From IMG/VR virus record IMGVR_UViG_3300037478_000520, positions 32,001 through 96,000 of that record: DNA of 64,000 bases; one strand, 5' to 3'. Positions 1-64,000 of this stretch are shown here, in pieces. How positions within the stretch are numbered: the stretch's first letter is position 1; each line of letters starts with the position of its first letter. The DNA is from a virus. Under the pieces are notes generated by a model. It was not told the DNA's origin. It searched no databases and saw only the letters and a program-made list of their open reading frames with translations. Position numbers and translations under genes: made by a program.

Positions 1-589
1 GAAGTGCAGCGACGCTTCCAGCAATGAATGGTTTGCGATTTTCCCCAACGCGCGATTTCGTGTGCTGTTTCAAGAGGCGTGGCGGGTGCTGAAGCCGGAC
101 ACGCACCTGTATCTGTTCGTCGACGCCGAGACGATGTTCGTGGCCAAGCCGATCGCGGAGGAGGTCGGCTTTCGGTTCTGGAAGCCAATCGTATGGGACA
201 AATGCCGGATCGGGATGGGCTACCACTACCGTGCGCGCTACGAGTTCGTGCTCTTCTTCGAGAAGGGCGCTCGACGACTCAACGACCTAGGGATTTCCGA
301 CATCATCGCTGCCCCGCGCATTCATCGTGGCTACCCGACCGAGAAGCCGCCGGAGGTGGCCGACGTTCTGATTCGTAACAGCAGCCAGCCTGGTGGACTC
401 GTGATCGACCCATTCATGGGGTCCGGGTCAACGGGCGTCGCGGCGATGCGCAGCGGTAGACGGTTTCTCGGGAACGACGTTGCGGCGATGGCGCTCAGCA
501 TCGCGCGCCCGAGGCTGGAAGAAGCAGGAGGCCGAGAGGTTCTGGTCAATGAATCCGTCAAGGGCCAGATATCGATGGGGATCAGATGA
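1..589 (+). CDS. Site-specific DNA methyltransferase (N4-C/N6-A, beta class), 5'-truncated by the window
   Basis: Frame is open from position 2. Motifs RVLKPDTHLYLF, YPTEKP and SAM-binding VIDPFMGSGSTGVAA. Confidence 0.9.
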   Translation, partial: KCSDASSNEWFAIFPNARFRVLFQEAWRVLKPDTHLYLFVDAETMFVAKPIAEEVGFRFWKPIVWDKCRIGMGYHYRARYEFVLFFEKGARRLNDLGISDIIAAPRIHRGYPTEKPPEVADVLIRNSSQPGGLVIDPFMGSGSTGVAAMRSGRRFLGNDVAAMALSIARPRLEEAGGREVLVNESVKGQISMGIR

Positions 590-1083
590 AGGGAGATTTC
601 GGAATGAAGCGCGTCTTTTGGGCAGTGCGGAACGATCGCGGCGAGTACGTGAGCCACGACGGGAGCTGTGGACCTGTGCCGTGCCTCTACTTCGATCGCG
701 GAGTGGCGGAGATGGACGCCGAGCGGCTTGGCGGCATGGTCGACATGGTGGTCATGACGCCGCCGGACGTCGAGCCACAGCAAGCTACTGCAGCGGCGCC
801 GAAGAAGCGTGCACCGGTGAAATGGAAAGACATCACAAGCTACTCGCAGAGTGAAAAGGATCGCACTCCGCGTACCTTCCAGTGGTGTCTCCCGCACTAC
901 ATAAGGGTAACCGTGACACGACACCGTGACTACGACCCAGATGTTTGGCTATTGGGCGTGCCTGGGATCATAAATCAGAAGATTCTTTGCCGAGGCGACA
1001 ATCCGAACGAAGCACAGCGCCTTGCGGTTGACGATGTGACAGCCTTTTTTCAATCACTAGTCAACGCTTTGGTGGAGTCGTAA
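586..1083 (+). CDS. Hypothetical phage protein
   Basis: 165-aa ORF with ATGA overlap to the methyltransferase. Confidence 0.65.
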   Translation: MKGDFGMKRVFWAVRNDRGEYVSHDGSCGPVPCLYFDRGVAEMDAERLGGMVDMVVMTPPDVEPQQATAAAPKKRAPVKWKDITSYSQSEKDRTPRTFQWCLPHYIRVTVTRHRDYDPDVWLLGVPGIINQKILCRGDNPNEAQRLAVDDVTAFFQSLVNALVES

Positions 1084-1145
1084 ACACGTCGTGGAGGGTG
1101 ACCATGCGCAGTGGTCGGGGTTGTCTGTGGACATGAGAGGATACG

Positions 1146-1574
1146 ATGGCAATTAAGAACATGGACGAGATGCTGATCGATGAACCCGACTACGAGGAGA
1201 CTCGTGAAGCCGTCCAGAGCTCGATCGGAAAGACGATCGTGGGCGCTGAAATAGACAGTGAGGCGAACGGTGGGCGCGGCGCTCTGGTGCTCCGACTTGC
1301 CGACGGCACCGTGATACACGTCTACGACTCTGTGGTGACGCAGCCTGGATCTCAGTTCTTGACGACCGACGACGATCTGACATGGCTTTGCGGTGGCAAA
1401 CTGCGATCGATTGAGGTCGAGGTGGGTCCAGATGAAACCGACGAAGACGGCTACACCCACGAAGTGGATTTCGTCCGCGTGGTCACGGACATCGGCGACG
1501 CCACGCTGGTCGCGCACAACGATCACCCTCCGTACTACGGGGGGATCACGATGTGCGCCAGGCTGGTTTCGTGA
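1146..1574 (+). CDS. Acidic hypothetical phage protein
   Basis: GAGAGG SD; HNDHPPYYGG tail typical of a conserved phage family. Confidence 0.7.
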   Translation: MAIKNMDEMLIDEPDYEETREAVQSSIGKTIVGAEIDSEANGGRGALVLRLADGTVIHVYDSVVTQPGSQFLTTDDDLTWLCGGKLRSIEVEVGPDETDEDGYTHEVDFVRVVTDIGDATLVAHNDHPPYYGGITMCARLVS

Positions 1575-1939
1575 AAGTCGTGCTCGTAACAGGCTCGCGA
1601 GATTGGGGTGACGTGGACGCCGTGGTGGCTGCATTAAGCAAGGCGGATCCGGAGCTTCTTGTGCATGGAGCCTGCCCGTCTGGCGCTGACAGGATCGCTG
1701 CCGAGTGGGCAATCGATGCCAAGGTTCCGGCGCTGACATTCCCGGCGCTTTGGGGAGAGTGCGGCAAGGCAGCCGGGCCGATCAGGAATTCTGAGATGGT
1801 TGGTCTGCTTGACCTGCTACGGATCTATGGTCACGAAGTGGAGGTGCACGCGTTCCCGCGAGCGGGCAGCAACGGTACGCGCGACTGCATCGCGAAGGCG
1901 AAAGCGAAGCTCCTGCACGTGATCGTGCATGGCCGATGA
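1571..1939 (+). CDS. SLOG-family (DUF2493/YspA-like) protein
   Basis: VLVTGSRDW, LVHGACPSGAD, AAGPIRN, AFP..GSNGT motifs; GTGA overlap. Confidence 0.85.
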   Translation: MKVVLVTGSRDWGDVDAVVAALSKADPELLVHGACPSGADRIAAEWAIDAKVPALTFPALWGECGKAAGPIRNSEMVGLLDLLRIYGHEVEVHAFPRAGSNGTRDCIAKAKAKLLHVIVHGR

Positions 1940-2216
1940 GGTTAACCCAACCATGACAACCATCGAGACGATAGAGTTCGACGCTCGCAAGCACCACGGG
2001 ACCGCGTTGAAGGACAAAACTGGAGCGGTCTACATCACCGTGGCGCCCGGACCGTTCGACGTCGCGACGTGGTTATGGTGGTGGCTGGCGCCGTCCGACA
2101 AGCGAGTGTGGGTTCACCTGAGAACGGGTGACGGCCAGAAGGTAAGAGCGCGGGCCATTCGGATAGCGACGCGGCTGGTAACGATTGGCAAGGCTATCGA
2201 AGACGAGCCAAAATAG
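1929..2216 (+). CDS. Hypothetical protein
   Basis: 95-aa ORF in operon context. Confidence 0.55.
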   Translation: MADEVNPTMTTIETIEFDARKHHGTALKDKTGAVYITVAPGPFDVATWLWWWLAPSDKRVWVHLRTGDGQKVRARAIRIATRLVTIGKAIEDEPK

Positions 2217-2269
2217 GGTCTCGCCTGGTTGAATCCGGGCTCAATCAAGATCAGGAGAGGAAACAGGGA

Positions 2270-3019
2270 ATGCCAAAACTTCACGAAGTGCTAGCGATCG
2301 AGAAGGGCGAGCGTGCTCGCGTGCAAAAGTCGTTGACCGATCTTCACCGAGCTGCGTCCACGGAGGGCCTCTACAACGGGCTTGCTAGGACGTACAAGCC
2401 AGCCGTGGACGGCGGCGAGGAACTCCCGCCAGAGAGCCAGATCGTCCAGGTACGCGCCGTTGATGCCTTGCGAAAGGAAGCTGACCTGCTTGCACCTCTG
2501 TGGGACATCATCGCCGCAAAGGACTGGACGAACGCGAGCGGAGATGCCGTAGCCAACATTGTGGTAGACGGGGATGTGCTGATTGACGGAGTCCCCGTCT
2601 CGTACCTGCTGTGGCTTGGCAAGACGCTTGACGACGTGAGCACGTTCATCGCCAAGATTCCGACGCTCGATCCGTCGGAGAAGTGGCATTGGAACGGTGA
2701 TCAGAACTGCTATGCTACCGAGGTGGCGTTCACGAACCGGACCAAGAAGGTGCTTCGCAACCATACGAAGCACCCTGGTTCCGAGCACCACCCTCCGCAG
2801 GTCGAAACCTACACGGAGGACGAGGTGATTGGGAAGTTCGAGCGCATCCGGTATTCCGGAGCCCTACCCGCGGATCTCAAAGAGAAGCTAGTCGGTCGTG
2901 TTAGCGCACTCAAGAATGCCGTGGCGCAGGCCCGGGAGCGCGCAAACTCGGTGGAAGCACTTCGCCCAGAGGTTGGTCGCAAGGTGTTCGATTTTCTGCT
3001 GGAGCCCATCCAGCAGTAA
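2270..3019 (+). CDS. Conserved coiled-coil protein (DUF7873-like) upstream of tRNA-like RNAs
   Basis: KL..VLAIEKG, RTYKP..DGGEELPPESQ.VQ, KDWTN, VPVSYLLWL.K, RTKKVLRNH, HPPQVETYTED, YSGALP, ARERAN. Confidence 0.8.
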   Translation: MPKLHEVLAIEKGERARVQKSLTDLHRAASTEGLYNGLARTYKPAVDGGEELPPESQIVQVRAVDALRKEADLLAPLWDIIAAKDWTNASGDAVANIVVDGDVLIDGVPVSYLLWLGKTLDDVSTFIAKIPTLDPSEKWHWNGDQNCYATEVAFTNRTKKVLRNHTKHPGSEHHPPQVETYTEDEVIGKFERIRYSGALPADLKEKLVGRVSALKNAVAQARERANSVEALRPEVGRKVFDFLLEPIQQ

Positions 3020-3106
3020 GGATTTCCCGTCGGCGTGCTGGCGGGAGGAGACAAAGATCAAGCTGAAGAGGTGACGTTGAAAAAGACGCTGGGCTAACAA
3101 GCTCTT

Positions 3107-3194
3107 GCAGGTTCGAGTCCTGCCTCCTGCGCTGAAGTCTTGCGTGCATTGTCATGCGAGGGTTGAGCGCAGGGGTGGCGAAATGGCAAACGCG
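3107..3194 (+). ncRNA. Circularly permuted tRNA-like module 1 (YrlA/Y-RNA-like order)
   Basis: T-arm GCAGG-TTCGAGT-CCTGC, then CTCCTGC pairing 7/7 with downstream GCAGGGG, then D-arm TGGCGAAATGGCAAACGC. Confidence 0.7.
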
Positions 3195-3282
3195 GCGTTC
3201 CATAAAACAAAAGCTATGTCTCCAAGCTCGATGACGATAGCGATTGCCATCTCTACCGACTTGCAACCCAAACTCCCAAGAC

Positions 3283-3341
3283 GTCGGTTCGAATCCGACC
3301 CTGGTCGCCAATTTATGACCCGGTAGCTTAGCGGAAAAGCG
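3283..3341 (+). ncRNA. Circularly permuted tRNA-like module 2
   Basis: T-arm GTCGG-TTCGAAT-CCGAC, CCTGGTC-G-CCA, 6-nt linker, GACCCGG (6/7 pairs), D-arm TAGCTTAGCGGAAAAGC. Confidence 0.7.
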
Positions 3342-3426
3342 TGGGTGCTCAATCTGAGGGGCGAGCGACCGTCGTTGGCATGTCGGATAGGCTATCGTCT
3401 CTGTCCTACAAGGCAGAGAAAAACTG

Positions 3427-3462
3427 GACGGGATCGGAAGGCTATCCGGTCCCGTCTTTTTT
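3427..3462 (+). terminator. Intrinsic terminator
   Basis: GACGGGATCGGA-aggcta-TCCGGTCCCGTC followed by T6. Confidence 0.85.
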
Positions 3463-3587
3463 GATGGCGATACTTGCGCGGACGACTGGCTCGTAATACG
3501 TCTAGATGGATTCACGATGAACCATCGTTTTCCACGGACGGACAGCCCAGGACGACCGCGCGATTGAAGCGCGGAACCGTCGCTGTC

Positions 3588-3662
3588 CGCCGTGTGGGTC
3601 ATTGGGTGACCGCTCGTTTCGGGAACGAGATCAAGGCAGTTCGATTCTGTCCACGGCGACCA
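3588..3662 (+). tRNA. tRNA-Pro(CGG) with encoded CCA
   Basis: Acceptor CGCCGTG/CACGGCG, D GGTC/GACC, anticodon arm CTCGT-TTCGGGA-ACGAG, T GGCAG-TTCGATT-CTGTC, A73-CCA. C1:G72 and A73 fit Pro identity. Confidence 0.8.
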
Positions 3663-3664
3663 TC

Positions 3665-3947
3665 ATGAACTACGAACTACACGAATCCGAGGGCTGCGCG
3701 CCGATCAAGCTCTGGACGCGCGGGGTTCCAGTCGAAGGTGAGGCGCTGCGCCAGCTCGAGAACGTGGCGCGGCTGCCGATCATCCACAAGTGGGTGGCGG
3801 CCAACACGGTTGTGCACCTGGGCACCCTGGGCACGGGCATAGCTGCAGCCATGGCGCCGGCCGCGTCATGTCGCGCACGAAGGCGAAGAAGGTGTTCACG
3901 GTCGAAGACCACGCACTGGCAACTGCAGGTGTCGAGTGTCGCAAGGG
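3665..3947 (+). pseudogene. rtcB: rtcB RNA ligase, internally deleted remnant
   Basis: N-terminus PIKLWTRGVPVE..ALRQL.NVARLP jumps to HLGTLGTG, then out of frame to HSCSHGAGRVMSRTKAK. Confidence 0.85.
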
Positions 3948-3999
3948 ACCAAACTCGTGAATCTGATCGTTGCTGGAGCGATCGAAGGCCCTCCCAAAA

Positions 4000-4338
4000 A
4001 TGGCTGACGAGGACCTGCCGATTCTTCGCCATGACGACATCGTTCCTGCGCGGGACGGTGCGCCGGTACAGGCCATCATCTGGCGAGGCGAAGCTGTGAC
4101 CGAACTAGCGTCCAAAACGAACATCGAGGTTGCGAGGCAGACGTACGCGGAGCCGGCCAAGTACAAGTACGCGATCCCGTCCGGATTCAGGTGGGCAGGG
4201 ACTACCATTCTTGGCGTCGGCACCTTGTGGGCGATCCACTCAAAGTCATCGAATATCTACGAGTTGGTTGCGGGGCTGGTCGCGTCGGCTGTACTGGTCG
4301 GGATCTACAGATTTGTATTCGATGCGAAACGTGGATAG
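4000..4338 (+). CDS. Small two-TM membrane protein
   Basis: Two hydrophobic segments in the C-terminal half. Confidence 0.55.
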   Translation: MADEDLPILRHDDIVPARDGAPVQAIIWRGEAVTELASKTNIEVARQTYAEPAKYKYAIPSGFRWAGTTILGVGTLWAIHSKSSNIYELVAGLVASAVLVGIYRFVFDAKRG

Positions 4339-4429
4339 CTATCTCCGCCCGGACTTCGAGCCCCACGCGGCAACCTCGGACTCGGGGATCAGCGCTAGCA
4401 GGTCTTCGATCGCCCAGACGCGATCGGTC
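4339..4429 (-). pseudogene. 3' remnant of a second IS1-family transposase
   Basis: DRVWAIEDLLALIPESEVAAWGSKS matches the intact transposase C-terminus DHVWAIDDLLALIPEPERAARGSKS. Confidence 0.8.
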
Positions 4430-5074
4430 GGTAGTGGGTCAGTTTGAATTTCGGACGTCCTGAAGCCGATCACAGCCGATAGCGCTTGTTTGCGTCCCGG
4501 AACGCCATAGCACCATCCTTCGCGATACGAAGGCGAATGAGTCTCTTCGACACCGTCCAGCACGATTGATTTCAGGGCGTCGGCGCCGTCGCGTAGTCCG
4601 CGGATGTAGTCCGGGTCTTGCGGTTGTTCGTCGCCATGGAGGCGCTCGCTCGCGCTGTAGACCCAGCCGCTCATGTACTGGTTGCGGCGCGACATCCTCT
4701 GATCGGTCGAGCCCATCGGGGGTGAGTCTATCGCAGTCCCACGCTTTCTACCTGCACGGAGGACGCTGCGAAGACTCCGGCGTCCAGGCCCGTAGTTGAG
4801 GTCCCGGACCAAGTTGGGCATGCTGCGGTGGTCGAGGACGGACATGGCTAGGTGAAACCTGGTGTGACAAGGCAAGGAATGGCTCGTGGCCACCGGCGGG
4901 CAATCGCTGGTGGCCTTTTCATTCTGCATGACGTCGCTCACGGCTGGGCGGCCCTCGCAGACTGACGCCGACCCCACACTGGCCGAGTCCCTCGTTCCTG
5001 GCTTGGCACGTAACTTGCTTGCTTATGCCGGCGAGAGGATCGCGGTAAATGAGTTACGGCGTAACCATGTTGTC

Positions 5075-5557
5075 ATGCAGGGTCAAATCGGAGAGCATTC
5101 GAGCCCGATGGGGGATTCGCGCGGGGATAGAGAGAGGCCGGCGGCGGTGTCCGGAGGTGCCGCAAGCCCGGAGCCCGTTGCCGCCTTTTCCGGAAGGGTC
5201 GAGGTTGAACGGGGCCATTACAAGGGATGGGTTTCCTTTCGGGGTGGCGCTCTGCTTACCGGCGTCCTCGGCGGGGCCGGAGCGCTGTGGCTTGCGGCCA
5301 CAGAACTGGACCCATTCAACAATCCAGCGCACTTTGTCGTCGCAATGATTGCCTGCTTTGCGGTTGGACTCGGGCTTCAAGCTGCCGTTAGTCACGGCAG
5401 GCTACACGACGCGCTTCAAGAGAAGGACAACTATCGAAAAGAGATGGAGAAGCTTGCGCAACGAAACCGCGACCTCGAAGAGCGCTTACTTCATCACAGA
5501 CTGTCGAGCATCCCAGCACTCCAGAACACGCAAAAACGCAAGCGAGGTAGGCGATGA
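5075..5557 (+). CDS. Two-TM membrane protein with coiled-coil tail (IS cargo)
   Basis: Two hydrophobic helices followed by a charged heptad tail; start uncertain. Confidence 0.55.
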   Translation: MQGQIGEHSSPMGDSRGDRERPAAVSGGAASPEPVAAFSGRVEVERGHYKGWVSFRGGALLTGVLGGAGALWLAATELDPFNNPAHFVVAMIACFAVGLGLQAAVSHGRLHDALQEKDNYRKEMEKLAQRNRDLEERLLHHRLSSIPALQNTQKRKRGRR

Positions 5558-6162
5558 CCATGTTCTATGAGTCTCTGTCTGTCGCCGGATGTGTGATCGC
5601 GATCGGATCGGTCGTGGCGTACAACAGGTCCGTTTGGCGCGAACTCGACCTGGCGCGCCGAGAGACTTCTCGTTTCCCCTTGTTCGCTGCGAGATCACAT
5701 CTCGTACGCATGATCGCTACCGGCAAGATGAGGGAGGACAACCGCGCTTGGCGCGACATGTATGAGACGGTCAATTTCCTTCTGGACATGCACCAGCGAC
5801 TACACCTCCTCGACTTCGTATCCAGGTACATTAGATTCGCGCTCTCCGTACAGCGTGATAGCGACCATCGGCAGCGAGTCGAAGAGGCTAAGTTGATTGC
5901 GGACGAGGCCGAAAAAGTTGTTCCCGAATTTGCGGCGATTCGAGAAGAGGTTGCATCCGCATTTGTCTTCATGACGAAGAAGAGAACAAGCCGATTTCAC
6001 CTCATGGCTGTATACGCGCTGGCAGCGACCCTCAGAATTGCGGCGACTGCCGCGAAAGCAGGTGTCGGTCCCGCTTTTGAGGTTGCGCGGATCGTACATT
6101 CGTCTCGCGTCGGCGTATCTACTGACCAGCTACAGGTGTGGCGCGGCGACTGCGCCGCCTGA
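5554..6162 (+). CDS. Membrane-anchored hypothetical protein (IS cargo)
   Basis: ATGA overlap; N-terminal TM helix. Confidence 0.6.
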   Translation: MTMFYESLSVAGCVIAIGSVVAYNRSVWRELDLARRETSRFPLFAARSHLVRMIATGKMREDNRAWRDMYETVNFLLDMHQRLHLLDFVSRYIRFALSVQRDSDHRQRVEEAKLIADEAEKVVPEFAAIREEVASAFVFMTKKRTSRFHLMAVYALAATLRIAATAAKAGVGPAFEVARIVHSSRVGVSTDQLQVWRGDCAA

Positions 6163-6168
6163 GCGTCA

Positions 6169-7044
6169 TCAAACAGAACGCGACTTCGATCCCCTCGCGG
6201 CGCGCTCCGGCTCCGGGATCAGCGCGAGCAAGTCATCGATCGCCCATACGTGATCGGCCAGTCCGGCTTCCATGGCCGGCGTCACGCGCAGCGTCTGGTG
6301 AACGCGGCAGAAGTTGTAGAACATGAAGTGCAACGACACCGCGTGCTCCAGGTTTTCGAGCTTCTTGCTGAACGCGTTCGTGAGGCGCGTGAACCGACGC
6401 ATGGCCATGCGCATCGTCAAGTTCTGGCGCTCGACGTAGCTGGTTGAGACGTGTTCGGTCTTCGGGCAGCCGGTGATCGGCTTCTTGCTGATCCCGGTGC
6501 ACGCCGCGGGGCTGTAGCGGCCCGCTCCGGCGTCCACCTCGCCGTACTGCTTGACCAGCATGGCGTAGTCGATCTCGCCCGCGAACGCGGCGTCTACGGC
6601 GGCCAGGTAGGGCTTGTGGCCGTCCGTAGTGAGCTGAACGCGGTTCGACAGACGGGCGGCCACGTCCTGCATGAACTCCCACGCGTAGCCGGCATCTCGC
6701 TGCCCGATCAGATACGAGATGACCAGCTTGCTGTCCGCGTCGATCGCGGTCCACGTCCACATGGAGCCCTTCTCGCCGGTCGCCTTTTCGGACTCGCTCA
6801 GGTTCTTGTCCTTGGCGTACACGAAAGACCAAATCTCGTCGCACTGCACCCGCTTGGCCGTCACGCCGCGCACATGATCGTCGTGGTATGCACGGCAGGC
6901 GGCGCCCAGGTCGCGCAAGAGCTTGGTCACGGTGTTCTTGGACACGCCGACGATCCGCGTGGTCGCGCGGAGGGAATTCCCGTCCACCAGGCAGCGAACG
7001 ATCTGCGCGCGGGTCTTCATGTCCAACCGGTTCATGTTGACCAT
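6169..7044 (-). CDS. IS1-family DDE transposase
   Basis: HTH (GNSLRATTRIVGVSKNTV), VQCDEIWSFV, LTTDGH, STSYVERQNLTMR..MRRFTRLTNAFSKK. Confidence 0.92.
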   Translation of the reverse strand: MVNMNRLDMKTRAQIVRCLVDGNSLRATTRIVGVSKNTVTKLLRDLGAACRAYHDDHVRGVTAKRVQCDEIWSFVYAKDKNLSESEKATGEKGSMWTWTAIDADSKLVISYLIGQRDAGYAWEFMQDVAARLSNRVQLTTDGHKPYLAAVDAAFAGEIDYAMLVKQYGEVDAGAGRYSPAACTGISKKPITGCPKTEHVSTSYVERQNLTMRMAMRRFTRLTNAFSKKLENLEHAVSLHFMFYNFCRVHQTLRVTPAMEAGLADHVWAIDDLLALIPEPERAARGSKSRSV

Positions 7045-7141
7045 TATGCTTGAATGGTCATGCATATGCAAGCACATTCTATTGCATGTGCTTGCATTAT
7101 CCCCGCCCGCCGTTAGAATGGAGCAGGAGGCAAAGCTTGCA

Positions 7142-8152
7142 ATGACTGACGAAGAAAGCCCGAACGGTCCGAAGCCCCGGGAGAAGAAGCCGACTGGCAA
7201 GGCTATCGGCGCGAAGGCCCGCGCCGATGCGCTGAGCCCGGAACGGAGAAAGGAAATAGCCAAAAAGGCAGCGGCGGCGCGCTGGGGCGAAAAGGCTCCA
7301 AAGGCAACGCACAAGGGCAGTTTCAAGGAGGATTTCGGGATCGACGTCGACTGCTACGTGCTCGACGACGATCAGAAGACGGCCGTCGTCAGTCAACGTG
7401 GAATGGGGGCTGCACTCGGTCTTGGCCAGACAGGTGGAGCTAAGCTTCCTCGGTTTCTGGACGGTGAAAAGGTGGCCCCGTACGTCGGCCCTGAACTAGG
7501 CCAAAAAATACGAAATCCTATTGTATTTCAACTGTCTTCCCCGGCCTCGAACCAGCCAATCACCCCGATCTACGGGTACGACGTGACCATTCTGATCGAC
7601 GTCTGCAAGACGATCATTAAGGCGCAAGAAGACGGCGGCTTGCTGAAGCGCCAGGCGCATATTGCTCGGCAGGCTCAGGTCATCGTCAACGCTTCGGCCA
7701 AGGCCGGAATCAAGGGGCTCGTCTACGCGCTGGCTGGCTACGACGCGAAGCGCGAAGACGTCATTCAGGCGTTCAAGTTCTACGTGCGGGAGGAAGCACG
7801 CGAGTACGAGAAGGAATTCCCGGACCAGCTCTACACCGAGTGGTACCGGCTCTATCAGTTGCCCAAGCCCAAACGGAACAAGCCGTGGAAGTTCAAGCAC
7901 ATGACTCTCGACCACGTCTACACGCCGCTGGCGCACAGCAACGGCAAGGTGCTGGAGCTTACGCGAGTAAAGAAGGCTGGCAGCGGAGCGCGGCACAAGA
8001 AGCTGCATCAGTTCCTATCAGAGATCGGCGTCAAAGCGTTACGTACTCACCTCGGGCAGTTGCTAGGCATCGCGCTGGTTTCGGACAGCCAAGAGCAGTA
8101 CGAGCGCTACATCAAGAAGGTGTTTGGTCGACAGGTGGAGTTGGACGTCTAG
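7142..8152 (+). CDS. P63C-domain protein
   Basis: ARADALSPERRKEIAKKAAAARW, IDVDCYVLDD, AKAGIKGLVYALAGY, YEKEFPDQLY.EWYRLY, KLHQFLS. Confidence 0.85.
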   Translation: MTDEESPNGPKPREKKPTGKAIGAKARADALSPERRKEIAKKAAAARWGEKAPKATHKGSFKEDFGIDVDCYVLDDDQKTAVVSQRGMGAALGLGQTGGAKLPRFLDGEKVAPYVGPELGQKIRNPIVFQLSSPASNQPITPIYGYDVTILIDVCKTIIKAQEDGGLLKRQAHIARQAQVIVNASAKAGIKGLVYALAGYDAKREDVIQAFKFYVREEAREYEKEFPDQLYTEWYRLYQLPKPKRNKPWKFKHMTLDHVYTPLAHSNGKVLELTRVKKAGSGARHKKLHQFLSEIGVKALRTHLGQLLGIALVSDSQEQYERYIKKVFGRQVELDV

Positions 8153-8158
8153 GGGGCA

Positions 8159-8389
8159 CTACTTCCCCCACCGCGCGTTTGCCGCCTTCCGCGCGATATC
8201 GGTTCGCTTCTTCTTCGACAGCTTCGCCGCCCGCGCCTTCCCGCCCTTGAGCCCACCCTTGCGCCCGAGCGCAACGGCGGCCGGGTCCTTGTCGCCAAGG
8301 TCTTCGGGCTCGCCATCGCCGATCGCGTCCGCCACGATGCTGGCAGCCAGCTTGTTGATGTCGACAGGTCGTTTCTTCTTGCTTGCCAT
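8159..8389 (-). CDS. Small basic IS-associated protein
   Basis: RPVDINKLA, KDPAAVALGRKGGLKGGKARAAKLS..RTDIARKAA.ARW. Confidence 0.8.
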   Translation of the reverse strand: MASKKKRPVDINKLAASIVADAIGDGEPEDLGDKDPAAVALGRKGGLKGGKARAAKLSKKKRTDIARKAANARWGK

Positions 8390-8398
8390 TGCGGTTCC

Positions 8399-8719
8399 CT
8401 AGCGCCCACAGGTCGGGCAGCTGCATTCCCGGGGCCATACCCCGGAGAGAATATCCTCGACGGGCACGCCGGCCACCTGGGCGGCTCTGAGAGCCAGCCC
8501 CGGTGATGGAACGCTGTTGCTCCCGATGCCGTTCCCGGCGGGCTTTCTGACCGCTTCAACGCTACAGCGTAGCCGCTGCGCGAGGGGTCGCCAGCCACCG
8601 ACTTGCGCGCGGATGGCCTTCAGCGCGCGCTTGACGTTGGCCTGTTCTTCCGGGCTAAGCTCGAAGGCCACGTGCTTGCGTGGGCGGCGCCAGGTCTGGG
8701 TCTTGCTAAGAACCGTCAC
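8399..8719 (-). CDS. XRE-like HTH protein with C-terminal CPxCG
   Basis: LAQRLRCS..., PSPGLALRAAQVAGVPVEDILSG, CPTCG. Confidence 0.7.
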   Translation of the reverse strand: MTVLSKTQTWRRPRKHVAFELSPEEQANVKRALKAIRAQVGGWRPLAQRLRCSVEAVRKPAGNGIGSNSVPSPGLALRAAQVAGVPVEDILSGVWPRECSCPTCGR

Positions 8720-8791
8720 CCGATCAGAATGCGTATGCTTGAGCGGTCATGCAAGCGGGGATCGCTCGGCAATTCAAACTGACCCACTACC

Positions 8792-9138
8792 TCTTCATCA
8801 CACGCAAGGGCGCCGTGAGCGCACGCCCCGGTGAGCTCGGCATCATTCCCGGCAGCATGGGCGCCCGTTCCTACATCGTCCGCGGCAAGGGCAACCCGGA
8901 AAGCTTCCATAGCTGCAGCCATGGCGCCGGCCGCGTCATGTCGCGCACGAAGGCGAAGGAGGTGTTCACGGTCGAAGACCACGCGCTGGCTACGGCTGGG
9001 GTCGAGTGCCGCAAGGATGAAGGCGTGCTCGACGAGACGCCCGGCGCGTACAAGGATATTGATGCTGTCATGGCTGCGCAGGAAGACCTGGTCGAGGTCG
9101 TGCACACGCTCAAGCAAGTGGTTTGCGTGAAGGGATGA
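8792..9138 (+). pseudogene. rtcB: rtcB C-terminal fragment truncated by the IS end
   Basis: FITRKGAV.A, GIIPGSMGA.SYIVRG, HSCSHGAGR, DETPGAYKDI..VM..Q.DLV, LKQVVCVKG. Confidence 0.9.
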
Positions 9139-9142
9139 GCGA

Positions 9143-9547
9143 ATGGTGTGCTGGGAACACGGCCGCCAAGGAACCGGCTACCTCAAGCACAGGCTCGCAA
9201 GCGCCATGTGGCCGATCCCGTGGGACGTGTACTTGCTGAAGTTCCCGCCAGGCTCGCACATTCCAAGGCATCGGGATCTGTCCGTGCTTGGCCGTCACTA
9301 CCGCCTGAACGTGACACTGTGGAATGCGCACCCAAAGCACCCGTTCCAGTCCACAGGCTGGCTGTGGCGGGGATTTGGGCGCCGCGTGGTACTGTTCCGG
9401 CCGGACATTCACGCGCACGCTGTGCGGCGGATTGAGATCGGGACGCGGTACGTGTTGAGCTTTGGGTGGTTGTGCCGTGATCGTGATGGCCGCCAGCCCA
9501 TGGGGTCAGGAAGTTCTGAAGTTGCAGAAGGCTCTCGGCGCCTTTGA
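9143..9547 (+). CDS. 2OG-Fe(II) oxygenase-like protein
   Basis: HxD (RHRD), LFRPD..AHAV, TRYVLSFGW. Confidence 0.75.
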   Translation: MVCWEHGRQGTGYLKHRLASAMWPIPWDVYLLKFPPGSHIPRHRDLSVLGRHYRLNVTLWNAHPKHPFQSTGWLWRGFGRRVVLFRPDIHAHAVRRIEIGTRYVLSFGWLCRDRDGRQPMGSGSSEVAEGSRRL

Positions 9548-9556
9548 AGCCGAGAT
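9521..9556 (+). CRISPR. Solo degenerate CRISPR repeat
   Basis: GTTGCAGAAGGCTCTCGGCGCCTTTGAAGCCGAGAT, close to the array consensus with both helices intact. Confidence 0.85.
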
Positions 9557-9583
9557 TGACCCAAAGCCGGACTGGGCGACCTT

Positions 9584-9892
9584 TTAAAGCCCCACATCCC
9601 TCTTCATCGCGTCGAGCATCTCTTTGGCCTTCACCAGCCCAACGTTCAGAACTAGGCGGCGGAACGCGGCTTCATCACTGGAGGCATGCGTAGCGGGAAG
9701 CTTGCCACTGCTGTCACTGCCGCTGGCCCCTAGCGCATGTTTCTTTCCGGTGCTGCGCGCCGTGTAGACCTGGGCTACGGTCATCTGGATCCCTTCCTTC
9801 TTCGCCTTGTCCAGCACCTCTTTGGCGGACAGCGACAGTGGTTGAGAGCGGACCCACGCTGACTTGTTGACGGTCTTTTTCTTGTTTGCCAT
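9584..9892 (-). CDS. Small basic putative DNA-binding protein
   Basis: NKSAWVRSQP.S.SAKEV...AKKEG....AQVYTARS; Lys-rich. Confidence 0.7.
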   Translation of the reverse strand: MANKKKTVNKSAWVRSQPLSLSAKEVLDKAKKEGIQMTVAQVYTARSTGKKHALGASGSDSSGKLPATHASSDEAAFRRLVLNVGLVKAKEMLDAMKRDVGL

Positions 9893-9934
9893 AGCGGGCG
9901 CTATTAAACGCACCGCGAAGTCCCCGTCAACAAC

Positions 9935-9970
9935 AAAAAAACCCCCTGACCGCGCAAGGCGACCAGGGGG
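9935..9970 (-). terminator. Intrinsic terminator downstream of CRISPR array 1
   Basis: Minus strand CCCCCTGGTCGC-cttgc-GCGGTCAGGGGG followed by T7. Confidence 0.85.
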
Positions 9971-10017
9971 ATCAGAGATTCTTCAATGTCGTTCTGCTAG
10001 TTGGCAGGCTTGCCCGC

Positions 10018-10560
10018 CAAAGGCGCCGAGGGCCTTGTGCGACGTGCCGTGCTCGCAGTGCCAGAGCTTCCTTGCACCCTTGTCTCAGCTTCAAAGGCGC
10101 TGAGGGCCTTGTGCGACGGTCAGGGAAGTAGTGCGAGAGGTGCGCGTAGCCAAGTCTCAGCTTCAAAGGCGCTGAGGGCCTTGTGCGACGGCCGCCTCGT
10201 CCAGCACGTCCTTGTTCGGAGTTCGGTCTCAGCTTCAAAGGCGCTGAGGGCCTTGTGCGACCGCGAGGAGGCCGCCTGTCGAAGCGCCACAGATGAGGTG
10301 TCTCAGCTTCAAAGGCGCTGAGGGCCTTGTGCGACTCAACCGCCCTGCGGCGAGGGCCGCAAGTACCACCCTCATGTCTCAGCTTCAAAGGCGCTGAGGG
10401 CCTTGTGCGACTCGGCGATCACCTCGGCCATCACGTACCGTCGGTGCTCGCGTCTCAGCTTCAAAGGCGCTGAGGGCCTTGTGCGACTACCCGAGTCCGG
10501 CGCGCGCCACCGCGCTCGCCCCACGTCTCAGCTTCAAAGGCGCTGAGGGCCTTGTGCGAC
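10018..10560 (-). CRISPR. CRISPR array 1 (orphan): 7 full plus 1 truncated repeat, 7 spacers
   Basis: Minus-strand repeat GTCGCACAAGGCCCTCAGCGCCTTTGAAGCTGAGAC (36 nt); spacers 36-40 nt; leader at 10561-10752. Confidence 0.97.
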
Positions 10561-10752
10561 CGCTTCGTCAGATTGTCAAAGATCCCAAGCGCTTGCAAGC
10601 CGGTTTGCGAGAGCCTGTCGCTACGCGCTACAGGACGTCTACCACGGAAGCTGCTTTGGGCTGACGACCATCGGATTTCGCTAATATCCCCGCATTCTTA
10701 GCCAGTTTGCGAGCGGTCCCCGGGGTTGGCGCGCCGCCGGACCTCTCGCGAA
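10561..10752 (-). promoter_or_regulatory. CRISPR leader 1
   Basis: Near-identical reverse complement of 24472-24663. Confidence 0.85.
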
Positions 10753-10806
10753 TTTTAGCGTAGTTAATCTGCATTGGTCCAGCGCCCGATTCGTCAGAGT
10801 TACTCG

Positions 10807-11259
10807 TCAACGGTTGATTTCAGCCGGTTCAGCGTCCGCGACCTCTTGGATGGCTTCGATCCCTGCGAATGGGTCTTCTTGCACGCCAGCGGCGTCCGCC
10901 TTCTCGCGCACCTGCTCGATCGACCTCGCCATCTGCTTGCGACGCTGCGGATTTCGCCTGACCTGCTCAGCTTGTGCCGAGAGCAACACGTTGAGTTTAC
11001 CGTTCACGACCGCGTCTCTCACCGCGGCGTCCTTATCGATCTTGGCGATGGCCGCGGTCTGGTCATCGTTCACTTGAGTATTCCGCGCAACCTCTACCAC
11101 GATCGATGATGGGGCTGCTCGGCTGACAGCCTTCTCGACATCGCTCGTTGTCGCGAGATCAACAAGAAAGGTAGCGGCACCAGAGCCCGCAGCCACCACG
11201 CCAACGGCGATTGAGAGTGCCTTCGCGATCCCACCACCGGTGGTCAGGTTGAAGTCCAT
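10807..11259 (-). CDS. Membrane-anchored coiled-coil protein
   Basis: GGAGG SD, N-terminal TM helix; last gene of the late cluster. Confidence 0.7.
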   Translation of the reverse strand: MDFNLTTGGGIAKALSIAVGVVAAGSGAATFLVDLATTSDVEKAVSRAAPSSIVVEVARNTQVNDDQTAAIAKIDKDAAVRDAVVNGKLNVLLSAQAEQVRRNPQRRKQMARSIEQVREKADAAGVQEDPFAGIEAIQEVADAEPAEINR

Positions 11260-11279
11260 ACGCGCCTCCTATCCATTTT

Positions 11280-11600
11280 TCAAATTGAAGGTTCAATCGT
11301 GACCGAGATCCGTTGCGACTTCGATGTCGAGCCGTTGGAGTGCTGCACGGTGAACTGCGCCAGGTAGCGGCCGGAGACCAACACGTCAGCGGGCAATCGC
11401 GTGTACTCGATCACGCCTCCGGGAAGAATGTCCGCGGATGCGTCGTCGACCACAACTCGCCCCGTGTCTCGGTGCACGAGCCGAAACGTAGCGCTAATCG
11501 CATCTTCCAGAACGAGGTTGTGCTCTGTGGCATTGACGGACCACTGCCCGTGCGTCTCGCCAGTCTGGACCTTTTTGAAACTACTCTCGGTTGCTGGCAT
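11280..11600 (-). CDS. BppU-like virion/baseplate protein
   Basis: G.IEY....D....GRYLAQFTV.H.NG pattern. Confidence 0.65.
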   Translation of the reverse strand: MPATESSFKKVQTGETHGQWSVNATEHNLVLEDAISATFRLVHRDTGRVVVDDASADILPGGVIEYTRLPADVLVSGRYLAQFTVQHSNGSTSKSQRISVTIEPSI

Positions 11601-11609
11601 GGCTCACAC

Positions 11610-13850
11610 CTATCCGTTCACAGAGAATTTCACGCCGCGGTCACCGTGTCGACTCGACGGCTTCACCACGAGCGGCATGGGGATCACGCTGGTGTTGACC
11701 ACGAGTGCTGGTGAGACCACCTTTTGGGGCGCCTTGGTGAGTGTGGGGCCGAATACCTGCGACGTGCTCTCGACCAGGTCCGGCGGTCCAACCAGCGGAG
11801 CGACGTCGGGTTCAAAGACAACGCTCGAACTCGGCGTGAGTGCGGGCGCCACTTCCGCTGGCGCCACCTTGGCGATGGTCGGCGCAAACACCTGCGACGT
11901 GCTCGACACGGCGTTCGGTAGGACGCTCGGTGCGACCGCCTTCGCAACCGTAGCCCCGAATACCGTCGAGCCACTGGGTACCAGGTTGGGTGCCGCCACA
12001 GGCACGGGGATAGCCGTCACATAGGGCGGCAACACCACCGCGAAATTGCCCACGAGGCTGGGCGATACCGTCTTTGGAGTCGCCTTGGAGACCGTCGGAG
12101 CGTAAACGGTGCTGGTACTGGCCACGATGTCCGGGAACATCTGGATGAGCTGCCCAACATCCGGCTCGAACACCTGCGATGTGCTCGGCACGAGTCCAGG
12201 TTCGACGGCCGGGACGGCTGCCTTGGCGACGGCGGGCGACGCAACGGTCGATGTGCTCGGCGTAAGTCCAGGCTGGACGCTTGCGGGGGTCGCCTTCGCG
12301 ATGGTCGGCGCAAACACTTGCGACGTGCTCGACACGGCGTCTGGCTCGACGCTGGCTGGCGTCGCGAGTGCCACGGTGGGTGCAAACACCTGGGATGAAC
12401 TGGAGACCGCATCGGGGACAACGCTCGCAGGGGTCGCCTTGGCGACGGTCGGGGCGAACACCGTGGACGAACTCGGAACCAGGTCAGGGGCCACGTCCCC
12501 GTCGTCGATTGCCACGGTGGGCCCGAAGACTTGCGACGTGCTCGCAACAACGTCCGGTTCGACGATGGCCGGCGTGGCTTTTGCTACCGTCGGACCGAAG
12601 ACCTGCGCAGTGCTCGCGACAAGGTCGGGTGGGCCGACTTCCTTGGGGGTCGCCTTGGCTACCGTCGGAGCGAAGACCTGCGCGGTGGATGCGACCAGGT
12701 CCGGTTGCACCTGCGGAACAGTTGCCTTGGCTACCGTCGGGCCGAAGACGGTCGCAGTGCTCGCCACCGCGTCGGGCTGCACTGATTGTGGCGTTGCTTT
12801 TGCCACGGTCGGTTGAAAGACCGTGGATGAACTCGGGACGATGTCTGGCTGCGCCGTCAGATCAGACAGCGCGACCGTCGGGCCGAAGACCGAAGAAGTG
12901 CTCGCAACCAGGTCCGGCTGCACCGATGCGGGAGTCGCCTTGGCAACCGTCGGGCTGAAGACCTGGGATGAACTCGCTACCGCATTCGGCTGCACTGACG
13001 CCGGCGTCGCCTTGGCGACGGTCGGCCCAAAGACTTGCGCAGTCGAAGCCACAGCGTTCGGCTGCACACTTGCTGGCGTGGCCTTCGCGACCGTCGGCCC
13101 GAAGACAGAGGATGTGCTCGCGATAAGATCAGGAGGACCGACCTCGATGTCGCCGCCTGGCGTGATGTACTTGGCCTCGAGGTACGCGCTGTTCGTGGCG
13201 ACGTCTGTGTCATCATGGACGACGTCGTAAAAGATCGCCGCGCACGCTCTGAAGTGCTGAAAGCTGCCGTTGAGCGAACGCCCGAACCGCGCGGTGTCCA
13301 TCGACGTTGCGCCAGTGAAGACGTCTGACGCCGTCACGACGTTGACCTCAACGCCGTTCTTGTAGAACGTCATCGCGTTGCCGACGTCGACAAGCGTTAC
13401 AGCCCAGACAGCCCACTCCACGAAGTCACCAGCCGTGGCAGCGTAGATTGCTCCAGAAATGTTGATCTCAAGCCGATCCGGAGCGTCCTGCGCCATGATC
13501 AACGGGAACGCTTGGTCTGCCTGGTTGCGGCCGTAGTTGAAGCCGACCTCGTCGGCGCCGTCATCGTAGTAGTATCCGACCTGATAGATGGTCCGATCTG
13601 AGTCTTGGTTGGGCAGGCCAGTCGGGCTAGCTTTCTCCAGCGACTCGTCGGTGCCGTTGAAGTCGACGTAATCGGCTCCGCTCGGCGTTCCACCAGCAAC
13701 TAACTCGCCACCGATGTCAGAACCGATAGGCGTGAAGTCGTTGCCCTGACCGCTTGAATCGGCCCACTCCGTGACTTCGGTCCCATCGAGCGAGATGCCG
13801 GTGTCGGACTCGAGATCAATCCGTCGGTTGGCCGTGATCGGCGTCGTCAC
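11610..13850 (-). CDS. Virion protein: LamG/ConA-like head plus about 19 tandem ~26-aa repeats
   Basis: Repeats of VQPDxVASTSQVFGPTVAKATPAS. Confidence 0.85.
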   Translation of the reverse strand: MTTPITANRRIDLESDTGISLDGTEVTEWADSSGQGNDFTPIGSDIGGELVAGGTPSGADYVDFNGTDESLEKASPTGLPNQDSDRTIYQVGYYYDDGADEVGFNYGRNQADQAFPLIMAQDAPDRLEINISGAIYAATAGDFVEWAVWAVTLVDVGNAMTFYKNGVEVNVVTASDVFTGATSMDTARFGRSLNGSFQHFRACAAIFYDVVHDDTDVATNSAYLEAKYITPGGDIEVGPPDLIASTSSVFGPTVAKATPASVQPNAVASTAQVFGPTVAKATPASVQPNAVASSSQVFSPTVAKATPASVQPDLVASTSSVFGPTVALSDLTAQPDIVPSSSTVFQPTVAKATPQSVQPDAVASTATVFGPTVAKATVPQVQPDLVASTAQVFAPTVAKATPKEVGPPDLVASTAQVFGPTVAKATPAIVEPDVVASTSQVFGPTVAIDDGDVAPDLVPSSSTVFAPTVAKATPASVVPDAVSSSSQVFAPTVALATPASVEPDAVSSTSQVFAPTIAKATPASVQPGLTPSTSTVASPAVAKAAVPAVEPGLVPSTSQVFEPDVGQLIQMFPDIVASTSTVYAPTVSKATPKTVSPSLVGNFAVVLPPYVTAIPVPVAAPNLVPSGSTVFGATVAKAVAPSVLPNAVSSTSQVFAPTIAKVAPAEVAPALTPSSSVVFEPDVAPLVGPPDLVESTSQVFGPTLTKAPQKVVSPALVVNTSVIPMPLVVKPSSRHGDRGVKFSVNG

Positions 13851-14563
13851 GTGCGGCCTCGACTCGCGGCGGCGCGCAACCGGTCGCGCTCAGCGCGAAG
13901 GGCGTTGGTCTCCGCACGCTGCCTGGCGATCTCCTCTGGAGGCGGATCTCGCTGCAACCGCTCCTGCTCTTCGACCTCCGACATCTTGCTGTCGAATCGC
14001 CCAGCGATCGAAGCGCGAACAACCACGTCGCCAGCCGTGACAAGGAACTGCTGCGGGCGAGCGAGGGGAACGCCGTTGCTATCCACGCGGCCGTCGGGCG
14101 CAAGCCGCAAGTATCCAAGCAGCGCGCGCGCGCGGTGTGCCGCCTGCGCGCCGGCTACCTCCCCCTTCTCTCGGAGATTGGTGAGCGCCTCGGCCTTGGC
14201 GATGTCCGGATCAGCGCAGACAGCAATCGGTCGCCCGGCCCAGCGCTCGAAGTTGGCCACGTTTCCGCGACGTGGATTTCGCGCAATCCGCACGATAGCC
14301 CCGTCCCCAGCATCAACCGGAAACGCTTCCAGTCCTCGAGCCTCGACGGTGTTCCACCACCACGCTCGACGATCCTCGTTGAACGTGATCGGCCCACCGA
14401 GCGTCGGCAACGGCTCTCCGAGTGCCACCCAACGCGGCCAACGTGCCGCAGCAAGAGCCGCCCACTCCGCGTGCTTATCCGCGTAGTGCTGGCACCATGC
14501 CGCAGCGCGAAGGCGCGACAGCATGATCGCGTCTGGCACCTCGATGTAGCGGTACTCGGGCAT
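13847..14563 (-). CDS. Hypothetical protein
   Basis: 238-aa ORF, GAGG SD, GTGA coupling to the next gene. Confidence 0.65.
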   Translation of the reverse strand: MPEYRYIEVPDAIMLSRLRAAAWCQHYADKHAEWAALAAARWPRWVALGEPLPTLGGPITFNEDRRAWWWNTVEARGLEAFPVDAGDGAIVRIARNPRRGNVANFERWAGRPIAVCADPDIAKAEALTNLREKGEVAGAQAAHRARALLGYLRLAPDGRVDSNGVPLARPQQFLVTAGDVVVRASIAGRFDSKMSEVEEQERLQRDPPPEEIARQRAETNALRAERDRLRAAASRGRT

Positions 14564-14649
14564 GGGGTGCGCCTCACATAGAAAAAAATCGCGCCCAACG
14601 CAGACGCCGATATACGATCGGTATCTGCGCCAGGCGCGTGGATGAGAAC

Positions 14650-15075
14650 TTAGAGTTGCCCGATTCCGGAGCCGTTCCAGGTGATGTTGACGTTGCCACC
14701 GTCAGGTGGTTGCGTCATACCGGTTCCGGTATCGATCCACATGATCAACGTCGAAGTGCCAGCCGTGCCCGTCCACTTGTAGATCAAACAGGCTTCGAAC
14801 TCGTCGCCAGTAACCGACGTGATCGTTGTATCTGCCGCGTCAAAGACAGCCGTGTCGCTGATCGTCTTGGAAGCCAGCGCAACGCCATCGCTGCCAGCAT
14901 TGCCGCCGCCAGCCCCAACCATGGCGCCAGCAGCGATATCGGCGATGTCCTGGTCCGCGGCGTTGTACGTCTCATCGCCGGTATCGATGAAGATGACGCG
15001 GATGTCGTCTGCCAATAGGTCGATGTTGCCGCGCGCAACCTCGGCTTTCCCGAATGGGTACCACGCATTTGCCAT
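14650..15075 (-). CDS. Conserved virion structural protein
   Basis: MANAWY..GK....G.IDL..DDIRV, FDAAD, PDGGNVNITW. Confidence 0.75.
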   Translation of the reverse strand: MANAWYPFGKAEVARGNIDLLADDIRVIFIDTGDETYNAADQDIADIAAGAMVGAGGGNAGSDGVALASKTISDTAVFDAADTTITSVTGDEFEACLIYKWTGTAGTSTLIMWIDTGTGMTQPPDGGNVNITWNGSGIGQL

Positions 15076-15107
15076 TGCTGAGTTCTCCTAATGCAGGCGG
15101 TGCGCGG

Positions 15108-15308
15108 TCAGCGCTTCCCGCGAAAAAGGCTGAAGCGCGAAAGGAATCCGAGGATTGCCGAGGTGATCGGCTTCACGACCTCGTCGTCGCGCTTGGTTGG
15201 AGTTGCGTCGACGAATGCGTCAACCACAGTGCAGATAGCAACCAGGAGCGTCACCACCGCGGAGACGTACGTCACCCAGTCGATCTCAAGGATCGATTCG
15301 ATACTCAT
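15108..15308 (-). CDS. Holin-like membrane protein
   Basis: Hydrophobic, TPTKRDD motif, basic tail, next to the endolysin. Confidence 0.7.
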   Translation of the reverse strand: MSIESILEIDWVTYVSAVVTLLVAICTVVDAFVDATPTKRDDEVVKPITSAILGFLSRFSLFRGKR

Positions 15309-15342
15309 TGCTGAACCTCTGAGTTAGCGCCGAGCTTTTAGG

Positions 15343-16185
15343 TCAGCGCGTGGTCTCATTCTTCGGCGCGCGAACGTCCACTGTTCCGCGTTCCCAGTTG
15401 TCCCGCTGCTCGTGCAAAGGAAACCAGTTCACGTACCCCGTGATCGTTTCTCGTGAACGCTTGCTAGCGCGAAATGCATTTCCGTAGTTTCCCTCAAGCC
15501 CGTTCACGTGCGTGTCATCGACGCGCACCACCGTGAACTTGTGACCCTTCTGAGTGAGATCCCCGGTCGGGTCGCGATACAGAATGACCGCTTGGTCTCC
15601 AGGAGTCGGTGACAACGTCAATTGGCCTAAGTCACGCGCCGCGAGGTACGACTGGTAGCAGCTCCCCATCTTTTGACCTTTGGGGTGCTTCGCGCTGACG
15701 TGTGGGTAGCAACCCGTCGCGTTGTAGGCGATTTGGTCAGCGCAGAATGCGCACCACGGCGGGCCCTTCTTCGCGGCCATCGCGCCTGTGGTGCGCCACT
15801 TCGGAAGGCACGTATCGATCAGCGGCCCGCGGTTGCTGCCGATCGGCACCTCGCGGACGTCGGCATCGAGCCACCGCATGGCTTCTTTGAGAACCGCGCG
15901 CCGCATCGGCGTCAATCCAGATGGAATCGTGATCCCGTGGGTCGTGTGCTCCTCGACATGCGGGTCTCGCTTCAGCGACCACCACGTCTTGGGTCCGACG
16001 ACGCCGTCCACTTCAAGAGGCAGCCCATCCGGGCCGCTGTGGGTCTGCTGGAACTCTACGACAGCGTCTCGCAGGTCGATGTCAAACTCGTCAGAGTCGC
16101 GTGCGTCGCACATGCCGAACTCGCGGAGGAACCCGCGCACGTAGCGAACCTCGGTTGCCTTGTCTTGGTAACGAAGCGTCAGCAT
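15343..16185 (-). CDS. Endolysin: peptidoglycan-binding domain plus CHAP amidase
   Basis: AVVEFQ...L.VDGVVGPKTW; GSNRGP.ID; PWCA; GH; LEGN. Confidence 0.88.
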   Translation of the reverse strand: MLTLRYQDKATEVRYVRGFLREFGMCDARDSDEFDIDLRDAVVEFQQTHSGPDGLPLEVDGVVGPKTWWSLKRDPHVEEHTTHGITIPSGLTPMRRAVLKEAMRWLDADVREVPIGSNRGPLIDTCLPKWRTTGAMAAKKGPPWCAFCADQIAYNATGCYPHVSAKHPKGQKMGSCYQSYLAARDLGQLTLSPTPGDQAVILYRDPTGDLTQKGHKFTVVRVDDTHVNGLEGNYGNAFRASKRSRETITGYVNWFPLHEQRDNWERGTVDVRAPKNETTR

Positions 16186-16204
16186 GTTCGTGGTGGTCAG
16201 GCGG

Positions 16205-17116
16205 TCAGTTTGTGAGTGCGTTAGGAAAGTGAAAAGCTAACCACGCGTCGATCTCGGCCTCTTGATCGGCAGTTGGGTTGCCCCCGAAGCAAATGAACGC
16301 TGCCGCAATCTGCACGGTGCGTGACGAGTTGTTGGTGAACAGCTCGATGATTGTCGTGTCCTCGATTGCTTCTCCCCAATCGTAGCCATTCGAGCCCGCC
16401 GAACTGGACACCGGTGCACGCTGGCCGACCTGAAGAGAGTGCACGTGGCTGGAGTTGAGCCGGAAGCGCACGATCTGAAACTTGGTGGAGTCCAACGGCG
16501 TGGCAGCGGCCGATCCGATCGAGTGCGCGTGACCGCTGCCAGCCGAGGTGAGCGCCCATGCGGTCTGGCTTGCGTGACGATGCAGGGTGACGAGTTCGCC
16601 TGTGCCCGGGTTGCCGAAGGCGACGACCTGGGAGTTTCCAGTCAGGTCTAGCGGTTTTGCAATCGCAAACCCGAACATCGTCCCTGGATATGAGACGTTG
16701 CCGTTGTCTGATATTGCGTAGCCGAGCACCACTCCAACGCTAGATAGCGACGCAACACTCGGAGCGTCCGACAAATAGTACGATGGCACGGAGCGCATGT
16801 CCGTGCTGGCGGTTAGTGCCCTGCGCGGACGGGCCGCATCGCTGGCCGACGTAAGCGAAACCGGTTGGTATAGAATAGGCAACGAGCTTTCTTCAGGCTT
16901 ACCAATCTGATTTCTTGACTCCCATTCATCAACATTTACTGGCCCATCCAGCGTGATCGCCGGGCCGTCATCGGCCAACCACAGAATCGGGTAAGCGCCG
17001 CCCGGTACCGTGGTGTTGGCCATCACCTGCGCCGGGTTGCGCAAGCCGACCTTCACGTTGCTTCGAACCTTCACGTGCGCGCGAAGGGTAGAACGAGCTG
17101 TATCTACGCCGCTCAT
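16205..17116 (-). CDS. Tail-associated beta-rich protein
   Basis: ATGA coupling downstream of the fibre gene. Confidence 0.65.
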   Translation of the reverse strand: MSGVDTARSTLRAHVKVRSNVKVGLRNPAQVMANTTVPGGAYPILWLADDGPAITLDGPVNVDEWESRNQIGKPEESSLPILYQPVSLTSASDAARPRRALTASTDMRSVPSYYLSDAPSVASLSSVGVVLGYAISDNGNVSYPGTMFGFAIAKPLDLTGNSQVVAFGNPGTGELVTLHRHASQTAWALTSAGSGHAHSIGSAAATPLDSTKFQIVRFRLNSSHVHSLQVGQRAPVSSSAGSNGYDWGEAIEDTTIIELFTNNSSRTVQIAAAFICFGGNPTADQEAEIDAWLAFHFPNALTN

Positions 17117-19767
17117 GACGATGTGCTATTTGTGATGAGACCCAGATTCGTCAGCGCCGCCAGCAGACTGACTAGCGCCGCGCCACTCGTCCGTGACCCC
17201 GTGACCCCGGGCCGTCCGATCGGTGTATTGCCGAAGAACCCTAGGTCACCGTCAAGCGTGTCGACCACGTTGTCCAGCGTATGACCGATGATCGCCTGCC
17301 CGTAGTCGCTGGTACCGATGCCGCCACGGAAGTACGCGCTTCCACCGTCCGACCCGGTTCCTGTGGCGGACTGCGCCTGCACGATCAAATCCGTTCCGAC
17401 GGTCGACGTAGCCGCCGTGTCTTGAATCTGAATCGTTGCCGCGCCTGCAAAGTTGAGGCCGGTTGCGATGCCTCCCTGACGCCATGCGCTGGCGTTGTAA
17501 CCCTCGACCTCACTCGTCGTGGTGTTGTAGATCATCATCCCAGCTTCGGGGGTGAGCGTGTCGCGCTGGCCCGTGTTGAGACGATTGAGAAGCAGCGCTC
17601 CATTCGTCGTGTCCAGCCTAAGTGAGGCCGAACCCGTGACCGCTCCGGACCCGCCAAGACGTAGCCGGATGCCGTCAACGTCGGCGAACAGGTCAGAGAA
17701 CACGACCGCGTTGCCCGCCTCGTTGACGACAGGGTACTTGCCCGCTGCGCTCGTGTAGTTCGCAGGCGTGTCTGTCAGCGCGATAAATGTGGTCGACCCA
17801 CCTCCATCGTCGACCGCCGCCCAAGTGGAACCGTTGTAGACCTCGAGCTGCGCTGTCGTCGTGTTCCAAACGATGTCGCCATCCTCGGCCGGCAGCGCGT
17901 TTCGCTCCGTCGTGTCCAGACGGCTAGCGAACGTGACGTGGAACTCCAGACCGGTTTCCGCGTTGTTGATGCGCGGAACGGCGCGGGCGAACGCAGTGCC
18001 AGCGGACGTGTACGAAGATGGCGTGTCGGTCAGGCTAAGAAACGTGGTCGAACCAACCCCGATCTGAAACCACGCAGACCCGTCGTAGGCGTCGATGGTA
18101 TTGGTCGTCTCGTTGTAGACGACCAGACCCTCTCGCGGGCTGCTGATCGCGTCGCGCTCGGCGGTCGTGACGGTCGGGAAACCGATCCCTAGGTTGACGC
18201 TCTGGAAGTCGATTGCCGCGCTAGCGTGTGGGGTCGTGCCACCGAGGGAGATTTGCGCGACGTTCCTGATGTCGAACGCGTTGAAATCGAGGTTCGCGTC
18301 AATCTCGGGCTGAATCGGCCGGATGATCAGCGCGTCGGAGCCAAGGCTGACCAGTGCATCGGTGTTCACCGCAAACATGTTGTTCGCGTACTTCGAACCG
18401 CTGTTGACGAAGAACTGCCGTCCAGGCGGGAACTGGTAGTTAAATTGGAATCCAGGAGCTCGCGACCAAGCACCCGAAGAAGCGGTGTAGACACCGTTCT
18501 CGCTCGGTGCGGATTGGTTGGCTACGAGCACCGGGTATCCCTCTGACAGGATCACACCGTCGACATCCGCCAGCCCGCTCAGCCCATGGTCGGATACCGT
18601 CGCCGCCTGAACGAAGGCGAGCCTGTCCAGCTCGTTGAGCATAGGGACGATGGCAATTGCTGTAGCGCCAACCGTGATGGCCGTGTCATTGACGACGCTA
18701 AACAGCTTGTCACCGTAGGTAGCGCCCTCGTTGACGTAGATCATCAGGCCGCCGAAGATTCCGGCCCCAGTGTCATACGGAACCGTGCGCGTCCAAGCGC
18801 CCGCAGTGTCGACCGTGTAGATGCCGTTCTGGGAAGGGGTGGTCTGCGCCCAACACAGGAACGTGTCACCGGTAACCAGGGTCACCGTATCGGAAACCGC
18901 TGGTCCCGTGAGAGGAGCATTACCGGTCGCTGCAGCACGCACGATTGCGTAGCCGGACGAAGTCGCGCTTGTCGACGTGATCGCCACCCAGCTCGACCCA
19001 TCCCAGTATTCAAACTGGTTGGTCGTCTCGTTCCAGATGAGCAGTCCTGTCGCCGGAGATCCGATTGCGTCTCGCTCGGCGGTCGTCAGCGACGGGATTA
19101 GAATTCCGCTATTGTTGACCTGGGAGAAGTCGATGATCGCGCTCGCGTCACCCGACGTTCCGGAGATGATCGACCCGCCATTCAGAATCAGGTCGCCGCC
19201 GTTTAGGTTCAGGTCGCCATCGATGAGCGGCTGCAGCGGCCCGATGTTGATCGACGTCGTGCCGATGAGTACGGCGTTGTCGTTGCGAACCGAGAAGAGC
19301 GTGTCGCCGAAGCTCGCGCCGGCTTTCACGTAGATCAACTGACCGGGGAAAATCTCCGGGTCGGCATCGTAGGCAGCCGCGCGCGTCCACGCTCCGCTTG
19401 TGTTGACCTCGTAGATGCCATTCTCAGTGCCAGCCGATTGCATCCACGCGAGCACAAGGTCGCCGTTGATCAGCGCCGTACCGTCGATCGTCCCGCCGCC
19501 CGTCAGTGCATGGTTGCCCGTGGTGGCCAGTCGCACAACCGCTGCGCCCCACCCGCTACCGCCGTCTCCGCCGCCCACTCCACCACCGCCGCCGCCACCA
19601 ACCGCGCCCGACATGTCGACGACGTAGCGACGGTTCGGCGAGTCGGCGGAGCCAACCGCACCGGGCGCAACGATGTTCAGGATCTTATAGGTCCCGTCGA
19701 TCGTGAGTCCGTTGACCTGGATCTCGTCGATGCCGATGTGAATCCAGGACGGTGGTGTTCGTGGCAT
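17113..19767 (-). CDS. Tail fibre-like modular protein
   Basis: Three copies of the VR.AT.....L.G...DG..L..GD..L...Q....NG.Y....GAW.R module and repeated LTTAERDAI.SP..GL motifs. Confidence 0.85.
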   Translation of the reverse strand: MPRTPPSWIHIGIDEIQVNGLTIDGTYKILNIVAPGAVGSADSPNRRYVVDMSGAVGGGGGGGVGGGDGGSGWGAAVVRLATTGNHALTGGGTIDGTALINGDLVLAWMQSAGTENGIYEVNTSGAWTRAAAYDADPEIFPGQLIYVKAGASFGDTLFSVRNDNAVLIGTTSINIGPLQPLIDGDLNLNGGDLILNGGSIISGTSGDASAIIDFSQVNNSGILIPSLTTAERDAIGSPATGLLIWNETTNQFEYWDGSSWVAITSTSATSSGYAIVRAAATGNAPLTGPAVSDTVTLVTGDTFLCWAQTTPSQNGIYTVDTAGAWTRTVPYDTGAGIFGGLMIYVNEGATYGDKLFSVVNDTAITVGATAIAIVPMLNELDRLAFVQAATVSDHGLSGLADVDGVILSEGYPVLVANQSAPSENGVYTASSGAWSRAPGFQFNYQFPPGRQFFVNSGSKYANNMFAVNTDALVSLGSDALIIRPIQPEIDANLDFNAFDIRNVAQISLGGTTPHASAAIDFQSVNLGIGFPTVTTAERDAISSPREGLVVYNETTNTIDAYDGSAWFQIGVGSTTFLSLTDTPSSYTSAGTAFARAVPRINNAETGLEFHVTFASRLDTTERNALPAEDGDIVWNTTTAQLEVYNGSTWAAVDDGGGSTTFIALTDTPANYTSAAGKYPVVNEAGNAVVFSDLFADVDGIRLRLGGSGAVTGSASLRLDTTNGALLLNRLNTGQRDTLTPEAGMMIYNTTTSEVEGYNASAWRQGGIATGLNFAGAATIQIQDTAATSTVGTDLIVQAQSATGTGSDGGSAYFRGGIGTSDYGQAIIGHTLDNVVDTLDGDLGFFGNTPIGRPGVTGSRTSGAALVSLLAALTNLGLITNSTSS

Positions 19768-19944
19768 TTGGTTACATTCGCTCCCGAGGCGCGGTCGTGT
19801 GGTCTAGAAGGATGGGGCTTCCATGAGGGAACTTGCACGCGTAGGCACGCATACCGTCACGGTCGAACGACGGCGCGCGTTCCAGAGGAGAACCGCAAAG
19901 CCGGCATCGGACGACTATCGACTTTCCAGCGAACTCGATTTCCA

Positions 19945-20838
19945 TCAGTCTGCCGCAGCGTCCTGCAGGCCGAGCACGATGACTGTGAAATTCATCTTAT
20001 CGATGGGATATCCCAACTGCTTGATCTTGCCACCGTCATTCAAGTCAGCGAACGGGTACAAGCAGTAGAGTGAGAATTCCTGGTTGGTGCGCGAAAACCC
20101 GGTGCTTTCGAAATTGTGGAACGGTCGCACCTCAGCGAATCGGGCTGCACCGGTGTTAGGGTCGGTCGAAAGCAGCCAACTAGATGTCACAAACACGCCG
20201 TAGTTGACGGTAGGAAATCCATCTGTCATGCGAACACGCATGTAAGGTCCGCTCGAGACAATCGATTCGATGTTGAACCCATCGATGATTGTGTTGTCGT
20301 AGATGTGCGCCCACGCCTTGATTGTGTTGCGTGCGGTGATCGTGTTTACGAAGCCAGTTGAGTGGTGAGGATTTACTTGCGACGACGCACCCGTGTGCTG
20401 GGCGAACCGGATGTGCCCGCGAGACAAGAGTGCCTTACCGCCGCTCATGCCTTGCGCCTCGATCGCATGGCCGTTCAGCGACTGCGCAAATACTCCGACC
20501 GCTTCACCGTTTTCGGCAAGGCCTGTCACGGCCTTGTGGAATCTCGTATCTCCAGTGCTCGTTCCAACCAGACCAAAAGGAGCCGTCCCGAGCACCCCGA
20601 TCCCAGTTGCCTCGTTTGAAATGCCATGGATGGCGTTGCCCGTGTTGCCGTTGTCGGCGACCTCCAAGGCACGAGTCGAGAAGTTCTTGGTAGGGAGCAC
20701 CGTCTGAACGATCGCCTTCATTCGATCGGCAAGCCGCTTCCCGAACTCCACGCTAGCCGCGGTGACTTCCTCGCCAGGGTTGGGTACCTGGATTGTCTCA
20801 GTCGATGTGGCGCCGTCCGGCGTGTAGGTCGTTGGCAT
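19945..20838 (-). CDS. Tail fibre/baseplate-associated protein
   Basis: LADR motif after the N-terminus, Gly-rich beta repeats; position after the gpI-like gene. Confidence 0.7.
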   Translation of the reverse strand: MPTTYTPDGATSTETIQVPNPGEEVTAASVEFGKRLADRMKAIVQTVLPTKNFSTRALEVADNGNTGNAIHGISNEATGIGVLGTAPFGLVGTSTGDTRFHKAVTGLAENGEAVGVFAQSLNGHAIEAQGMSGGKALLSRGHIRFAQHTGASSQVNPHHSTGFVNTITARNTIKAWAHIYDNTIIDGFNIESIVSSGPYMRVRMTDGFPTVNYGVFVTSSWLLSTDPNTGAARFAEVRPFHNFESTGFSRTNQEFSLYCLYPFADLNDGGKIKQLGYPIDKMNFTVIVLGLQDAAAD

Positions 20839-20844
20839 GCGTTG

Positions 20845-21528
20845 CTACCCGTTCCAGTACACAGCGGCTCCGCTGCGTTGTGTTGGATCTCCCCATGTCC
20901 CGTCAGGCTGCTCGACGGCCCACGTTCCAGGATCCGTGACCACAATGATGTGTGAGCACCACGTATGCGCAGGCTTCCACTGCCGGATGATTTGCCGGAT
21001 GTCCGCTAAGTGCGTTGTGTTTGCCCCGAGCCCATCCCAAGGGTGCCCGTCGTCGTAAAGGCTTCCATCGTCGTACTCGATGCCCGCCTCGTGCGTGAAC
21101 GGGTGACCGGTGAGTACGACCCAAAAGCGCGCCCACGCGCCGGTGTTTCCGTCCCAATCCCAGTCATCGTTTTCAACGACCTCGGCCGTGTAGCCGAGCA
21201 AGGCTAGCTGCGAAACGATCGCGTGTGGCGTGCCTGCAAACAACCATGCAGTCCACGCGTCGCCAAGACGAGCCCGATATTGCTGAGCCGTCTCGGACGG
21301 GACCTTGCCCATCTTACGTTCGGTGCCGATCAGCTTCAGAACGCTCGGGAGGCCGCTCGGATTGCGGAATGCCCGCGCGCGAATAGCAAGCGTGTCGCCT
21401 TCTAGCCCCAAGTGATTCAAGAACGGGCAGATCGTTCCGAAGTACCGGTCTGCGTTGGGTCCAGAATAGCAACTCGGCATGACTTCGAGTTGGTAGTCGA
21501 AGTACGCGGTCTCCGGAGTCTTAGTCAT
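20845..21528 (-). CDS. Baseplate wedge protein (P2 gpI-like)
   Basis: IG.ER......ET..QYRARL..AW..W..AGT; IRQWKPAH. Confidence 0.8.
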   Translation of the reverse strand: MTKTPETAYFDYQLEVMPSCYSGPNADRYFGTICPFLNHLGLEGDTLAIRARAFRNPSGLPSVLKLIGTERKMGKVPSETAQQYRARLGDAWTAWLFAGTPHAIVSQLALLGYTAEVVENDDWDWDGNTGAWARFWVVLTGHPFTHEAGIEYDDGSLYDDGHPWDGLGANTTHLADIRQIIRQWKPAHTWCSHIIVVTDPGTWAVEQPDGTWGDPTQRSGAAVYWNG

Positions 21529-21536
21529 CGCTATGA

Positions 21537-22745
21537 TTAGACCGGCACAACGTCAGCGATGGTGATCTGCGGTATCGCGACGAAGCCTTTTGGAATCGAC
21601 TGGTTTACGGCCGGCGAAAAAGTCAGGTTGACGACCCCAGGAACAGCCGCAGCGGATCGGTAAACCTGTCCAATAAGTAGAAACCCTCCGAAGTCCAGCG
21701 GGTCGACCTTGGTGCCGCCGATCGGCACGAGCGCGAAGTAGTCCTCAATTGCTTCAGTTACCGCGACGGCGATGCCGTCCTGATAGGCAGCCTCACAAAT
21801 GATGACCACTGAGATGGCGATCGGAATGTCAGTTGCGGATTGGATGGTAACCGTCGAGCCGATTGGAACGCGGCGTACGATTCCGAGTCCCGCATTGCCA
21901 TTGACGTAGTCGTTGACATCCGTGACGGATGCCGCGTCAGCACCACCTGTGACGGTAGCCAAGTACACACCGACGTTTCCTGTCCCAGTCGCGTCCTGGT
22001 CGTCGACTTGAACGCGGGTAACCGCTTCGGCGGCGAGAAGCGCCCAGTAGATGTAGGCGTCTCGTGGACCTGTGGCGAATGCGAGCGTTGCCCACTTGCT
22101 CGTGTTGCGAACTTTGAGCTTTAGATCCGACTCCTCGTTGGCGCCCTCGATAGTCAGCCATGATTCGACCGGAGTTAGCGGAGGATTTGGGAAGTTGGTT
22201 AGCGTGACTCCGCTGATCGGAGTCTGGAGTTCCAGCGTGGAAGTCGCGCTCGTAGCCAGTTGCGTGCCGACGTTGCCATCCGCTCCAGCCACTTCCGCTT
22301 TCAACAGGAACTGGTACGCGACCAACGGGTCTACGATCGTCCCAGCGCTGTCGATGCGGTAGGTTAGTCCCGTGTTCCGGTCGACGACCACTTGCTCGCC
22401 AGCAACGATATCAATCGGCAGCGATGCGTCCGACCCGGCGGTGAGTTGAACGTATCCCTCCGTCCGCACCGCCTGCAGTCGTTGGTTGTCGTAGTGGCTG
22501 TCCGAGAATACGGTCAGCCAGTCACCCTCTGCAGTTTGGTTGTAGCCACCGCGCGCAATCAGCGCAGTAACCCGCGTGCGGTCTGCGAAGAACGCCGCGC
22601 ACGCGAACGCGATGTCGCGTGCTGCCGTGCCATCGCCCCACGCCGTTATGTCGATCTCATGTTTTCGGAGTTGCTCGATGAGAAACTCCTCCGCCTCATC
22701 GAGAGAGAGAATCTCGGAGAGTTGCTCAATCGTTGGTGACGCCAC
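21537..22745 (-). CDS. Baseplate J/gp47-family protein
   Basis: TAEGDWL, AEVAGADGNV, GANEESD..LK.R, G..DAYIYWAL, GTGNV.VY. Confidence 0.9.
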   Translation of the reverse strand: MASPTIEQLSEILSLDEAEEFLIEQLRKHEIDITAWGDGTAARDIAFACAAFFADRTRVTALIARGGYNQTAEGDWLTVFSDSHYDNQRLQAVRTEGYVQLTAGSDASLPIDIVAGEQVVVDRNTGLTYRIDSAGTIVDPLVAYQFLLKAEVAGADGNVGTQLATSATSTLELQTPISGVTLTNFPNPPLTPVESWLTIEGANEESDLKLKVRNTSKWATLAFATGPRDAYIYWALLAAEAVTRVQVDDQDATGTGNVGVYLATVTGGADAASVTDVNDYVNGNAGLGIVRRVPIGSTVTIQSATDIPIAISVVIICEAAYQDGIAVAVTEAIEDYFALVPIGGTKVDPLDFGGFLLIGQVYRSAAAVPGVVNLTFSPAVNQSIPKGFVAIPQITIADVVPV

Positions 22746-22746
22746 G

Positions 22747-23148
22747 TCAATTGACCTCTCGGAGCAGCTCGACCGTCAGGTCAGGAAACTCGACCACAGC
22801 CTCAAACGGCCCATCTCGGTCGGTCAGACGAAGATGAATCTGGATGTGATTCGGGTCGTTGCTGTGCGTCGTCACCGTCACGGATGCATTGAGGACCCGC
22901 TCATCCTGCTCGGCCTGCTCAGTGCACTTGGCGTTGATGTAGGATCCCGTGACACCGCTCGCGCTGAGCTGCGCTTTCAGGTCAAACCCGCGAGCAGGCG
23001 ACCTCGGCCAGTGCCCGCGCGCGTAGGTGAAACGTCGAGCGATGTCGATCGCCAGTGCGCGACGCCCCGAGCACGTCGAAATGGTCGCGCTGAAGTCAAG
23101 CCCCGGGCCGAAGCCGTCGAATGTGCTTCCAAGTCCAAGGTTTGCCAT
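22747..23148 (-). CDS. Baseplate gp25/gpW-like protein
   Basis: SG...LA..IARR, GFDL, EQDERV; position before baseplate J. Confidence 0.75.
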   Translation of the reverse strand: MANLGLGSTFDGFGPGLDFSATISTCSGRRALAIDIARRFTYARGHWPRSPARGFDLKAQLSASGVTGSYINAKCTEQAEQDERVLNASVTVTTHSNDPNHIQIHLRLTDRDGPFEAVVEFPDLTVELLREVN

Positions 23149-23222
23149 GTTTTCCCAAACGGTTCCGCTGAGTTAGGGGTATCCGGTTGTTCGCCGTTCG
23201 CTGACGACGTACGCTTTTCGCT

Positions 23223-24284
23223 ATGCGCACGACCATCTTCCTATTTGCGCTCGTCGCGGCATGCGCCGCGGAGCAAGCCCCCACCACGCCCTCTGAGCCC
23301 GTCCAGCGCGACGCCGTGACGCTCGGTACCGGCGGTGGCGCGCGGGCAGTGCGGGGCGACGTGGGGCTTTCTCTGGCCGCGTTTGGCGACGATGGCGCCG
23401 ACGATCCGAGTGGCCAGGGTCCGAATGGCCCAGGCGGCGCGGTCGACCCTTCGGAGTCGACTCCGGACCCTCCTGAGCAGCTGGCCGGCACGGACATGCC
23501 GGTTGCCGGAGGCGGGGCGCCGGAGCCGGTGGATTCGACAAGCGACGTTGCGAGCCCAATCCCGAGCGGTGAGTTGGCCAACTTGCTGATCGTGTTTGAT
23601 CGCTCCCAAAGCATGGGGGAGCGGTGGAGTGGTGAGCCGCGCTGGCAAGCGGCCGGCCTCGCCGTTGCCCGTGCCATGAGCGCGTTGCAGCCCGACCACC
23701 TCGGCGCCATCACGACAGGCGCTGTGCTTTTGCCAACGCCGGACCCGAACGCTACGCCGACATGCGTCGAGCCCTCCGGGGTTACCTGCGTCTTCGTTCC
23801 AGGCGAACCGGCTGACGCGGACAACTGCATGGTAGCGCCCGGGGCGACCTCGCACATTGCACTCACGTCGGGCTACGATTTCTTGGACGCGTTCACCGTT
23901 GGGCCAGATGGAGCGCCGTTCTACTTCCCGATTCAGAGCGGCTCCACGCCTCTGAGGGAGGGACTGCTAGAAGCTCAGCGCGCGCTCGGCGACGCGACTC
24001 TTGTGGGGCAAACCGCCGTGGTCGTGATCACAGACGGCGAACCGGACTGCGGATGGGACGCTAGCGTCGCCACCAGCGTGGTGGCCGAATGGCGCGAGCA
24101 AGGCATCATCACCTACGTGATTGGGCTGCCCGGCCCAGACGGGGCGTTCGCCGGTGGTGCTGGCGGGGCATCGGCACTGAATGCCATTGCCGTGGCGGGC
24201 GGAAGCGTGTCGATGATCACGCCGGGCAGCGCTCCGGGCATGCAAGCTAAGTTGCTGTCGATCTTGCGTGGCGAGGCGCTGTGA
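23223..24284 (+). CDS. vWA-domain lipoprotein (moron)
   Basis: Lipobox LVAAC, MIDAS FDRSQSM, STPL, VVITDGEP, TYVIGLPG; opposite strand to the tail genes. Confidence 0.88.
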   Translation: MRTTIFLFALVAACAAEQAPTTPSEPVQRDAVTLGTGGGARAVRGDVGLSLAAFGDDGADDPSGQGPNGPGGAVDPSESTPDPPEQLAGTDMPVAGGGAPEPVDSTSDVASPIPSGELANLLIVFDRSQSMGERWSGEPRWQAAGLAVARAMSALQPDHLGAITTGAVLLPTPDPNATPTCVEPSGVTCVFVPGEPADADNCMVAPGATSHIALTSGYDFLDAFTVGPDGAPFYFPIQSGSTPLREGLLEAQRALGDATLVGQTAVVVITDGEPDCGWDASVATSVVAEWREQGIITYVIGLPGPDGAFAGGAGGASALNAIAVAGGSVSMITPGSAPGMQAKLLSILRGEAL

Positions 24285-24471
24285 AACCCTGCAAAGAGTC
24301 TGAAAAGCCAATCGGTCAAACCGCGATGGACTGTCCGCATTGCGGGGCTAACCCCGCATCCCATCCAGCACCGCGCACAGCATCGCAATCGCGACGATCA
24401 GCGTTGCGAGATCGATAGCGTCGATCATTGTTCTGGCCTGTCTGCCACCCCCGGATGTGGGCGACGTCTGA

Positions 24472-24663
24472 TTCGCGAGAGGTCCGGTGGCGCGAAAACC
24501 CCGGGGACCGCTCGCAAACTGGCTAAGAATGCGGGGATATTAGCGAAATCCGATGGTCGTCAGCCCAAAGCAGCTTCCGTGGTAAACGTCCTGTAGCGCG
24601 TAGCGACAGGCACTCGCAAACCGACTTGCAAGCGCGTGGGATCTTTGACAATCTAGCGGACCT
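24472..24663 (+). promoter_or_regulatory. CRISPR leader 2
   Basis: Shared with leaders 1 and 3; ends GGGATCTTTGACAATCT. Confidence 0.85.
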
Positions 24664-25287
24664 GTCGCACAAGGCCCTCGGCGCCTTTGAAGCCGAGACT
24701 CCTGTGCTCCGGGCGGGGCGACCATTGCGAGGCAGTGTCGCACAAGGCCCTCGGCGCCTTTGAAGCCGAGACTTGTGCTCGAGGGCGCGCAAGGCATCGG
24801 AAAGTCTACCGCGGTCGCACAAGGCCCTCGGCGCCTTTGAAGCCGAGACGTGGGGGCGAGCGCGGTGGCGCGCGCCGGACTCGGGTAGTCGCACAAGGCC
24901 CTCGGCGCCTTTGAAGCCGAGACCGGCTGCAGGACGTGCTGGATTGGCTTGCGAGCCGGGGGGTCGCACAAGGCCCTCGGCGCCTTTGAAGCCGAGACGT
25001 GATCAGCCGCGTAGACCGCCAGCAGCGTCCACGCGGTCGCACAAGGCCCTCGGCGCCTTTGAAGCCGAGACTCTTGTTCTTGCATCTCTCCAAGAATCGC
25101 CCTATGGGGGTCGCACAAGGCCCTCGGCGCCTTTGAAGCCGAGACCCCAATCCCAGGTCGGAGACGGAACTCGCGCAGTCGTCGCACAAGGCCCTCGGCG
25201 CCTTTGAAGCCGAGACCGTAGGTCTGTGAGCACGTGGTGCAAGCCGATGGAGTATCACAAGGCCCTCGGCGCCTTTGAAGCCGAGAA
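24664..25287 (+). CRISPR. CRISPR array 2 (orphan): 9 repeats, 8 spacers
   Basis: Repeat GTCGCACAAGGCCCTCGGCGCCTTTGAAGCCGAGAC; degenerate last repeat. Confidence 0.98.
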
Positions 25288-25311
25288 ATCAGATGAAGTG
25301 CGCCTAGTGCG

Positions 25312-27450
25312 CTAGATCAGCAACCCGGGAAGTCGAACGTAGACCGGATGAACGCTCAAGCTTAGCGCGATCGACCCGCCACTCGAGGCGATTGTCGACG
25401 TTCCTCCGACGACGTCGGTGAGAGTCGCCGTCCCGACCGCGGGGTGGTTGTAGGCGCTGGCGACGGTGGAGTCACGCTTCCACACCGCTAGCCTCACCAC
25501 ACCACCGTCGTTCACAAATTCGAAGACGTACTGGTTACTGTTTCCCGTGGCGATTCGTCGGACAAACCGAAAGCTACCAAGCTCTTGCGCGAGCACGCCG
25601 GCGGCCGTCATCGCTGGTCGACCGTTGATGAAGAAAACCTCCTGTCCGCTGGTGTTTGCTCGCAGATACCAGCTTCGGAAGCGCACGCCGCGTGACAGCC
25701 CAAACAGGAAGTCACGCACGTGATAGCTCGCCTGGAGCAGGTTTTGCGTAGCCCCGCCGTCAGTGCGCCACCCGTGCTCGGAGTTTAGGATCGTTCCGAC
25801 GTCATGCCCGACAAGATCCCAATACGAGTCGTAGTGGGCTTCCTCGGGCGCCCGCCCTGCGGCCATGTTGTCCGTCGGGCTGAAAGACTCCGCCGTGTAG
25901 AAGTGGACGCTTACGCGATCGAGCAGTGCCACCACGCCGTTGTCGATTAGGCGCTGCAGGTACGCCTGTGCGACGGACAGGTTCACGCCTGTCCCGGCCA
26001 AACCCGGCCCGGTGATAAAGACGTTGGGGTCCGCAGCGCGCATCGCTGGAATCACCACATGCGCAAGCGCCGAGTACTCGTCCGCCGCTGCGAGTGCCCC
26101 CTCCAGCGTGTTCACCATCGGCCAGAAGTTCGAGATGTTAGGCTCGTTCCCAAGCTCGAACATCACCTTGGCGCCAGCCCAGTGCGCCGCCGCGGCAGCC
26201 GCGAAGTTCGCATAGGCCGTACGTCCTCCGGCGTCATATGGAGGAGCCGACCCGGCGCCGTAGATGGGCGTATTGTGCGTCATTTGCAAGTTCTGCAAAA
26301 CGCCGATCCCAAGGGCGTTGAACTCGTCGACGATTCGATCGTAGTTGGGCGCCGTCGTCCAGTCGTAGACACCCTCCGACTCTTCGATGTCAGACCAGTA
26401 AAGGCGAGACCGGACCCACTTGAAGCCGTCCGCCGCGACGTCGGCCGCGTAGACGCTGACGTCGCCAGGATTCACCCCAAGATTCAGCGACAGGCCATCC
26501 GTCGCGTAGTCAAGAACGCCAAGAGCGCCGCCGAGGTCATCAGCCTCAAGCGAACTACCCGGCGAATACGCGCCTATTTCCCACTGAGACATCAGCGCTT
26601 GCTCGGCTTGCGACTGGTTTGTCTCGTCGTGGGCTACCGAGTAGCACAGAAGACGCCCGAACAGCTGCTCGACGTTTGTTCCTCCGAGATTGGCGCCAAC
26701 GGCGACCATCCCGTAAACAGTATTGAAGGTTGGCGTGCCTGTGCCAACCAACGTTCCGTTTTTGTGCATCGTAAGGGTGCCCGAGGCTAGCTTGATGCAC
26801 CACACGGCCCACTCTTCGTAGCTGTGCTCGTTCGCATTCACTTCGCCAGAGGTTGAGGTGAACCGAGCGAAGTCCGGAGTTCCTTGGCGCATTTCGACTA
26901 CAAACGCGCCAGCTGTGCTGAGGCTACCGCTGACGAAGATCCAATTCGTCGCCGCGTTGTCCGCGACTTTTCCAACCCAGTACCATGTACGATCGGCAGC
27001 GCCCGTTGGCAGTCCTACCGGGCCTGTCTTCGCATTGCTCTCGCTTGACCCGTTGTAGGCAATGCAGTCGATGCCGCTTGGTGCACCCGCGGCAACGATC
27101 TGACCTCCGCTGTCGCCGCCCATCGGTGTCGCGTGGTTGTCGTTGCCGCTGGCGTCGTTCAGCGACGTGACTTCGGTGCCCGATAGCCCGTGATTCCCGG
27201 AGCTAGCGTCCCAATCAAGCACGAGATCGTCCGTCGGGACGAGCAATTCCACTTCGTTTTCTGGCTGTTGCTCTGGGACTTGTGGCGATGGGACAGGAAT
27301 CTGTGGATCTTCAGGCTGAAGCAACCCGGCTTCATCGAACCAGCCAGCCCACATAGCGGCCCACGATTCGGCTGCTTCCTCTGTACTGCCAGGACGAGCC
27401 GCGAACAGAGCAAGCACGTCGTTCACGATCCTGGTGTTAGTTAGCGCCAT
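25312..27450 (-). CDS. LamG-like domain plus clan GH-A glycoside hydrolase (GH5/GH39-like)
   Basis: GFKWVR..LYWSDIE..EGVYDW, FELGNEPN (acid/base), VSVHFY, ILNSEHGW (nucleophile). Confidence 0.85.
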   Translation of the reverse strand: MALTNTRIVNDVLALFAARPGSTEEAAESWAAMWAGWFDEAGLLQPEDPQIPVPSPQVPEQQPENEVELLVPTDDLVLDWDASSGNHGLSGTEVTSLNDASGNDNHATPMGGDSGGQIVAAGAPSGIDCIAYNGSSESNAKTGPVGLPTGAADRTWYWVGKVADNAATNWIFVSGSLSTAGAFVVEMRQGTPDFARFTSTSGEVNANEHSYEEWAVWCIKLASGTLTMHKNGTLVGTGTPTFNTVYGMVAVGANLGGTNVEQLFGRLLCYSVAHDETNQSQAEQALMSQWEIGAYSPGSSLEADDLGGALGVLDYATDGLSLNLGVNPGDVSVYAADVAADGFKWVRSRLYWSDIEESEGVYDWTTAPNYDRIVDEFNALGIGVLQNLQMTHNTPIYGAGSAPPYDAGGRTAYANFAAAAAAHWAGAKVMFELGNEPNISNFWPMVNTLEGALAAADEYSALAHVVIPAMRAADPNVFITGPGLAGTGVNLSVAQAYLQRLIDNGVVALLDRVSVHFYTAESFSPTDNMAAGRAPEEAHYDSYWDLVGHDVGTILNSEHGWRTDGGATQNLLQASYHVRDFLFGLSRGVRFRSWYLRANTSGQEVFFINGRPAMTAAGVLAQELGSFRFVRRIATGNSNQYVFEFVNDGGVVRLAVWKRDSTVASAYNHPAVGTATLTDVVGGTSTIASSGGSIALSLSVHPVYVRLPGLLI

Positions 27451-27452
27451 AT

Positions 27453-28607
27453 CTAATTGCTTGTTGGCTTTGGAATATCAGTAGGACCAGCACTAGACCC
27501 GTGTATGTGAGATATCAGGCTTATAGAAACTGCAGGCAACGCTCCAACAGGAGCTTGTACGCCAGTCACATCACCGTCCGACGCAACGCTTTGCGCACTC
27601 GCCTCACCCTCGACACGCAGTGTTCCGTTGATCGTCACGTCTCCCGTGATCACCATGCTGGTCAGCGCGGCGCCCATGAGCCAGAGGCTCGCGAACGGCT
27701 TGCTCGGGTCTGAGTTTTCCCATCCGATCAGCACGATCGAACGAGGCGGAAACGTCACTTCGACGCCCGGCATCCCGAGACGTAGAGGAACGCGCGTAAT
27801 GCCCTGACCACGGATCCTCTCGTCGTCCGGCATGACGTCGACAAATTTGCCGGACTGCGAAATCACCTCAGCGGTGTACATCCGTGAATAGTCAAGCTTG
27901 CGGTCGATCCGTCTATCGGCCTGCTGCTCGGACGTCTGATTCTGGGAGGTCTCCGAGACGCACAACAACTCTTGCCGAAGTTTCGTCCCGCTCAGGTACG
28001 TCGTGACCTCGGTCACGCATCGTCCGGAGTACGTCACCCCCGGGTACGCGAGCGGGGTCTCTGGGGCAATCTCGTAGCGCCCGGAAGCCGGCATGGGGTC
28101 GGTCTCGATATCGACGTTTTCGTCGGACTCGAGTTCGGGAAAGGAGTCGATCCCGATCCACACTGTGCCGTCGCGCAGGACACGCCAGGTAGCCCCGGGG
28201 AAGCGCTCCACAACTGCGGAGAGTGCCTCGGCGACCGTGCCCTTAGCGCGGTGGTAGGCGTTGAGACGGTGTCCGACAACAGCCACGTCGCTGTCTGGTG
28301 AGAGGACTTCACCTCCGACTCGAAGGATGTCCCTGGCGATCAGTGACACCGATGGCCCGGCATCGTACCAGAGTGGCTTGACTGGCTTTTGAAGCCCGCC
28401 AGCGCCTCCGACGAGCCTGCAGCGGTAACGTCCTGCGTCGAGTTCGCCACGGGTCACTGTTCCCCGCCACTCGATTCCCTCGATCTCGAAGGTGACGACT
28501 GGTGCGAGTTCTTCGTCGGTGTCTACGTCAATGCTTGCGGACCAGGCACCCTTCGTGCGCTCCTGAATCTTCGCGGAGATAAGTCCTTGGTCGTTTGCTG
28601 ACGCCAT
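27453..28607 (-). CDS. Baseplate hub plus spike fusion protein
   Basis: GAWSA.ID, WRVLRDGTVWIG, OB-fold VLIGWENSDPSKP, C-terminal SHIH metal tip. Confidence 0.8.
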   Translation of the reverse strand: MASANDQGLISAKIQERTKGAWSASIDVDTDEELAPVVTFEIEGIEWRGTVTRGELDAGRYRCRLVGGAGGLQKPVKPLWYDAGPSVSLIARDILRVGGEVLSPDSDVAVVGHRLNAYHRAKGTVAEALSAVVERFPGATWRVLRDGTVWIGIDSFPELESDENVDIETDPMPASGRYEIAPETPLAYPGVTYSGRCVTEVTTYLSGTKLRQELLCVSETSQNQTSEQQADRRIDRKLDYSRMYTAEVISQSGKFVDVMPDDERIRGQGITRVPLRLGMPGVEVTFPPRSIVLIGWENSDPSKPFASLWLMGAALTSMVITGDVTINGTLRVEGEASAQSVASDGDVTGVQAPVGALPAVSISLISHIHGSSAGPTDIPKPTSN

Positions 28608-28611
28608 CGGA

Positions 28612-29226
28612 TCACGGAGCGAAGTTGATGAAGTCGGGCTGCCCGACGAGTGACTCCAGATCGACCTCGAGGCTCGGAGGTTGCGCACCGTACCATGCTG
28701 AGCCCTCTATGCCCTGTGGTCGCTGAATGCCGCCCGTTGCGACGTAGTACCCTCCCAGCGGCCCCACCTGCGCCGGGTCTGGCTGTGGCTTTCGCTTCTT
28801 CGGCTCAGGAATCCATTCGATCGCCGAGATCGAGACTTCGCCGATCCCGTCGTCCCCGATATGGGGGCCGTCGACATCCTTCAGCTCGATCTCGTTGACG
28901 TTGTACCAGTCGGTCGCGGGGTGCGAGATTGTGATCGGCCCACGCGCGTCGCCCCGCTTGGGTAGCAGGTAGCGCATGATGTCCGAGAGTTCCTCCGACT
29001 CGTCTGCAGTGAACCGGACGCTGATCGACACCCTGTGCGGCAGAAGACCTCGATCGCGCACCCGAGCCCCGTCACGCCCGCGTCGCACCTTGACATCAAG
29101 CTCCTTCGACCAGTTGACGCTGACCTTCACCGCGCCGGGCATGGTGAACCGGCCGAGATACAGGTTGTCCCACTCGGAATCGATAGAGCCCGGGGTTTCC
29201 CACCTTGGAACGAGCGCCATGGTCAC
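28612..29226 (-). CDS. Tail tube initiator-like baseplate protein
   Basis: LG...MPG...V......DVK...G.DGA; follows the tape measure. Confidence 0.7.
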   Translation of the reverse strand: MTMALVPRWETPGSIDSEWDNLYLGRFTMPGAVKVSVNWSKELDVKVRRGRDGARVRDRGLLPHRVSISVRFTADESEELSDIMRYLLPKRGDARGPITISHPATDWYNVNEIELKDVDGPHIGDDGIGEVSISAIEWIPEPKKRKPQPDPAQVGPLGGYYVATGGIQRPQGIEGSAWYGAQPPSLEVDLESLVGQPDFINFAP

Positions 29227-31082
29227 GCACCTTGAAGTTGCATGTTGTCGAAGGCGTCGCGGTTGACGCGATCGACCAACTTCGCGATCTGTTCGGGATC
29301 AGGATTCCCGTCCACGTTGATCTGCACGCTCGGTGCGTACGTCATGTTCTTCATCATGGACGACAGTGCGCCACTAGGCTTTGCGTTGCTTGCCGCCGCC
29401 GCCTCGTCAGTCACGTTGCTGCTTGGGAAAAGCTCGTTCCACGACTTCTTGTTCCACAACCATGAAAAGTCACGTGTCACAGAACCAGGCTCGCCGCGCG
29501 ATTCTTCACTGCCAACAAATTCCCGAAGACTCTGCACGGCGTACAGGACACCGATGAACCCAGCGAGCTTTGACACTACAAAAAGCAGCGGTAGAGCCTT
29601 CGACATAATGGTGCCGAATGCTCCGCTTAGTGACTTGGCGGCTTCTGGCGCTCCCTTGAACAACCTATTCATCTCCAGCATGCCGCCGACAATGCCGCCA
29701 ACTACACTCACCACCTTGCCGAGTGCTAGCACAGCACCACCGGCCCACAGGGTGACCTCTCCCGCTGGCGTCTGGAAGAACTGAATCGCCTTGCCGGCCA
29801 GCTTGAAGCCACTGGCAACCAGCCCGAGAGCTTCCGCGGCTAGGTTGCCTAGGCGTCTCCAGTCGATGTCGCCGTCAACGCCTCGCATCGATTCCATGAC
29901 GCGATCGAACCCTTCGCCAAACCCGGTCATGAACGCGTCCAACTTCGGCACGGCTGCTAACATTCCGCCAAATACGAGGTCTGTGAACTTGGCGATCTTC
30001 CCCGTGTCTATGTTCTTGATCACGTCGATGAGACGAGATAGCGCTTCCCTGTACTTTTCGATGCCGGACTTCCCTGTCGCGAGCACCCGCATCTGAAGCC
30101 AGGCGGGGGCCGCCTTCAGGCGCGCTTGCTTTCCAAGCTGGCTGTCTGCGAACTGGAGCCCTGTATCGCCAGCTTGTGACTGATTCAGCTTCTGGTTGAT
30201 CGCGGCAGAGACAGCGGTCAGGCCCATATCAGCGTTGACATTGCCGGCCGTAATCGCTGACATGACTTGAGCGTTCGTTTTCAAGCCAAGCGGCTTCTTC
30301 AGATTCTCGAGCACTAACGCAACGGACACGCCCGCTTCCGAGAACTGCTGGTTGAGTTCCTCCGCTTGCAGACGTCCCTTCGCCATGACCTGCGTCGCCG
30401 CGCGCAAGAAGCGCTTGTATTCAACGTCGTCCGCGATCCCTGCGCCACGAAGGTCGGCGCCCAGCTTGATGAACTCTTCGGCTCGACTCTTCGAAAACTG
30501 CATGGCGCGCAGTTTCACGTACTGCTTCTGCGTATCGACGGGGTCTAGCGCGAACTTGTCCGCCAGTGCTAACGAACCTCCATACTCCTCGTTGCCCGCT
30601 GCCTTTGAACCGGTGATTGCCGAAAGCGCCATCTTCATGCGCTCAACGTGCCCAGCCATGCTAGCCACGCCACGAACAACCGAGCCACCAACCAGCGCAG
30701 CAAACGCGCCACCGGCGAAGGCTGCCATTCGTCCGACGCTGAACAGCGAGCTGGTGACCCTGTTGAGTCCGCGAACGATGGAGCTATCTCCAGCCTCTTT
30801 CAGACCCGACCCCATGCGCTCGAACGATGTCTTCGTTTTGTGCGCGGACAATGCGGTACGGTTGATGCCACCGCGGATCCTGCGCATGGCAGCGCCCGCG
30901 CGACCGGCCGCCATCGTGCCCGGCAGTGCGCGCGTGAACGACTTCATGCGTCGTTCTGTCATCTCGGCAGTCCTGCCAAGACCCTTCATGGCTCGCTCTA
31001 CGTCACGGATGGACTCCGCTGCACGTCGAGCGGGAGCGCTCACGCGGTCCACGAGCTCTAGCACAAAGCGGAGTTTGTTCAC
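29223..31082 (-). CDS. Tape measure protein
   Basis: F.LELVDRVSAPAR, QVMAKGRLQAEELNQQFSEAG, Ala/Gly-rich with TM segments. Confidence 0.92.
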   Translation of the reverse strand: MNKLRFVLELVDRVSAPARRAAESIRDVERAMKGLGRTAEMTERRMKSFTRALPGTMAAGRAGAAMRRIRGGINRTALSAHKTKTSFERMGSGLKEAGDSSIVRGLNRVTSSLFSVGRMAAFAGGAFAALVGGSVVRGVASMAGHVERMKMALSAITGSKAAGNEEYGGSLALADKFALDPVDTQKQYVKLRAMQFSKSRAEEFIKLGADLRGAGIADDVEYKRFLRAATQVMAKGRLQAEELNQQFSEAGVSVALVLENLKKPLGLKTNAQVMSAITAGNVNADMGLTAVSAAINQKLNQSQAGDTGLQFADSQLGKQARLKAAPAWLQMRVLATGKSGIEKYREALSRLIDVIKNIDTGKIAKFTDLVFGGMLAAVPKLDAFMTGFGEGFDRVMESMRGVDGDIDWRRLGNLAAEALGLVASGFKLAGKAIQFFQTPAGEVTLWAGGAVLALGKVVSVVGGIVGGMLEMNRLFKGAPEAAKSLSGAFGTIMSKALPLLFVVSKLAGFIGVLYAVQSLREFVGSEESRGEPGSVTRDFSWLWNKKSWNELFPSSNVTDEAAAASNAKPSGALSSMMKNMTYAPSVQINVDGNPDPEQIAKLVDRVNRDAFDNMQLQGA

Positions 31083-31085
31083 GGT

Positions 31086-31609
31086 TCAGTCCTTGCCAAC
31101 AGCCATGGTCCGGATCGCTCGCATATCCAGCGCGATCCCGATCAGGATTTCAACGACGGCACGCTTAGCGTGAGCCTCGAAGTGGGCCTCTGGCATCGCG
31201 TCCTCGCCGAGTTCCGGTGAACTTGTGGAATAGAGCCTGGCGACGCCAAGGGCTCTCTCCCATGTCAGAGTTTTTTTGCAGAAGAATCGTCCAGCCCGGA
31301 CGCCTCAACAATCTCCGCGAAGAACTTCTGCACGACAGGCGGGCGCGACTTGATCAACTCGTCGAGATCCTCGCGGCTGGTTCGCACGCACTGCAGGACC
31401 AGCGTCTTCATGGCCAAAGCCGTGTTCTTCTTCGCATCCTGCATGTCATTGAAGCACACAAACCACTGCCCCTCGCTTGGGGCTGCGAACGCGTATGCCT
31501 TGCCGTGGACGGGCACGACGACGATCGCGCCCTTGTTTTGCTTCAACGACTCAATCTGCTCGGCCGACAGATCTCCGATATTCGGCTCCAACTCCGACTG
31601 CTCTTCCAT
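31086..31609 (-). CDS. Tail assembly chaperone G (31265-31609) and -1 frameshift product GT (to 31086)
   Basis: Between tube and tape measure; GCA AAA AAA CTC TGA slippery run; -1 frame open up to the tape-measure start. Confidence 0.8.
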
Positions 31610-31622
31610 GAATTCTCCTAAA

Positions 31623-32123
31623 TCAGATGCCTAAAGCACCCGTGATCAGATTTGCGACGTCGGAAAGACCTCCGGTCATTGCCTTGCCGTTGCGAAGGAT
31701 TCGGACGATGTCGAGCGTGAAGACGGTGCGAAGGACATCCGTTCCGTCCGAGTGGCTGTCTTCGTCTCCAATGATCTGGCAACCGATCAACGAGTCGATG
31801 ATCGGAACGCCAGCGAGTCCCGCCTCGAAGTAGGTGACCGTCAGGTCGAAACTGTTCTCGCCGTAGCCGCCGATCCCTAGACCGGAGGTGATATCGAGAA
31901 GGGCGTCGCCATCCTCTTTGTACATGGTGATCGAACCCGTCGGCTCTTCTCGGCCCTTCGTTCGGCCTCGCTTGACGCTAGAAAAGCCATAGAGCGTACC
32001 GATCGTTCGCTGGTTGCTGTAGCTCAGCTCGATGATGTTCTGCACCGGGATAGGGCCGATCTTGACTTCGATCGAGGACGACTGGAACAGATGCCCGTTT
32101 ACGCGGAAACCGAGGAATGTCAT
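31623..32123 (-). CDS. Tail tube protein
   Basis: NG......SIEV, ELSYS, GRTKG...PTGSITM; follows the sheath. Confidence 0.85.
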   Translation of the reverse strand: MTFLGFRVNGHLFQSSSIEVKIGPIPVQNIIELSYSNQRTIGTLYGFSSVKRGRTKGREEPTGSITMYKEDGDALLDITSGLGIGGYGENSFDLTVTYFEAGLAGVPIIDSLIGCQIIGDEDSHSDGTDVLRTVFTLDIVRILRNGKAMTGGLSDVANLITGALGI

Positions 32124-33625
32124 GCCGCCCCCGACGCGCTAAGGTTCAGCGCATAGCCGATGAAGTTGTCGATGTGCTTCAGGTAGCCGAGCGGTCTGAC
32201 CGCGGTGTTGCACTGAAGCGTGTTGTTCAGAGCGACGTTGTAGGACCCGTCGATCGTGAACTTGACGCCGCTGACGTGCGACTTGCCGTCGAGGTTGCGC
32301 GGGTGCATGAGAGCCGCGTCCAACTGTCGCTGAACGTCGTCCTCGATCTGCACCTTGTCGCGTGGATCGATCGTGCCGTCTTCCTGCACACGAACCGAGG
32401 TGCTGAGGTACGGAAGAAGAGCCCCGTACGTGGTCGCGCACGCCAGATCCATGACTCGTCCGTGTTGGATGTAGACGTAGTCCGACCCAGGAGGCGACGT
32501 CAGTGGGGCGTTGGTGACCCAGTAGCCTGCTTCACCGACGAACGTCCTTAGCGTCGCGAAACTGTGAGGCGCCTCGTCGACCGCGATGTTTGCGGTTCTC
32601 TCGTCGTGGGACACACCCTGCGACGTGATCGACCCTTCTGGACCGCTGGAGAAGCGGGCTGGATCATCCGAGACCGTGCCAAACGCGGATCGGGCTACGA
32701 TGTGAACCGACGCCTCCATGTCGGGAGCACCCCAGCCAGCAAAACCTTTGTAGGTGATGGTGTTGGCGGTTCCGAAGCACTTGGTGGCCCGTCGGTTTGG
32801 ACTTACGCCAGCATAGTCAGACTTGGCGTCGCTCGCGGTTCCGATGCCCGCGTTCATGATTCCACGGAAGTACTGATGCGAGTTCACGAGTGCTGCCAAC
32901 TGAGACTGGAACGCCGTGAACATGGCCGCGCCAGCGCTTGTCGAAGCCGCGTTTCCAGCCAACGCCACTACGCCTCGGCGATACGACGCTGCCGCGATCG
33001 CTGCGAACCCGTCACCAAGATTGGTGGTCGAGTAGTAGGGAGCGGTGCATGCAAACGTGTGCATGTCGCCGTCCTTGAAGAAGACGCTTCCGGCACCCGG
33101 GACGAACGTCAACGTAAGCCCCGTGTTGGGCACTGCGTACGCGCCGCCTCCCGACGGAACGAGGATGCTTTGCGACCAGGTCCCGGTGATCAGGTCCGTC
33201 GCACTGAGCTTGTCGAGTCGGTAGCGAAACTCGGCATCGCCAAGCGTTCCTGTTCCCGTGATCTCGACGGTTGCCTGGTAAGCGTCGTAGGGAGTTCCCG
33301 AGACGGTGATCGTTCCAGTAGACGGGTCACCAGCCCCCGAGGAAGCCGTCTTTGCGACCGCCCCCGCGGTTCCGACGATCGAGCCTGTTAGACGAACCGC
33401 GCGGACAGGACCACCGACCCCCTCGGTCGAGAGCGTGTGGCACACGCCTTCGACCAGCGGCCCGTGTCCAAGCGTGTCCTGCGCACTCCGTGGATTGGAG
33501 AACGTGTAGACGGTGTTCGCGGTTCCGGACGAGCTGATGCCCATCCAAATGAATCCCGCGTCACGGTTCTGAGCGAGACCGAGACCCGGATCGATGATCG
33601 TCTGCGTGACGTTTGGGATCGTCAT
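32120..33625 (-). CDS. Tail sheath protein (DUF2586-like)
   Basis: IP.V..TI.D.GLG, LGHGPLVE, FATLRTF.G..GYWVTN..L.SP.GSDY.YIQHGRVMD, RPLGY. Confidence 0.9.
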   Translation of the reverse strand: MTIPNVTQTIIDPGLGLAQNRDAGFIWMGISSSGTANTVYTFSNPRSAQDTLGHGPLVEGVCHTLSTEGVGGPVRAVRLTGSIVGTAGAVAKTASSGAGDPSTGTITVSGTPYDAYQATVEITGTGTLGDAEFRYRLDKLSATDLITGTWSQSILVPSGGGAYAVPNTGLTLTFVPGAGSVFFKDGDMHTFACTAPYYSTTNLGDGFAAIAAASYRRGVVALAGNAASTSAGAAMFTAFQSQLAALVNSHQYFRGIMNAGIGTASDAKSDYAGVSPNRRATKCFGTANTITYKGFAGWGAPDMEASVHIVARSAFGTVSDDPARFSSGPEGSITSQGVSHDERTANIAVDEAPHSFATLRTFVGEAGYWVTNAPLTSPPGSDYVYIQHGRVMDLACATTYGALLPYLSTSVRVQEDGTIDPRDKVQIEDDVQRQLDAALMHPRNLDGKSHVSGVKFTIDGSYNVALNNTLQCNTAVRPLGYLKHIDNFIGYALNLSASGAA

Positions 33626-33948
33626 CAGTCAACGCCTCCAAGAGTGAAAAGCGCCGGTCGATGGGCGCGGGGATTCGGTTCAAGCGCTGCTTTGATGGCT
33701 GCGAGGTAGTCCTTCTCGCTCAGCTGCATCGGTGCGCTGTTGTGATGGGCGTGACTCGCCCACCGGTGGACATAGGCAGCCACGTCGTGCTTCCAGTCCT
33801 CACGATTCGGGCCACGCCGGTCAGCCGGGAATGCTGCCGCGCGCCACTCATCGACGGTCCGCAGTTCCGTAACGGGCGATTGGTCGTCGCCTGAATGCAC
33901 GTCATCGCTCGTCGTGTCGCCTTGCGGCGAACCGGATTTTTTGCCCAT
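33625..33948 (-). CDS. Small protein preceding the sheath
   Basis: WKH.VAA..H.W......A...L...DY.AA. Confidence 0.75.
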   Translation of the reverse strand: MGKKSGSPQGDTTSDDVHSGDDQSPVTELRTVDEWRAAAFPADRRGPNREDWKHDVAAYVHRWASHAHHNSAPMQLSEKDYLAAIKAALEPNPRAHRPALFTLGGVD

Positions 33949-34057
33949 GAGGGCTCCTTATTGAAATATCGCGCTACTCGTGCGCGCTGCTGAAAACGCT
34001 AGGTGGCGCTACGCCGCAACGAAGCTAAAACGTTCCGATAGGGGACGGTCGACGTCG

Positions 34058-34480
34058 CTATTCCATCGACTGTTCGTGCTGCACCACTCGCGCTAGGAAC
34101 AGCCCAGTCAGGTCAGGTCGCCCTCTGGATACGCGCGGCGAGCCGACTCGCTTGTCCACCATGTTCGTGGCGTCTCGCTCGGGCGGCACCAAAAACACGG
34201 CTCCTGTGTGCCCGCCAGTCGTGATGGGCAGCACGATGGCCCGCTTTGGCGGCCGGCCAGGCGGGGTGTGCCAACCAGAAGCGCTGTCCCAGTCTGTGCC
34301 TTGCTGCGCGGTTGGAGGCGTCGGGTGATTGGCCACCAGCCACCAGTCCGGGACCGAGCCCGGGTCGCTGTTCCACGCGGCATAGAGTTCGCGCACGTAC
34401 TCGTCCTCGGCCTCGAGCAAGCGCTGAAGCTCGTCGTCGACCTCGGAAGCGTCCTCGCACTGAATGTACTTGGTCGTCAT
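34058..34480 (-). CDS. Hypothetical protein
   Basis: ATGA coupling to the upstream gene. Confidence 0.55.
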   Translation of the reverse strand: MTTKYIQCEDASEVDDELQRLLEAEDEYVRELYAAWNSDPGSVPDWWLVANHPTPPTAQQGTDWDSASGWHTPPGRPPKRAIVLPITTGGHTGAVFLVPPERDATNMVDKRVGSPRVSRGRPDLTGLFLARVVQHEQSME

Positions 34481-35256
34481 GGCAGGGCCGCCGCAATCGT
34501 GGGGTAGTGCGTCGCCACGTAGCCGTACGCGAGCGCTGCCGCTTCGTCGTCGTCAGATTCAAGCGCGACGACAACAACGGACACGTCAACCGCGGTGGGG
34601 TTTCCGGCAACCGAGTTGTGCCCCAAGTGAAAGCGGTCGATGCCTCCCGCCGTTGTGCCGGTTGTCAACGCGGTCTCGGCTTTAGTGCCGAAGTTTTTTC
34701 GCGCGTAAAAGCCCGTGACCGGCCAGCCGCACTGCACCAGTACCGGGGTGCCAACGGTGGCTACACCGGCGCTAGTCGTTAGCGACGCACCGTCGTAGGC
34801 TCTCCAAAATGGGGTGGCGCCACTCTGGATTATTGCCGACCCCTCTTCGGCGGAGCCAGCAGTCCCCCGAAGACCCCAAATCGCCCTGAAAAGTGAGACA
34901 TTTTGCGCTTGCGCTACCGTGTGAACCGAAGGGCGCGAACCTGCGACGATATCCCAGCCGAGCGAGAACCCGCGCTCGGTCACGCCGTCAAAGCGCAAGC
35001 AGGGCTGGCCGTCTAGACCGTCCGCCACGTAGAGCGGAGGCGCCGCGCTGCAGTCGAGATCCCGCGTGCCTGGCGATGCCTGGTTGCGCACCGTGACGAC
35101 GTCTGCGCCGGAAAATACGAGTGAATCAAAATCGAGGATGTCGTAGATGGCATAAACGCCAGATGCAAACCCATCCGCGATCGATGGAGAATTTTGGACA
35201 TTGCCGCAGATGACGTCTCCGACAACATCACCAATTCGATCAATGAAATGGGGCAC
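34477..35256 (-). CDS. LamG/ConA-like virion protein
   Basis: SGADV....NQ, P.YVADGLDGQPCLRFDG, terminal YV..HY. Confidence 0.7.
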   Translation of the reverse strand: MPHFIDRIGDVVGDVICGNVQNSPSIADGFASGVYAIYDILDFDSLVFSGADVVTVRNQASPGTRDLDCSAAPPLYVADGLDGQPCLRFDGVTERGFSLGWDIVAGSRPSVHTVAQAQNVSLFRAIWGLRGTAGSAEEGSAIIQSGATPFWRAYDGASLTTSAGVATVGTPVLVQCGWPVTGFYARKNFGTKAETALTTGTTAGGIDRFHLGHNSVAGNPTAVDVSVVVVALESDDDEAAALAYGYVATHYPTIAAALP

Positions 35257-35585
35257 TAGGCTACAGACCCGATCAGGACCTCGATAGTCGGGCTGCCGGA
35301 CGAATGCACGAGTTGCAGTCGAAAGTGATCGTAGCCGCTGCCCTGAAAACAGATGCCTGTTGTCCTTTCAGCGCCGCCTGCCGGAAGCTGCTTGACAGTG
35401 ATGTCGCTCGTGTAGTTGAGCCAATTCACGCCGTCGTTGCTAAAAAACAGGTTTACGGCACTGACAGCCAAGGCTTGGCTGTAGTTGATCTGAATGGCGA
35501 CTGTGCGCCCCATCAACGCCTTGCCGTAGCGATCGATGTTCAATGTCCCAGTAGAAAACACGAGTGGCCCGTAGATGCGTTCCAT
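35256..35585 (-). CDS. Small beta-rich virion protein
   Basis: SNDGVNW motif. Confidence 0.65.
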   Translation of the reverse strand: MERIYGPLVFSTGTLNIDRYGKALMGRTVAIQINYSQALAVSAVNLFFSNDGVNWLNYTSDITVKQLPAGGAERTTGICFQGSGYDHFRLQLVHSSGSPTIEVLIGSVA

Positions 35586-35595
35586 TCTCTAAACC

Positions 35596-36156
35596 CTATT
35601 CCCCACCCGAGGGCGGCCACGCTGGCAGGAGTATGCACTTGTGCTCTGGAACGACGTTGATCGTGCTCGTCTTCTGCGTCTTTTTCGGCACGGGCTGCGT
35701 CCAATCGAACTGTTGAATCACCAACTCGCTGTTCTGGTACGCGTGCGCAGCCTTGTTTTCTTCTTGCGTCACATAGACCGCGCTTCCGATTTCTACGTCG
35801 CGACCCAGGTCTCTCGACACTTGAAACACGGCTGCGACTAGGTTGCGACGTATCGTCTCTGTCCACTCGAACGCATCGATGGGCGCACCATCACACTGAC
35901 CGCTGATGTGGCATTCGATACGAAGGTCTTCGTTCGGGAGGAAGTCGATCGAGATTCCCTCTTGCTTACTCGAAGAAGGAACCTCGTTGGTGGGGGATAG
36001 GCTTCGCGGTATCCACAACACGTAGTTGCTGACGTGCTGCTCAGCCTGCCCAAGGCGCATCGTGTAGGCGGCTACCTCGGGCATATCGAGAAGTTTCATC
36101 ACCGCTACGACCAGAGTCCGAAACTCCTCTACGTAGGCATCAGCAAGAAAGGCCAT
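35596..36156 (-). CDS. Putative tail terminator/neck protein
   Basis: Synteny between the morphogenesis gene and the sheath. Confidence 0.6.
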   Translation of the reverse strand: MAFLADAYVEEFRTLVVAVMKLLDMPEVAAYTMRLGQAEQHVSNYVLWIPRSLSPTNEVPSSSKQEGISIDFLPNEDLRIECHISGQCDGAPIDAFEWTETIRRNLVAAVFQVSRDLGRDVEIGSAVYVTQEENKAAHAYQNSELVIQQFDWTQPVPKKTQKTSTINVVPEHKCILLPAWPPSGGE

Positions 36157-36603
36157 TCAGGAACCGATCTTCTTACCGAGCACGTCTGCGATCGCCTTGC
36201 CGAGATCCCTCGCCCATTCCTGTGGCAAGCCGCGGCTCTCATCAGGAACCTGCATTCTGACCAAGGACTCGCCGTCCTTGCGTCGCCGTCGCTTGATGGG
36301 TTCCTGGTGAAAGATGGCCTTTCGTTCTGCGGTGAGTTCGACGCCGTCCTTGTCGACGCGTGTGGCCTTCCATCCCTCGCGCAAGTCACGGCTTGGCCCT
36401 GTCAGTGTCTTGCGACCGTCCTTGGCGAGCTTCTTGGTCCAGGGTTGTCCGTAGGGATCCCGCTGCGTTGCGTAGCCACGCTTGATCTTCCGAATGAGTT
36501 CGTCGCGAGCAGCACGAGCAGACGCATTCAAGATGGCGTCTGGGTTGTTCAGGTCACGAACCAGCGCGCTGAGTTTTTTGAAGTCACCTCGAACGCGAAG
36601 CAT
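36157..36603 (-). CDS. Virion morphogenesis protein (Mu gpG-like)
   Basis: QRDPYGQPW, TL....DL, AIFHQ, R..VP...GLP..W. Confidence 0.8.
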   Translation of the reverse strand: MLRVRGDFKKLSALVRDLNNPDAILNASARAARDELIRKIKRGYATQRDPYGQPWTKKLAKDGRKTLTGPSRDLREGWKATRVDKDGVELTAERKAIFHQEPIKRRRRKDGESLVRMQVPDESRGLPQEWARDLGKAIADVLGKKIGS

Positions 36604-37325
36604 TAGCGCACCCAGCCCCTCTTTGGACGGCTCACGACATAGGCGCCGGTCTCTTCGATCGGGTCGCTATCGACGATCCCGGACGGCTTGGCGCGGGCGT
36701 AGGAGACTTCCTTCAGCCAGCGAATCGCGTCCTTCTTGTCGTTGATCCAGTTCACGTCCGGGCTGTCCGGGTCGAGTCCCTTTTCTCGAATCAACTCGTA
36801 GTCAGCGATGGACGCCGTGGCCGACGCGATATCGTCGCCCCACTCTAGAAGCGGAAGCGTGAACGCCGTGCCAAGATAACTTTCGACCACGCTGGATGCT
36901 CGGATCAGTGCCTTTGCGACGTTCTGCCCTTCGATCTGGTCAAGCAGACGTCCGGCAATCCGGCTGTCCTGGCGACGTGCGTACACGGTGTGAGCTTCGC
37001 CTGACAGTGAGAAGGTGAACGATGGTGTATCCGTTCCGCCGATCGTCCAGACCAGCCTTACGTACCGAGCCAGGTCGTAGAGGTAGAAGGGCGGTAGCGG
37101 CGCAGGCGCCAGCACCGATGGAAACTGCGCCGCAAACCGCCAACTGGTGCCGTCCGGCGACGTCTGAACCTGAAGGCCGAGCGAAGGGCTGGTCCCGCTC
37201 GCTGCCACCACGTCTCCCTGGACTTTCAGGGCTGTCCGAAGCTCGCCGATGTCGACCGATGATCCGGTCCCACCGGCTGTCTGTGTATCGACACTGTGGA
37301 GGACAACGGCGAGCTTGTTTGCCAT
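36603..37325 (-). CDS. Head-tail adaptor (DUF1320/Mu gp36-like C-terminus) with an extra N-terminal beta domain
   Basis: AL.RASSVVESYLG..F.LPL..W, IADYEL, DAIRWL..V. Confidence 0.8.
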   Translation of the reverse strand: MANKLAVVLHSVDTQTAGGTGSSVDIGELRTALKVQGDVVAASGTSPSLGLQVQTSPDGTSWRFAAQFPSVLAPAPLPPFYLYDLARYVRLVWTIGGTDTPSFTFSLSGEAHTVYARRQDSRIAGRLLDQIEGQNVAKALIRASSVVESYLGTAFTLPLLEWGDDIASATASIADYELIREKGLDPDSPDVNWINDKKDAIRWLKEVSYARAKPSGIVDSDPIEETGAYVVSRPKRGWVR

Positions 37326-37328
37326 GCT

Positions 37329-37985
37329 TCAGTTGATCTGACGGGCGATGACGTGGACGAATCCGGTGCCTGCGGTGAAGGCGCTCGTGATTCTGTCAAA
37401 CCTGATTGTGTCCGTCGCCTCGAGAACCGCCAGGTTTGGCGCCGAAGAGAAGGACACGCCGACCGTCCCTTGCGTCTCACCGGTCGTAGCCACAAGCGTC
37501 GCCAGCACGTCTCCTGTTGCTCCGCCCAACAGGTCGCCCTTGGTGCTATGTGGGGCATCCGCGCTGGACACGCCGATCGCGCTCGACGAACCACCCGTCC
37601 AATCCGCGGTGATCTCCCAAAAGAGCTTTTCGAGTTCCAACCGAACGCCTGCCGGCACCGTGAACAGCGTCGCTGCGTCCGCAGTCCCGAACGCGACCGC
37701 CAGTTTCATGTGCACGGACGGGTCCGTGCGTAGCCAGCGCCCGAGCCCGACGTCTGGCGTCAGCACGAAGTTATCGGTGGTGTCGGCGGCCGTGCTGGAG
37801 GCCGAAAACACCCATGACGACTTGTTCGCGCTGACGTAAGCGCGCTGCCCATCGACTCGGAGGCCGGCATTCAGCGACTTCAGCGCGGCAAGCGTACTCG
37901 CCGAAAAGGCGTGCTCCACAAGCGATACACCGGCTGCGATAGTGCGCGACCCCGGCACGAACTGCTGGTTTTTGTCAAATCCCAT
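37329..37985 (-). CDS. Head decoration-like structural protein
   Basis: Ala/Thr-rich beta protein in the head module. Confidence 0.6.
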   Translation of the reverse strand: MGFDKNQQFVPGSRTIAAGVSLVEHAFSASTLAALKSLNAGLRVDGQRAYVSANKSSWVFSASSTAADTTDNFVLTPDVGLGRWLRTDPSVHMKLAVAFGTADAATLFTVPAGVRLELEKLFWEITADWTGGSSSAIGVSSADAPHSTKGDLLGGATGDVLATLVATTGETQGTVGVSFSSAPNLAVLEATDTIRFDRITSAFTAGTGFVHVIARQIN

Positions 37986-37998
37986 TGATCGATATCCT

Positions 37999-38283
37999 TC
38001 AAATGGTCGGCACTGCCGAGAGGATGGTGATTGCCATGCTCGCCGTGAACCCGGCGATTTCACAAAGCTCGTCCGCGTCGGCGCCGTCGATGTCCTCGAG
38101 GGTTGAATAGCCTGCGTTCACGAGCATTTCTTGATAGGGAAAATCGGACGAGAGGGCGGTGCCTGGCTCAGATTCCTGTTTCGATCGCCAGACACTCGCC
38201 TGTCCCTCGTCCTCTTCGACGCGCGAGTAGTAGAGCCGTTTGCGCAAGTAGTACCGGCGCGCACGGCGAAACTCTGCAGCCAC
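37999..38283 (-). CDS. Small protein with a helix-hairpin-helix motif
   Basis: LVNAGYSTLEDI..ADADEL.EI.G. Confidence 0.65.
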   Translation of the reverse strand: MAAEFRRARRYYLRKRLYYSRVEEDEGQASVWRSKQESEPGTALSSDFPYQEMLVNAGYSTLEDIDGADADELCEIAGFTASMAITILSAVPTI

Positions 38284-38284
38284 G

Positions 38285-38839
38285 TCAATCCTTGCCGGAT
38301 TCGGCTTCGGCCTTTTCGATCTCTACGTAGAGGCGATCTGCGCCCCAACGCTTGTCGACCTTGACGCCCGCCTTCTCCGCCATCTCCCGGAGTTCGTCCA
38401 ACTCGGACTTGTCCTCTGTGGACTCCTCCTCTGGAGGAACTTCGGGCACCAGCTCCGCCTTTGGCTCCGTTTCCAGCTTCGGCGGCGGTGAAGGCGGCTG
38501 CACGGTCGACTTCTCCGCCATCTCCCGGAGTTCGTCCAACTCGGACTTGTCCTCTGTGGACTCCTCCTCTGGAGGAACTTCGGGCACCAGCTCCGCCTTT
38601 GGCTCCGTTTCCAGCTTCGGCGGCGGTGAAGGCGGCTGCACGGTCGACTTCTCGATGGACGGCTTGGGCGGTTCAAGCGGCAAGCCTCCAGGTAGTTGCT
38701 TGCGCAACTCGAGAAGCCGCAACTCGTACCCGTGCGCCTGCTCCTGCATGAGGCGCCGGTGCTCGGACATGGGGATCGACGATGGCGTGGGAGGCGCATT
38801 TCCTACCCCCACGCCATGTCGGAATGAAACGCGACCCAT
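38285..38839 (-). CDS. Pro/Glu-rich protein with HeH/LEM-like tail
   Basis: ELREMAEKAGVKVDKRWGADRL; internal 46-aa duplication. Confidence 0.75.
   Translation of the reverse strand: MGRVSFRHGVGVGNAPPTPSSIPMSEHRRLMQEQAHGYELRLLELRKQLPGGLPLEPPKPSIEKSTVQPPSPPPKLETEPKAELVPEVPPEEESTEDKSELDELREMAEKSTVQPPSPPPKLETEPKAELVPEVPPEEESTEDKSELDELREMAEKAGVKVDKRWGADRLYVEIEKAEAESGKD
38372..38653. repeat. Exact 138-bp tandem duplication
   Basis: 38372-38509 equals 38510-38647. Confidence 0.9.
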
Positions 38840-40074
38840 CAGTTATCCAACGTGCCGTCGTAGTTGGCGACGTCGTGACGGATGGAGATGACGCCGCTCT
38901 GGTGAGAACCGCGACGCCGACGGTAGCGGTGAGCCACCGCGTAGAGGTGCATGGCCGCCAAGTCGCTGTCCTTGAGGATGTCTTTGTCGGTCTGCATGGT
39001 GAGGGCCGCCCTGTTGTACCAGAAGCAGCAGCTTGCCGGCTTGAGCAGCAGGGTGCGCGGCGTGAGGTCGGCCTCGGCACGGTAGACGTTGTCCACGTTG
39101 TAGGTGCCGTTGGTGAAGGTGGCGGTGACGCCCGTCGCCCCGTTGAATCCCACCAGCGAGTCGGCGGAGGGGTTCGTCGCGGTCCGGCTCTCGTTCAGCG
39201 CGTAGGCACCGCCGCCCGCCGTCACCGTGTGCTCGTCCGACCAGGTCGAGCCGTCGTCGGTGCTGAACTTGAACTTCGCAGTTCCGTCCGACGATCCACC
39301 CACCGTGATCTGAATCTTCAGATCCCACGGCCCGAGCGGTGTTCCCGTGAGGGTCACGTCGGGAGGAGTCGTTCCGTCCTCCGTGACCGCGCCCATGGTG
39401 CTGCCAGCGACCGAAACGCGGTCAGAGACCACGATCGGGATACCGGCCATGCGTGGGAAGTCGCCATCCCGCATCGAGTCGAGCAGCAGCGGGCGACCAT
39501 TGGTGTCCTTGAGTTGCAAGGCGTCGCGGTAGCTCTGCGAGTGCATGACAAGCACCGCAGCGCCGACCATTTCGTCCCCAAAGCTTGCCTTCGCGGAGAT
39601 GATCATGTCCCAGGTGATGTTGCTTCCGACGTAGTTCAGTTCACGAACTCCGGAGGCTACGACCGCATCGAGGATGCGCTTGTCCATCGCACGCGTGGCA
39701 GCGACCCGGATCTGACGCGCTGCCTCCTGGTACGGGTCCGCCACCGCCGCGAACTGCGAAAAGACAGACGCCTCGGTCGCCAACGAATCGCGAGTGATCG
39801 TCGCTTCCTCGGTGACCATCGCGATGTTTCGCGGAGTCGCCGCGGTCGACTCGGAGAGGTTCTCTTGGAAGTCGCCGATGGTTCCGAAGTAGGGCACCTT
39901 GATCGTCTGACCGACGACGTTGTTGCCCTTCTCGCTCATGCTCGGATCAACAACGACAGCGCCAGTCGCCACGAATGCCGAGCCAACGAAAACGTTCTTG
40001 TTTGCGAACTCGCCTTGCACGGCGTCTTCGATCATCGCCGGGTTGTAGGTGTTCGCAGTAGTCGTGAGAGCCAT
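38839..40074 (-). CDS. Major capsid protein with an inserted beta-sandwich domain
   Basis: GQTIKVPYFGTIGD, ADPYQEAARQI, LVMHSQ.Y.D, GIPIVVSD; follows the head protease. Confidence 0.88.
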   Translation of the reverse strand: MALTTTANTYNPAMIEDAVQGEFANKNVFVGSAFVATGAVVVDPSMSEKGNNVVGQTIKVPYFGTIGDFQENLSESTAATPRNIAMVTEEATITRDSLATEASVFSQFAAVADPYQEAARQIRVAATRAMDKRILDAVVASGVRELNYVGSNITWDMIISAKASFGDEMVGAAVLVMHSQSYRDALQLKDTNGRPLLLDSMRDGDFPRMAGIPIVVSDRVSVAGSTMGAVTEDGTTPPDVTLTGTPLGPWDLKIQITVGGSSDGTAKFKFSTDDGSTWSDEHTVTAGGGAYALNESRTATNPSADSLVGFNGATGVTATFTNGTYNVDNVYRAEADLTPRTLLLKPASCCFWYNRAALTMQTDKDILKDSDLAAMHLYAVAHRYRRRRGSHQSGVISIRHDVANYDGTLDN

Positions 40075-40126
40075 TGTTAGATTTACCTTTCAGGCTTTGG
40101 ATTGCAGGCTGTGAATTGCTGGGCGT

Positions 40127-41425
40127 TCAGCCCGCGGAAGGAGTCGGGCACCCAGATGCGCGCCAATCGGTACGCATCTGCGCCCAGAGTTCGGGGTTGG
40201 CTTTGCAGAGTGCTTCTCGCTCCACCCCCGTCATGGCGGCGTAGGTCTTGCCCTGGTAGGTGACATCGCCGCTGGCGTTGCCTTCGCCCTTCGGCGGTTT
40301 GACCTCGCCCTGCGGTACCTTCACGCTGGCGATGTCGAGGTACGCTTTGAGCGAAGCGACAGGCTGAGCGCCCCAGAACTCGGCTTCCTTGACGGTGAGC
40401 TTCCCGTCAGCCTTGCCCTTGGCGATGAGGTCCTCACGCTCTTTTGCGGAAGCGGCCTCGGCGTCCTGCTTGATCTTCGCCTCAAGCTCGACTACGCGTT
40501 CGGTGCTCTTGACGTGTGCGCGAATCGCTCCGATCGCCTCGTCACCCTTTTTGCCGACGGCTTCCTCGATCGCGCCGACCTGTGCACGAGCTTCTGCGGC
40601 TTCTGCACGCGCCGCGGCGAGGTCGGCTTCGAGTTGCTTTTGCTTGGACGCCGAAGCGGCCTTGTTTTCGTGGATGGATGCGAGGACTTCACCTTCGGTC
40701 GCGTTCTCGGAGAGCCCAAATGCCTTTGCGATTGCTTTCATTTCTGATGTCTCCTCCGGCTCAACGACCGGCAGATTGAGTTGTGGGTCCGCGACAGCGA
40801 CCGCTGCGGATGCGCGGGCCTGCGGAGCGTTTTTGAATTGGTAGCGACCGAGGTCGAACAACCCTTGCGCTTTGGCAGCAGCCGCTGATTTGCCTGCTAC
40901 CAAACTGTCAGCGAGTCCTACTTCGACTGCTTCAGAAGCTGAGAACCAGGTTTCAGCCGCCATCTTATCGAGTGCCCACTCTCGCGTTTGCGAGGTGCGC
41001 GCGGCGTAGATGTCCGCCATCGATCCGCCCATGGACGCGAGGATGTCTGCTGTTGAACGGTGGTCCTGTTCGTTGCCGCGTGTGTGCGACCACGGGTCAT
41101 GGATCATGAACATCGCGCCTTCGAAGACTTCGATGTTGTCGCCAGCCATGGCGATGATCGAAGCTGCAGACGCTGCGAGCCCTTCGACCTTTACGTTGAC
41201 GGTCGCGCTGTGTGTGCGCATCAGGTTGTAGATGGCGACAGCCTCAAGAACCATCCCGCCTGGGCTGTTGATGTGGACCGTTAGTTCGTCGAACTCACCT
41301 AGTCCTTTGATCGCTTGGCGAACCGAGTTGGCGGAAATGCCCCACCAGTCGTCGATCTCGTCGTAGATCCATAGTTCGGCGACGCCGCCGTTGATGGCAG
41401 CGCGTAGTTCAGGCTTGGATTTCAT
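40127..41425 (-). CDS. ClpP-like head maturation protease with scaffold tail
   Basis: HINSPGG, GLAASAASIIAMAGD, FMIHDPW, ETWFSASEAVEVGLAD. Confidence 0.95.
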   Translation of the reverse strand: MKSKPELRAAINGGVAELWIYDEIDDWWGISANSVRQAIKGLGEFDELTVHINSPGGMVLEAVAIYNLMRTHSATVNVKVEGLAASAASIIAMAGDNIEVFEGAMFMIHDPWSHTRGNEQDHRSTADILASMGGSMADIYAARTSQTREWALDKMAAETWFSASEAVEVGLADSLVAGKSAAAAKAQGLFDLGRYQFKNAPQARASAAVAVADPQLNLPVVEPEETSEMKAIAKAFGLSENATEGEVLASIHENKAASASKQKQLEADLAAARAEAAEARAQVGAIEEAVGKKGDEAIGAIRAHVKSTERVVELEAKIKQDAEAASAKEREDLIAKGKADGKLTVKEAEFWGAQPVASLKAYLDIASVKVPQGEVKPPKGEGNASGDVTYQGKTYAAMTGVEREALCKANPELWAQMRTDWRASGCPTPSAG

Positions 41426-41625
41426 TGGACGGATCTCTCCGATGGCCGTTTGCGAACGACGCAAACGTTCCTAGAAGGCGCCTTAAGTTCGGTACTGAAC
41501 GGACTTGGGCGACTATGAAATGGGAGCCACGCTACTTGGCGGGCGGATGCTTACTATCGCGGAATTCTTTGCATGCGCGGCAGTGGCAGTTTGACATCGG
41601 TTCCAGGTGAACGAAGCGACCGTCT

Positions 41626-42915
41626 TCAGGAATCATCGGGACGGACATCGGTATCGTCCTCGTCCTCAGCGTCACTATTGGGGTCTGACTGGATCGAAAT
41701 CGCTTCTGGATCCCTTTGGATCTCAACGTGGAACTCCTCTTTTACCCAAGCAGGGTCAACCTTATGTCCGCCCTGCCATAGTTTTTTTACTGCACCGGCA
41801 ACCTTGTCGAATCGCTGCGCCTTCTTGGTCAGGTCTTCGTTCTCGGCTTTGAATTCGATGTAGGGAGCTGCGCGACGGTTACCGAAGTTGAACTCTGCCC
41901 ACCAAACCAGAATTTGGCGGCGAATCACGTCTTGCGTGCGCTTCAGCAGGTTGATGATCACGCGGTCTTCGACTCGCTCGTGGACCTCTGCCGCGGCACG
42001 TGAACCGCCGGAATCGATCTCTGTGGTCAGGTTCTGACCCTTGATGCTGATCTCAAACGCCATGTTGGCGAGTTTGATTTGCGCGCTGTAGATCGACCAG
42101 GTGCTCGCCGCAGCCTGCAGGATCTTCAGGTCGTAGCCGGGCGGCAGGACAACCGTGCCGTCCGCGCCAGCCGAATCGATCTGTTCAGCGAGCGCCCTGC
42201 GCTGACCCTTGTCTGCTCCCCCAGCCTCTGCGACCTCGAACGCCGCGCCTTTGTCCAGGTCTGCGGTCGCGACGCGCGTAGACGCGCCCTCGCCGGCCCT
42301 TGCGAAGTCCATCCGAGCGAAGTCTTTGACCAGCCACCATTCTGCGATGCCCCGCCATTTTCCCTCAGCCCAAGGACGTCCTTTCCCGTACGGGGTGTAG
42401 ACGACCCACTTGCCATCGCCAGGCTCGATCTCAATTTCGCTTTCGGAGGTCCGCAGGAACCATTTTTGTAGGTTGTGGTCCCAGCGAGCCCAGCGCGGAT
42501 GATAGAAAACCACGCGCGGCACTTGTCGGCCTTCGTGTTCCATCCAAACGAGTTGTGCAAACCCGACTCCGAGAATCAGTCCCCATGCGATGAGCTTGTG
42601 GAGTTCCTCCTCTTCGAACGCCTCATCCCAGTCTTCGGGGAGTGCTCGTGCGGCGGATGCAGCTCCGGTTCCTTTGCCCTGGTTGAAGTTCAGTTCGAGC
42701 TTGAGGAAACCACCGATGACGGTCTCTAGCGCCTGCTTGATACGGTCGTCCGCCATGATGATCTCGCACAGGTCGGCGAGGTGCATCATGGTTCCGCCAT
42801 CGGCGATGTGGATCATCGACCGAATGCGCGCGGGTGTCCAACTGGTGGACAGGCGCACCGTGGGCTGTAAGACCTCCTTGGCGCTCAGCCGTCGGTCCGT
42901 GGGATGCTCTGGCAA
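41626..42915 (-). CDS. Portal protein (DUF935/Mu gp29-like)
   Basis: G.GFAQLVW, VVLPPGYDL, I.GQNLTTE...GSRAAAEVHE.V, W.EFNFG. Confidence 0.9.
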   Translation of the reverse strand: MPEHPTDRRLSAKEVLQPTVRLSTSWTPARIRSMIHIADGGTMMHLADLCEIIMADDRIKQALETVIGGFLKLELNFNQGKGTGAASAARALPEDWDEAFEEEELHKLIAWGLILGVGFAQLVWMEHEGRQVPRVVFYHPRWARWDHNLQKWFLRTSESEIEIEPGDGKWVVYTPYGKGRPWAEGKWRGIAEWWLVKDFARMDFARAGEGASTRVATADLDKGAAFEVAEAGGADKGQRRALAEQIDSAGADGTVVLPPGYDLKILQAAASTWSIYSAQIKLANMAFEISIKGQNLTTEIDSGGSRAAAEVHERVEDRVIINLLKRTQDVIRRQILVWWAEFNFGNRRAAPYIEFKAENEDLTKKAQRFDKVAGAVKKLWQGGHKVDPAWVKEEFHVEIQRDPEAISIQSDPNSDAEDEDDTDVRPDDS

Positions 42916-43168
42916 GGGCGGTTAGTGATGCGCCTTGGTGATGAGCGCTAGTCTGTCTAAAGCGTCGTTTGCCATGGGAGTTGTGCCTCGTTCATTGCTC
43001 GGTACCGACAATCACAACGTACCTGACCGCTTTGGCACGTGCACATGGCGTGAGGTCTGTTGGGGTCGATGGATCGCAACTGGCACATCGCGCCGGTGTT
43101 CTGGCCCATGTGGGCGATATGAACCGGCAGTGACTTGCTTCGGAGGAAGCACGCCGGGCATACCCACA

Positions 43169-44746
43169 CTACCGTCGCCTCGTTCTAACGCCGTTCCCGC
43201 CGAACACCACAACGTTGCTCGTGCCCGTCCGCTGCGCTGTGCGTCCTGCGCCCGGAGCCAGCGAGCCCGCCAGAGTACGTTTGGTTAGACCATCGAACCC
43301 GCTTACGTAGGCGTCGACCTGGTCGTCAATCGGGTCTCGCAGCCCCGTGAACGCTTGCAACTCGTCAACGAAGGCGTCTGCCCATTCCATGTTGCGGGGA
43401 CGTCCGTTCTTGTCAAGCCACACACAATCGTCCGACGTGTCCGGGACGTAGATCGTGTAAGCGGGTTTCGACTCCGCACCGTCAATCGAAACCACGCCGT
43501 TCCAGGCATCGGCCGCGTCGTGGGAACGAGTCAGCTTGTCCCGCCCGCGGGTGTTGACCATCACCAGCGGCACGCCCTTCGTGTTCATGAAGTTCACTGA
43601 CCCCTTTTCAGGGCCCGAACCGTACATCCACATGTTGCCTCGACGTGCTCTGAATCGTTCGCGCAGGATGATCGAGAACGTTGGCGCGTCAATCTGCTTG
43701 CGGTCCACGTTGACCACAAACACCTCACGCTTCGCCGTGACCCACATTTCCACGCAGACCGACCAGTCACTCGAGGTCCTCTCGGAGTAAGCAAGGTCGA
43801 CCCCGTAACCAACGATGTACCCGTACTTGGGGAGTGCCTCCGGCCGGTAGTACCGCGGCGAGCCAAACACCGCCCCGCCCCGTGGTCGCGGCATGCCCTG
43901 ATACAGCGAGGCAAAGTTCCACGGGTTGTGGTGCTGGCGCTTCTCTAAGCGCTCAAGCGAGTGCTTCGCTGGCCACAGCGGCTTTCCAGGCTCCCGGTTG
44001 TCGTTCGCCGGCTGGTTGTCGCCGTCCGAAATCGCTTTGAGGTTGACGTAGTCGAAGTCGCGTTCGCGCTGCAACCAGCCGGACGGATCGTCGACATGCC
44101 AGCGGGTCATCACCAGGATGACACTCGAGCCCTCGTGTAAGCGCGAGTCGCAGTCGCCGTCGTACCAGCCGCGGAACTTCTCACGCATGGTCTCGGACTC
44201 GGCGTCCTCACGCCCCTTCACGGGGTCGTCGATGACCGCCACACCAGTCAGGTCGTAGCCCGTCAACATGCCACCCACCGACGTCCAGCGGATGCCACCG
44301 CCCTCCGCCGTCTCCCACTTGTCCAGGTTGTCGAGAGTGAGTTCTAACCCGGCCTCCGCGGCGATTCGACGCGCCATCCGGGCGACTTCCTCAGCCCGCG
44401 TCTGCGAGTACGTGATGTACGCGAACTTCAGGTCCGGGTACTTCAACAGCCACATCACTATGGCATGCAGAATGGCGATGGTTTTCCCGTGCTGGGGCGG
44501 TGTCGCTACACAGCTTCGCAGACTTCCTTCAGGCGCTTTCTCTAGGATGTCAATGACGTCTTTGAGGTGAGTTGGGGCCTCCATCCTCGGGCTTACCCTC
44601 GGGATGAAGTCCATCAAGCTCTCCGTCCATGTCGGACGCTTCGGTTTCGATGACTTCGTCGCCTTCGCTTTCGCCCGGGCCAATTGCTCGTGCATCCAGT
44701 CCTTGGATACCGAGTACTGCGGACGCGACTTCAAGGAATCGGACAT
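43169..44746 (-). CDS. terL: Terminase large subunit
   Basis: PPQHGKT Walker A, VIDDPVK, VMTRWHVDD, LYQG.P, GVDLA, DDQVDA. Confidence 0.96.
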   Translation of the reverse strand: MSDSLKSRPQYSVSKDWMHEQLARAKAKATKSSKPKRPTWTESLMDFIPRVSPRMEAPTHLKDVIDILEKAPEGSLRSCVATPPQHGKTIAILHAIVMWLLKYPDLKFAYITYSQTRAEEVARMARRIAAEAGLELTLDNLDKWETAEGGGIRWTSVGGMLTGYDLTGVAVIDDPVKGREDAESETMREKFRGWYDGDCDSRLHEGSSVILVMTRWHVDDPSGWLQRERDFDYVNLKAISDGDNQPANDNREPGKPLWPAKHSLERLEKRQHHNPWNFASLYQGMPRPRGGAVFGSPRYYRPEALPKYGYIVGYGVDLAYSERTSSDWSVCVEMWVTAKREVFVVNVDRKQIDAPTFSIILRERFRARRGNMWMYGSGPEKGSVNFMNTKGVPLVMVNTRGRDKLTRSHDAADAWNGVVSIDGAESKPAYTIYVPDTSDDCVWLDKNGRPRNMEWADAFVDELQAFTGLRDPIDDQVDAYVSGFDGLTKRTLAGSLAPGAGRTAQRTGTSNVVVFGGNGVRTRRR

Positions 44747-45194
44747 ATTCGTCGGCTCTCAGGTGATCGGCCATCGCGGTGATCAACTGCTGCAGTGCCG
44801 CATCCCCCTTCACCTCAAGCGTCGTGTGGTTGCCATATTGCGATGGACGACGCTTCTCCAACAACCACGTCGCCGCCTTGAACTTCGTCTGGTAGTCCAG
44901 TGCCACCAAAAACTTGTGCTTACAGTCAGGGCACTGGATCTCTTTCGTGCCAGCATGACGAGCCATCTCGTCCAACTGGTCCAGCATCCCGCCTTCCCAC
45001 TTGGCAATCGCCTTCCGAGCCTTCACCGCGAAATCGCGGTACTTCTTCTTCGTGAGTTCCAGTTCCCCCCACTGGATCCAACGGTAGAACGTCTGCTCAC
45101 TGATCCCAGCCGCCGCACACGCCGTAGTCACAGGTCGACCCGCCTCGAGCTGCTCAAGGATCAACTCCTGCCTCGGGGGCGTCAATTTCAGCAT
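44550..45194 (-). CDS. terS: Terminase small subunit
   Basis: KLTP..QE.I...L.AG....ACAAAGIS.QTFYRW, AATWLLEKR.P..YG; 3' end overlaps terL. Confidence 0.85.
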   Translation of the reverse strand: MLKLTPPRQELILEQLEAGRPVTTACAAAGISEQTFYRWIQWGELELTKKKYRDFAVKARKAIAKWEGGMLDQLDEMARHAGTKEIQCPDCKHKFLVALDYQTKFKAATWLLEKRRPSQYGNHTTLEVKGDAALQQLITAMADHLRADEYVRFLEVASAVLGIQGLDARAIGPGESEGDEVIETEASDMDGELDGLHPEGKPEDGGPNSPQRRH

Positions 45195-45479
45195 TCTGGC
45201 CAAGATTTCAGCGTTCCTACACGAAAAATAGCCGTTTTCAGGCCGTTTCCTCGATTAAAGTTGGGCGTTTTCGGAGCCCTGGTACGCCCAAACCAAGTGC
45301 ACGCGCGCCACGGGAGAAATGCAGCGCCGCTCCAACCCCATCAACCAGGACCAAAAGGACCCAGGATAGAACAGCGGGTTTCCTAGGCACTGGCACCCGC
45401 TAGCCAGCTGCGTACCAACGTCGAGTGAAATTTGAGTGCACTCAAGTCAGTTGCCTAGCTTCTCGTTGAGGACCCAACA

Positions 45480-45749
45480 TCAGCCCTCCTTGTTAGCCTT
45501 ACTCACGCCGTCAAACTCCCGGGTCAAATCCCGCGGCGACCAGCGATACCTCAATAACTGACCAGGCTCCCGGTCGAACAGCACAAGCCCCGAATCACAC
45601 ATCCGCCAAAGCATCCGCCGGCAGTCAGACTCAGGAACCTTCAGCCAATCCGACAACTCCTCAACCGTCCACGAACCACCGTCGTCTTTCAACAACTTCG
45701 AAATCAGTCCTAACAACTTGTTCGGGTTCGTCGAAATCCTAGCCGTCAT
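45480..45749 (-). CDS. Winged-helix DNA-binding protein
   Basis: WTVEELSDWL.V.ES..RR.L..M.DSGLV. Confidence 0.7.
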   Translation of the reverse strand: MTARISTNPNKLLGLISKLLKDDGGSWTVEELSDWLKVPESDCRRMLWRMCDSGLVLFDREPGQLLRYRWSPRDLTREFDGVSKANKEG

Positions 45750-46308
45750 CTCTCACTATTCTCAATAGGACCCGTTTTATGTGTCCTAGCTGGGACCACT
45801 TTTCAATCAGAATCCCAGTTGTTTCAATTTTTGAAATGACTGAGCGAAATTACAACCCCCAACACAAACCAAAATGGGACCCCTTTTCCCACACACCCGA
45901 TGGGACCCCTTTTTTTTAATTCCACCCCATTCTCATTTTTGTGGTTGCCCACATGTAGGGCTTAGGGTCCCTTTTGCGTTTGGTGCGTGGGGGAGAGAGG
46001 GGGGTAGCGCGGGGCCCTGAACAGGGGCACCCGTCCTTATTTGGGGGAACCTTCTTTTTTGTTTTGGTGGGGGGTCAAGTCGCTCGAGGCACGTCGCTCG
46101 AGGCAACTGTCCTGTTTATCCGGATGGTTCCGGGTCCATCGCCCCGATGGCGCCTGCGATGCTCTGATCGTGGCGTGGCATCGATGTGCGTGGCTCTGCG
46201 CCCTGCGCTCCACTCACTCACTCTAGCATGCGCGGGCGCGGGCCGTGCTTCCTTATAGGACTGCCTTGAGTTCGACCATGGGTCCGCAGAAAAAATCACG
46301 CACGCGTC

Positions 46309-46368
46309 TTTTTTGTGCACCCAGCGCTTGACACCGTGGGCCGCAGCGCGCATAGTTCTTGTGCACCC
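46309..46368 (+). promoter_or_regulatory. Early sigma70 promoter P1 with two TTGTGCACCC boxes
   Basis: TTGACA 46328-46333, N17, CATAGT. Confidence 0.8.
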
Positions 46369-46402
46369 TGGAAGTGGGTGCGAGAAGGAAGGAAGGAAAC
46401 GG

Positions 46403-46738
46403 ATGGACGCAACTCCTACAAAACTCAAGAACGGCGCCTGGGGCGCCCGTGTGCAAGGACAGGTCGGCATCGGCGACTCGGTCAAGATCGTGACTAAGTC
46501 CGGCAAGTCCTGGACGGCCACTGTCGAAAAGGTCGTGTGGCAAGGCGACGGGGTCACGTTGTGCGCGACGTCTAGCGCCCCGCGGTCCAGCTCGCAAGCG
46601 CGGAACTACGACCCCGAGCGCTTCAACGGCTACGGCGCGCCACGAGGTGGCTACCGCAAGGCGTGCAAAACTGGCGGCAACTGCTCCAGCTTCGGTTCGG
46701 GTCGATCGTGCGGAGGTTACGACTGCGATGGATTCTAA
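46403..46738 (+). CDS. Hypothetical early protein with Cys-rich tail
   Basis: AAGGA SD; GAWGARV...V..GDSV.IVTKSGK.W. Confidence 0.75.
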   Translation: MDATPTKLKNGAWGARVQGQVGIGDSVKIVTKSGKSWTATVEKVVWQGDGVTLCATSSAPRSSSQARNYDPERFNGYGAPRGGYRKACKTGGNCSSFGSGRSCGGYDCDGF

Positions 46739-46800
46739 GAGGAAGACGATCGTAGTCGCTTGGACCGAACGAGCGCCGCGAGAAAAGCGCACGACCTTGA

Positions 46801-46857
46801 TTTTTTGTGCACCCAGCGCTTGACACAAGAGATGCCAGGCGCCATAGTTTCTTGTGT
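46801..46857 (+). promoter_or_regulatory. Early promoter P2
   Basis: TTTTTTGTGCACCC, TTGACA 46820-46825, N17, CATAGT. Confidence 0.8.
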
Positions 46858-46909
46858 GGCCAGGAAACGGCCACTAGACGGACGGAAGAAGGAAGGACGG
46901 ACTGACGGA

Positions 46910-48125
46910 ATGCGAAAACACCTGAACACAATTTGGCCGCGCGACGTCGCGGTAACCGCGGGTTGGCTGACGATCGCGACCGGGGGCTTTGCCTCGCTTG
47001 TGCTGCCGTTGCTGCAGCTGGGAGGTGCGCTGTGATCTACCGCGAGGACAACACGGAGGGGTACAGCGCTGCGGCGCTGGCTGAGCTGAACCGCCGCTGG
47101 GCCGAGCGCCACGCCGATCTCGACCCCGACGGCCAGGAGGGCAAGGTCGCTGCCGAGCTGCTACTCGCTGAGTTCGACGCCGAGATCGACCGCGGAGGTG
47201 CGCTGTGACCGACACCGAAAACCTGGATCTTTGCACGCACGTACAGTTCAGCCGGGGATCGCGGTCCTACCCTGGCACCGAAGCTGACTGGCAGGCGTAC
47301 CTGTCCCACGGGGGGAAGGGGACGCTGACGCGCTTACTGGCAGCTGAGCACGCGGGCGAGTGTCCAGCGTGTGCGAAGATCGCGGAGTCGGAAGGCGGTG
47401 CGCTGTGACGAGCTACACCGTACGCGGAGAGCGTGTCACACTCGACCGCGAAGGCGTCGCGCGGTCTCTAGCGCACGAATTGCGCGAGGTCGAACGGCTT
47501 AGCGCTGGTCGCTACAACCGCGACGAGCTTGCCGACACGCCAGCCGAACGCTGGGCTTATCTGCTGTGGTCGAGATCCGAGGTTGCGCGCTTCGCGGCGA
47601 TCCTACAGTGCATCGACGATAGCGTCGCACAGCTGCCCAAGACACTCTACCCCGGGGCTCCGCTGTGACGTTCTCGCACTTTTTCGGCGGCATGGCGATG
47701 TGCGGTGTTCACGTTGCGATCTACACGATCGAGGGGTCAAACGACGTCATCGCGCGTCTTGAGACGACCGGACGGAAGCCGATCGCTGCTCCACTGCGAC
47801 TAAGCCAGGAAGAGCTCAAGGCGATCCCTGGGAACAAGACGAAAAGCCTTGCGCATCTGATCAACGCCTGCAATCGGGGGTCGCTGTGATCGCGGACGCC
47901 ACCACGCCCGCCGATCACTCCGCGTTCGTGCGCGAGCTGACAGCGCTCTGCCGCGCGTACGGCGTAACACTCGACCTCCGGGCGGGCGATGGGTGCCCGC
48001 CCGAAGTCGCCTCCGCAGTCCGGGACGCGGATGTCGAAATTGTCCTCAGGCCGATCGACCCTAGCGACCTCGGAGAGTGGACCGAAACGAATTCAGGCGC
48101 GGTGTACTGGCCGATTCGCGAGTGA
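46910..48125 (+). other. Six translationally coupled small ORFs (46910-47035, 47032-47208, 47205-47408, 47405-47668, 47665-47889, 47886-48125)
   Basis: Each junction is a GG(A/C/G)G..CGCTGTGA stop/start overlap. Confidence 0.75.
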
Positions 48126-48207
48126 ATGGCTGGCGACGGGGCTTGGACTTCGGCCGAGCCCCAACGCGAGCGACTTTTTTCACTTCGAACAACAAGGGAA
48201 TACCGCC

Positions 48208-48735
48208 ATGACATCTTACACTGTAATCATAACGTGGGCGCTCGCCGCTAGCGCTGGGACCGGACAGACAACCGTCTGCTTTGAGGCCGCATCGCCCGAC
48301 CCTGCCAAGGCGGCCGTGGAAGCGTGGCGGACCCCCGTCACGCACAGCGGTTCCGCTGTAATCGAGTGGATGCCCGAAACCGCTGTAATCGCGTCCGTGC
48401 GGGCCGTGGCTGACGGGTGCGGCAAACATGCCCGCCCGTCCATCGCCAAGCCGCCCGAGGCGACAATCCTCGAGATTCCCGCTGCGACCTATCCCGCCAC
48501 CGTCCACTACCGCACGCCCGACGGATCGACGGCCCGATGCGACGCGACAATCCTGTGCTCCGGGCGGGGCGACCATTGCGAGGCCGTGATAGACCCTGGC
48601 GCCTGCACATCGCACTGGGGACTTGAGCAATGTCTCGCCAGCACCGTGGCCGTACCCGGCGACGATTCCGCCGATACCCTGGGGTGCGACCCGGGCGCCC
48701 GGCTGCTCGATATCGACTGGACGGACCCGCTGTAA
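48208..48735 (+). CDS. Hypothetical Cys-containing protein; carries the protospacer of array 2 spacer 1
   Basis: AAGGG SD; 48551-48587 matches spacer 24700-24736 at 36/37. Confidence 0.65.
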   Translation: MTSYTVIITWALAASAGTGQTTVCFEAASPDPAKAAVEAWRTPVTHSGSAVIEWMPETAVIASVRAVADGCGKHARPSIAKPPEATILEIPAATYPATVHYRTPDGSTARCDATILCSGRGDHCEAVIDPGACTSHWGLEQCLASTVAVPGDDSADTLGCDPGARLLDIDWTDPL

Positions 48736-48910
48736 CGTAAGCCCCTTACCGAGTGCAGTCCCGCGATCGTCGTCGAGCTGGTGTAGCGCCCGGGTGCTGC
48801 GTTCGCGCCGACCGGCGATTCGTGCCTAGCAAAAAAAAAGATCAAAAATCTAATCGGGGGCCACCTAGCCCCCGAATGCGGCCGCACCGGGATGCGCGCA
48901 CCCTGGTCGC

Positions 48911-49096
48911 ATGGACACACCCACCATCCCCGCTGGTCAGCTACGACGTCTCGCCGTCGACGCTGATGCCGATCCCCGGTCGGTGCGGGCCGTCCTGCGC
49001 GGTCGACGACTGCGCGGCATGGTCGACGACCGAATCCGCCGCACGCTGATTGCGCACGGCATCACGCCCCTACCGTATCGGGTGGAGGCCGAATGA
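48911..49096 (+). CDS. Small HTH-like protein
   Basis: LRRLAVDADADPRSVRAVLRG....G....RIRR.L. Confidence 0.6.
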   Translation: MDTPTIPAGQLRRLAVDADADPRSVRAVLRGRRLRGMVDDRIRRTLIAHGITPLPYRVEAE

Positions 49097-50407
49097 CACG
49101 CCTGATCGCCTTGGGGCTGATCACCACCGGCTTACCGGCGCGCCGACCGTAAACCTCTCGGCCCGCCTTGAGGTGCGCTTGGACCGCCGCCGATGCGGCC
49201 TTCCTAGCGCGGCGCATCACAGCCTCCCCCTTGGTCTCGGAAATCTTGCCACGCATTGTCCATTCCACTCGCCATTTCCATCCACCGTGGAAACGTACCG
49301 CGAATCCCTCTGCGATCCCTAGGCGATCTTCCGACACCCTGTAGTCTTCGGTTGTCCCACCCCTCTGGGCGCATTTCCCCTGCCCCGACAGATGGTGAGT
49401 CCTCAGGCTACGAGGCTCAGCAGTCTTGTGGAGGCCGAGGCGGCTCCCACCCCCCTTCCCCATCCCCTTATTACCAGTCTAAACCGCCATCCACCTTACC
49501 GAGCCAATCGCCGCCCCGCATTCCAAGTTACCGTGTGATAACGTGGTGTTGGCTGAGTCTGCAGCGGTTGTTTTGCTGTAATCGCCGCTAGGTATTGGAG
49601 TGGGTTGGTGAGGTTGTTGTGTGGTGTGACGCTGGCTGTATCGCGGGGTGTTTGGCGGCTTCGGTATGGCTGTGGACTGCTCGGTAATTGGTGGACTACC
49701 AGCTGGTATTGGGAGTGTTTTTGTTCTGTTTTGACTCATTCCGGCACGTGCTGACGGATCATTCAGCCAAGACAGATACTGTCTTAAATTGCTTCGGTAT
49801 ACAGCCTTGTTTCCGGGCCTTTCACCGTGTAACAACGTCGCAAATAAGTAATCGCTAGAAATACATTGTGGGCTTGAGTTGTACAGTGGGGAAGTGAGGG
49901 GTTCGCTTGGTGTTTGAACTCGGGAAGTGTGTTCGAGGTGTCCGAGTTGATTGCTGCGGGCGGCTCGCCCAAGCACCAAGCTACCTCTCGCGACCCTCTC
50001 GACCCGCTGGCGGAGCCCCCTGTCGGCGCGCCGTCTCGCGATTCTCCCCGGGCGTGACCGCTTCCCAAATCGGGCTGTAATTTGCGATCCACGCACGGCC
50101 TAGCGCGACCTGCGCAAGCGTCGCGATCCGAACCCGGCCGTTGTGGTGCCAACGCATGTGCGCCTTGCGCCACAGCTCCCCGTCTGGAGCTACGCGGGCG
50201 GCAACGTCCCGACACCATTCCAGCTCGATCCACCGGCTGACTATCAGCGCTACCCGCTCCCCCTGTCGGCCCCTGCAACACGCCGCCCACGTCAGGGCCG
50301 CTAGGTAGCTCTGCCGGCGATCATCCAACTTAGGCGCGCGCACGGGCTAATCCTAGCGGATTTCTCGAACACTTTCACTGGGCGCAAAAAAAGTCCATGG
50401 CTGTCTA

Positions 50408-50467
50408 TTTTTGTGCGCACAAAAGCTTGACTCGCTAGGGACTTGAGCTTAGGTTTCTTGTGCGCCC
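50408..50467 (+). promoter_or_regulatory. Early promoter P3
   Basis: TTTTTGTGCGCAC, TTGACT 50427-50432, N17, TAGGTT, TTGTGCGCCC. Confidence 0.75.
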
Positions 50468-50502
50468 GGGAAATAGGGCGCTCAAAAGGAGCTTGAGACA
50501 CC

Positions 50503-50802
50503 ATGGCAGACCACGTCAGCATCGCTAGGACCGGCAAAGGCCGCACGCTTCGGGGTTGGGAGGATTCGGAGCTCAGCTTCGATGCCTACTTCCAGCCAGG
50601 GGACAGGGTCGATGAAAAAACCTTCTACTACTTTCTAGAAATTCTACCCCCGCGATCCATGCGAGCGGGCGGCTTCCAGGTAGGCGAGCCCACCGACCAC
50701 CGGGGCCCGAACGGGAGTGCTCGATACAGCACCTTTGTGTGCTGCGGGGACTACTACTACGCGGGCGATCATCCCGCCCACACAACCATCACAATCGCCT
50801 AG
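50503..50802 (+). CDS. DUF1419-like protein
   Basis: VDEKTFYYFLEILPP....GGFQVGEP. Confidence 0.65.
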   Translation: MADHVSIARTGKGRTLRGWEDSELSFDAYFQPGDRVDEKTFYYFLEILPPRSMRAGGFQVGEPTDHRGPNGSARYSTFVCCGDYYYAGDHPAHTTITIA

Positions 50803-50832
50803 CCACCTGCAACCAAAACCGGAACGAACACC

Positions 50833-51705
50833 ATGAACACGAACACCATGAACGCCTGCCAACGATGCAACGCCGAATCCAAAACCGATGTGTGCGGGCG
50901 ATGCGCCGCCTACGTGAGCCAGATCGAGGCCAAGCGCGACCGATACGAGGAACGCGCCGAAAAGGCATCGGACGAGTCCGAATCCCGCATGAACGCGTTC
51001 TCACGCGTCACCGGGAACATCCCACTAGGACAGCCGATCCTAATCGGCCACCACAGCGAAAAGCGCCATCGGAAGGATATCGAACGCGCAAAAAACAACC
51101 TCAAAAAGAGCATGGAAGCGGCCGACAAGGCCAAGCACTACGCCAGCAAGGCCGAATCCTACGGTACGCACGGCATCGCTAGTGACGACCCGGCTGCTGT
51201 CGCTCAGCTGAAGCAAAAGATAGCCGGGCTGGAGTCCAGTCGGGACGAAATGAAGCGCATCAATGCGATTTTCCGCAAGGGCGGATGGGATGCAGTGAGC
51301 GCAGAAATTGGACCGGAGCAATTTCGAAAACTCATCAGCCGAGTCCAATACCAAACCGAACAGCGCCCATTCCCTTCCTACGCGCTAGCCAACCTCGGTT
51401 CGGAGATCCGGCGCGTAAAGCAGCGGATCGCGGAGTTGGAGATCAAGGAAGCCTCGCGCCCCGTAGATCCAAATGATTCGGAGGAAACGATCATGGACGC
51501 CCCCGGCAAGTTCGTTGCGGCGGTTCACCACGACCTTGACCGCGTTGCCTTCGACTTCCCTGGGAAGCCCGCGGAAGCCGTTCGCACTGTCCTCAAGTCC
51601 GCCGGATTCCGCTGGGCGCCATCGCTCGGCATGTGGACTCGCAAGGACACTCCGAACGCGCGCGCAGCAACCCGCCGAATCGCCGAGCAAATCGCAGCAC
51701 TCTAA
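50833..51705 (+). CDS. DUF3560-domain protein
   Basis: IPLGQPILIGHHSEKRHR, IASDDP.A..QL, F.SY.L.NL.SEIRR, FPGKP...VR..LK..GFRWAPS. Confidence 0.9.
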   Translation: MNTNTMNACQRCNAESKTDVCGRCAAYVSQIEAKRDRYEERAEKASDESESRMNAFSRVTGNIPLGQPILIGHHSEKRHRKDIERAKNNLKKSMEAADKAKHYASKAESYGTHGIASDDPAAVAQLKQKIAGLESSRDEMKRINAIFRKGGWDAVSAEIGPEQFRKLISRVQYQTEQRPFPSYALANLGSEIRRVKQRIAELEIKEASRPVDPNDSEETIMDAPGKFVAAVHHDLDRVAFDFPGKPAEAVRTVLKSAGFRWAPSLGMWTRKDTPNARAATRRIAEQIAAL

Positions 51706-51735
51706 CCGCCCCGAAAGACACCGGAGAACCTATCC

Positions 51736-52980
51736 ATGCGCACCACCTACATAATCCCCTCAGAACGCGTGCCCGCCTTTGAAAAGCGGATCGGACAGCT
51801 CCGCCGCAAAGCGTCCAAGCTCGGGTGCCCCGAAATCACTTGCGAGCGCTTAGGCGATTATTGGACCCGCTATGTCCTGGAGCACGGACTATGCCAGATC
51901 CACACCTATGTCGCGTTTGAATGCGGCACCGAAGCGCCGTCTTTCGACGGCTGGACCCTAGCCGCGAAGATCGAAAACGGGGCTTGGCTTGGCGATGCGG
52001 ACGGCGCGATCGTCAAGCGAGTACCCGGCTCACCGGAACTCCCCGAAGCCTTCCGCGACCACAGTGCGATCGATCCGCAGCACTGTGATCACTGTGCTGC
52101 ATCCCGCCGGCGCAAAGACACATTCGTTGTCCGGCACGATACCGGCGCGTGCAAGCAGGTTGGACGCCAGTGCATCCGAGATTTCCTTGGGCACGACTCA
52201 CCGGAGAAAATCGCAAGCCGGTATGACTTTTCCTTGGAGCTGCACGGTGAATTGTCCGAGTTTTGCAGCGGCGGGCAAGCCATCGAGCTTGCCGATTACG
52301 CGGAATTCCTCGCCTACGTGTTCAAGTGCATCCGAATGGGCGGGTTCACCTCCGCCAGTACCGCCAAGCGCCGAAGCGAAACCGCTGCGACCGGATGCGA
52401 GGTCTTATCGACAGCCGATGAAGCCGCTAGCGCTATGCGCGCCCGCCCTCAATCACGCGGGTACTGGACCCCAGAGACAAAGGACTTCAAAGACGCACTA
52501 GCCGCCCTGGAATGGGCGCCAGCGTTGACCGAGCAGTCCAGCGACTTCGCGCAAAACATGCGCGCCGCGCTTGCCGGTGCTGGCGTCTCCATCCGGACGC
52601 AAGGCACCGTCGCCTACCTCGCGGAAGCCTACCGCAACCGTAACGGTCGCCCCGACCGTGCCGGCAAGGCCCCTAGCGCGCACGTAGGCGCCGTCAAATC
52701 GCGCGTTGAGCTCACCCTCACCCTGGACCACGAGACAGGCTGGGATGGCACCTACGGCTGGACCCGCCTCTACAAATTCAGCGATGTCGCCGGCAACGTG
52801 ATCACCTGGAAAACCGGCAGCAAGTTTCGCGACGAATCCGGGGAGGCCATCGAAGTGGGCGACACCCTTGACGTCAAGGCGACAATCAAGGCCCACAGCA
52901 ACTACCAGGGGACGGCCCAAACCGCCATTACTCGAGTCACGGCGACCTGCAGCGCGCGCAAGCCCGCGCGATGCGCTTGA
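51736..52980 (+). CDS. Conserved phage protein with Zn-ribbon and C-terminal OB-fold
   Basis: CDHC...RRRKDTFVV, QVGRQC.RDFLG, YG.T.LYKF.D..GN...WK, KATIKAH..YQG..QT.ITRV. Confidence 0.85.
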   Translation: MRTTYIIPSERVPAFEKRIGQLRRKASKLGCPEITCERLGDYWTRYVLEHGLCQIHTYVAFECGTEAPSFDGWTLAAKIENGAWLGDADGAIVKRVPGSPELPEAFRDHSAIDPQHCDHCAASRRRKDTFVVRHDTGACKQVGRQCIRDFLGHDSPEKIASRYDFSLELHGELSEFCSGGQAIELADYAEFLAYVFKCIRMGGFTSASTAKRRSETAATGCEVLSTADEAASAMRARPQSRGYWTPETKDFKDALAALEWAPALTEQSSDFAQNMRAALAGAGVSIRTQGTVAYLAEAYRNRNGRPDRAGKAPSAHVGAVKSRVELTLTLDHETGWDGTYGWTRLYKFSDVAGNVITWKTGSKFRDESGEAIEVGDTLDVKATIKAHSNYQGTAQTAITRVTATCSARKPARCA

Positions 52981-53093
52981 TCACGCCACGGGACTTCCCA
53001 AGAAAAAACGCGCGGGCGTTCGTTTTATGGTTGCACAACAACCCGAATCGTGAGATCTATTGTGCATCCAACAACTGACACGGGAGATTCCAA

Positions 53094-53300
53094 ATGACCA
53101 GCTACCTGAACTTTCTCGAAGCGACCAAGCACCCACGCGGAACCCGCTATGCTGTCCACCTTAGCCCTTCAGCAAGCAACCCAAACGGCGTGCTCTTAGC
53201 CAATGGCCTGACGCGATCTGAAATGCTGAGGTTTGCGCGGAACATGCAACCGGACTTCCGGGTGTTCGCCCACACCCCGGATGCCCTGATCGCGCTGTAA
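53094..53300 (+). CDS. Hypothetical protein
   Basis: GGAG SD. Confidence 0.6.
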   Translation: MTSYLNFLEATKHPRGTRYAVHLSPSASNPNGVLLANGLTRSEMLRFARNMQPDFRVFAHTPDALIAL

Positions 53301-53342
53301 GCACCCCCCGCCACCTCACCCCAACCTCCGGAAGCCAAGCCC

Positions 53343-54038
53343 ATGACCCCCAATACCCTAAAGAAGCAGCGCGCCATGATCCGCAGCCTGTGCGCGGCGT
53401 TCGGTCGCGCGCACGCCGACCAAGCGAAAGCCACCAAGGCGTACACGCGGGCATCACGCCATGTGTCCGTGGACACCCGCGACGCGGGGGAACGCCTTCG
53501 CGACGCTCAACTCGCACTAGAAATCGCCGCGGAAAGGTTCGTCACTTACGTCATGCAACACGATCACGCGTTCGCGGACATCTGCGACCGTCCACACGCA
53601 ACGGTCGTTCAAGCGATCGACGCTGGAATCAAGAAGTCCGGCGGGGATATGATCCAGTTCGCGCGCATGACACGCGCAACGCTGCGAAACATCGCCACGC
53701 GGGCCCTGGAATCAACCCGCAAATCCGCCTTGGCTAAGTGTGATGGCCTTGCGTGGGACGGGACTGTCGCAAGCCTTGCCCAATGCCTTGTGAGCGCCTG
53801 CAAGGGCCGCGCGGATTACCTGGACGTACGCGGGCAAGGGATCGACGCACGCAAGGCGCTGGAAGTCGCCAGGGCGCTCCCCGCAGATGCGACCGTGTCA
53901 CTCACCGGTGGGCACTTGATCTTTCGCTACCGCGACGGACGCGGGCAAATCAGCCTGTGCACCACTTCCGAGTCCCACAGAGCCGAAGGAACGATCACCG
54001 TCCCGGTTGTGCACGCCACCGCTCGAGCCGCAGCTTAA
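53343..54038 (+). CDS. Hypothetical protein
   Basis: 231-aa ORF. Confidence 0.7.
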   Translation: MTPNTLKKQRAMIRSLCAAFGRAHADQAKATKAYTRASRHVSVDTRDAGERLRDAQLALEIAAERFVTYVMQHDHAFADICDRPHATVVQAIDAGIKKSGGDMIQFARMTRATLRNIATRALESTRKSALAKCDGLAWDGTVASLAQCLVSACKGRADYLDVRGQGIDARKALEVARALPADATVSLTGGHLIFRYRDGRGQISLCTTSESHRAEGTITVPVVHATARAAA

Positions 54039-54288
54039 AGCCGCTAGGGCTCAAGCCCGCTGTAACCGAACTGAAAGGGAAATCACATGACCGAACACAC
54101 GAAGTACCCCGAAGCGACCGACAACGGCAACGACGATCCAATTGGGCGATGGTACGCCCGGCGGCAGCGCGAAAAACACGAGGCATTCGACCGCTGGCAA
54201 GCGGCCAAGAGTTCCGGTGCCTAACCGCACTCATGGCGTTTTGGCACGAGTGCTTGTCGCCCCAAGAATAAATCTCGCACGGATTGCA

Positions 54289-54349
54289 TTTTTGTGCGCA
54301 CGAATCATTGACACGGGGCACCGCTAGCTCCACAGTTCTTTGTGCACCC
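54289..54349 (+). promoter_or_regulatory. Early promoter P4
   Basis: TTTTTGTGCGCAC, TTGACA 54308-54313, N17, CACAGT, TTGTGCACCC. Confidence 0.75.
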
Positions 54350-54393
54350 ATCAACCGTCCCGCTAACGCAGCGGGACCCTCGGAAGGAAAACC

Positions 54394-54663
54394 ATGGCAA
54401 AAAAACACCCTGTGAGCACGCACGAGCAATTTGGCGCCGACCGTTGGCTCGGCACGGCCGACGACTGCGATGCAGTGCGATACCTCGCTCGGAATCTACC
54501 GATTGAAGATACCCACATCGAGGACCCCGAGTTTGCGCGTGGTGTAATCTGTAGTGAGTCGGGCGTCGGCGAGTGGGACCCTGAAGCAGCGGACATCTTC
54601 GAGGCCGAGCTACTCGCGCGCCTGCAGAGGATGGCATCAGCCGCGGAAGAAGGTGCGCTGTGA
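54394..54663 (+). CDS. Hypothetical protein
   Basis: AAGGA SD; ends EGAL with the junction motif. Confidence 0.7.
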   Translation: MAKKHPVSTHEQFGADRWLGTADDCDAVRYLARNLPIEDTHIEDPEFARGVICSESGVGEWDPEAADIFEAELLARLQRMASAAEEGAL

Positions 54664-55349
54664 GCGCGCGGTGCGACCAGTGGGACGTCGACACGGTGCC
54701 CGCGCGCCGCTGCAACCAGTCGGGGGTCAACGTCCGGCTACCATGCCCGGTCGGGCGCCCGGACGCCACTGCGTGCTACTGCGACGACCACGGGGGCGAA
54801 ATCCGCGCCCGTCGCGAGGCCGAACGGGATTGGAATTATCTGGCGCCGGAATCCGTTGGTGACGCGGGCGCGGTCCATGCCGCGGGATGCGCGCAACTGA
54901 CCACGATCAACGCCTACCTGGTGATCCGTCAGACTCCGCCGCCGCAAGGCTCGGTTTGGCTCGCGTGGCTGGGCCTCGGATCGCTGCTTACGCCCGTTGG
55001 CCGGCCCGGCGCCGTCCCTAGCCGACGTGCGGGGCAAAAGCACCGGCGCGCTCACAGTCCGGGCGTCGCTCACGTGACCGGCGTCCGGAGCTTTGATTCA
55101 CGAGCCGAAGCCGTATTGGCTGGCATCGGCGCTTGGGCCGAACGCTTGAACGCTGACGTCGCAACCATTCGACGCGCGCGCGGAGGAACCCTCGCATGGG
55201 GCGTGCCGGTCGAGCCGCTGCTCTCACCGATCATGGTAGAGGTGGCACCCGACCAAAACGCGTGGGATGTGGCGATCCAACAGCCTCGTGTCGCTGGGGT
55301 TGGGCTGGGGCGGATCACGGGCCTTCGCGCGAGTGGAGAAGCGTTGTAA
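54660..55349 (+). CDS. Hypothetical protein
   Basis: Coupled by GTGA; Cys-rich N-terminus. Confidence 0.65.
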   Translation: MSARCDQWDVDTVPARRCNQSGVNVRLPCPVGRPDATACYCDDHGGEIRARREAERDWNYLAPESVGDAGAVHAAGCAQLTTINAYLVIRQTPPPQGSVWLAWLGLGSLLTPVGRPGAVPSRRAGQKHRRAHSPGVAHVTGVRSFDSRAEAVLAGIGAWAERLNADVATIRRARGGTLAWGVPVEPLLSPIMVEVAPDQNAWDVAIQQPRVAGVGLGRITGLRASGEAL

Positions 55350-55440
55350 GGAGTCGAAAACTGGTGAAATTCAGTTTTGCCCGAGGCACGCCTGTTTTTC
55401 CCACGGCTCATCCGGCTGTGTCAGCGCGAAAGGCAACACC

Positions 55441-55635
55441 ATGATCCGCACCCTCCTACTCACTCTCGCCACGGTCGCCGCCCTGGCTGCCCTTCACGGC
55501 GCGCCCGAGCCCGCGTGCGCCAAGGGTCGTTGCACCCGCATGAAGCCATGGTGCCCGCCGTTCCGCGAGCCCTTGTGCATCTGCACTGACCCCGTTAGAC
55601 CAAGCTCCTGCAGTTGGGAATGCGTGGCACTATGA
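55441..55635 (+). CDS. Secreted cysteine-rich peptide
   Basis: Signal peptide MIRTLLLTLATVAALAA; 7 Cys in 40 aa. Confidence 0.65.
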   Translation: MIRTLLLTLATVAALAALHGAPEPACAKGRCTRMKPWCPPFREPLCICTDPVRPSSCSWECVAL

Positions 55636-55853
55636 CGACGAATATGGACACCGGCATGATAACAACGACTCGAAAAAAAGGGCGCCCGAAAGAGCCCTAC
55701 CCCGCCGACAAGCGAATCCATGTCCGGTGTCAGACCGCGCAGCTCGCGGAGATCCACCGCCGAGCGTCCGACGCTGGTATGACATTCTCTGAATACGTGC
55801 TGGCGTGCTGCCTTGCCGGCTGGGATCCAGAGCGCAGCGCTAGCGATGCGTGA
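55632..55853 (+). CDS. Ribbon-helix-helix DNA-binding protein
   Basis: KKGRPK, RIHVRC......IHRRA.DAGMTFSEYV. Confidence 0.8.
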   Translation: MTTNMDTGMITTTRKKGRPKEPYPADKRIHVRCQTAQLAEIHRRASDAGMTFSEYVLACCLAGWDPERSASDA

Positions 55854-55880
55854 TTCAGAAAAAAAATCACGCGGACCGCA

Positions 55881-55930
55881 TTTTTTGTGCACCCGAGCAG
55901 TTGACAGAGCGGACGGCGTGATCTAGTTTC
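55881..55930 (+). promoter_or_regulatory. Early promoter P5
   Basis: TTTTTTGTGCACCC, TTGACA 55901-55906, N17, TAGTTT. Confidence 0.8.
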
Positions 55931-55977
55931 TCGGAGTGAGGGACGGACCCTTAACCCGGACGGACCGGGGCGAAAGA

Positions 55978-56655
55978 ATGGATGGACAGATGAGCAAAGT
56001 TGAAATTCTCGCAGCGTGTGACGCAATCCGCACCCGTTTCGCTGGGCGCGCAAAGCTTCGAGATCTCGCCAGCCGCGACGCGATCGCGCGCGCCGAACTG
56101 CAGCGCCGGCTGGGCCTGATCGACGACGCGACATTCGCCGGGCTGGAGCGGGCTGCACTTCGGGTTGCGGCGACCGGTGGAAAATCCGGCTGGTTTGCTT
56201 TCAATCGCCTCGCAGAGATTCGCGAGAATCGCGCGAAGGCGAAGGCTCGCCCGGCAGATCGCAAGCCTGGGCATGTGCAGTCAGTGATCGTCGATCGGCG
56301 GTTTCGCGAGGCCCTAGCCGCTGCTGGGATCCGCGCGACGACTCACGGACACGAAGACGTCTTCGTGTCCGTGCCGGTGGGCGCCGAAGGCGCTATCAGC
56401 GAGACCAGCACAATTTGGCCGAACCAGCTGGGGCTGCCGAATTCGTACAAATACCCGGTCACGTGCAGCACGCACACCTGGCTAATCAGCCCCGCGGTCC
56501 TGCGCCCCGAGGTGCGCGCGCTGAACGCCCGGTGCCCGTCCGGGATCGTCTATCTATCGGCGACCGTGCGCGTCCGGCAAGGCCGCGGAACGTCACTCGT
56601 GGTCGAGACTCTGTCCGCTCGCCAGGCGCTTCGTGCGCTCCGGGTGGCAGCATGA
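55978..56655 (+). CDS. Hypothetical protein
   Basis: First gene after P5. Confidence 0.7.
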   Translation: MDGQMSKVEILAACDAIRTRFAGRAKLRDLASRDAIARAELQRRLGLIDDATFAGLERAALRVAATGGKSGWFAFNRLAEIRENRAKAKARPADRKPGHVQSVIVDRRFREALAAAGIRATTHGHEDVFVSVPVGAEGAISETSTIWPNQLGLPNSYKYPVTCSTHTWLISPAVLRPEVRALNARCPSGIVYLSATVRVRQGRGTSLVVETLSARQALRALRVAA

Positions 56656-57590
56656 GCCTCGCTGCTATCACGCGCGTGGTCGAGCTCGTCGATCGCGGCT
56701 CACCACGCGACGGGCGGCGATTGCGCAGGCTACTATCCGCCGTCGACCGTGCGCCGGTCCCCGTGCGACCACGGCTGTTGGCCTCGATTGCTGTGGTCGA
56801 GCCTGCGCTATCCTCCCTGGTCGCGCAGCACCCCGGACCGCTGTGCCCCGCGTACCCGAGGGTGGACGCGGCAGTCGCCGCGCGGCTGGCGCTGGGCGAG
56901 CGACCCGCAGAGGTTCTCCGCGGCCTCACCCCCCGCGAGGCGCACGAGGCGCTGTCGACCGGGTGTTCGAGCGCTGTCGCGTGGATTCTGCGCGACTGCG
57001 CTGGGACTGAGGGCGTCCGGAGCGTGCCAGTCGCCAGGTGGCTCGTGGCGTGCCTCGCCGACCCTGCGCGCGCCGAAGCGCTCGACCGCACGCGCGAGGA
57101 GCACACTCCCGCGGGCGTGGTCGAGGGGCGGTACACCGATCGTGTCGACGAGATCACGCCGGCGGATCTCGCCAAGGGCGACCGGACCGGGGTGGCCAGC
57201 GCATTCCGCGCTGCGTCCGCGCGAATCTACGCGAAATGGTGCGCGAGCCACGAGCGCGACGAGACTCCGCTTGCCGCCGTTCCGAGCTGGTGGAGGCCAG
57301 TCAGGTGCGCGCGGCTGTGCCTGTCGCGCGCGAGCTTGATCCGAGAAGGTCGCGAGCTGCGGCACTGCGTAGGCACGTACGCACCGCATGTCTCACGCGG
57401 CAAGACCGTGATTGTCTCGATCGCGATTCGCGACGGGGCCGGGCTCGTGCACCGGTCGACGGTGGACATCGATCGCCGCACCGCGGCAGTCGTGTCGCAC
57501 CGAGGGGCCAGTAATTGTGAGCCACCGGCATTGAACAACCGCGCTATCGCGGTGCTCGCGCGGCGCTGGAAGGAAAATTGTCATGGATGA
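56652..57590 (+). CDS. PcfJ-like domain protein
   Basis: L.REG.ELRHCVGTY...V..G...IVSI, RSTVDI, HRG.SN. Confidence 0.8.
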   Translation: MSLAAITRVVELVDRGSPRDGRRLRRLLSAVDRAPVPVRPRLLASIAVVEPALSSLVAQHPGPLCPAYPRVDAAVAARLALGERPAEVLRGLTPREAHEALSTGCSSAVAWILRDCAGTEGVRSVPVARWLVACLADPARAEALDRTREEHTPAGVVEGRYTDRVDEITPADLAKGDRTGVASAFRAASARIYAKWCASHERDETPLAAVPSWWRPVRCARLCLSRASLIREGRELRHCVGTYAPHVSRGKTVIVSIAIRDGAGLVHRSTVDIDRRTAAVVSHRGASNCEPPALNNRAIAVLARRWKENCHG

Positions 57591-57855
57591 TCGAAAATCA
57601 ATCGACGCTGAATTGCACACCCTCCGAAGCTGCATCCGCGGCTGCGAGGACAGCCGGCAGCGCAGTGAAATGGAGGGTGCGCGGTTCCAAATTTACGCGG
57701 CCTTCGAGCACCGCGATCCCGACGCGGCGCGACGCTGGGCGAAGGCGCTTCGGGCCGCGCTGATCGCCGTCGACCACGACGAGCTGCGCGGCATGGGGCT
57801 CGATGCGCTGGGCGTGATCGAGAGCGCGATCGGGGACGGCGGAGGTGCGCTGTGA
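57583..57855 (+). CDS. Hypothetical protein
   Basis: AAGGA SD; ends GGAL. Confidence 0.65.
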   Translation: MDDRKSIDAELHTLRSCIRGCEDSRQRSEMEGARFQIYAAFEHRDPDAARRWAKALRAALIAVDHDELRGMGLDALGVIESAIGDGGGAL

Positions 57856-58244
57856 GCCGTCCCCTTCCCCGCGAGCGGGGCGTATCCTCGGCGGAGTTCG
57901 AACTCCTGCGTGGTGAGGCAATCGCGTACGGGGAGGGCCGGGGTGGCGATGTCGACCCGACGACTCCAGATGCGATCCGCCAAACTCTCGCCGAGCTGGG
58001 CGGTCGGCCCCCGAGCGAGGCGTCAATCGTCGAAACCTCCTCCGCGCTACGCACCGAGGTACTAGCCCACCTGGCGAGAGTGGAGCAGAACCGCCAAGCG
58101 CGTGTGGAGGCAGCGCGTCATCGGTCCGCCCGCACAGGGGACGGTGAGCTAGTCGAAGGCTCACTGTCGGTCGCAGAGCCCACGCCGCAGGATGCCCCGC
58201 GGTCGTGGGCAGAAGTGCTTTGCGCGCGCCGAGGTGCGCTATGA
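57852..58244 (+). CDS. Hypothetical protein
   Basis: Coupled junctions at both ends. Confidence 0.6.
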   Translation: MSRPLPRERGVSSAEFELLRGEAIAYGEGRGGDVDPTTPDAIRQTLAELGGRPPSEASIVETSSALRTEVLAHLARVEQNRQARVEAARHRSARTGDGELVEGSLSVAEPTPQDAPRSWAEVLCARRGAL

Positions 58245-58426
58245 GCCCGCACGACTATGAGCGCGCCAGCGTCATGGATCGCCAGGAACCGACCGAGTAC
58301 CGGCAGACAAAGGAAAAACCATTGGTGAAATTGATCTGCTGTGTGGTGTTGGCGGCTTTGGTCTCCGCTGCCATCTGCCTGGCCGCTTGGTATCTGGCGT
58401 TCTTACACCTCGCGCCATCGCTGTAG
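58241..58426 (+). CDS. Small membrane protein
   Basis: One TM helix. Confidence 0.55.
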   Translation: MSPHDYERASVMDRQEPTEYRQTKEKPLVKLICCVVLAALVSAAICLAAWYLAFLHLAPSL

Positions 58427-58442
58427 CCGAAAGCTTTACAAA

Positions 58443-59069
58443 ATGACCACAACAAAAAAACTACTCGGTGAGATCACCCACGCTGGCAAGTATGTCGAGA
58501 ACCGAGCGCCGAAACTGCTCGGCCCCGACCTGATCCGTAACCAGGGGCTGGTTAGGACCATCATCCAGGACTACCGCGCTAACCCGCGCTTTCCGTTCGC
58601 GCCGGGCTTCGTGGCCACGGCGGTCTACCGCTACGGCTGCTGGACTCGCACGATCGCGTCCAAGACCCTGCGACGCGTGGCCCGCGTGCCCTACTGGCTC
58701 GGTTACCTGTGGACGCGCGACGTGTACGGGATCGAGCTGTTCGACTCCGCGCGCATCGGGAGGCGGCTCAACATCGCGCACCAGAGCGGCATCGTGATCC
58801 ACTTGCACGCGGAGATCGGGGACGACTGCGTGATCCGGCACTGCGTGACGTTCGGCGAGGGCACGGGCCCGAGCGCGGAAGGCCCGGTCATCGGTGATCG
58901 CGTGAGCTTCGGGCCTGGGACGGTTGTGATGGGGGCCGTCGTGATCGGCGATGACGTGAGCGTCGGGCCAAACTGCACGATCTCGCGGGACGTTCCAGCG
59001 TGCACAGCGGTAGTCGCCGGGCGGCCAACCGTGGTCCCGAAGATCCGTCACACGAGGCCCGAGCCGTGA
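58443..59069 (+). CDS. Hexapeptide-repeat O-acetyltransferase (CysE/WcaB-like)
   Basis: YGIEL..SARIGRRLNIAH.SGIVIH..AEIGDDC.I.H.VT.G, PVIGDRV, IGDDV.VG.N....DVP. Confidence 0.9.
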   Translation: MTTTKKLLGEITHAGKYVENRAPKLLGPDLIRNQGLVRTIIQDYRANPRFPFAPGFVATAVYRYGCWTRTIASKTLRRVARVPYWLGYLWTRDVYGIELFDSARIGRRLNIAHQSGIVIHLHAEIGDDCVIRHCVTFGEGTGPSAEGPVIGDRVSFGPGTVVMGAVVIGDDVSVGPNCTISRDVPACTAVVAGRPTVVPKIRHTRPEP

Positions 59070-59377
59070 AAGGCCCTTGGTACATCACGCTGGCCGCCGT
59101 CGAGCACTGGATGCGCGTCCGCCGCTACCCCGACGACGACGCGCACTTTGAGCGCGCCGAGGACGAGCTTTTCGGGTTGATCCAAGGCGCCAAGCTTCGC
59201 CAGACTGACGCTGAAGGCCGGCAGCTGTGGCGCATAGGCCGACCGCACAAAGCCCGCATGATCGTCGACACACGCAAGCTGGAACGCGTGGACGGACGCG
59301 ACTTGCCGCGCCTGATCTGGGTTGGTCAGGGCCACCCGCCACACTGGTGCTGGACGAAAGAAGGAAACATTGACTAG
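59066..59377 (+). CDS. Hypothetical protein, possibly RelE/ParE-like fold
   Basis: GTGA coupling; WYIT..A / helix / LWRIG..RMIV / LIWVG.GH layout. Confidence 0.6.
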   Translation: MKGPWYITLAAVEHWMRVRRYPDDDAHFERAEDELFGLIQGAKLRQTDAEGRQLWRIGRPHKARMIVDTRKLERVDGRDLPRLIWVGQGHPPHWCWTKEGNID

Positions 59378-59486
59378 AGCGCCGATCAGAGAAGGGGAGA
59401 TCGCCACAGTCACCAAACGACTGCGCGTCACACCCGAGCAAGCCGAGGAGCTGGAGCGGGCTCCAGCGCAAAAGAAGGAAACTTGA
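59370..59486 (+). CDS. 38-aa RHH-like ORF (not in the ORF track)
   Basis: AAGAAGGA SD, TTG start, KRLRVTPEQAEELER. Confidence 0.45.
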   Translation: MTRAPIREGEIATVTKRLRVTPEQAEELERAPAQKKET

Positions 59487-59488
59487 AA

Positions 59489-61588
59489 ATGCAAACCATC
59501 GCCTACAAATACCGGATCCTTCGCGTGCTCTCCGACGAGCGGGCTATCATGGACGAGATCCGAGCCGGTCACCGGCTCTACAACGATCTAGTCGCCATCG
59601 AGCGCAAGCGACGGGCCGCGACCGAGGCGTTCTGGGCTGAGCGTGGTGGGTACCAGGATCTTCTGGCCGAGCGTGGGAAGGCCATCGAATTCGCCGAGTC
59701 GATTCCCAAGGGCGATGATCGGCGCGAGGAGAAGCGCGCGGCATGGCGCGCTGTGAACGATCTGCGTAAGCAGATCTGGGAGTGCGAGAAGGACGCCATC
59801 AAAGCGTTCCACGCGAGCGATCCCGTGAAGATCCGCAGGATGGAACGCGCCAAGGAACTCCGTGCTGCTGCGAAGGCGCGCAAGGAAAAGCTAACGGCGA
59901 AAAAGATCGCGGACATTCTTGACGAGGAACCAGATTGCCTGACCGAGCGGGATAAGCTGCGCAAAACGCTTATCCAGAGCTACAAGGATCGCGGCGTCGG
60001 GATCAGTGCGAAAACCGTGGCTGGCAAGCTCGCAGAGGCATTCCCTGGTCCGACGGAACACGTCGAGCAGGAGGCGAAAGCCGCGGCGTACACAGCCTAT
60101 CGCGAACGCGGTGTTACGCCCGGTACGCGCGCGGTGGTTGCGGACGCGCATGAGCGCTCGCTTGAGATGCTCGAGTGGCGAGAGCAACGCTTCAAGCCGT
60201 GGTCCGGCCACGGCGCATTCGGAACGCAAATCCAAGGAGGCGCGACGTACGGCGACCTATGCAGTGGCAGCCACACGTTTGCTCAACTGGAGTGCCTCGA
60301 CCGCGGCAACTACACTCCTGGATCTCGCCGGCATGGCAGTCTGCACAGGCTACGCGTGCGCCTTGGGTCGGACGGTCAGAAGCCCGTCTGGGCGGAATTC
60401 GAAGCGAGCCTACTTCGCAGCGGCCCGCGTACGTCCGCGTCGACATCGGATCCGATCCCACCCGATGCGCGCGTAATGCAAGTGCGCGTGGTGGTCGACC
60501 GAATCGGCGTGCACGACCACTGGTACGTCTGTTTCACGGCTCAGGTTCCGGACGCCGTGCACTTGCGGGATGAGCCGCCGACGAAGGGCGGGACGGTGGC
60601 CATCGACATTGGGTGGCGCAGTTTGGACGGTGGTTTGCGGGTCGGATACTTCCACGACGGGCAAGAGCACGGCCCCATCGACCTGCCAACGATCCGCAAG
60701 CGACTCAAGCCGCACGGGAAGCGAGGCGCCAAGGCGAAGTGGTTCGAAGTGCGCGACGTGTTCGATCACGCGAGTCACATCCAAGGGATCCTGTCTCAGG
60801 AATTCTACTCCGAGGACAAGGATGCGGCCGTGTACGGCGGCGCCTTGCATGACCTAGCGGTCTGGATCGACTCGCGCGGGCGCGATGCTCTCCCCGAGTG
60901 GCTCTCCGAATCTACCGCCGGGATCCGACAGTGGCGTTCGCAAGCTCGGCTCAACGGACTAGTTGAACGATGGCTTCACAACCGTTTCGAGGGCGACGGT
61001 CAAATCGTCGCTCGCATGGATCAGTGGCGCAAAGACTATAGGCATTTGCATGAATGGTGCGCGCGGGAGAGAAACCGCGCCCTGAACGCGCGCGACGAGC
61101 ACTACAGGCAGACCGCGCTACGCCTCGCGCGCGCGTACGAAACGATCGTGATCAACGGCGCCGACCTTGCAACCACGCGCCGCCGCAAACGGAAAGAGAA
61201 GGCCGCCCCCGAGCTGGTCATGGTCGAGGATGCGAAGCGTTCGCAGGCCTTCGACGCCGCGCCGGGGAAGCTCCGGGAAGAGATCGTAAAGGCGGCAAAG
61301 AAGTACGGCCGGACACTGGTCAAATTGCCGTTCGAAACCGAGAGGTGTCACGTTTGCGGGGAGGTGTGTGAATTTGACCGTGCCCGCTATCTCTCACACA
61401 AGTGCGAGCACGAGCCATGCACAGCACAGTGGGACCAGGACGCCAACGCGTGCCTGAATGCCCTTCGCGAGTGGTCCGGTGGCGCGAAAACCCCGGGGAC
61501 CGCTCGCAAACGCGACAAGCCCGCGAAGTCACGTGAGAAAACGACGGGGCGCGGCGACGCAATAGGCGCTGTGAGCGATTCGCTGTAG
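59489..61588 (+). CDS. cas12m: Type V CRISPR effector, Cas12m (V-M/V-U1)-like, probably nuclease-deficient
   Basis: RLGSDG..PVW, TVAIDIGWRS (RuvC-I), QWRSQ.R, R.RAL..RDE.YRQ.A, IVINGADL (RuvC-II E>N), AAPG.LR, CxxC..C...C Zn finger, WDQD.NA (RuvC-III); adjacent 36-nt-repeat array. Confidence 0.88.
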   Translation: MQTIAYKYRILRVLSDERAIMDEIRAGHRLYNDLVAIERKRRAATEAFWAERGGYQDLLAERGKAIEFAESIPKGDDRREEKRAAWRAVNDLRKQIWECEKDAIKAFHASDPVKIRRMERAKELRAAAKARKEKLTAKKIADILDEEPDCLTERDKLRKTLIQSYKDRGVGISAKTVAGKLAEAFPGPTEHVEQEAKAAAYTAYRERGVTPGTRAVVADAHERSLEMLEWREQRFKPWSGHGAFGTQIQGGATYGDLCSGSHTFAQLECLDRGNYTPGSRRHGSLHRLRVRLGSDGQKPVWAEFEASLLRSGPRTSASTSDPIPPDARVMQVRVVVDRIGVHDHWYVCFTAQVPDAVHLRDEPPTKGGTVAIDIGWRSLDGGLRVGYFHDGQEHGPIDLPTIRKRLKPHGKRGAKAKWFEVRDVFDHASHIQGILSQEFYSEDKDAAVYGGALHDLAVWIDSRGRDALPEWLSESTAGIRQWRSQARLNGLVERWLHNRFEGDGQIVARMDQWRKDYRHLHEWCARERNRALNARDEHYRQTALRLARAYETIVINGADLATTRRRKRKEKAAPELVMVEDAKRSQAFDAAPGKLREEIVKAAKKYGRTLVKLPFETERCHVCGEVCEFDRARYLSHKCEHEPCTAQWDQDANACLNALREWSGGAKTPGTARKRDKPAKSREKTTGRGDAIGAVSDSL

Positions 61589-61656
61589 ACCTGGGATCAG
61601 GAGCGCTCGCAAAACGGTTTGCAAGCGCGTGGGATCTTTGACAATCTAGCCGAGCT
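61464..61656 (+). promoter_or_regulatory. CRISPR leader 3, overlapping the cas12 3' end
   Basis: First 48 nt are 47/48 identical to 24472-24519; proximal TTGCAAGCGCGTGGGATCTTTGACAATCTAGC is shared. Confidence 0.85.
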
Positions 61657-62575
61657 GTATCAGAAGGCCCTCGGCGCCTTTGAAGCCGAGACCAGATGGC
61701 GTTGTGCATCTGGTTGTCGAGCCGCCGGGTATCAGAAGGCCCTCGGCGCCTTTGAAGCCGAGACCGCGACTGGCTTCATTCGGTTACTTTTTTCGATACT
61801 CGTATCAGAAGGCCCTCGGCGCCTTTGAAGCCGAGACACGCCCATGTCCGAGCCGCAGCGAAGCGCGTCGCCTCGTATCAGAAGGCCCTCGGCGCCTTTG
61901 AAGCCGAGACAGGGGGACCGCTCACCCGCAAGAGCGCTTTCAGCCGGCGGTATCACAAGGCCCTCGGCGCCTTTGAAGCCGAGACCCGCACGTCCGGATC
62001 GGCGAGCACCGGCGGTACGTGAGTATCAGAAGGCCCTCGGCGCCTTTGAAGCCGAGACTCTTGTTCTTGCATCTCTCCAAGAATCGCCCTATGGGGGTCG
62101 CACAAGGCCCTCGGCGCCTTTGAAGCCGAGACGCGCGCTGGAATGGTGGCGCTGCGCATCGGCGCGATCGTCGCACAAGGCCCTCGGCGCCTTTGAAGCC
62201 GAGACTAACACCCGGGCGCTGTTACCAAACACCCCAAGGCAGGGGTCGCACAAGGCCCTCGGCGCCTTTGAAGCCGAGACCGCGCGGCGCCGAAGCCGAA
62301 GGCGAAGCCACTCGCGCGCGTGTCGCACAAGGCCCTCGGCGCCTTTGAAGCCGAGACACGGGAGTCATCTTCGTGACCGGAACGAATACCCAGTCGCACA
62401 AGGCCCTCGGCGCCTTTGAAGCCGAGACTGTTTGGCGACGGCGCGAACTCCAAGTCGACCATCCTCGGTATCAGAAGGCCCTCGGCGCCTTTGAAGCCGA
62501 GACACTGATCACGACCTACGCGAGGTGGTCGCCGACGTGGTATCACAAGGCCCTCGGCGCCTTTGAAGCTGAGAT
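61657..62575 (+). CRISPR. CRISPR array 3 (cas-adjacent): 13 repeats, 12 spacers
   Basis: Core AAGGCCCTCGGCGCCTTTGAAGCCGAGAC with 5' variants GTATCAG, GTATCAC and GTCGCAC. Confidence 0.98.
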
Positions 62576-62597
62576 CAAGGCGTAGCCCGTTCCCTAC

Positions 62598-62840
62598 CTA
62601 GCTTTCCCCGAGGACCTCCATCAGCTCCGCGTCAGAGAACAAGTGCGGAAGCGTGCGCATCAAATGGTTCTTCGTCGTGCAATAGCGTCCATTACCAAAG
62701 TCCACGAGCATCCCGCGGACGAGTAGCCATTCACGCGCGCGCTCTGTGCTCCATGATTCACCGGTCTTGTCCGACATCCACAGCGCGAAATTCGCGGTGG
62801 TCATGATCGGAGTGAGCTTGACCTTGACATTACCTGCCAC
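62598..62840 (-). CDS. Small HTH/excisionase-like protein
   Basis: IMTTA.FA......S..RAREWL...G......GRYCTT. Confidence 0.6.
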   Translation of the reverse strand: MAGNVKVKLTPIMTTANFALWMSDKTGESWSTERAREWLLVRGMLVDFGNGRYCTTKNHLMRTLPHLFSDAELMEVLGES

Positions 62841-63543
62841 TGAATTTCCTCCCTACCTCATCCCATAATCTCGCGGCGCTGAGGTGCACCTTGCGCGCTT
62901 CACCCATGACCTCGCTGACCAATTCCTTGTGGCGCTGCTTGCTTCCTTCCATCGCAATCCAGCGGTAGATCCGCTCGTGCGTCGGGCCTTCTGTCTGTCC
63001 CGACTTGCGGGCTAGTTCCTCGAGTTGTTGGGCCACCGGAATCAGTGGGACAACGGCGAACAATTCGAACCAGGGCGCGTACACGGACGCCCGCTTGCGG
63101 AGTTCCTCAGGGGAGTTCCCAGCCACTGTGTACCGACTTCCCGCTGACCCGTAGGCAGCCTCGAGGACCGCCGCCAGATAGGCGTCTCGGCGCCGCACAG
63201 CGTCGAGTTGCCGCCCGGTCTCCGAGTAGCGTGTGTACAACGGGTCATCCGCTGGCTCCCAATTGAACGTGGGCTTTTCCGCATTGTGCTGCGCGCTGAA
63301 TCGCCGCTCGCGCAACGCCTCGCTGTATCCGCAATTCTCGCACCACTCGCCAGCGATCGGCTCTTTGCACCCGATACAGGTCCCCGCGGGTTGCGATTTC
63401 GGGCGCTTTTGCGGCGTGTACGACGGCGGTACGAAATACTTCTCCGCCCGGTCCAGTGCAGGACCCATTGATGACGAGCCCTCGAACACGGCCTGACCCG
63501 GCCCCAAGTACCACCGCAGATCCGTGTTGAGTTCGCGCTTCAC
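62830..63543 (-). CDS. Hypothetical protein with Zn-ribbon
   Basis: CIGC...WCENCG. Confidence 0.7.
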   Translation of the reverse strand: MKRELNTDLRWYLGPGQAVFEGSSSMGPALDRAEKYFVPPSYTPQKRPKSQPAGTCIGCKEPIAGEWCENCGYSEALRERRFSAQHNAEKPTFNWEPADDPLYTRYSETGRQLDAVRRRDAYLAAVLEAAYGSAGSRYTVAGNSPEELRKRASVYAPWFELFAVVPLIPVAQQLEELARKSGQTEGPTHERIYRWIAMEGSKQRHKELVSEVMGEARKVHLSAARLWDEVGRKFSGR

Positions 63544-63908
63544 CCGCGCTTGCCAGCCTTCTTCAGCGACTTGGTTCGTTCTCTCTTGTTAGGGACTCGC
63601 TCCTTTCGTGCCGACATGGACGGCGCCTTAGCACGCACGACGGGCACGATCTCCACGGCACGCACGGCCTTAAGAACTCCACCATCGAGCGTCCGAACGA
63701 TCACCGCTCCTGATTCGTCGTAGCCGATCACCTCGCCTTTTTGGCTTGGGTCAGATTTCCATGTGACGGACTGCCCGGGGTCGAGCGGCTTTTGTGGCTG
63801 CAGGGCAGCGAGGCGCGACTCGTGATAACGTCGCATGTACCCGACATCGCCGGTTGTCGTCGCGAGCGTGGCCGCGTGCAGCCAGCCAACGAAGTCGCCA
63901 GCATTCAT
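63540..63908 (-). CDS. Hypothetical protein (start may lie further right)
   Basis: SH3-like PGQSV.W....KGEV; GTGA coupling. Confidence 0.55.
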   Translation of the reverse strand: MNAGDFVGWLHAATLATTTGDVGYMRRYHESRLAALQPQKPLDPGQSVTWKSDPSQKGEVIGYDESGAVIVRTLDGGVLKAVRAVEIVPVVRAKAPSMSARKERVPNKRERTKSLKKAGKRG

Positions 63909-64000
63909 GGACGCGATGGTGATGTTGGCGATCGTTGGCGCGGGACCAGATGCTGTATTCGCCTGCGCTTGCGCCTGTCCCGTCTCGGTAGTCGCGGTGC

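Follow-up and report, generated by a model that had tools for sequence, protein, structure and literature searches.

Why should a phage keep, in a CRISPR array of its own, a spacer that reads as the active-site motif of a patatin phospholipase, and whose gene would the resulting guide address? The spacer, A4, belongs to the virus record IMGVR_UViG_3300037478_000520 (113,660 nt, with a completeness of 82% as estimated by CheckV), of which bases 32001-96000, a stretch of 64,000 nucleotides referred to here as the window, were analysed. The genes for terminase, portal, prohead protease, major head protein, tail sheath, baseplate wedge and tape measure mark the virus as a tailed phage of the myovirus type, and a tyrosine integrase gene, located in the record outside the window, suggests that it is probably temperate. 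The phage has a GC content of 61% and is present in at least 24 metagenome runs from sediment and soil. When its host was sought through the terminase, identities reached at most 29% to cultured phages and at most 38% to prophages in samples of Acidobacteriota and Chloroflexota. The record contains no cas1 or cas2 gene, and there is no patatin or SMODS gene in the genome of the phage itself. A first-pass annotation proposed that the phage uses A4 to program a dead Cas12 against a CapV-like effector of a host CBASS defence, and it is against this proposal that the origin and the use of the spacer are considered here.

Three arrays built on one 36-nt repeat family hold the 27 spacers of the phage record (Table 1). 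A4 is the fourth of the seven spacers in array A and is flanked by perfect repeats at 10226-10261 and 10300-10335. For array A the minus strand carries the crRNA sense, as follows from the orientation of array C, which starts 69 nt past the stop codon of the 701-aa effector ORF and is co-directional with this adjacent cas12m-like gene, and from the shared leader, the degenerate repeat and terminator at the distal end and the hairpin at the 3' side of the repeat. The leaders of array A (as reverse complement) and array B are nearly identical over 195 nt, and some conserved blocks are found again ahead of array C. The degenerate terminal repeat of array A has 8 mismatches and lies at the leader-distal end, together with the terminator. 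In crRNA orientation a hairpin lies near the 3' end of the repeat, its 6-bp stem ending 2 nt before the spacer, and a compensatory change from A:U to G:C keeps this hairpin in arrays B and C relative to array A. Nothing else in the phage matches the pseudo-spacer that follows the orphan repeat.

Table 1. Positions of the CRISPR arrays, the effector gene and associated features, numbered from the first base of the window
Feature	Position	Strand	Remarks
Spacer A4, 38 nt	10262..10299	-	crRNA sense xLICGASTGGLLA, reads as patatin nucleophile elbow
CRISPR array A	10008..10560	-	7 perfect 36-nt repeats and a degenerate terminal repeat (10008-10043); 7 spacers of 36-40 nt
Leader of array A	10561..10780	-	near-identical to leader of array B; promoter-like site 10781-10752
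Intrinsic terminator closing array A	9942..9970	-	12-bp stem followed by T run; strong
CRISPR array B	24664..25287	+	9 repeats, 8 spacers
Leader of array B	24444..24663	+	
Near-self protospacer of spacer B1	48551..48587	+	in ORF 47989-48735; 5' flank GCGACAA; position 35 mismatched
Cas12m-like effector gene, 701 aa	59483..61588	+	RuvC-I Asp and RuvC-III Asp kept; RuvC-II is Asn
CRISPR array C	61657..62575	+	13 repeats, 12 spacers; directly downstream of effector gene, same strand

On the crRNA strand (the reverse complement), frame 3 of A4 gives LICGASTGGLLA. The motif that the first-pass annotation had read in this orientation does stand in the spacer, but the aspartate placed in front of it goes beyond what the spacer encodes: of that codon the spacer contributes AC alone, which fits GAC for Asp and also codons for Asn, His and Tyr. 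The resemblance was scored with a position matrix made from 52 unique nucleophile motifs of patatin genes on viral contigs, which were gathered independently of the spacer, from loci recognised by homology of their proteins and in most cases by the DGGGIRG box. On this matrix LICGASTGGLLA reaches 25.2 bits, against 26.8-43.1 bits for true patatins and 8.0 bits for the best other 12-mer in the six-frame translation of the phage (n = 227,250). Every other spacer scores -12.8 or lower, and none of 200,000 random genomic 38-mers attained the score of A4. Codon usage in 14 genes of the phage was used to train a model that finds the correct frame for 73% of fragments of 35-41 nt; it favours the patatin frame with a posterior of 0.74. 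The close fit to the patatin signature noted at first sight is well borne out by these values.

The same motif was also sought in DNA, by scanning 241 million metagenome records for LI[CGAS]GASTGG followed by two hydrophobic residues, with the wobble positions left free. Nine loci were found, five of which are full-length Pfam patatins (E-values of 1e-24 to 5e-31); the other four are a patatin-like fragment, a 1264-aa ORF without a Pfam match and two genes that are not credible. The scan of viral sequences gave one patatin and two short ORFs (58-92 aa). No protein family other than the patatins appears among the metagenome and viral pattern matches, and all homologues carrying the motif have a DGGGxRG box about 30-35 aa upstream of it (about 35 residues in the five full patatins), the catalytic Asp (DGG) downstream of it and an HMM match over the full length. 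Since the matrix score is far above the noise and the pattern matches to real genes are all patatins, A4 very probably derives from a gene of the patatin family, as judged from sequence. The combination of Cys and Ala in LICGAS is absent from all real patatins examined.

The gene from which the spacer came was sought in nucleotide and protein collections. Neither the exact 38-mer nor its two 19-mer halves were found in IMG/VR, and the pattern with free wobble positions, which has 24 fixed bases, was found in none of the viral, genome and metagenome collections; the 241 million metagenome records probably include the source sample. A search of 185,579 species genomes with the LICGASTGG pattern gave 8 chance matches, all of them out of frame or out of context, and a 46-aa probe containing the A4 peptide retrieved 287 candidates from 5.8 billion proteins, none with CGAST. 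By blastn, array A produced only chance matches (E of 0.1 or higher) in 50,697 phage records and 72,556 plasmids, as did arrays B and C in the same 50,697 phage records, and blastn-short turned up no protospacer for any of the 27 spacers within 1.25 Mb of fetched loci. The phage's own genome has no match to A4 at the DNA or the peptide level. For four of the runs with the phage, the Logan contigs leave A4 uncovered, although repeat-only pieces of 31-37 nt do occur in them; a gap of this kind says nothing either way. The comparison with bacterial genomes and metagenomes by which the first-pass annotation would have located the target has thus yielded no protospacer, implying that the owner of the target gene lies outside the collections searched, as do the owners of the targets of most environmental spacers.

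The protein that would use the guide is related to Cas12m. It matches the PDB entries 23vw, a Cas12m (E 2.4e-36), and MmCas12m2, 8pm4 (E 7e-13), with sub-threshold matches to Pfam Cas12f1-like_TNB and NCBIfam TnpB. The ORF is intact and conserved in eight homologues, RuvC-I D373 and RuvC-III D649 are invariant, and a CxxC...C motif is conserved. The RuvC-II stretch, TIVING, has Asn in the effector and its four closest homologues and S, R or E in distant ones; the residue is Glu in 23vw and Asp in MmCas12m2. The D-N-D triad suggests that the effector is presumably non-cutting, and the best inference is that it binds DNA without cleaving it. The term dead Cas12, used in the earlier proposal, is apt in so far as a Cas12m homologue with the RuvC-II Glu replaced by Asn would fit a binding-only mode. 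Cas12m proteins described in the literature mature their own crRNA and attach to double-stranded DNA beside T/C-rich PAMs; they leave this DNA uncut and, by obstructing its transcription and/or replication, guard cells against phages and plasmids (PMC10442227, PMC11013384). A single-protein scan of IMG/VR found no relatives of the effector and a profile scan found relatives at 26-31% only, while closer homologues (38-57%) lie on metagenome contigs.

Which kind of patatin the spacer came from can be approached through the genes that resemble it most. The nearest motif matches, with 11 of 12 residues, are L037 (29 of 38 nt), L035 (28 of 38 nt) and the viral contig L122/L051 (26 of 38 nt). All of them carry DLIAGASTGGLLA (also given as VDLIAGASTGGLLAL) and are stand-alone patatins of what is called here the GGLLA clade, which consists of patatins of about 308 aa with the hallmark VDL[IV]AGTSTGGLLA; GGLLA itself is present in about 100 of the top 120 members. 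A search at E of 1e-30 or lower collected 2,711 proteins, a set that may extend beyond the clade, and the closest named matches belong to Anaerolineales, Chloroflexi and Thermoanaerobaculales. Within samples of GTDB, the clade was detected in 5 of 401 Acidobacteriota (at 50% identity or more), 6 of 401 Chloroflexota, none of 401 in the phylum of the Nitrospirillum genome G002 (Pseudomonadota) and 1 of 76 within one order. The distribution of the clade is patchy, like that of accessory genes.

The surroundings of these genes are diverse. No cyclase, E2 or conserved partner occurs near GGLLA-clade patatins in 17 contexts, and the neighbours that members have in common reflect plain synteny in three related Chloroflexota genomes only. 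Members also lie on long chromosomal contigs, and the GC content of the clade loci is 57-62%. Distant members are carried on viral contigs (43-46% identity to L037, with 5-8 of the 12 residues of the spacer peptide), one of them directly after a GH108 endolysin gene and others among genes for methyltransferase, glycosyltransferase and deaminase; the neighbours of L051 are all hypothetical. When 34 ORFs neighbouring clade patatins were compared with PADLOC, Ser/Thr kinases at two loci were among the matches listed. Kinases of the PD-T4-6 type were considered as partners of the patatin, being present at 2 of 5 Acidobacteriota loci, and were judged to be chance neighbours in kinase-rich genomes.

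As far as the broad group is concerned, the association with CapV made in the first-pass annotation is reasonable. All GASTGG-variant patatins score 195-290 bits on the PADLOC models of CBASS phospholipase effectors, and in the PDB they come closest to CBASS cGAMP-activated phospholipases, which places them in the CapV-related group. L037 itself lies no nearer to the V. cholerae-type CapV (52 bits) than to plant patatin (54 bits). True CBASS genes are found among the relatives: L039 is a CBASS operon of cyclase (380 bits, SMODS), E2 and patatin, the last with the motif DLIAGASTGGIIA; the patatin of L033 has an E2 neighbour; and a cyclase neighbours the patatin at no fewer than 12 of 80 viral-contig loci. 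The CBASS-linked patatins share 6-9 of the 12 residues of the spacer peptide, mostly with FDLIxGTSTGGIIA, that is, with GGIIA and not GGLLA. One cyclase-linked patatin, L101, has Cys at the position of the Cys in the spacer, and this is the only sighting of that residue. Summed over the 12 residues, the log-odds between the two groups give 1.5 bits to the stand-alone patatins, a value too small to separate the groups, with the LL pair pointing to the stand-alone patatins and the Cys, weakly, to the CBASS group. A stand-alone patatin of the clade has a somewhat better than even prospect of being the source of A4; a CBASS effector patatin is an unlikely source, and another kind of patatin a still less likely one. 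Sought by proxy, a CBASS neighbourhood was absent from the best matches: the 11-of-12 genes (L037, L051/L122) and 14 further clade members have neither cyclase nor E2, and some are on phage contigs, whereas the cyclase- or E2-linked loci are among the genes with 6-9 of 12 residues. What would tell against the earlier proposal, a phage-borne patatin or one outside any defence context, was thus encountered only by proxy, in homologues rather than in the protospacer itself.

The preferred reading, which we think has about an even chance of being right, is that A4 guides Cas12m to form a roadblock on a patatin-bearing element that has yet to be sampled. The spacer would have been captured from the nucleophile-elbow segment of a gene for a patatin-like phospholipase of the CapV-related group, and would be transcribed from the minus strand within array A and processed to a crRNA with the 3'-hairpin repeat as its handle. 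This crRNA would load the Cas12m-like, presumably non-cutting effector and, since the guide has the sequence of the sense strand, its partner in the patatin gene would be the template strand; in roadblocks made by catalytically dead Cas12a, template-strand pairing works best, which is not known to hold for Cas12m. The bound complex may then act as a roadblock to the transcription and/or replication of the patatin-bearing DNA. The most likely target would be a stand-alone patatin of the VDLxAGxSTGGLLA type on a competing phage, mobile element or accessory island, and A4 would be one of the 27 guides with which a temperate phage takes part in conflict between elements.

The other spacers bear on this reading. 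In ORF 47989-48735 of the phage itself, 36 of 37 positions agree with spacer B1, which suggests conflict between elements and points to kin phages as the source of the spacer, or else to self-regulation; the near-self site may be a non-target owing to its 5' flank, a T/C-rich 5' PAM being the norm for Cas12m. In spacers B2 and C11 the translation resembles a Walker-A box, which would place their source in replication proteins of mobile elements (phage or plasmid primase-helicases). Together with the known biology of Cas12m, the near-self match of B1 and the Walker-A spacers favour conflict among mobile elements over the disarming of a host defence. Spacers A6 and C5 overlap by 21 nt in the same gene, B6 is identical to C6, and A7 is nearly identical to B3. 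With the codon model, 15 of the 27 spacers are sense, a strand bias that is not significant and comes from a model that miscalls B1. As for A4, its catalytic motif is simply what makes it recognisable among the spacers.

The explanation that stands next is that of the first-pass annotation, in which the non-cutting Cas12m silences a capV-type CBASS patatin, encoded by the host chromosome or a resident prophage, and the phage thereby escapes abortive infection; we regard it as rather unlikely and as the less likely reading of the spacer. The kinship described above speaks for it, that is, the PADLOC and PDB matches of the motif-variant patatins, the pattern matches in or beside CBASS genes (L039 and L033), the cyclase-linked loci on viral contigs and the Cys shared with L101, and the integrase would make long-term repression from the prophage, before induction, feasible. 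The ICP1 phage and its opponent PLE offer a precedent for CRISPR as anti-defence. No protospacer or CBASS context was found for A4 itself in the collections searched, which leaves its placement in a host or beside CBASS genes hypothetical, and the CBASS-linked patatins, mostly with GGIIA, match the spacer worse than the 11-of-12 genes that have neither cyclase nor E2. CapV would moreover be expected, from the biology of CBASS, to be made before infection, so transcriptional repression would be useful only from an established prophage and not in a first lytic infection, and the other spacers point to phage or mobile-element targets. An anti-CBASS role for A4 is accordingly improbable. Its specific form, in which CRISPR interference by Cas12m in the prophage state represses a CapV-type CBASS effector of the host or of a rival prophage before induction or superinfection, is quite unlikely.

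A host gene also comes into question as the target because the GGLLA clade, besides its members on viral contigs, is chromosomal and syntenic in three Chloroflexota genomes. The guide might then be aimed at a stand-alone chromosomal patatin of the host, for example a lipid hydrolase of Acidobacteriota or Chloroflexota, and would serve to reprogram physiology in lysogeny, which is neither evasion of defence nor competition between phages. The long chromosomal contigs that bear clade members, the GC content of the clade loci, which resembles that of the phage, the presence of the phage in soil and sediment runs, where Acidobacteriota and Chloroflexota abound, and the carriage of an integrase are all in keeping with it. 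Against it are the low identity of the terminase to prophages in both phyla, the lack of an exact or wobble-tolerant match to A4 in the metagenome records and the lack of a clear gain to the phage, and we consider it quite doubtful.

It is less probable again, and indeed very unlikely, that A4 is an inert relic in an array inherited or recombined from an ancestor, whose original target is no longer met. The record has neither cas1 nor cas2, the searches gave no target for A4, for arrays A-C in cultured phages or for array A in plasmids, and the sharing of spacers (A7 with B3, B6 with C6) suggests recombination rather than fresh acquisition. The repeats of array A are perfect, however, its leader is conserved, promoter and terminator signals are in place, and the effector ORF is intact and conserved among its homologues. 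Most environmental spacers, moreover, have no database match, so the missing target of A4 says little. A chance resemblance, in which A4 comes from a non-patatin sequence or is read in another frame as a coincidence of GC-rich DNA, is highly improbable: only 12 residues are involved, the exact peptide is absent from the real patatins examined and the GxSxGG nucleophile elbow is common to alpha/beta hydrolases, but the matrix score far above the noise ceiling, its absence from the random 38-mers, the posterior of the frame and the lack of any other family among the pattern matches all argue against it.

Compared with known systems, the locus is closest to type V-M Cas12m (MmCas12m2 and GoCas12m; structures 23vw and 8pm4), which it resembles in the single effector, the adjacent array, the lack of adaptation genes, the non-canonical RuvC site and the homology of the effector. 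It differs in the size of the effector, 701 aa against about 580-610 aa, in the RuvC triad, which is D-N-D here and H-D-D in the Mm protein while 23vw keeps the Glu, and in that the effector is encoded by a phage and served by three dispersed arrays. MvCas12m of myxophage MV-1, called the first phage Cas12m in a preprint, has 610 aa, a reported D-E-D triad, one array adjacent to the gene, no cas1, cas2 or cas4 and 8 spacers without protospacers (bioRxiv 10.64898/2026.09.14.751636). In the phage described here there are instead three arrays with 27 spacers in all, of which one nearly matches the phage itself and another is assignable to a gene family. With this locus type V-M gains a new member carried by a phage, phage Cas12m having otherwise been reported once, in that 2026 preprint. 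With regard to the CBASS phospholipases of the CapV type (8zr9 and 9kh7), the A4 peptide fits the same elbow, DLIxGxSTGG, whereas the best motif matches have no cyclase and the target gene of A4 itself is unseen.

Other phages carry CRISPR systems of their own. Seed and colleagues are said to have found in 2013 that the type I-F CRISPR-Cas of phage ICP1 targets the PLE island, an anti-phage element resident in the host Vibrio cholerae; that is a cutting system which destroys PLE DNA and has known protospacers, whereas the effector here probably only binds and has no known target. The CasPhi (Cas12j) arrays of huge phages reportedly aim at competing phages and sometimes at host genes, according to work by Al-Shayeb and colleagues and by Pausch and colleagues, both of 2020. 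They are similar in having a compact type V effector and arrays without adaptation genes, and different in that CasPhi cuts DNA and belongs to another Cas12 subtype.

The assignment of a spacer from a phage Cas12m array to the patatin family is a solid, new but modest result, and among the members of this family are the effectors by which CBASS kills cells. Were the target a defence effector, A4 would represent the first natural case of viral transcriptional CRISPR interference, as opposed to cutting, directed against host immunity, and the silencing of a CBASS effector, if true, would be a new variant of the anti-defence theme known from ICP1. If the target were the patatin of a rival phage, the locus would provide a compact Cas12m with three arrays and a natural near-self target for the study of binding-only CRISPR competition. 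A by-product of the analysis is the recognition of a widespread, patchily distributed clade of stand-alone, CapV-related patatins that is partly carried by phages.

Of the 80 IMG/VR contigs retrieved for a patatin gene, at least 12 bear complete or partial CBASS operons, which consist at these patatin loci of a cyclase, often an E2 and the patatin effector. CBASS with a CapV-type effector is thus often carried on viral or proviral DNA. Phage contigs also carry a clade of CapV-related patatins of ~310 aa that stand alone. In one of these (L041) the patatin directly follows a GH108/PG_binding_3 endolysin, an adjacency suggesting that the patatin functions in lysis or in breaking down the envelope. 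Members of this clade also occur, patchily distributed, in Acidobacteriota and Chloroflexota, where no conserved partner gene was found. In one Acidobacteriota genome the patatin lies within a ~6-kb block of small ORFs (L137) whose GC3 is low (0.52-0.72) while that of the genes on both sides is at least 0.8, and the block looks like a horizontally acquired island.

Coordinates of the phage features (window positions unless stated) and of the patatin loci on other contigs
Feature	Position	Strand	Description
Orphan repeat-like unit	9521-9556		orientation opposite to array A; ~450 nt past the array A end
Spacer A6	10412-10451
Spacer A7	10488-10524
746-aa ORF	11610-13850	-	largely diverged tandem repeats of 69-72 nt (23-24 aa) each
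Spacer B1	24700-24736		leader-proximal spacer of array B
Spacer B2	24773-24813
Spacer B3	24850-24887
Spacer B6	25072-25109
ORF matched by B1	47989-48735		protospacer 48551-48587
Cas12m-like effector gene	59483-61588	+
Spacer C5	61986-62022
Spacer C6	62059-62096
Spacer C11	62429-62467
Tyrosine integrase	G000:C1 (whole phage record):23551-24120		outside the window; Pfam Phage_integrase, 64.8 bits; 423-aa open frame
CBASS operon loci	L039:285-2393; L070, L073, L075, L080, L085, L092, L101, L105, L112, L115, L116, L120
Stand-alone patatins, phage contigs	L041:5418-6903; L046, L054, L051
Patatin block, Acidobacteriota	L137:7300-13300 (contig G129:C20)

The clade of the phage's Cas12m-like effector (nine proteins, 30-57% identical) has an altered active site. 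The RuvC-II glutamate is replaced by Asn, apart from two members with S or R and the most distant member, which alone has E, while the RuvC-I and RuvC-III Asp are invariant. The resulting D-N-D site differs both from the H-D-D of MmCas12m2, a published relative, and from the canonical D-E-D.

The three CRISPR arrays of the phage (A, B and C) evidently have exchanged or common spacers. B6 and C6 are identical, and A7 differs from B3 only by one extra G. The overlap between A6 and C5 spans 21 nt and contains a single difference, implying that the two were acquired separately, from alleles of the same gene. In their sense frames B2 and C11 read as Walker-A boxes, VLEGAQGIGKSTA and FGDGANSKSTIL, which as sequences resemble the primase-helicase P-loops of phages and plasmids, subject to the ascertainment bias that a spacer is recognisable only if it falls inside a conserved motif. 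Spacer B1 matches one of the phage's own ORFs in sense orientation at 36 of 37 positions, the single mismatch being at spacer position 35, and the 5' flank of the protospacer is GCGACAA. This match could reflect either kin exclusion, in which the lack of a PAM would protect the phage's own DNA, or self-regulation.

Near array A, the orphan repeat-like unit has six mismatches to the array repeat, retains the hairpin and overlaps the end of an ORF (9143-9547). The 44 nt after the unit match nothing else in the phage. The unit may act as a solitary-repeat regulator or as a decoy. The 746-aa repeat ORF, which has no Pfam match, adjoins a BppU-like baseplate gene and probably encodes a repetitive tail fibre or decoration protein. 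The tyrosine integrase indicates that this phage with its CRISPR arrays is temperate.

Follow-up and report, generated by a model that had tools for sequence, protein, structure and literature searches.

Two spacers that sit in different CRISPR arrays of one phage genome, the second of array 1 (A1_2) and the fifth of array 3 (A3_5), overlap end to end and in the same orientation, and they represent overlapping protospacers sampled by two separate acquisitions. In the reading that we prefer, and hold with moderate confidence, both were taken separately from one foreign gene, likely a divergent AlpA/Vis/Xis-type regulator of a rival element, which would be silenced by the phage's own Cas12m.

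The window analysed here is a stretch of 64,000 nucleotides, bases 32001-96000 of a 113,660-bp IMG/VR virus record (linear, approximately 82% complete); positions are those of the window unless another sequence is named, and its features are collected in Table 1. The record encodes a tail sheath (DUF2586), a tape measure protein and, beyond the window, a tyrosine integrase, and the virus is a temperate phage. Just 3' of the integrase gene, a stretch at L029:2140-2215 (genome 24190-24265) resembles part of a tRNA or tmRNA, namely the T-arm with the 3' acceptor end (GGTTCAAGCCCGCC...). This stretch, in which ARAGORN did not find a complete tRNA, is probably the attP core.

Table 1. Positions in the window of the arrays, leaders, effector gene and spacers discussed in the text.
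Feature	Position	Strand	Description
CRISPR array 1	10008..10560	-	8 repeats of 36 nt, 7 spacers
Array 1 spacer 2 (A1_2)	10412..10451	-	40 nt; first 21 nt (crRNA sense) overlap A3_5
Array 1 leader	10561..10740	-	conserved blocks common to leaders of arrays 2 and 3
CRISPR array 2	24664..25287	+	9 repeats, 8 spacers
Spacer A2_2	24773..24813	+	encodes VLEGAQGIGKSTA; Walker A segment of VapE-like primase-helicase
Spacer A2_4	24924..24962	+	frame +1 reads RLQDVLDWLASRG; AlpA profile, C-terminal helix
Cas12m-like effector gene	59483..61588	+	701-aa ORF directly upstream of array 3 leader
Array 3 leader	61477..61656	+	
CRISPR array 3	61657..62575	+	13 repeats, 12 spacers; mosaic of two repeat variants
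Array 3 spacer 5 (A3_5)	61986..62022	+	37 nt; last 21 nt overlap A1_2
Spacer A3_11	62429..62467	+	encodes FGDGANSKSTIL; Walker A segment, P4-family primase C-terminal domain

The same 36-nt repeat, in crRNA sense GTCGCACAAGGCCCTCGGCGCCTTTGAAGCCGAGAC, occurs with close variants in all three arrays of the window. Array orientation follows from the conserved leaders, the degenerate far-end repeats, the hairpin at the repeat's 3' end and the order effector, leader, array at 59483-62575. The hairpin (CUCGGC...GCCGAG) has a compensatory pair in the array 1 repeat (CTCAGC...GCTGAG), and the mosaic of array 3 is made up of GTATCAG-type and GTCGCAC-type repeats. A solitary degenerate repeat, oriented opposite to array 1, lies at 9521-9556, approximately 450 nt past the array's far end. 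On the other side, beside array 1, a 746-aa ORF (11610-13850, minus strand) has no family match and contains many copies of ...STSQVF.PTVAKA...; it may encode a repetitive fibre-like structural protein.

Aligned in crRNA orientation, positions 17-37 of A3_5 and 1-21 of A1_2 agree at 20 of 21 positions (blastn-short E 1.4e-6). The match is terminal on both spacers, running from the first base of one to the last of the other, and the two have an identical orientation to the repeat; an end-to-end, same-orientation match of this kind is what two protospacers overlapping on a single strand should give. In 300 first-order-Markov simulations of the 27 spacers, with up to one mismatch allowed, the longest run averaged 12.8 and reached a maximum of 16, against the 21 observed. 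The single difference is A versus G, giving CGA versus CGG in the proposed frame, and is synonymous. Translated in frame +1, the merged 56-mer reads PHVRIGEHRRYVMAEVIA, and the A1_2 protospacer is preceded by ...GGATCG. The overlap with its one synonymous change, the merged translation and the 5' flank all read as the first-pass annotation had described them. Its proposal of two independent acquisitions also holds, since the 16-nt offset and the unequal lengths (40 and 37 nt) cannot be derived by duplication or repeat-mediated recombination and separate acquisitions are therefore needed.

The proposed reading frame was assessed with a codon-usage model trained on 30 long ORFs of the record, the accuracy of which on random 37-nt gene pieces is 62% for frame and 73% for strand. 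For the merged sequence the model chose frame +1 (7.6 bits, versus 2.1 for the next frame), and it made the same choice for A1_2 alone and for A3_5 alone, which bears out the frame proposed earlier. Frame -1 has the same 18/18 GC3 pattern, and the single-base difference is synonymous there too; its codon-model score is -0.1 bits, and its codon position 2 is richer in G+C than position 1, the reverse of the record's genes (GC1 0.645, GC2 0.494). Frame -1 is disfavoured by codon usage and profile score only.

The protospacer itself was sought widely. A search with the merged 56-mer, which had been suggested as the way to find the target, did not recover it: blastn against phage and plasmid collections returned chance-level matches only, and codon-wobble patterns of the merged sequence had no match in IMG/VR, GTDB genome contigs or JGI metagenome contigs. 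The whole of array 3 had no match in the phage and plasmid collections, and, with the top two candidates per genome scored, only chance or low-complexity matches in 401 Planctomycetota and 401 Myxococcota genomes. Seeds from A2_6 and A1_1 and wobble patterns for A3_11 and A2_4 found nothing in IMG/VR, nor did all spacers together in 27 Cas12m-related loci. A 54-aa concatenation of frames +1, -1 and -3 had no counterpart, at near or longer lengths, among 5.8 billion proteins. Near the phage's integrase, 14 nt of A3_5 match within an HNH/HTH ORF (AAGEHRLALAAEYG), and this match was set aside as chance.

Because the protospacer is absent from the databases searched, the family of the target was judged through profiles of natural sequences. 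The merged peptide had been likened to the wing of Xis/HTH_17 excisionases. Against a profile built from 30 natural AlpA (PF05930) domains of Myxococcota genomes it scores 6.7 bits at positions 35-51 (krvrlGpravgWreseV), which take in the wing and the beginning of the last helix, and this score was reached by 1 of 2000 shuffles and 2 of 4000 natural 18-mers (empirical p ~5e-4), while other frames of the merged sequence score -0.9 or less. Strings of the PHVRLG, RRIGRRAIGY and AEINAW type occur in natural AlpA members at the register of the merged peptide, which differs from these members in a wing one residue shorter and in a Y where most have W, a replacement also found in 3 of the 30 natural members (L081, L084, L085). 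After this Y the peptide continues with AEVIA and stops just before the W expected from the family pattern (E-[VI]-x-A-W).

It is possible, if somewhat unlikely, that the overlap is real and the target belongs to another family or is an unknown ORF, the AlpA/Xis likeness being chance for an 18-residue peptide. True AlpA fragments score far higher in a leave-one-out comparison (median 21.8 bits, range 3.8-27.4), which places the 6.7 bits of the merged peptide at the bottom of their range. Such a target would also fit with the empty Pfam and PDB scans of the bare and padded merged 18-aa peptide, with an HTH_17-subfamily profile (150 representatives of one phage subfamily) that does not separate the peptide from shuffles, 25% of which score as well, and with the finding that no homologue sharing three 5-residue words with it occurs among 5.8 billion proteins. 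It accords less well with a family that was named before testing and then returned a low empirical p in the correct alignment register, with a second spacer, A2_4, that independently tops the same AlpA profile, and with the agreement of the codon model on the frame. The proposed excisionase wing therefore survives in part, in a weak AlpA-profile signal with none from the HTH_17-subfamily profile, Pfam or PDB, and we regard the target as, at best, a divergent member of the AlpA winged-helix group.

Three further spacers could be assigned to gene families. A2_4 is the top of 188 stop-free spacer peptides on the AlpA profile (7.8 bits, positions 47-58; reached by none of 6000 controls), and its natural AlpA comparators include RLSEVSEWVESR; it and the merged peptide agree at only 1 of 7 co-covered profile positions and therefore stem from different genes. 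A2_2 scores 11.0 bits on a VapE-like profile, at the Walker A segment (best control 5.1), and the sole match of the Pfam VapE model in six frames of the record, at window positions 24745-24819, is this spacer. A3_11 scores 5.2 bits on a P4-family primase profile, again at the Walker A segment (best control 0.3), and the A2_2 and A3_11 peptides are each specific to their own family. All four assigned spacers are in the frame that the codon model picked independently. AlpA, VapE and P4-primase genes were sought in the phage record and none was found, from which it follows that the targets of these spacers are foreign. A preference for such motifs may be only apparent, an effect of ascertainment, since recognition from 12 residues works only in conserved motifs. 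In array 1, the codon-model frame of spacer A1_4 (10262-10299) reads LICGASTGGLLA, which contains a patatin-like G-x-S-x-G string.

A wobble-tolerant A2_2 pattern found one genome in IMG/VR, IMGVR_UViG_3300044960_000727 (41 kb, terminal repeats, approximately 50% GC), in which a 750-aa Prim-Pol/VapE gene shares 13 of 13 aa and 36 of 41 nt with the spacer. Of the five nucleotide differences, four are at codon third positions, and the fifth is in the partial 5' codon (xTT versus TTA), which may be a synonymous Leu codon. Its GC content marks this genome as the source of a homologue of the A2_2 target, not of the target itself. The same genome (L134:3235-4795) encodes an adenylosuccinate-synthetase-like protein and a protein with a dATP/dGTP diphosphohydrolase N-terminal domain, a pair that we take to be typical of 2-aminoadenine (Z) genome phages.

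Genes of two of the assigned families are neighbours in Myxococcota, where alpA lies directly beside P4-family primase genes (G501:C102:2604-5222; G459:C24:110-2796; G501:C136:4880-7566); the pairing is a module typical of P4-like and PICI-type elements and points to integrative modules of this sort in the phylum. In Gram-negative hosts, PICI satellites are activated by AlpA on helper infection, and P4 requires the AlpA homologue Vis to excise (PMC6092414).

The flank exposed by the overlap had been put forward as a direct PAM clue. Read from A3_5, the bases 5' of A1_2 are ATCG, and at the aligned position of the A2_2-target homologue in IMGVR_UViG_3300044960_000727 they are ATCT. The clue gains from this second flank, which agrees with ATCN, but at n = 2, with one flank taken by homology, it yields a tentative PAM of 5'-TCN, possibly ATCN. 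Such a PAM would be in line with the 5' T- or C-rich PAMs reported for Cas12m, and unlike that solved for GoCas12m, 5'-TTN (PMC11013384, PMC10442227). When the phage's own genome was searched by blastn and tblastn, the only hit was a self-match of A2_1 (24700-24736), the newest spacer of array 2, to 48551-48587, a region of small early-type ORFs, with 34 nt exact from position 1 and 36 of 37 overall. Its 5' flank, ACAA, is unlike ATCN, which is a possible reason why the match is tolerated; it could reflect kin targeting or tolerated self-targeting.

Spacers are also shared between arrays in ways other than the A1_2/A3_5 overlap. A2_6 and A3_6 are identical (25072-25109 and 62059-62096). A1_1 (10488-10524), A2_3 (24850-24887) and the first spacer (L016:3297-3332) of a variant strain, L016 (metagenome contig Ga0326597_10076742; approximately 96% nt identity), have a common 5' end; A1_1 and A2_3 differ by a slip in a G run (G4 versus G5), the L016 spacer is 2 nt shorter at its 3' end, and the three are versions of a single protospacer that vary in length or G run. 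Sharing of these kinds, between A2_6 and A3_6 and among A1_1, A2_3 and the L016 spacer, is better explained by array shuffling. L016 retains A3_4 and A3_5, whose neighbours on either side are replaced by other spacers, and these changed flanks, together with the repeat-variant mosaic, indicate shuffling of cassettes between arrays. The differing spacer content of two such close strains further implies that turnover is ongoing in the phage lineage. Two other likenesses between spacers, A1_2 with A3_12 (14/15; 15 nt with one mismatch) and A1_5 with A2_4 (13 nt exact), lie inside the simulated chance range and were discarded.

The first-pass annotation had also read the A/G difference as a sign of two alleles of the target. 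The copy of A3_5 in L016 is identical base for base, so this spacer has stayed unchanged in two strains approximately 4% apart elsewhere; spacer drift is accordingly slow, which favours, without proving, two target alleles behind the difference. That a single allele was sampled, for instance by clustered or primed acquisition in one encounter, with the one-base difference arising later by mutation within an array, seems to us possible, if somewhat unlikely: a lone difference over 21 nt does not tell the two histories apart, about a quarter to a third of random substitutions are synonymous, and near-identical spacers elsewhere (A1_1 and A2_3; the first spacer of L016) do differ by small slips. 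Slow drift weighs against a later mutation, as does the nature of the change, a third-position transition in the favoured frame. With a synonymous change and a G form stable in two strains, the sampling of two target alleles is plausible, and this part of the earlier account stands beside post-acquisition mutation, which fits too.

The effector encoded next to array 3 is a member of the Cas12m (type V-M) family, with homology to characterised Cas12m across the WED/REC/RuvC/TNB core. The 701-aa protein matches PDB 23vw at E 2.4e-36 (phmmer), and a family profile built from it and eight metagenomic relatives matches 23vw at 2.5e-89, GoCas12m (8pm4) at 8.3e-44 and Cas12m2 (8hio) at 2.6e-38, with TnpB and Cas12f far weaker. 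It bears a TNB zinc-ribbon (PF07282), and its closest Cas12m relatives (P0002-P0008) are 57-38% identical to it. Its RuvC residues are D375 (VAVDIGWR), D651 (WDQD) and, in RuvC II (IVINGADL), an N in the place of the E of its relatives. The resulting D-N-D triad is among those published for Cas12m (PMC10442227), and characterised Cas12m binds PAM-flanked DNA without cutting it, silences transcription and can block replication (PMC11013384, PMC10442227). Coming from a binding-only family, the D-N-D effector of the phage is predicted to be non-cutting. A distant Cas12m/TnpB-like gene (23% identity) is present in a Planctomycetota MAG (JANQEJ010000327.1, L033:5515-8175), where irregularly spaced copies of the crRNA handle (GGCAGCTCGGCGCCTTTGAAGCCGAGAC-like), in no regular array, lie on both sides of it.

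A six-frame search of the whole record, approximately 82% complete, for Cas1 (PF01867), the one adaptation protein covered, gave no match at E<=1. Known V-M systems are without adaptation genes (PMC11013384, PMC10442227). With no Cas1 found in the record, spacers may have entered through host enzymes acting in trans, through array recombination, or through genes in the missing 18%.

It is quite improbable, in our judgement, that the arrays are passengers, their spacers first gained where Cas1-Cas2 served a bacterial array, then taken over and reshuffled by the phage, with the overlap then silent on present targets. The missing Cas1, the repeat-variant mosaics, the spacers common to several arrays and the Planctomycetota MAG gene amid copies of the same crRNA handle would suit such an origin, but all three arrays have conserved leaders, repeats are intact, the array 1 hairpin has changed in a compensatory way, an intact effector adjoins array 3, and the spacer content that differs between two close strains speaks for turnover in the phage lineage itself. 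Coincidence between GC-rich spacers, to which the two discarded likenesses inside the chance range might lend colour, has a practically negligible probability as an explanation of a 21-nt match that is terminal on both spacers and co-oriented, and the simulations reject it.

Under the reading that we prefer, A1_2 and A3_5 would have been taken separately from the coding strand of a single foreign gene, at overlapping protospacers 16 nt apart in position. The merged 56 nt would be a piece of the 3' half of this gene, which would most likely encode a divergent winged-helix protein of the AlpA/Vis/Xis type that regulates another integrative mobile element, be it a satellite, an island or a prophage. 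Cas12m, as the only cas gene of the phage, would be loaded with crRNAs from the three leader-driven arrays, bind TCN-flanked sites on other mobile elements and block transcription or replication of those elements. The A1_2 and A3_5 crRNAs would park it twice in the regulator gene, so that this gene and those downstream would be silenced, and having two guides per site may provide redundancy against the G/A variant, which the A1_2 guide meets at its position 10 and the A3_5 guide at its position 26. Should the gene be AlpA/Vis-like, we infer an effect on excision or induction, and it is a reasonable guess that the rival element would be kept integrated, as had been supposed for repression of xis. 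Cas12m can, however, interfere by binding almost anywhere on an element, and the gene hit may for that reason be incidental and not a strategy of repressing xis.

A broader picture, which we think unlikely as a whole, would make the binding-only Cas12m of the temperate phage a natural CRISPRi weapon, in which guides acquired in trans and shuffled between arrays silence alpA/vis-like activator or excision genes of co-resident satellites and islands together with VapE-like and P4-family primase-helicase genes, the elements stay locked in the chromosome during phage replication, and overlapping guides cover allelic variants.

Overlapping spacers, Cas12m and phage-borne CRISPR directed against rivals are all of kinds already known. 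Primed adaptation occurs in type I systems, and viral sequence has been assembled from overlapping spacers in metagenomes. The present pair is like repeated acquisition from one protospacer region, in that two co-oriented overlapping spacers extend the target beyond either of them, and unlike type I primed adaptation in that the system's own adaptation module was not found here and the two arrays lie 51 kb apart on the phage genome.

With type V-M Cas12m (MmCas12m2, GoCas12m; PMC11013384, PMC10442227) the phage system shares the effector family, the TNB zinc-ribbon and a RuvC sequence that reads as non-canonical, a 36-nt repeat with a 3' hairpin handle, an array directly downstream of the effector and, by the Cas1 search of the approximately 82%-complete record, the absence of adaptation genes. 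Its protein is approximately 100 aa longer than MmCas12m2 and GoCas12m (701 versus ~600 aa), and, unlike them, it is found on a temperate phage with three dispersed arrays and is known here from sequence. The type I-F system that ICP1 directs against PLE in Vibrio cholerae likewise consists of phage arrays aimed at a co-resident mobile element, but it cleaves and degrades PLE and comes with adaptation genes of its own (PMC9040626, PMC8263062), whereas the effector here is of a binding-only family, Cas1 was not found, and the target element is only inferred. As for the AlpA/Vis/Xis regulators of P4-like satellites, PICIs and islands (PF05930; PMC6092414), the merged peptide and A2_4 align with their wing and last helix in the correct register, and A3_11 matches the Walker A segment of the same primase family that accompanies alpA in the Myxococcota neighbourhoods; unlike true AlpA members, the merged peptide, from a target known as a 56-nt fragment, scores far lower.

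Overlapping spacers are one of the few ways past a single protospacer when the target is missing from databases, and here the overlap yields 56 nt of the target with its reading frame and exposes one real 5' flank. In combination with the three other assigned spacers, it suggests that a phage-borne, predicted non-cutting Cas12m is directed against other mobile elements, at their genes for regulation and replication, and the tentative 5'-TCN PAM and intact effector make this reading testable at the bench. If it is true, CRISPR-mediated conflict between phages and satellites would reach beyond Vibrio ICP1 and PLE, and silencing by Cas12m would gain a natural role on the phage side.

Follow-up and report, generated by a model that had tools for sequence, protein, structure and literature searches.

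A leader-proximal spacer in a phage-borne Cas12m-like CRISPR system matches the phage's own genome and is tentatively read as a guide taken from close kin

Type V-M CRISPR systems are built around Cas12m, a compact TnpB-like effector with a RuvC domain and a zinc-finger TNB domain, as seen in MmCas12m2 (PDB 8hhl and 8hio), GoCas12m (8pm4), PDB 23vw and PmCas12m (PMC10442227, PMC11013384, 10.64898/2026.03.26.714355). Characterised members have about 580–615 residues, and their RuvC triads have been described as D-E-D, H-D-D or N-D-D. Every Cas12m tested so far, the D-E-D forms included, acts by binding: it blocks transcription or replication while leaving the DNA uncut (PMC11013384, PMC10442227). 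The guide heteroduplex spans 17–18 bp (PMC10442227, PMC11013384), mismatches are sensed only within about the first 11–12 nt (PMC10442227; 10.64898/2026.10.26.761838; 10.64898/2026.03.26.714355), and the PAMs on record are TTN, YTN, YTTS, TTV or C-rich (PMC11013384; 10.64898/2026.03.26.714355). Carriage of type V-M systems by phages or prophages has already been noted (PMC11656645). Among other virus-borne systems, the leader-bearing mini-arrays of the portogloboviruses SPV1 and SPV2 hold spacers from close relatives in the same population, the corresponding locus of the carrier itself being mutated (Medvedeva et al. 2019, PMC6858448; review PMC11656645). In huge phages, type V effectors are encoded together with arrays but no adaptation genes, and these systems were proposed to act against competing phages (Al-Shayeb et al. 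2020, PMC7162821). In addition, a type IV-A system of Pseudomonas oleovorans, as summarised in a review, pairs a non-cutting effector with a natural spacer against its own DNA and thereby regulates by self-targeting (Guo et al. 2022, cited in PMC11656645).

Here we analysed a Cas12m-like system carried by an uncultured phage, whose record comprises 113,660 bp and is estimated to be 82% complete; the window, in which all coordinates are given, is a stretch of 64,000 nt of this record. The minus strand encodes terminase, portal, protease, capsid, sheath and tape-measure proteins, and the 114-kb phage is lytic-looking and of the myovirus type. None of the GenBank phages is closely related to it, and the relatives of its terminase, less than 30% identical, are scattered across many host groups and point to no single host.

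The effector was matched by phmmer to Cas12m proteins of known structure (PDB 23vw_A, E = 2.4e-36; GoCas12m 8pm4_A, E = 7.3e-13), and residues 122–665 to the PADLOC Cas12u1 model (5.6e-58). Using an AlphaFold2 model with a mean pLDDT of 78, Foldseek placed 8hhl, 8pm4, 8hio and 8hhm as the top four hits (E = 7e-25 to 3e-20), with other Cas12 families starting at 1e-9; the global TM-scores to Cas12m are just 0.40–0.47, a level that a multi-lobe protein is expected to give when nucleic acid is absent from the model. With Cas12m structures as the best matches in both comparisons, the effector is, by sequence and predicted fold, a relative of the type V-M Cas12m proteins. It shares their compact TnpB-like layout of RuvC and zinc-finger TNB domains, the zinc-finger cysteines being C622, C625, C641 and C646, but at 699 residues it exceeds the size range of the characterised members. 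Its RuvC triad, assigned by alignment to D375, N558 and D651-Q-D653, is likewise non-canonical, yet of a D-N-D composition that differs from the described triads. The position of the RuvC-II glutamate is occupied by Asn in six of eight relatives and by Ser or Arg in two others, Glu being kept only in the most distant one. Because this glutamate is replaced by Asn, cutting is unlikely, and the effector is very probably a binding-only protein, from which PAM-dependent binding and silencing without cutting would be expected by analogy with type V-M. The Cas12m-like nature of the effector, presumed in the first-pass annotation, is thus borne out by both sequence and fold, and its non-cutting nature is very probable. 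In contrast, the effectors of the huge phages (CasPhi and others) are nucleases, whereas the present phage, of 114 kb, appears from its sequence to carry an effector of the binding-only Cas12m kind.

Table 1. Features of the phage CRISPR system, its self-matching spacer and the target gene (window coordinates), with the near-self spacers of two related loci
Feature	Position	Strand	Details
CRISPR array 1	10008..10560	-	8 repeats, 7 spacers; compensatory 3'-stem change (CTCAGC/GCTGAG)
Leader of array 2	24472..24663	+	conserved blocks common to the leaders of arrays 1 and 3, partly to phage L008
CRISPR array 2	24664..25287	+	9 repeats of 36 nt, 8 spacers of 35–41 nt
Leader-proximal spacer of array 2 (A2.1)	24700..24736	+	self-matching guide, 37 nt; match to own genome
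Sigma-70-like promoter, two copies (TTGACA-17-CATAGT)	46328–46356 and 46820–46848	+	predicted; lie before the small plus-strand genes of which the target gene is the last
Target gene	48208..48735	+	175 aa, ORFan, 8 alleles; no family match
5' flank GACAA	48546..48550	+	PAM position for a type V effector; -4 to -1 = ACAA (Thr ACA + first base of Ile ATC)
Protospacer in own genome	48551..48587	+	36/37; sense of target gene
Cas12m-like effector	59489..61588	+	699 aa from ATG (701 from TTG at 59483); sequence and fold matches
CRISPR array 3	61657..62575	+	directly 3' of effector; 13 repeats, 12 spacers; mosaic of two repeat variants
L008 near-self spacer			effector E 1.6e-37 to Cas12m; 38 nt, against own cas12m gene, antisense, 36/38; mismatches at position 6 (Leu/Phe) and 28 (synonymous); 5' flank TTC
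L013 near-self spacer			effector E 2.2e-47 to Cas12m; 35 nt, against own 714-aa ORF, sense, 34/35; mismatch at position 6 (Pro/Ser); 5' flank GGG

The setting differs from that of the characterised type V-M systems in that the effector resides on a lytic-looking, myovirus-type phage of 114 kb with three dispersed arrays, which belong to one repeat family, hold 27 spacers in total and are preceded by near-identical leaders (Table 1). Array 3 begins 69 nt past the effector stop codon. As in type V-M, the repeats are 36 nt long (GTCGCACAAGGCCCTCGGCGCCTTTGAAGCCGAGAC in array 2, where the last of the nine, at 25252–25287 and farthest from the leader, is degenerate) and comprise a 3' stem (CUCGGC/GCCGAG) ending 2 nt before the spacer, together with a candidate pseudoknot. 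Array 1 keeps this stem via a compensatory change, and among 13 related loci compensatory changes occur in all six stem pairs, with 91% of cells paired; in the same loci the candidate pseudoknot helix is 66% paired in an alignment of imperfect register. That the crRNAs of arrays 2 and 3 would read 5'-repeat-spacer-3' on the plus strand is indicated by where the leaders lie, by the degenerate repeats at the array ends, by the array following the gene in all relatives and by the 3' stem; therefore the PAM side should be the 5' flank, as the first-pass annotation had assumed. The reverse orientation was ruled out by the leader, the terminal repeats, the gene-array order and the covarying stem. 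A strand split of the spacers by codon-usage likelihood (18 sense versus 12 antisense) is uninformative, the method being only 75% accurate on 37-nt pieces and miscalling the known sense spacer.

Type V-M systems and this one are also alike in lacking adaptation genes: the Pfam models Cas1, Cas2 and Cas4 found no match to cas1, cas2 or cas4 in the whole 113,660-bp record, at its estimated completeness of 82%. The arrays themselves appear fluid. Arrays 2 and 3 have one spacer-plus-repeat block in common and array 3 is a mosaic of repeats, which argues that the arrays recombine, so that a leader-proximal spacer need not be the most recently captured one. Furthermore, one spacer occurs at differing ranks in arrays 1 and 2 of this phage and in array 3 of a kin phage (contig L016).

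The leader-proximal spacer of array 2, A2.1 (TCCTGTGCTCCGGGCGGGGCGACCATTGCGAGGCAGT), is flanked by a perfect 36-nt repeat on each side and is identical at 36 of its 37 positions to a site on the same strand of the phage's own genome. This match, previously reported between 24700–24736 and 48551–48587, was reproduced, and none of 100 dinucleotide-preserving shuffles of the window yielded any match, none being expected by chance. Across the complete 113,660-bp record, A2.1 is the only one of the 27 spacers that matches the phage itself. When the other 26 were scanned without gaps for diverged homologues in the phage, the best identities were 0.57–0.70 against a shuffle maximum of 0.66, none of them convincing; as these 26 match neither the phage nor diverged homologues, kin targeting would be at most a minor use of the arrays. 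The lone mismatch lies at spacer position 35, where the spacer has A and the genome C (48585). This is the third base of the Ala codon GCC (48583–48585) in the frame of the target ORF, and GCA and GCC are synonymous; the mismatch is thus both PAM-distal and synonymous, as first annotated. Nucleotides 1–34 of the spacer are identical to the site. Since Cas12m reads only about 17–18 nt, position 35 falls outside the functional guide. Therefore the phage's own site would be effectively a perfect target, and the flank alone could spare the own copy. The spacer had also been called the newest of its array. Its leader-proximal position stands; that it is the newest is a further step, which the recombination of the arrays uncouples from position.

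A match of this kind may have arisen by accidental pickup of DNA from the phage or its immediate ancestor, through host adaptation in trans or inter-array recombination, and have no adaptive role. Such a spacer would persist since Cas12m does not cut, and at worst it would dampen one non-essential gene. This reading, absent from the first-pass annotation, seems to us unlikely on balance, though it is the main rival and deserves serious consideration. No substrate is more abundant in an infected cell than phage DNA, and without cas1, cas2 and cas4 in the 113.7-kb record, uptake would lie outside the control of the phage. The predicted non-cutting nature of the effector would allow the spacer to be kept (PMC11013384), and its single mismatch is neutral both in the spacer and in the gene. 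A recent self-capture should give 37 matches out of 37; nevertheless, as position 35 is neutral in the spacer and synonymous in the gene, the mismatch is equally compatible with an old self-derived spacer.

The target gene most likely starts at the ATG at 48208, preceded by the ribosome-binding site AAGGGA, and ends at 48735. Its product matched nothing in Pfam, PHROGs, NCBIfam, PADLOC or the protein atlas. Among 5.8 billion proteins it falls into a single 90% cluster of eight alleles with 92%–100% identity. These alleles come from assemblies of JGI, ENA and Logan, and six contigs encode the identical product. The gene is an ORFan restricted to this phage lineage, and A2.1 therefore came from the phage itself or from close kin. 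The gene closes a series of small genes on the plus strand that overlap one another. Beyond it, a predicted minus-strand terminator (48854–48875) fits a convergent minus-strand unit ending there, and from the ORFs and scans we infer that the target gene is the last of its transcription unit. The gene had been described as early. The cluster does stand behind two copies of a strong sigma-70-like promoter and diverges from the structural module, whereas early timing goes a step beyond this arrangement.

The position of the protospacer within this unit bears on the second reading offered by the first-pass annotation, namely adaptive self-regulation, in which Cas12m would serve as a programmable repressor of 48208–48735 by acting as a transcription roadblock, for instance to shut off the gene once crRNA and effector accumulate. 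The A2.1 crRNA would pair with the template strand of the target gene, so that the PAM side meets the oncoming polymerase. For dCas12a, template-strand pairing with the PAM side toward the polymerase is the effective roadblock orientation. In addition, the match is perfect over the first 34 nt, the leader-proximal rank presumably makes the spacer the best expressed one, and a binding-only effector tolerates self-targets (PMC10442227, PMC11013384). However, the protospacer covers codons 115–127, in the last third of the gene, and the closest predicted promoter is about 1.7 kb away. Binding there could truncate only the transcript of the target gene itself, which makes this a poor site for a regulator; as an accessory-looking ORFan at the inferred end of its unit, the gene is not obviously an effective site for interference by binding either. 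A regulatory guide would be expected to target a promoter or 5' region, or to be conserved among relatives; here the site lies in the 3' third, 1.7 kb past the nearest predicted promoter, and the array content differs in the kin phage L016, whose array 3 has a different spacer set; the arrays are also fluid. The type IV-A precedent, as it is summarised in the review, differs in the same respect, the present target lying outside a promoter or 5' region, and the flank CAA corresponds to no known Cas12m PAM; this comparison concerns the self-regulation reading only. Dedicated self-regulation is the least supported of the readings, and we consider it improbable.

We then considered the flank of the protospacer, on which discrimination between self and kin would depend. 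The first-pass annotation had stated that the own site lacks a TTN flank, and this is confirmed by the sequence GACAA at 48546–48550. With a purine at -2, the own flank CAA is unlike any known Cas12m PAM; the flank on the opposite side of the site, ATC, contains no canonical PAM either. A resemblance of the extended 5' flank CGACAA to the repeat end CGAGAC (4/6) was judged to be due to chance. Across the flank, the residues Thr-Ile are invariant in all eight target alleles. The flank must therefore read ACNA, with A at -4, C at -3, A at -1 and the Thr wobble base at -2, which makes TTN impossible in any known allele. The wobble base is A in this phage, whose Thr codon use is 11% ACA, 35% ACC, 43% ACG and 11% ACT. 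The flanks CTA (YTN, as for PmCas12m) and CCA (C-rich, as for some orthologues) are each one synonymous change away from the own flank. A single, indirect clue to the PAM of the present effector is provided by a 21-nt overlap between spacers A3.5 and A1.2, which puts TCG, with pyrimidines at -3 and -2, 5' of the A1.2 protospacer. Should T be required at -3, as TTN and the inferred TCG would have it, no allele with Thr here can carry the PAM. Direct searches for protospacers were negative within their scope: blastn searches with the three arrays returned no usable hit from GenBank phages or PLSDB plasmids, neither the protospacer nor the exact seeds taken from three spacers had a match in IMG/VR, the repeat pattern had none in IMG/VR or GTDB genomes, and a wobble-degenerate pattern for an excisionase-like target had none in GTDB genomes. 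The flank bears on accidental pickup in two ways. The lack of a canonical PAM on either side would be expected if uptake were not PAM-selective, but if it were PAM-selective, as in most systems, CAA would be an unlikely source flank.

Close relatives of the phage that could have supplied the spacer do exist, with several alleles of the target gene, in agreement with what had been proposed. Besides the cluster of eight alleles, the metagenomic kin contig L016 encodes an effector 100% identical to the present one between flanks of 83%–87% nucleotide identity; its array 3 has three spacers in common with this phage and three that differ. A search of IMG/VR with the effector and the target protein returned no close kin, near-identical records possibly being masked there. 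When the spacers of the relatives were compared with this genome, and those of this phage with all fetched loci, only the shared spacers matched. A cassette at 100% protein identity within flanks only 83%–87% identical suggests a further possibility, that A2.1 is an imported guide, captured by another member of the lineage against the present one and then moved in with the array-2 cassette or a leader-proximal unit, its self-match being accidental. The spacer-plus-repeat block common to arrays 2 and 3, the mosaic array 3, and the spacer whose rank differs between arrays 1 and 2 and L016 array 3 all fit such movement. It is a variant of the kin-derived reading, and as its present consequences are the same, these would be indistinguishable from it; we hold this particular route to be rather doubtful.

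To place A2.1 in a broader context, we surveyed nine Cas12m loci with arrays, this phage included, using whole IMG/VR records where available. Three of the nine possess near-self spacers, namely this phage, L008 and L013 (Table 1); none was found in L009/L012, L010, L011, L002, L005 or L018. An apparent self-hit in L002 was rejected as a solitary repeat rather than a spacer target. The near-self spacer of L013 is the eighth in its array, and the array of L008 runs off the contig end. In both loci a difference falls at seed position 6, where Cas12m is intolerant; by analogy these allele-like differences should abolish binding to the own copy. They change amino acids and look allelic rather than like drift after capture, which speaks against accidental pickup. 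They also tell against self-regulation, as do the targets themselves: the ORFan, the own cas12m gene and the 714-aa ORF are unrelated and share no regulatory logic. A broader proposal, in which a CAA-accepting Cas12m loaded with the A2.1 crRNA prevents the ORFan from being transcribed after expression of the CRISPR module has begun, and the near-self spacers of three in nine loci have been selected repeatedly as a means of controlling the phage itself or of recognising kin, is accordingly regarded as a long shot.

Among the two readings offered at the outset, kin exclusion therefore fits better, and self-regulation fits poorly with a site in the 3' third of the gene, 1.7 kb from the nearest predicted promoter. 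Several points favour the view that A2.1 is a kin-derived spacer whose own copy is spared by its flank, rather than a built-in gene switch: the target occurs only in this lineage, the kin are diverse, the match is imperfect, L008 and L013 offer parallels, and the portogloboviruses set a precedent (PMC6858448). We put the probability of this reading at roughly 0.47, that is, slightly short of even. A putative model may be drawn as follows. A2.1 would be a genuine guide of a phage-borne type V-M system that binds without cutting. It would have been taken from the gene pool of the lineage itself; the most probable donor would be a close relative infecting the same cell, in whose allele the Ala codon was GCA and the Thr codon ended in a pyrimidine, giving the flank CCA or CTA. 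In the cell of the carrier, the crRNA would then let Cas12m bind and silence such relatives, or block their replication, resulting in superinfection exclusion between kin. The own copy is probably not engaged, given that its CAA flank, with a purine at -2, is unlike the known Cas12m PAMs; if it were bound, there would be no cut, and the effect would be limited to the 3' third of one accessory gene. In this model, the kin origin, the PAM of the effector, the non-binding at the own site and any interference effect are what we infer. The model is reminiscent of SPV1 and SPV2, in which a virus with leader-bearing arrays likewise draws spacers from its close relatives. In contrast to those viruses, this phage brings its own effector, predicted to be non-cutting, and has long arrays with 27 spacers, one of them kin- or self-derived; and whereas the own locus is altered in SPV1 and SPV2, the functional guide region of the present protospacer is unmutated, so that any protection must come from the flank.

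In summary, carriage of type V-M systems by phages (PMC11656645) and kin-directed viral spacers (PMC6858448) were already known, and this study adds a candidate discrimination between self and kin that comes down to one wobble base at PAM position -2, together with the survey result of three near-self loci in nine. Alone among CRISPR effector families, Cas12m silences its targets instead of cutting them, and a virus that carries it can thus afford near-self guides. The three phage loci provide testable guides of this kind, each with a defined flank or seed difference that should decide between binding to kin and binding to self. If the own site were bound, the system would be a natural example of phage CRISPR interference acting on the phage itself. 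If the kin-derived reading is true, it would offer a natural read-out of the PAM and seed rules that separate self from kin, and would extend CRISPR-based superinfection exclusion from the cas-less mini-arrays of archaeal viruses to phages with a non-cutting effector of their own.

Two further phages that encode Cas12m relatives carry spacers nearly matching their own genomes. One of them, the phage of locus L008, has a genome of about 111 kb, and one of its spacers is directed at its own cas12m gene. This spacer covers codons 37–49 in antisense orientation at 36/38 identity, next to a canonical TTC flank, with mismatches at positions 6 (Leu/Phe) and 28. It could be a guide against the cas12m of a rival, or an attenuated autoregulator. 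The phage of locus L013 is the third Cas12m phage with a near-self spacer, here leader-distal at rank 8 in its array. Its match, in sense orientation, lies in a 714-residue open reading frame of the phage's own genome (34/35), with the single mismatch at seed position 6 (Pro/Ser) and a GGG flank.

In the effector encoded at 59489–61588, the RuvC-II glutamate is replaced by Asn at residue 558, as it is in five of the closest relatives. Among other relatives, two have Ser or Arg at this position, and Glu is found solely in the most distant one. The resulting D-N-D triad differs from the triads described for Cas12m, namely D-E-D, H-D-D and N-D-D. Elsewhere in the window, the plus-strand gene clusters are preceded by copies of an intergenic cassette, two of them identical, which consists of a T-run and a sigma-70-like promoter (TTTTTTGTGCACCCAGCGCTTGACAC...CATAGT).

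The three leaders have two blocks in common, including CTCGCAAAC (present twice) and GGGATCTTTGACAATCTAG, and the leader of the distant L008 phage keeps parts of them. At array 3 the 3' end of cas12m contains the first block, which makes arrays 1 and 2 look like units in which leader and array were copied along with the end of the gene. Array 3 (61657–62575) is itself a mosaic, made up of two repeat variants (GTATCAG... and GTCGCAC...), and it shares with array 2 (25040–25145) a spacer-plus-repeat block at 99% identity. In addition, the spacer GTGGGGGCGAGC... is common to arrays 1 and 2, and the kin phage contig L016 has it in first place in its array 3. Judging from these shared units, recombination moves units between arrays. 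On the strand opposite to array 1, and roughly 450 nt from where that array ends, a leaderless solitary repeat lies inside the 3' end of the open reading frame 9143–9547; the 37 nt following it match nothing elsewhere in the genome. Another solitary repeat is present at L051:1503–1538.

Spacer 5 of array 3 (A3.5) and spacer 2 of array 1 (A1.2) overlap, and their merged reading, PHVRIGEHRRYVMAEVIA, is similar to an excisionase or HTH_17 motif. No target of either was found in any collection searched; the two would be separate captures of two alleles of one foreign gene. In the kin phage, the Cas12m protein is 100% identical to that of this phage, whereas the flanking DNA is just 83–87% identical, and three of the six spacers differ. 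By this comparison, the CRISPR cassette seems either more conserved or more mobile than the DNA that surrounds it.

Coordinates of the features (window positions unless a locus is named)
Feature	Coordinates	Record or remark
L008 spacer and own copy	L008:11407-11444; L008:9723-9760	IMGVR_UViG_3300048892_000198
L013 spacer and own copy	L013:12255-12289; L050:1501-1535	IMGVR_UViG_3300023218_000251
Intergenic cassette copies	46290-46356; 46783-46848; also 50389, 53002, 54267, 55861	
Leaders of arrays 1, 2 and 3	10561-10790; 24472-24663; 61464-61656	
Leader in L008	L008:11160-11226	
Solitary repeat	9521-9556 (+)	4 mismatches, slightly diverged
Spacers A3.5 and A1.2	61986-62022; 10412-10451	21-nt overlap, one difference
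Kin phage contig	L016:1-4116	Ga0326597_10076742

Follow-up and report, generated by a model that had tools for sequence, protein, structure and literature searches.

Here, we describe a tailed phage from soil and sediment that encodes its own type V-M CRISPR effector, Cas12m, together with three dispersed CRISPR arrays whose repeats belong to this effector. We judge it probable, though well short of certain, that this is a genuine phage-borne V-M system that draws its guides from all three arrays, and that its role lies in conflict with mobile elements, above all with close relatives of the phage. The window (the whole stretch of 64,000 nucleotides that we analyzed) is part of a 113.66-kb contig that CheckV rates as about 82% complete. 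The contig encodes a large terminase, portal, protease, major capsid protein, sheath, tape measure and baseplate, a structural gene set that bears out the original prediction of a phage; with its integrase and RecT/RecE-like recombination proteins, it represents a myovirus-like phage that is probably temperate.

By its sequence, the effector is a Cas12m (type V-M/V-U1) and not a TnpB, and we regard its matches to solved Cas12m structures (23vw_A Cas12m, E=2.6e-36; 8pm4_A GoCas12m, E=8.7e-13) as decisive for this identity. The PADLOC model Cas12u1 matches with E=6e-58, aligning residues 120-663 to profile positions 66-531 of 533, and these two lines of evidence uphold the earlier description of a Cas12m-like type V effector of 699 residues. 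The open reading frame spans 59483/59489-61588 (+), and since an AAGGA motif lies 9 nt upstream of the ATG at 59489, the 699-residue protein is the likely product. Alignment places a single RuvC-like domain with the triad D373-N556-D651 (D-N-D) and a zinc-finger/TNB insert at C620, C623, C639 and C644. It is extremely improbable that the protein is instead an IS605/IS607 TnpB-type transposon nuclease with repeats unrelated to it. Such an enzyme would account for the weak matches to TnpB models in their C-terminal part (NF038280, E=2.3e-7, 30 bits) and for a Pfam TNB domain match under its cut-off, but when the protein was checked against Cas12m and TnpB models alike, the latter fell far under their cut-offs: NF038280 scores 30.2 bits against 350 and NF040570 17.9 against 100, with NCBIfam TnpB models at no more than 30 bits against cut-offs of 100-425. 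The full-length matches are to Cas12m/V-U1, and at least 45 related viral loci carry an array of the same repeat layout directly downstream. Together, the TnpB scores, the Cas12m/V-U1 matches and the downstream arrays effectively refute a TnpB identity.

The asparagine in the middle position of the triad is also found in the close homologs P0003-5, and P0006 has a serine there. To our knowledge, no Cas12m with a D-N-D triad has been assayed so far. The D-N-D type is listed for Cas12m clade 4, within a family whose triads include DED, HDD, NDD, DND, NED and HEK (PMC10442227). All Cas12m proteins assayed to date, D-E-D included, bind without cutting (PMC11013384), and those with D-E-D, H-D-D or N-D-D triads bind without cleavage and give protection from phages and plasmids (PMC11013384, PMC10442227). 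By analogy with this family, a "dead" effector that only binds its target is plausible here too.

We counted 30 copies of the 27-nt repeat core in the window, with none expected from shuffled sequence, and the remaining 50 kb of the contig hold no additional copies. This count agrees with the predicted 13-repeat array beside the effector and two further arrays of the same repeat with 27 spacers in all, and the coordinates (Table 1) agree with the predicted distances of about 36 kb (array B) and 51 kb (array A). The 36-nt repeat combines a 6-bp stem, which is its minimum-energy fold, with an AAGGC/GCCUU pseudoknot and a terminal GAC. Among 35 related repeats, pairing of the stem amounts to 95.7% and five of its six pairs covary, a score that none of 500 shuffles reaches. 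The pseudoknot, read straight from the sequence as AAGGC/GCCTT, is 58.9% paired as aligned across relatives, a low value because its register differs among them. Spacers are 35-41 nt long. Array C begins 69 nt past the cas12m stop codon; its repeats 7-11, directly after spacer C6, have a B-type 5' end, and its final repeat is degenerate. Array A comprises seven repeats and six spacers at 10560-10082, followed by a seventh spacer and a truncated eighth repeat at 10043-10018 that is of the ancestral type. An antisense copy of the repeat core (up to 3 mismatches), sought outside the arrays as a sign of a tracrRNA, was not found, and no Rfam family reaches its gathering score in the whole window. 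The window was said to lack cas1, cas2 and cas4, and this holds across the 113.66-kb record, in which Pfam models for Cas1, Cas2 and Cas4 have no match while controls matched as expected; the record being about 82% complete, the remainder could hold adaptation genes.

Table 1. Positions of the cas12m locus, its arrays and related features in the window
Feature	Position	Strand	Remarks
Terminator-like hairpin	9942..9970	-	12 pairs then T run; after array A
Solitary repeat unit	9521..9556	+	stem and pseudoknot bases intact
Array A (orphan)	10018..10560	-	7 full and 1 truncated repeat, 7 spacers
Truncated cas12m C-terminal remnant and leader A	10561..10752	-	core 10570-10611
vWA-like gene	23223-24284	+	beside array B
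Truncated cas12m C-terminal remnant and leader B	24472..24663	+	core 24613-24654
Array B (orphan)	24664..25287	+	9 repeats, 8 spacers
B1 target ORFan gene	48208-48735	+	inside accessory segment 47835..50825
B1 protospacer	48551..48587	+	36/37 match to spacer B1 (24700-24736)
cas12m (type V-M/V-U1 effector, 699 aa)	59489..61588	+	PDB, PADLOC, NCBIfam, alignment
3' end of cas12m and leader C	61464..61656	+	~190-nt cassette copied before arrays A and B
Array C	61657..62575	+	13 repeats, 12 spacers; adjoins cas12m

The window also contains a solitary repeat unit that the original prediction did not list. No second repeat follows it, and the sequence downstream has no match in the genome.

At the level of DNA sequence, our alignments demonstrate that the orphan arrays A and B were made by duplication of a cassette, in which the 3' end of cas12m, the leader and the array were copied to two other sites. 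The roughly 190 nt that open each orphan array are homologous to cas12m from about codon 659 onward plus the leader, and both arrays therefore arose by such duplication. The remnant before array B reads ..RERSGGAKTPGTARK.., then runs into a diverged tail and a stop; the regions upstream of arrays A and B are identical at 182 of 200 nt; and the junctions of the duplicated cassettes also appear on contigs from independent runs. Three-way alignment reveals a nearly invariant 42-nt leader core common to all three arrays (61606-61647 in leader C) that includes a TTGACA motif, so that the claim of a shared repeat and leader stands. Each orphan array has kept this core and is therefore probably transcribed on its own. 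Viral mini-arrays that serve a host effector are recognized by a repeat that matches the host's system and by the lack of a cognate viral effector; arrays A and B are not of this kind, because their repeat and leader match the phage's own cas12m array and they follow a cas12m 3' remnant. As to placement, array C lies downstream of cas12m in a plus-strand block that also contains a primase-like gene, array A forms the 3' end of a minus-strand structural block, and array B lies antisense within that same block. One array had thus been placed correctly in the early module and two within or at the end of the late module; that the arrays are expressed at different stages of infection, as had been proposed, is not supported and is pure inference. 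The phage is present in 24 sediment and soil sequencing runs, none of which is listed as RNA.

The truncated remnants could also mean that only the cas-adjacent array works, with arrays A and B and the solitary repeat as decaying scars of duplication. In line with this, a promoter scan scored no sigma-70-type promoter at leaders B and C, the single promoter-like site near array A (10781-10752) precedes the cas12m remnant and falls outside the leader core, and targets for the guides were not found. We nevertheless consider decay unlikely: the repeats are intact, the stem in array A has been saved by a compensatory double change (CTCAGC..GCTGAG), the leader core has barely varied, array A has a strong terminator-like hairpin of its own, and scattered repeat units also occur in unrelated phages. 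The orphan arrays moreover hold unique spacers, and these have been exchanged with the cas-adjacent array in a sister variant.

Such exchange is visible both within this genome and beyond it. Spacers C6 and B6 are identical, and A1 and B3 nearly so. On a sister contig, cas12m differs from that of this phage by 4 nt, yet the spacers are not the same set: its array consists of a B3-type spacer, C4, C5 and three new spacers. We regard as new here the origin of the orphan arrays by cassette duplication, the sharing of spacers between arrays, the differing sister set and, as described next, the match of spacer B1 to the phage itself in place of any outside target. The phage population varies elsewhere as well: on contigs from three metagenome runs, 24 nt take the place of an accessory segment about 3 kb long, and this 24-nt filler was not found in the present genome.

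For all the guides together we found a single target, and it is part of the phage's own genome. Spacer B1, the leader-proximal spacer of array B, matches an ORFan gene within the accessory segment, with a single mismatch at position 35 that is synonymous (GCC/GCA). The target gene lies about 11 kb upstream of cas12m and in the same plus-strand block; it is 23 kb from the spacer and cannot be phased with array B in the metagenome assembly. Its protospacer has the 5' flank GACAA, unlike the T-rich or C-rich PAMs published for Cas12m, so that B1 might not act on its own genome at all. Searches of Pfam, PHROG and IMG/VR turned up no family and no relative for the target gene or its neighbours. B1 was also the sole match when all spacers were compared at the protein level with the six-frame translation of the phage.

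External protospacers were found neither for the 27 spacers nor for the three extra spacers of the sister variant. Array C had no usable target among GenBank phages and none among 50 Cas12m-bearing viral records; exact seeds of B1, B3/A1, C6/B6 and A2/C5 gave no usable target in IMG/VR; and all spacers together had none in 21 whole relatives. All three arrays gave chance-level matches of about 30 nt in PLSDB (E=0.05-0.07) and, in about 400 Myxococcota genomes with two candidates scored per genome, matches that were partial and GC-rich (24-31 nt) and missed the PAM-proximal end. The proposed search of IMG/VR, PLSDB and Myxococcota thus returned no convincing outside target, and the idea that the system represses rival elements and host genes found no host or rival target for any spacer. 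Rival elements are therefore putative, not observed, targets of the guides.

That the guides instead repress host genes, for example a defence gene such as a patatin/CapV-like effector, without damage to host DNA, is still more doubtful than the decay of the orphan arrays. It would suit a spacer GC content that averages 66% against 61% for the phage, a reading of spacer A4 as DLICGASTGGLLA, and the presence of other phage genes of counter-defence type (NAMPT and NUDIX, and an RNA-repair set). Against it, a wobble-degenerate search with the A4 peptide (the "patatin" reading) gave 0 sites when 185,579 species were scanned at one genome per species, the matches in Myxococcota were the partial ones described above, and PLSDB held nothing convincing. 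A Myxococcota host is itself not supported, because relatives occur in just 3 of 401 sampled Myxococcota genomes, at 32-37% identity, and in four cellular loci on genome contigs, one of them a Labilithrix MAG (a count from a single peptide pattern that cannot be compared with the viral scan). Nothing, then, ties the phage to this phylum, as had been suggested.

Relatives are present on 63 IMG/VR contigs, and dozens of IMG/VR phage genomes, including many complete ones, carry array-bearing Cas12m relatives. For whole-genome comparison we used 18 array-bearing relatives, this phage included. Scattered repeat units appear in six of the 18 (about a third), unrelated phages among them, and five of the 18 carry self-matching spacers: in the four other genomes 33-34 of 34 nt match outside the arrays, compared with 36 of 37 here. 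One of these matches (in G043) falls inside the phage's own cas12m reading frame, and another (in G050) falls in an HNH homing-endonuclease-like gene. Controls with reversed spacers and with spacers searched across genomes each gave 0 matches. All five self-protospacers lie inside reading frames and none at a promoter; their 5' flanks (ACG, GTC, ACA, CCC and CAA) form no PAM-like pattern and are mostly unlike the published T-rich or C-rich PAMs.

These self-matches raise the possibility, to which we give limited credence, that the system is a self-regulator in which a non-cutting Cas12m with self-matching guides represses the phage's own genes, as early-gene shut-off or autoregulation of the effector; scattered arrays and solitary repeats might then serve to place guides in different transcription units. 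More generally, phage-borne Cas12m loci might, at a stretch, be natural, phage-autonomous CRISPRi circuits with scattered guides, some of them directed against the phage's own genes. Circuits of this kind could conceivably time or limit the phage's own expression or silence invading cassettes, and their self-aimed guides would tentatively be directed here at an accessory gene of the early block and in G043 at cas12m itself. The position of B1 next to its leader, its match upstream of cas12m, the recurrence of self-matches with clean controls, and the scattered repeats are all consistent with self-regulation. A nuclease-free effector would make self-matches non-lethal, and natural self-targeting CRISPRi by type IV-A is on record as cited in 10.1101/2023.06.23.546257. 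The intragenic location of all five self-sites and their flanks argue against it, however, as does the synonymous mismatch of B1, a sign that this spacer was captured from a relative. The region that B1 targets is dispensable in coexisting variants, and the self-matches might have arisen neutrally, either because abundant phage DNA was sampled or because mobile cassettes entered the genomes.

We regard silencing of rival or kin elements as the likeliest role of the system and self-regulation as a possible alternative. In the model that we propose, the effector would bind a crRNA composed of the 3' part of the repeat and a 35-41-nt guide and, by analogy with its family, would sit on PAM-flanked double-stranded DNA without cutting it, blocking transcription or replication. 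Guides would be supplied by the cas-adjacent array and by two orphan arrays that the copied cassette of cas12m 3' end, leader and array would have established at two genomic sites. Array content would change quickly through recombination between arrays, possibly also through host Cas1-Cas2 acting in trans. With such a system, a temperate phage would most likely practise superinfection exclusion or keep accessory cassettes in check. Support for a kin or accessory target comes from B1, whose target gene sits in a segment that is variable in the phage population and missing in coexisting variants from three runs, and from the self-match of G050 in an HNH homing-endonuclease-like gene.

Taken alone, the locus is of modest value as a well-resolved phage example of V-M, but it shows how orphan arrays form by cassette duplication and how guides can turn over rapidly without adaptation genes. 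More useful is the wider pattern among relatives read whole, about a third of which have scattered repeats and over a quarter self-matching guides. Active self-guides would mean that phages use CRISPR to control their own genes or to police mobile cassettes. A compact effector of about 700 residues is also of interest as a scaffold for CRISPRi or base editors.

Phage-borne V-M systems are of an already described kind, and this locus is a new example: it combines effector homology, a RuvC triad with a zinc finger, an adjacent array of 36-nt repeats and a lack of adaptation genes in the record. V-M systems are enriched on plasmids and found on some prophages, and a role in competition has been proposed for them (2024 review, PMC11656645). 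A preprint of September 2026 reports a phage Cas12m, MvCas12m of myxophage MV-1 (bioRxiv 10.64898/2026.09.14.751636), which likewise is phage-encoded with an adjacent array and no cas1, cas2 or cas4; it has no tracrRNA, and its spacers have no targets in IMG/VR, plasmid or host databases (10.64898/2026.09.14.751636). By its description, MvCas12m differs in having 610 residues, a D-E-D triad and one array of eight spacers, whereas here we find 699 residues, a D-N-D triad, three arrays and a solitary repeat distributed across 52 kb, leaders with cas12m remnants and a self-matching spacer. The bacterial proteins MmCas12m2, GoCas12m and MsCas12m (Wu 2022 as cited; PMC10442227; PMC11013384) share homology in the WED, RuvC and zinc-finger regions, and bacterial Cas12m systems also share the 36-nt repeat with stem, pseudoknot and GAC end and the lack of an adaptation module (PMC10442227, PMC11013384). 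PAM-dependent dsDNA binding without cleavage, silencing and self-processing of the pre-crRNA would be expected from that family (PMC10442227, PMC11013384). Relative to the bacterial proteins, the phage effector is about 25-35% identical and about 100 residues longer, with an insertion in its N-terminal half; it has a D-N-D triad where they have H-D-D, D-E-D or N-D-D, and it is encoded by a tailed phage, not by a plasmid or chromosome.

Two further groups of systems offer functional parallels. Like plasmid type IV-A (10.1101/2023.06.23.546257), the phage system resides on a mobile element without adaptation genes and tolerates self-matches, and it would be nuclease-free and act by transcriptional interference. 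Type IV-A differs in its class 1 multi-subunit effector and DinG helicase, which have no sequence relation to Cas12m; that system was shown to borrow Cas1-Cas2 from the host, and it serves competition between plasmids with spacers acquired in trans (10.1101/2023.06.23.546257). The arrays and solitary repeats of viruses, including those of huge-phage CRISPR systems, similarly lack adaptation genes and sometimes comprise several arrays or single repeats, with proposed roles in inter-virus competition or regulation (PMC11656645). Viral mini-arrays usually borrow a host effector (PMC11656645), whereas the repeats described here match the phage's own effector, and the arrays carry the footprint of its gene.

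The identity of this locus as a phage type V-M CRISPR-Cas12m system is secure. The original prediction of a 699-aa, Cas12m-like type V effector holds: the open reading frame is present, and an AAGGA motif 9 nt before the ATG at 59489 makes the 699-aa protein its likely product. In phmmer searches of PDB sequences, the effector matches the Cas12m chain 23vw_A (E=2.6e-36) and GoCas12m (8pm4_A, E=8.7e-13), with no TnpB chain among the matches. Profile comparison separates the two families in the same way: the PADLOC Cas12u1 model, V-U1 being the older name of V-M, matches residues 120-663 at E=6e-58, and a TnpB identity is rejected by NCBIfam TnpB models scoring at most 30 bits against cut-offs of 100-425. 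Pfam finds a TNB zinc-finger domain alone, under its cut-off. Alignment with eight homologs, anchored on GoCas12m H322/D497/D590, places the RuvC positions at D373, N556 and D651; the closest homologs (metagenomic, 43-57% identity) likewise lack the Glu and carry N or S instead, and more distant ones have E or D there. PMC10442227 lists D-N-D as one of the triads of Cas12m clade 4. Since all Cas12m proteins assayed to date, those with D-E-D included, bind PAM-flanked dsDNA without cutting it (PMC11013384), binding-only activity can reasonably be inferred here by analogy; non-cutting Cas12m still protect against phages and plasmids (PMC11013384). Our working model, based on the family's published behavior, would be binding-based silencing.

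The 27-nt core of the repeat occurs 30 times in the window, versus zero expected by chance, and has no copy in the remainder of the contig; a scan with this core confirmed the predicted numbers of arrays and spacers and the distances between them. Spacers are 35-41 nt long, with a mean GC content of 66% versus 61% for the phage. The minimum-energy structure of the 36-nt unit is a 6-bp stem, CUCGGC/GCCGAG, and the 5' AAGGC is able to pair with the loop GCCUU; such a stem-plus-pseudoknot is the layout reported for Cas12m crRNAs. All seven repeats of array A instead have the stem CUCAGC/GCUGAG, which differs by a double compensatory change. In an alignment of 35 repeats from related loci, 95.7% of stem cells are paired and five of six pairs covary; 0 of 500 shuffles reach this covariation score, and slid registers collapse. 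As aligned, the pseudoknot reaches only 58.9% pairing, since its register shifts between subfamilies.

Features of the Cas12m system (L numbers denote contig pieces, G numbers relative viral genomes with Cas12m)
Feature	Position	Strand	Description
cas12m	59483/59489-61588	+	ORF present; 699 aa likely from ATG 59489
Array C	61657-62575	+	13 repeats, 12 spacers
Array B	24664-25287	+	9 repeats, 8 spacers
Array A	10560-10082	-	7 repeats, 6 spacers
Array A extension	to 10043-10018	-	7th spacer and truncated repeat
Solitary repeat	9521-9556	+	stem and pseudoknot bases intact
Scattered-repeat loci	L156-159 (G025), L186-190 (G012), L206-210 (G027), L174-177 (G031), L222-227 (G045)

The parent IMG/VR record, of which the window covers bases 32001-96000, is linear, 113,660 bp long and about 82% complete by CheckV. 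Its structural genes (by PHROG: large terminase, portal, head protease, major head protein, tail sheath, tape measure, baseplate wedge and fibre proteins) form a single minus-strand block running from 44746 down to about 10800, and a plus-strand block at 46313-62585 includes a primase-like gene and closes with cas12m. Array A occupies the 3' end of the late strand, with a strong terminator after it (9970-9942); array B is antisense within the late block and adjoins a plus-strand vWA-like gene. The arrays are putatively 'early' or 'late' in expression. The predicted lack of cas1, cas2 and cas4 in the window extends to the whole 113,660-bp record, about 82% complete, where Cas1, Cas2 and Cas4 profiles found no match. 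Beyond the window the record encodes an integrase, RecT-like and RecE-like proteins, an RNA ligase, a DnaB-type helicase, NAMPT and a NUDIX protein. The integrase is tyrosine-type and accompanies the RecT/RecE-like recombination pair (L164:2966-4180 and L163:9477-11360); the phage is probably temperate. The nicotinamide phosphoribosyltransferase gene (E=7e-160) adjoins the NUDIX/cytidylyltransferase-like gene at L165:13250-15558 (109247-111558 of the phage's own record, G000), a pair reminiscent of the NAD+ reconstitution pathways with which phages counter NAD-depleting defences. In an RNA-repair-type gene set (8749-9138, 6923-8152 and 3588-3662, all plus strand, and L164:7296-8408), an RtcB C-terminal fragment is joined by tRNA-Pro(CGG) and by an RNA ligase of the Rnl type. 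The RtcB fragment (Pfam positions 292-426) is its own ORF downstream of the P63C-domain gene, and rtcB appears split or interrupted. The solitary repeat lies about 380 nt past this fragment, convergent with array A; no second repeat follows it, and the stretch downstream of it matches nothing in the genome. The minus-strand ORF 38285-38839, which comes directly after the gene for the major head protein, contains a 138-bp perfect tandem duplication (38372-38653; 2.0 copies, 100% identity).

The orphan arrays A and B carry traces of their origin. The regions upstream of the three arrays align from a sharp boundary, at 61464 within cas12m, 24472 (B) and 10752 (A), and those of A and B hold the final ~40 codons of a cas12m gene, reading ..RERSGGAKTPGTARK.., then a tail unlike that of the resident gene, then a stop. 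A 42-nt core containing TTGACA follows the remnant and is near-identical in all three arrays; over the 200 nt upstream, A and B agree at 182 positions. This shared remnant and leader point to cassette duplication, so that a 'cas12m 3' end, leader and array' unit was copied, probably from a different cas12m allele, and then copied again. Both junctions recur with their flanks in contigs of other runs, so the scattered layout is not an artefact of one assembly.

Guide content has also been exchanged. Spacer C6 equals B6 (38/38), A1 differs from B3 by one base, and A2 overlaps C5 (21 nt) and C12 (15 nt), implying that several guides hit variants of one gene. Right after C6, the repeat 5' end in array C changes from GTATCAG-type to GTCGCAC-type, which is a recombination footprint. 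In sister contig L084 (Ga0326597_10076742), cas12m differs by 4 nt and the leader is the same, yet the array at the same site (3261-3736) has only six spacers, first a B3-type (B3/A1) spacer, then C4, C5 and three new ones, and has only C4 and C5 in common with array C; guide content thus changes much faster than the gene. The terminal repeat of the L084 array has the array-A-type stem. Turnover combines inter-array recombination, which the phage's RecT/RecE-like system could drive, with the uptake of new spacers by a further route. This may be host Cas1-Cas2 working in trans, a mode demonstrated for type IV-A3 (10.1101/2023.06.23.546257).

Relatives of this Cas12m are encoded on 63 IMG/VR contigs, at 23-35% identity in an alignment-based scan (42% for one truncated match), and about 45 of the 63 have an array of the same repeat layout directly after the gene. 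Half of the whole records searched (25/50) reach 90% completeness or more, and many of these have terminal repeats; by proteome comparison, three such phages share Cas12m alone with this phage, which argues for movement of the module between unrelated phages. The alignment query that gave 63 relatives in IMG/VR gave 4 among 185,579 prokaryote species, each represented by one genome (a Pseudomonadota, a Labilithrix and a Deltaproteobacteria MAG, and a plasmid of Manganitrophus); as the two scans used different peptide patterns, this does no more than hint at a mostly virus-borne clade. We fetched 21 relatives whole, giving 18 genomes, this phage included, with an array near cas12m. In six of the 18, repeat units or additional arrays lie over 5 kb from cas12m, at distances of up to 58 kb; in G025, G012, G027, G031 and G045 these are solitary units or extra arrays 6-58 kb away, among them a second cluster of 15 units 18 kb off in G012 and seven single units in G045. 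Scattered units thus recur in phage V-M systems.

The guides had been predicted to repress rival mobile elements and host genes. We found no convincing protospacer for array C in GenBank phages or 50 Cas12m-bearing viral records, for arrays A, B and C in PLSDB, for any spacer in the 21 whole relatives, or for each array in ~400 Myxococcota genomes, and no convincing external one in four exact-seed scans of IMG/VR. Host-gene repression has no support either, from the ~400 Myxococcota genomes per array or from the 'patatin' reading of spacer A4, for which the 185,579 species, at one genome per species, gave no site; a Myxococcota host is itself unsupported, with distant relatives in 3 of 401 sampled genomes.

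The sole spacer with a match is B1, leader-proximal in array B, which matches 48551-48587 at 36/37 within an ORFan gene (48208-48735; 5' flank GACAA), the mismatch being a synonymous GCC/GCA. In contigs of three metagenome runs, 47834 is connected to 50826 by 24 nt that are absent from this phage genome. Coexisting variants without the ~3-kb segment 47835-50825, which includes the gene targeted by B1 as well as a low-coding stretch, are thus probable, and the segment looks like an indel polymorphism of the phage population. Array B and this site, 23 kb apart, are too distant for the assembly to phase, and the 'self' match of B1 may really be aimed at kin. Alternatively, the phage could regulate its own genes with its own guides. 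Self-matching spacers do recur: in five of the 18 genomes a spacer matches another site of its own genome perfectly or nearly so, with no match for reversed-spacer controls and none across genomes of this set. In G043 (complete, 78.8 kb, terminal repeats), spacer L182:18327-18360 matches L182:11462-11495 at 34/34 inside its own cas12m ORF (10260-12392), which could reflect effector autoregulation. Perfect matches in three other complete phages with Cas12m link the spacers at L153:17809 to an HNH-endonuclease-like gene (L154:11726-11759, G050), L188:14125 to L186:15320-15352 (G012) and L201:711 to L202:15877-15910 (G040). All five self-sites fall inside ORFs, and their flanks share no common or PAM-like motif. 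Given the recurrence of self-matches, we retain self-regulation as an unlikely reading. We favor a role in conflict with kin phages and mobile cassettes, because the one target known so far is an accessory gene that varies, the mismatch of B1 to it is synonymous, the self-target in one relative is a gene of the homing-endonuclease type, and V-M elsewhere is tied to inter-element competition (PMC11656645).

A phage-encoded Cas12m is not in itself new. A report of September 2026 (10.64898/2026.09.14.751636) presents a phage Cas12m that has an array next to it, lacks adaptation genes and has no identifiable targets, and a 2024 review describes V-M on plasmids and prophages (PMC11656645), so this locus adds to a known kind of system. 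It resembles the reported phage system in its adjacent array, its lack of adaptation genes and the absence of external targets in our searches; what it adds is the exchange of spacers, orphan arrays that bear the footprint of cas12m, and a guide that matches the phage's own genome.
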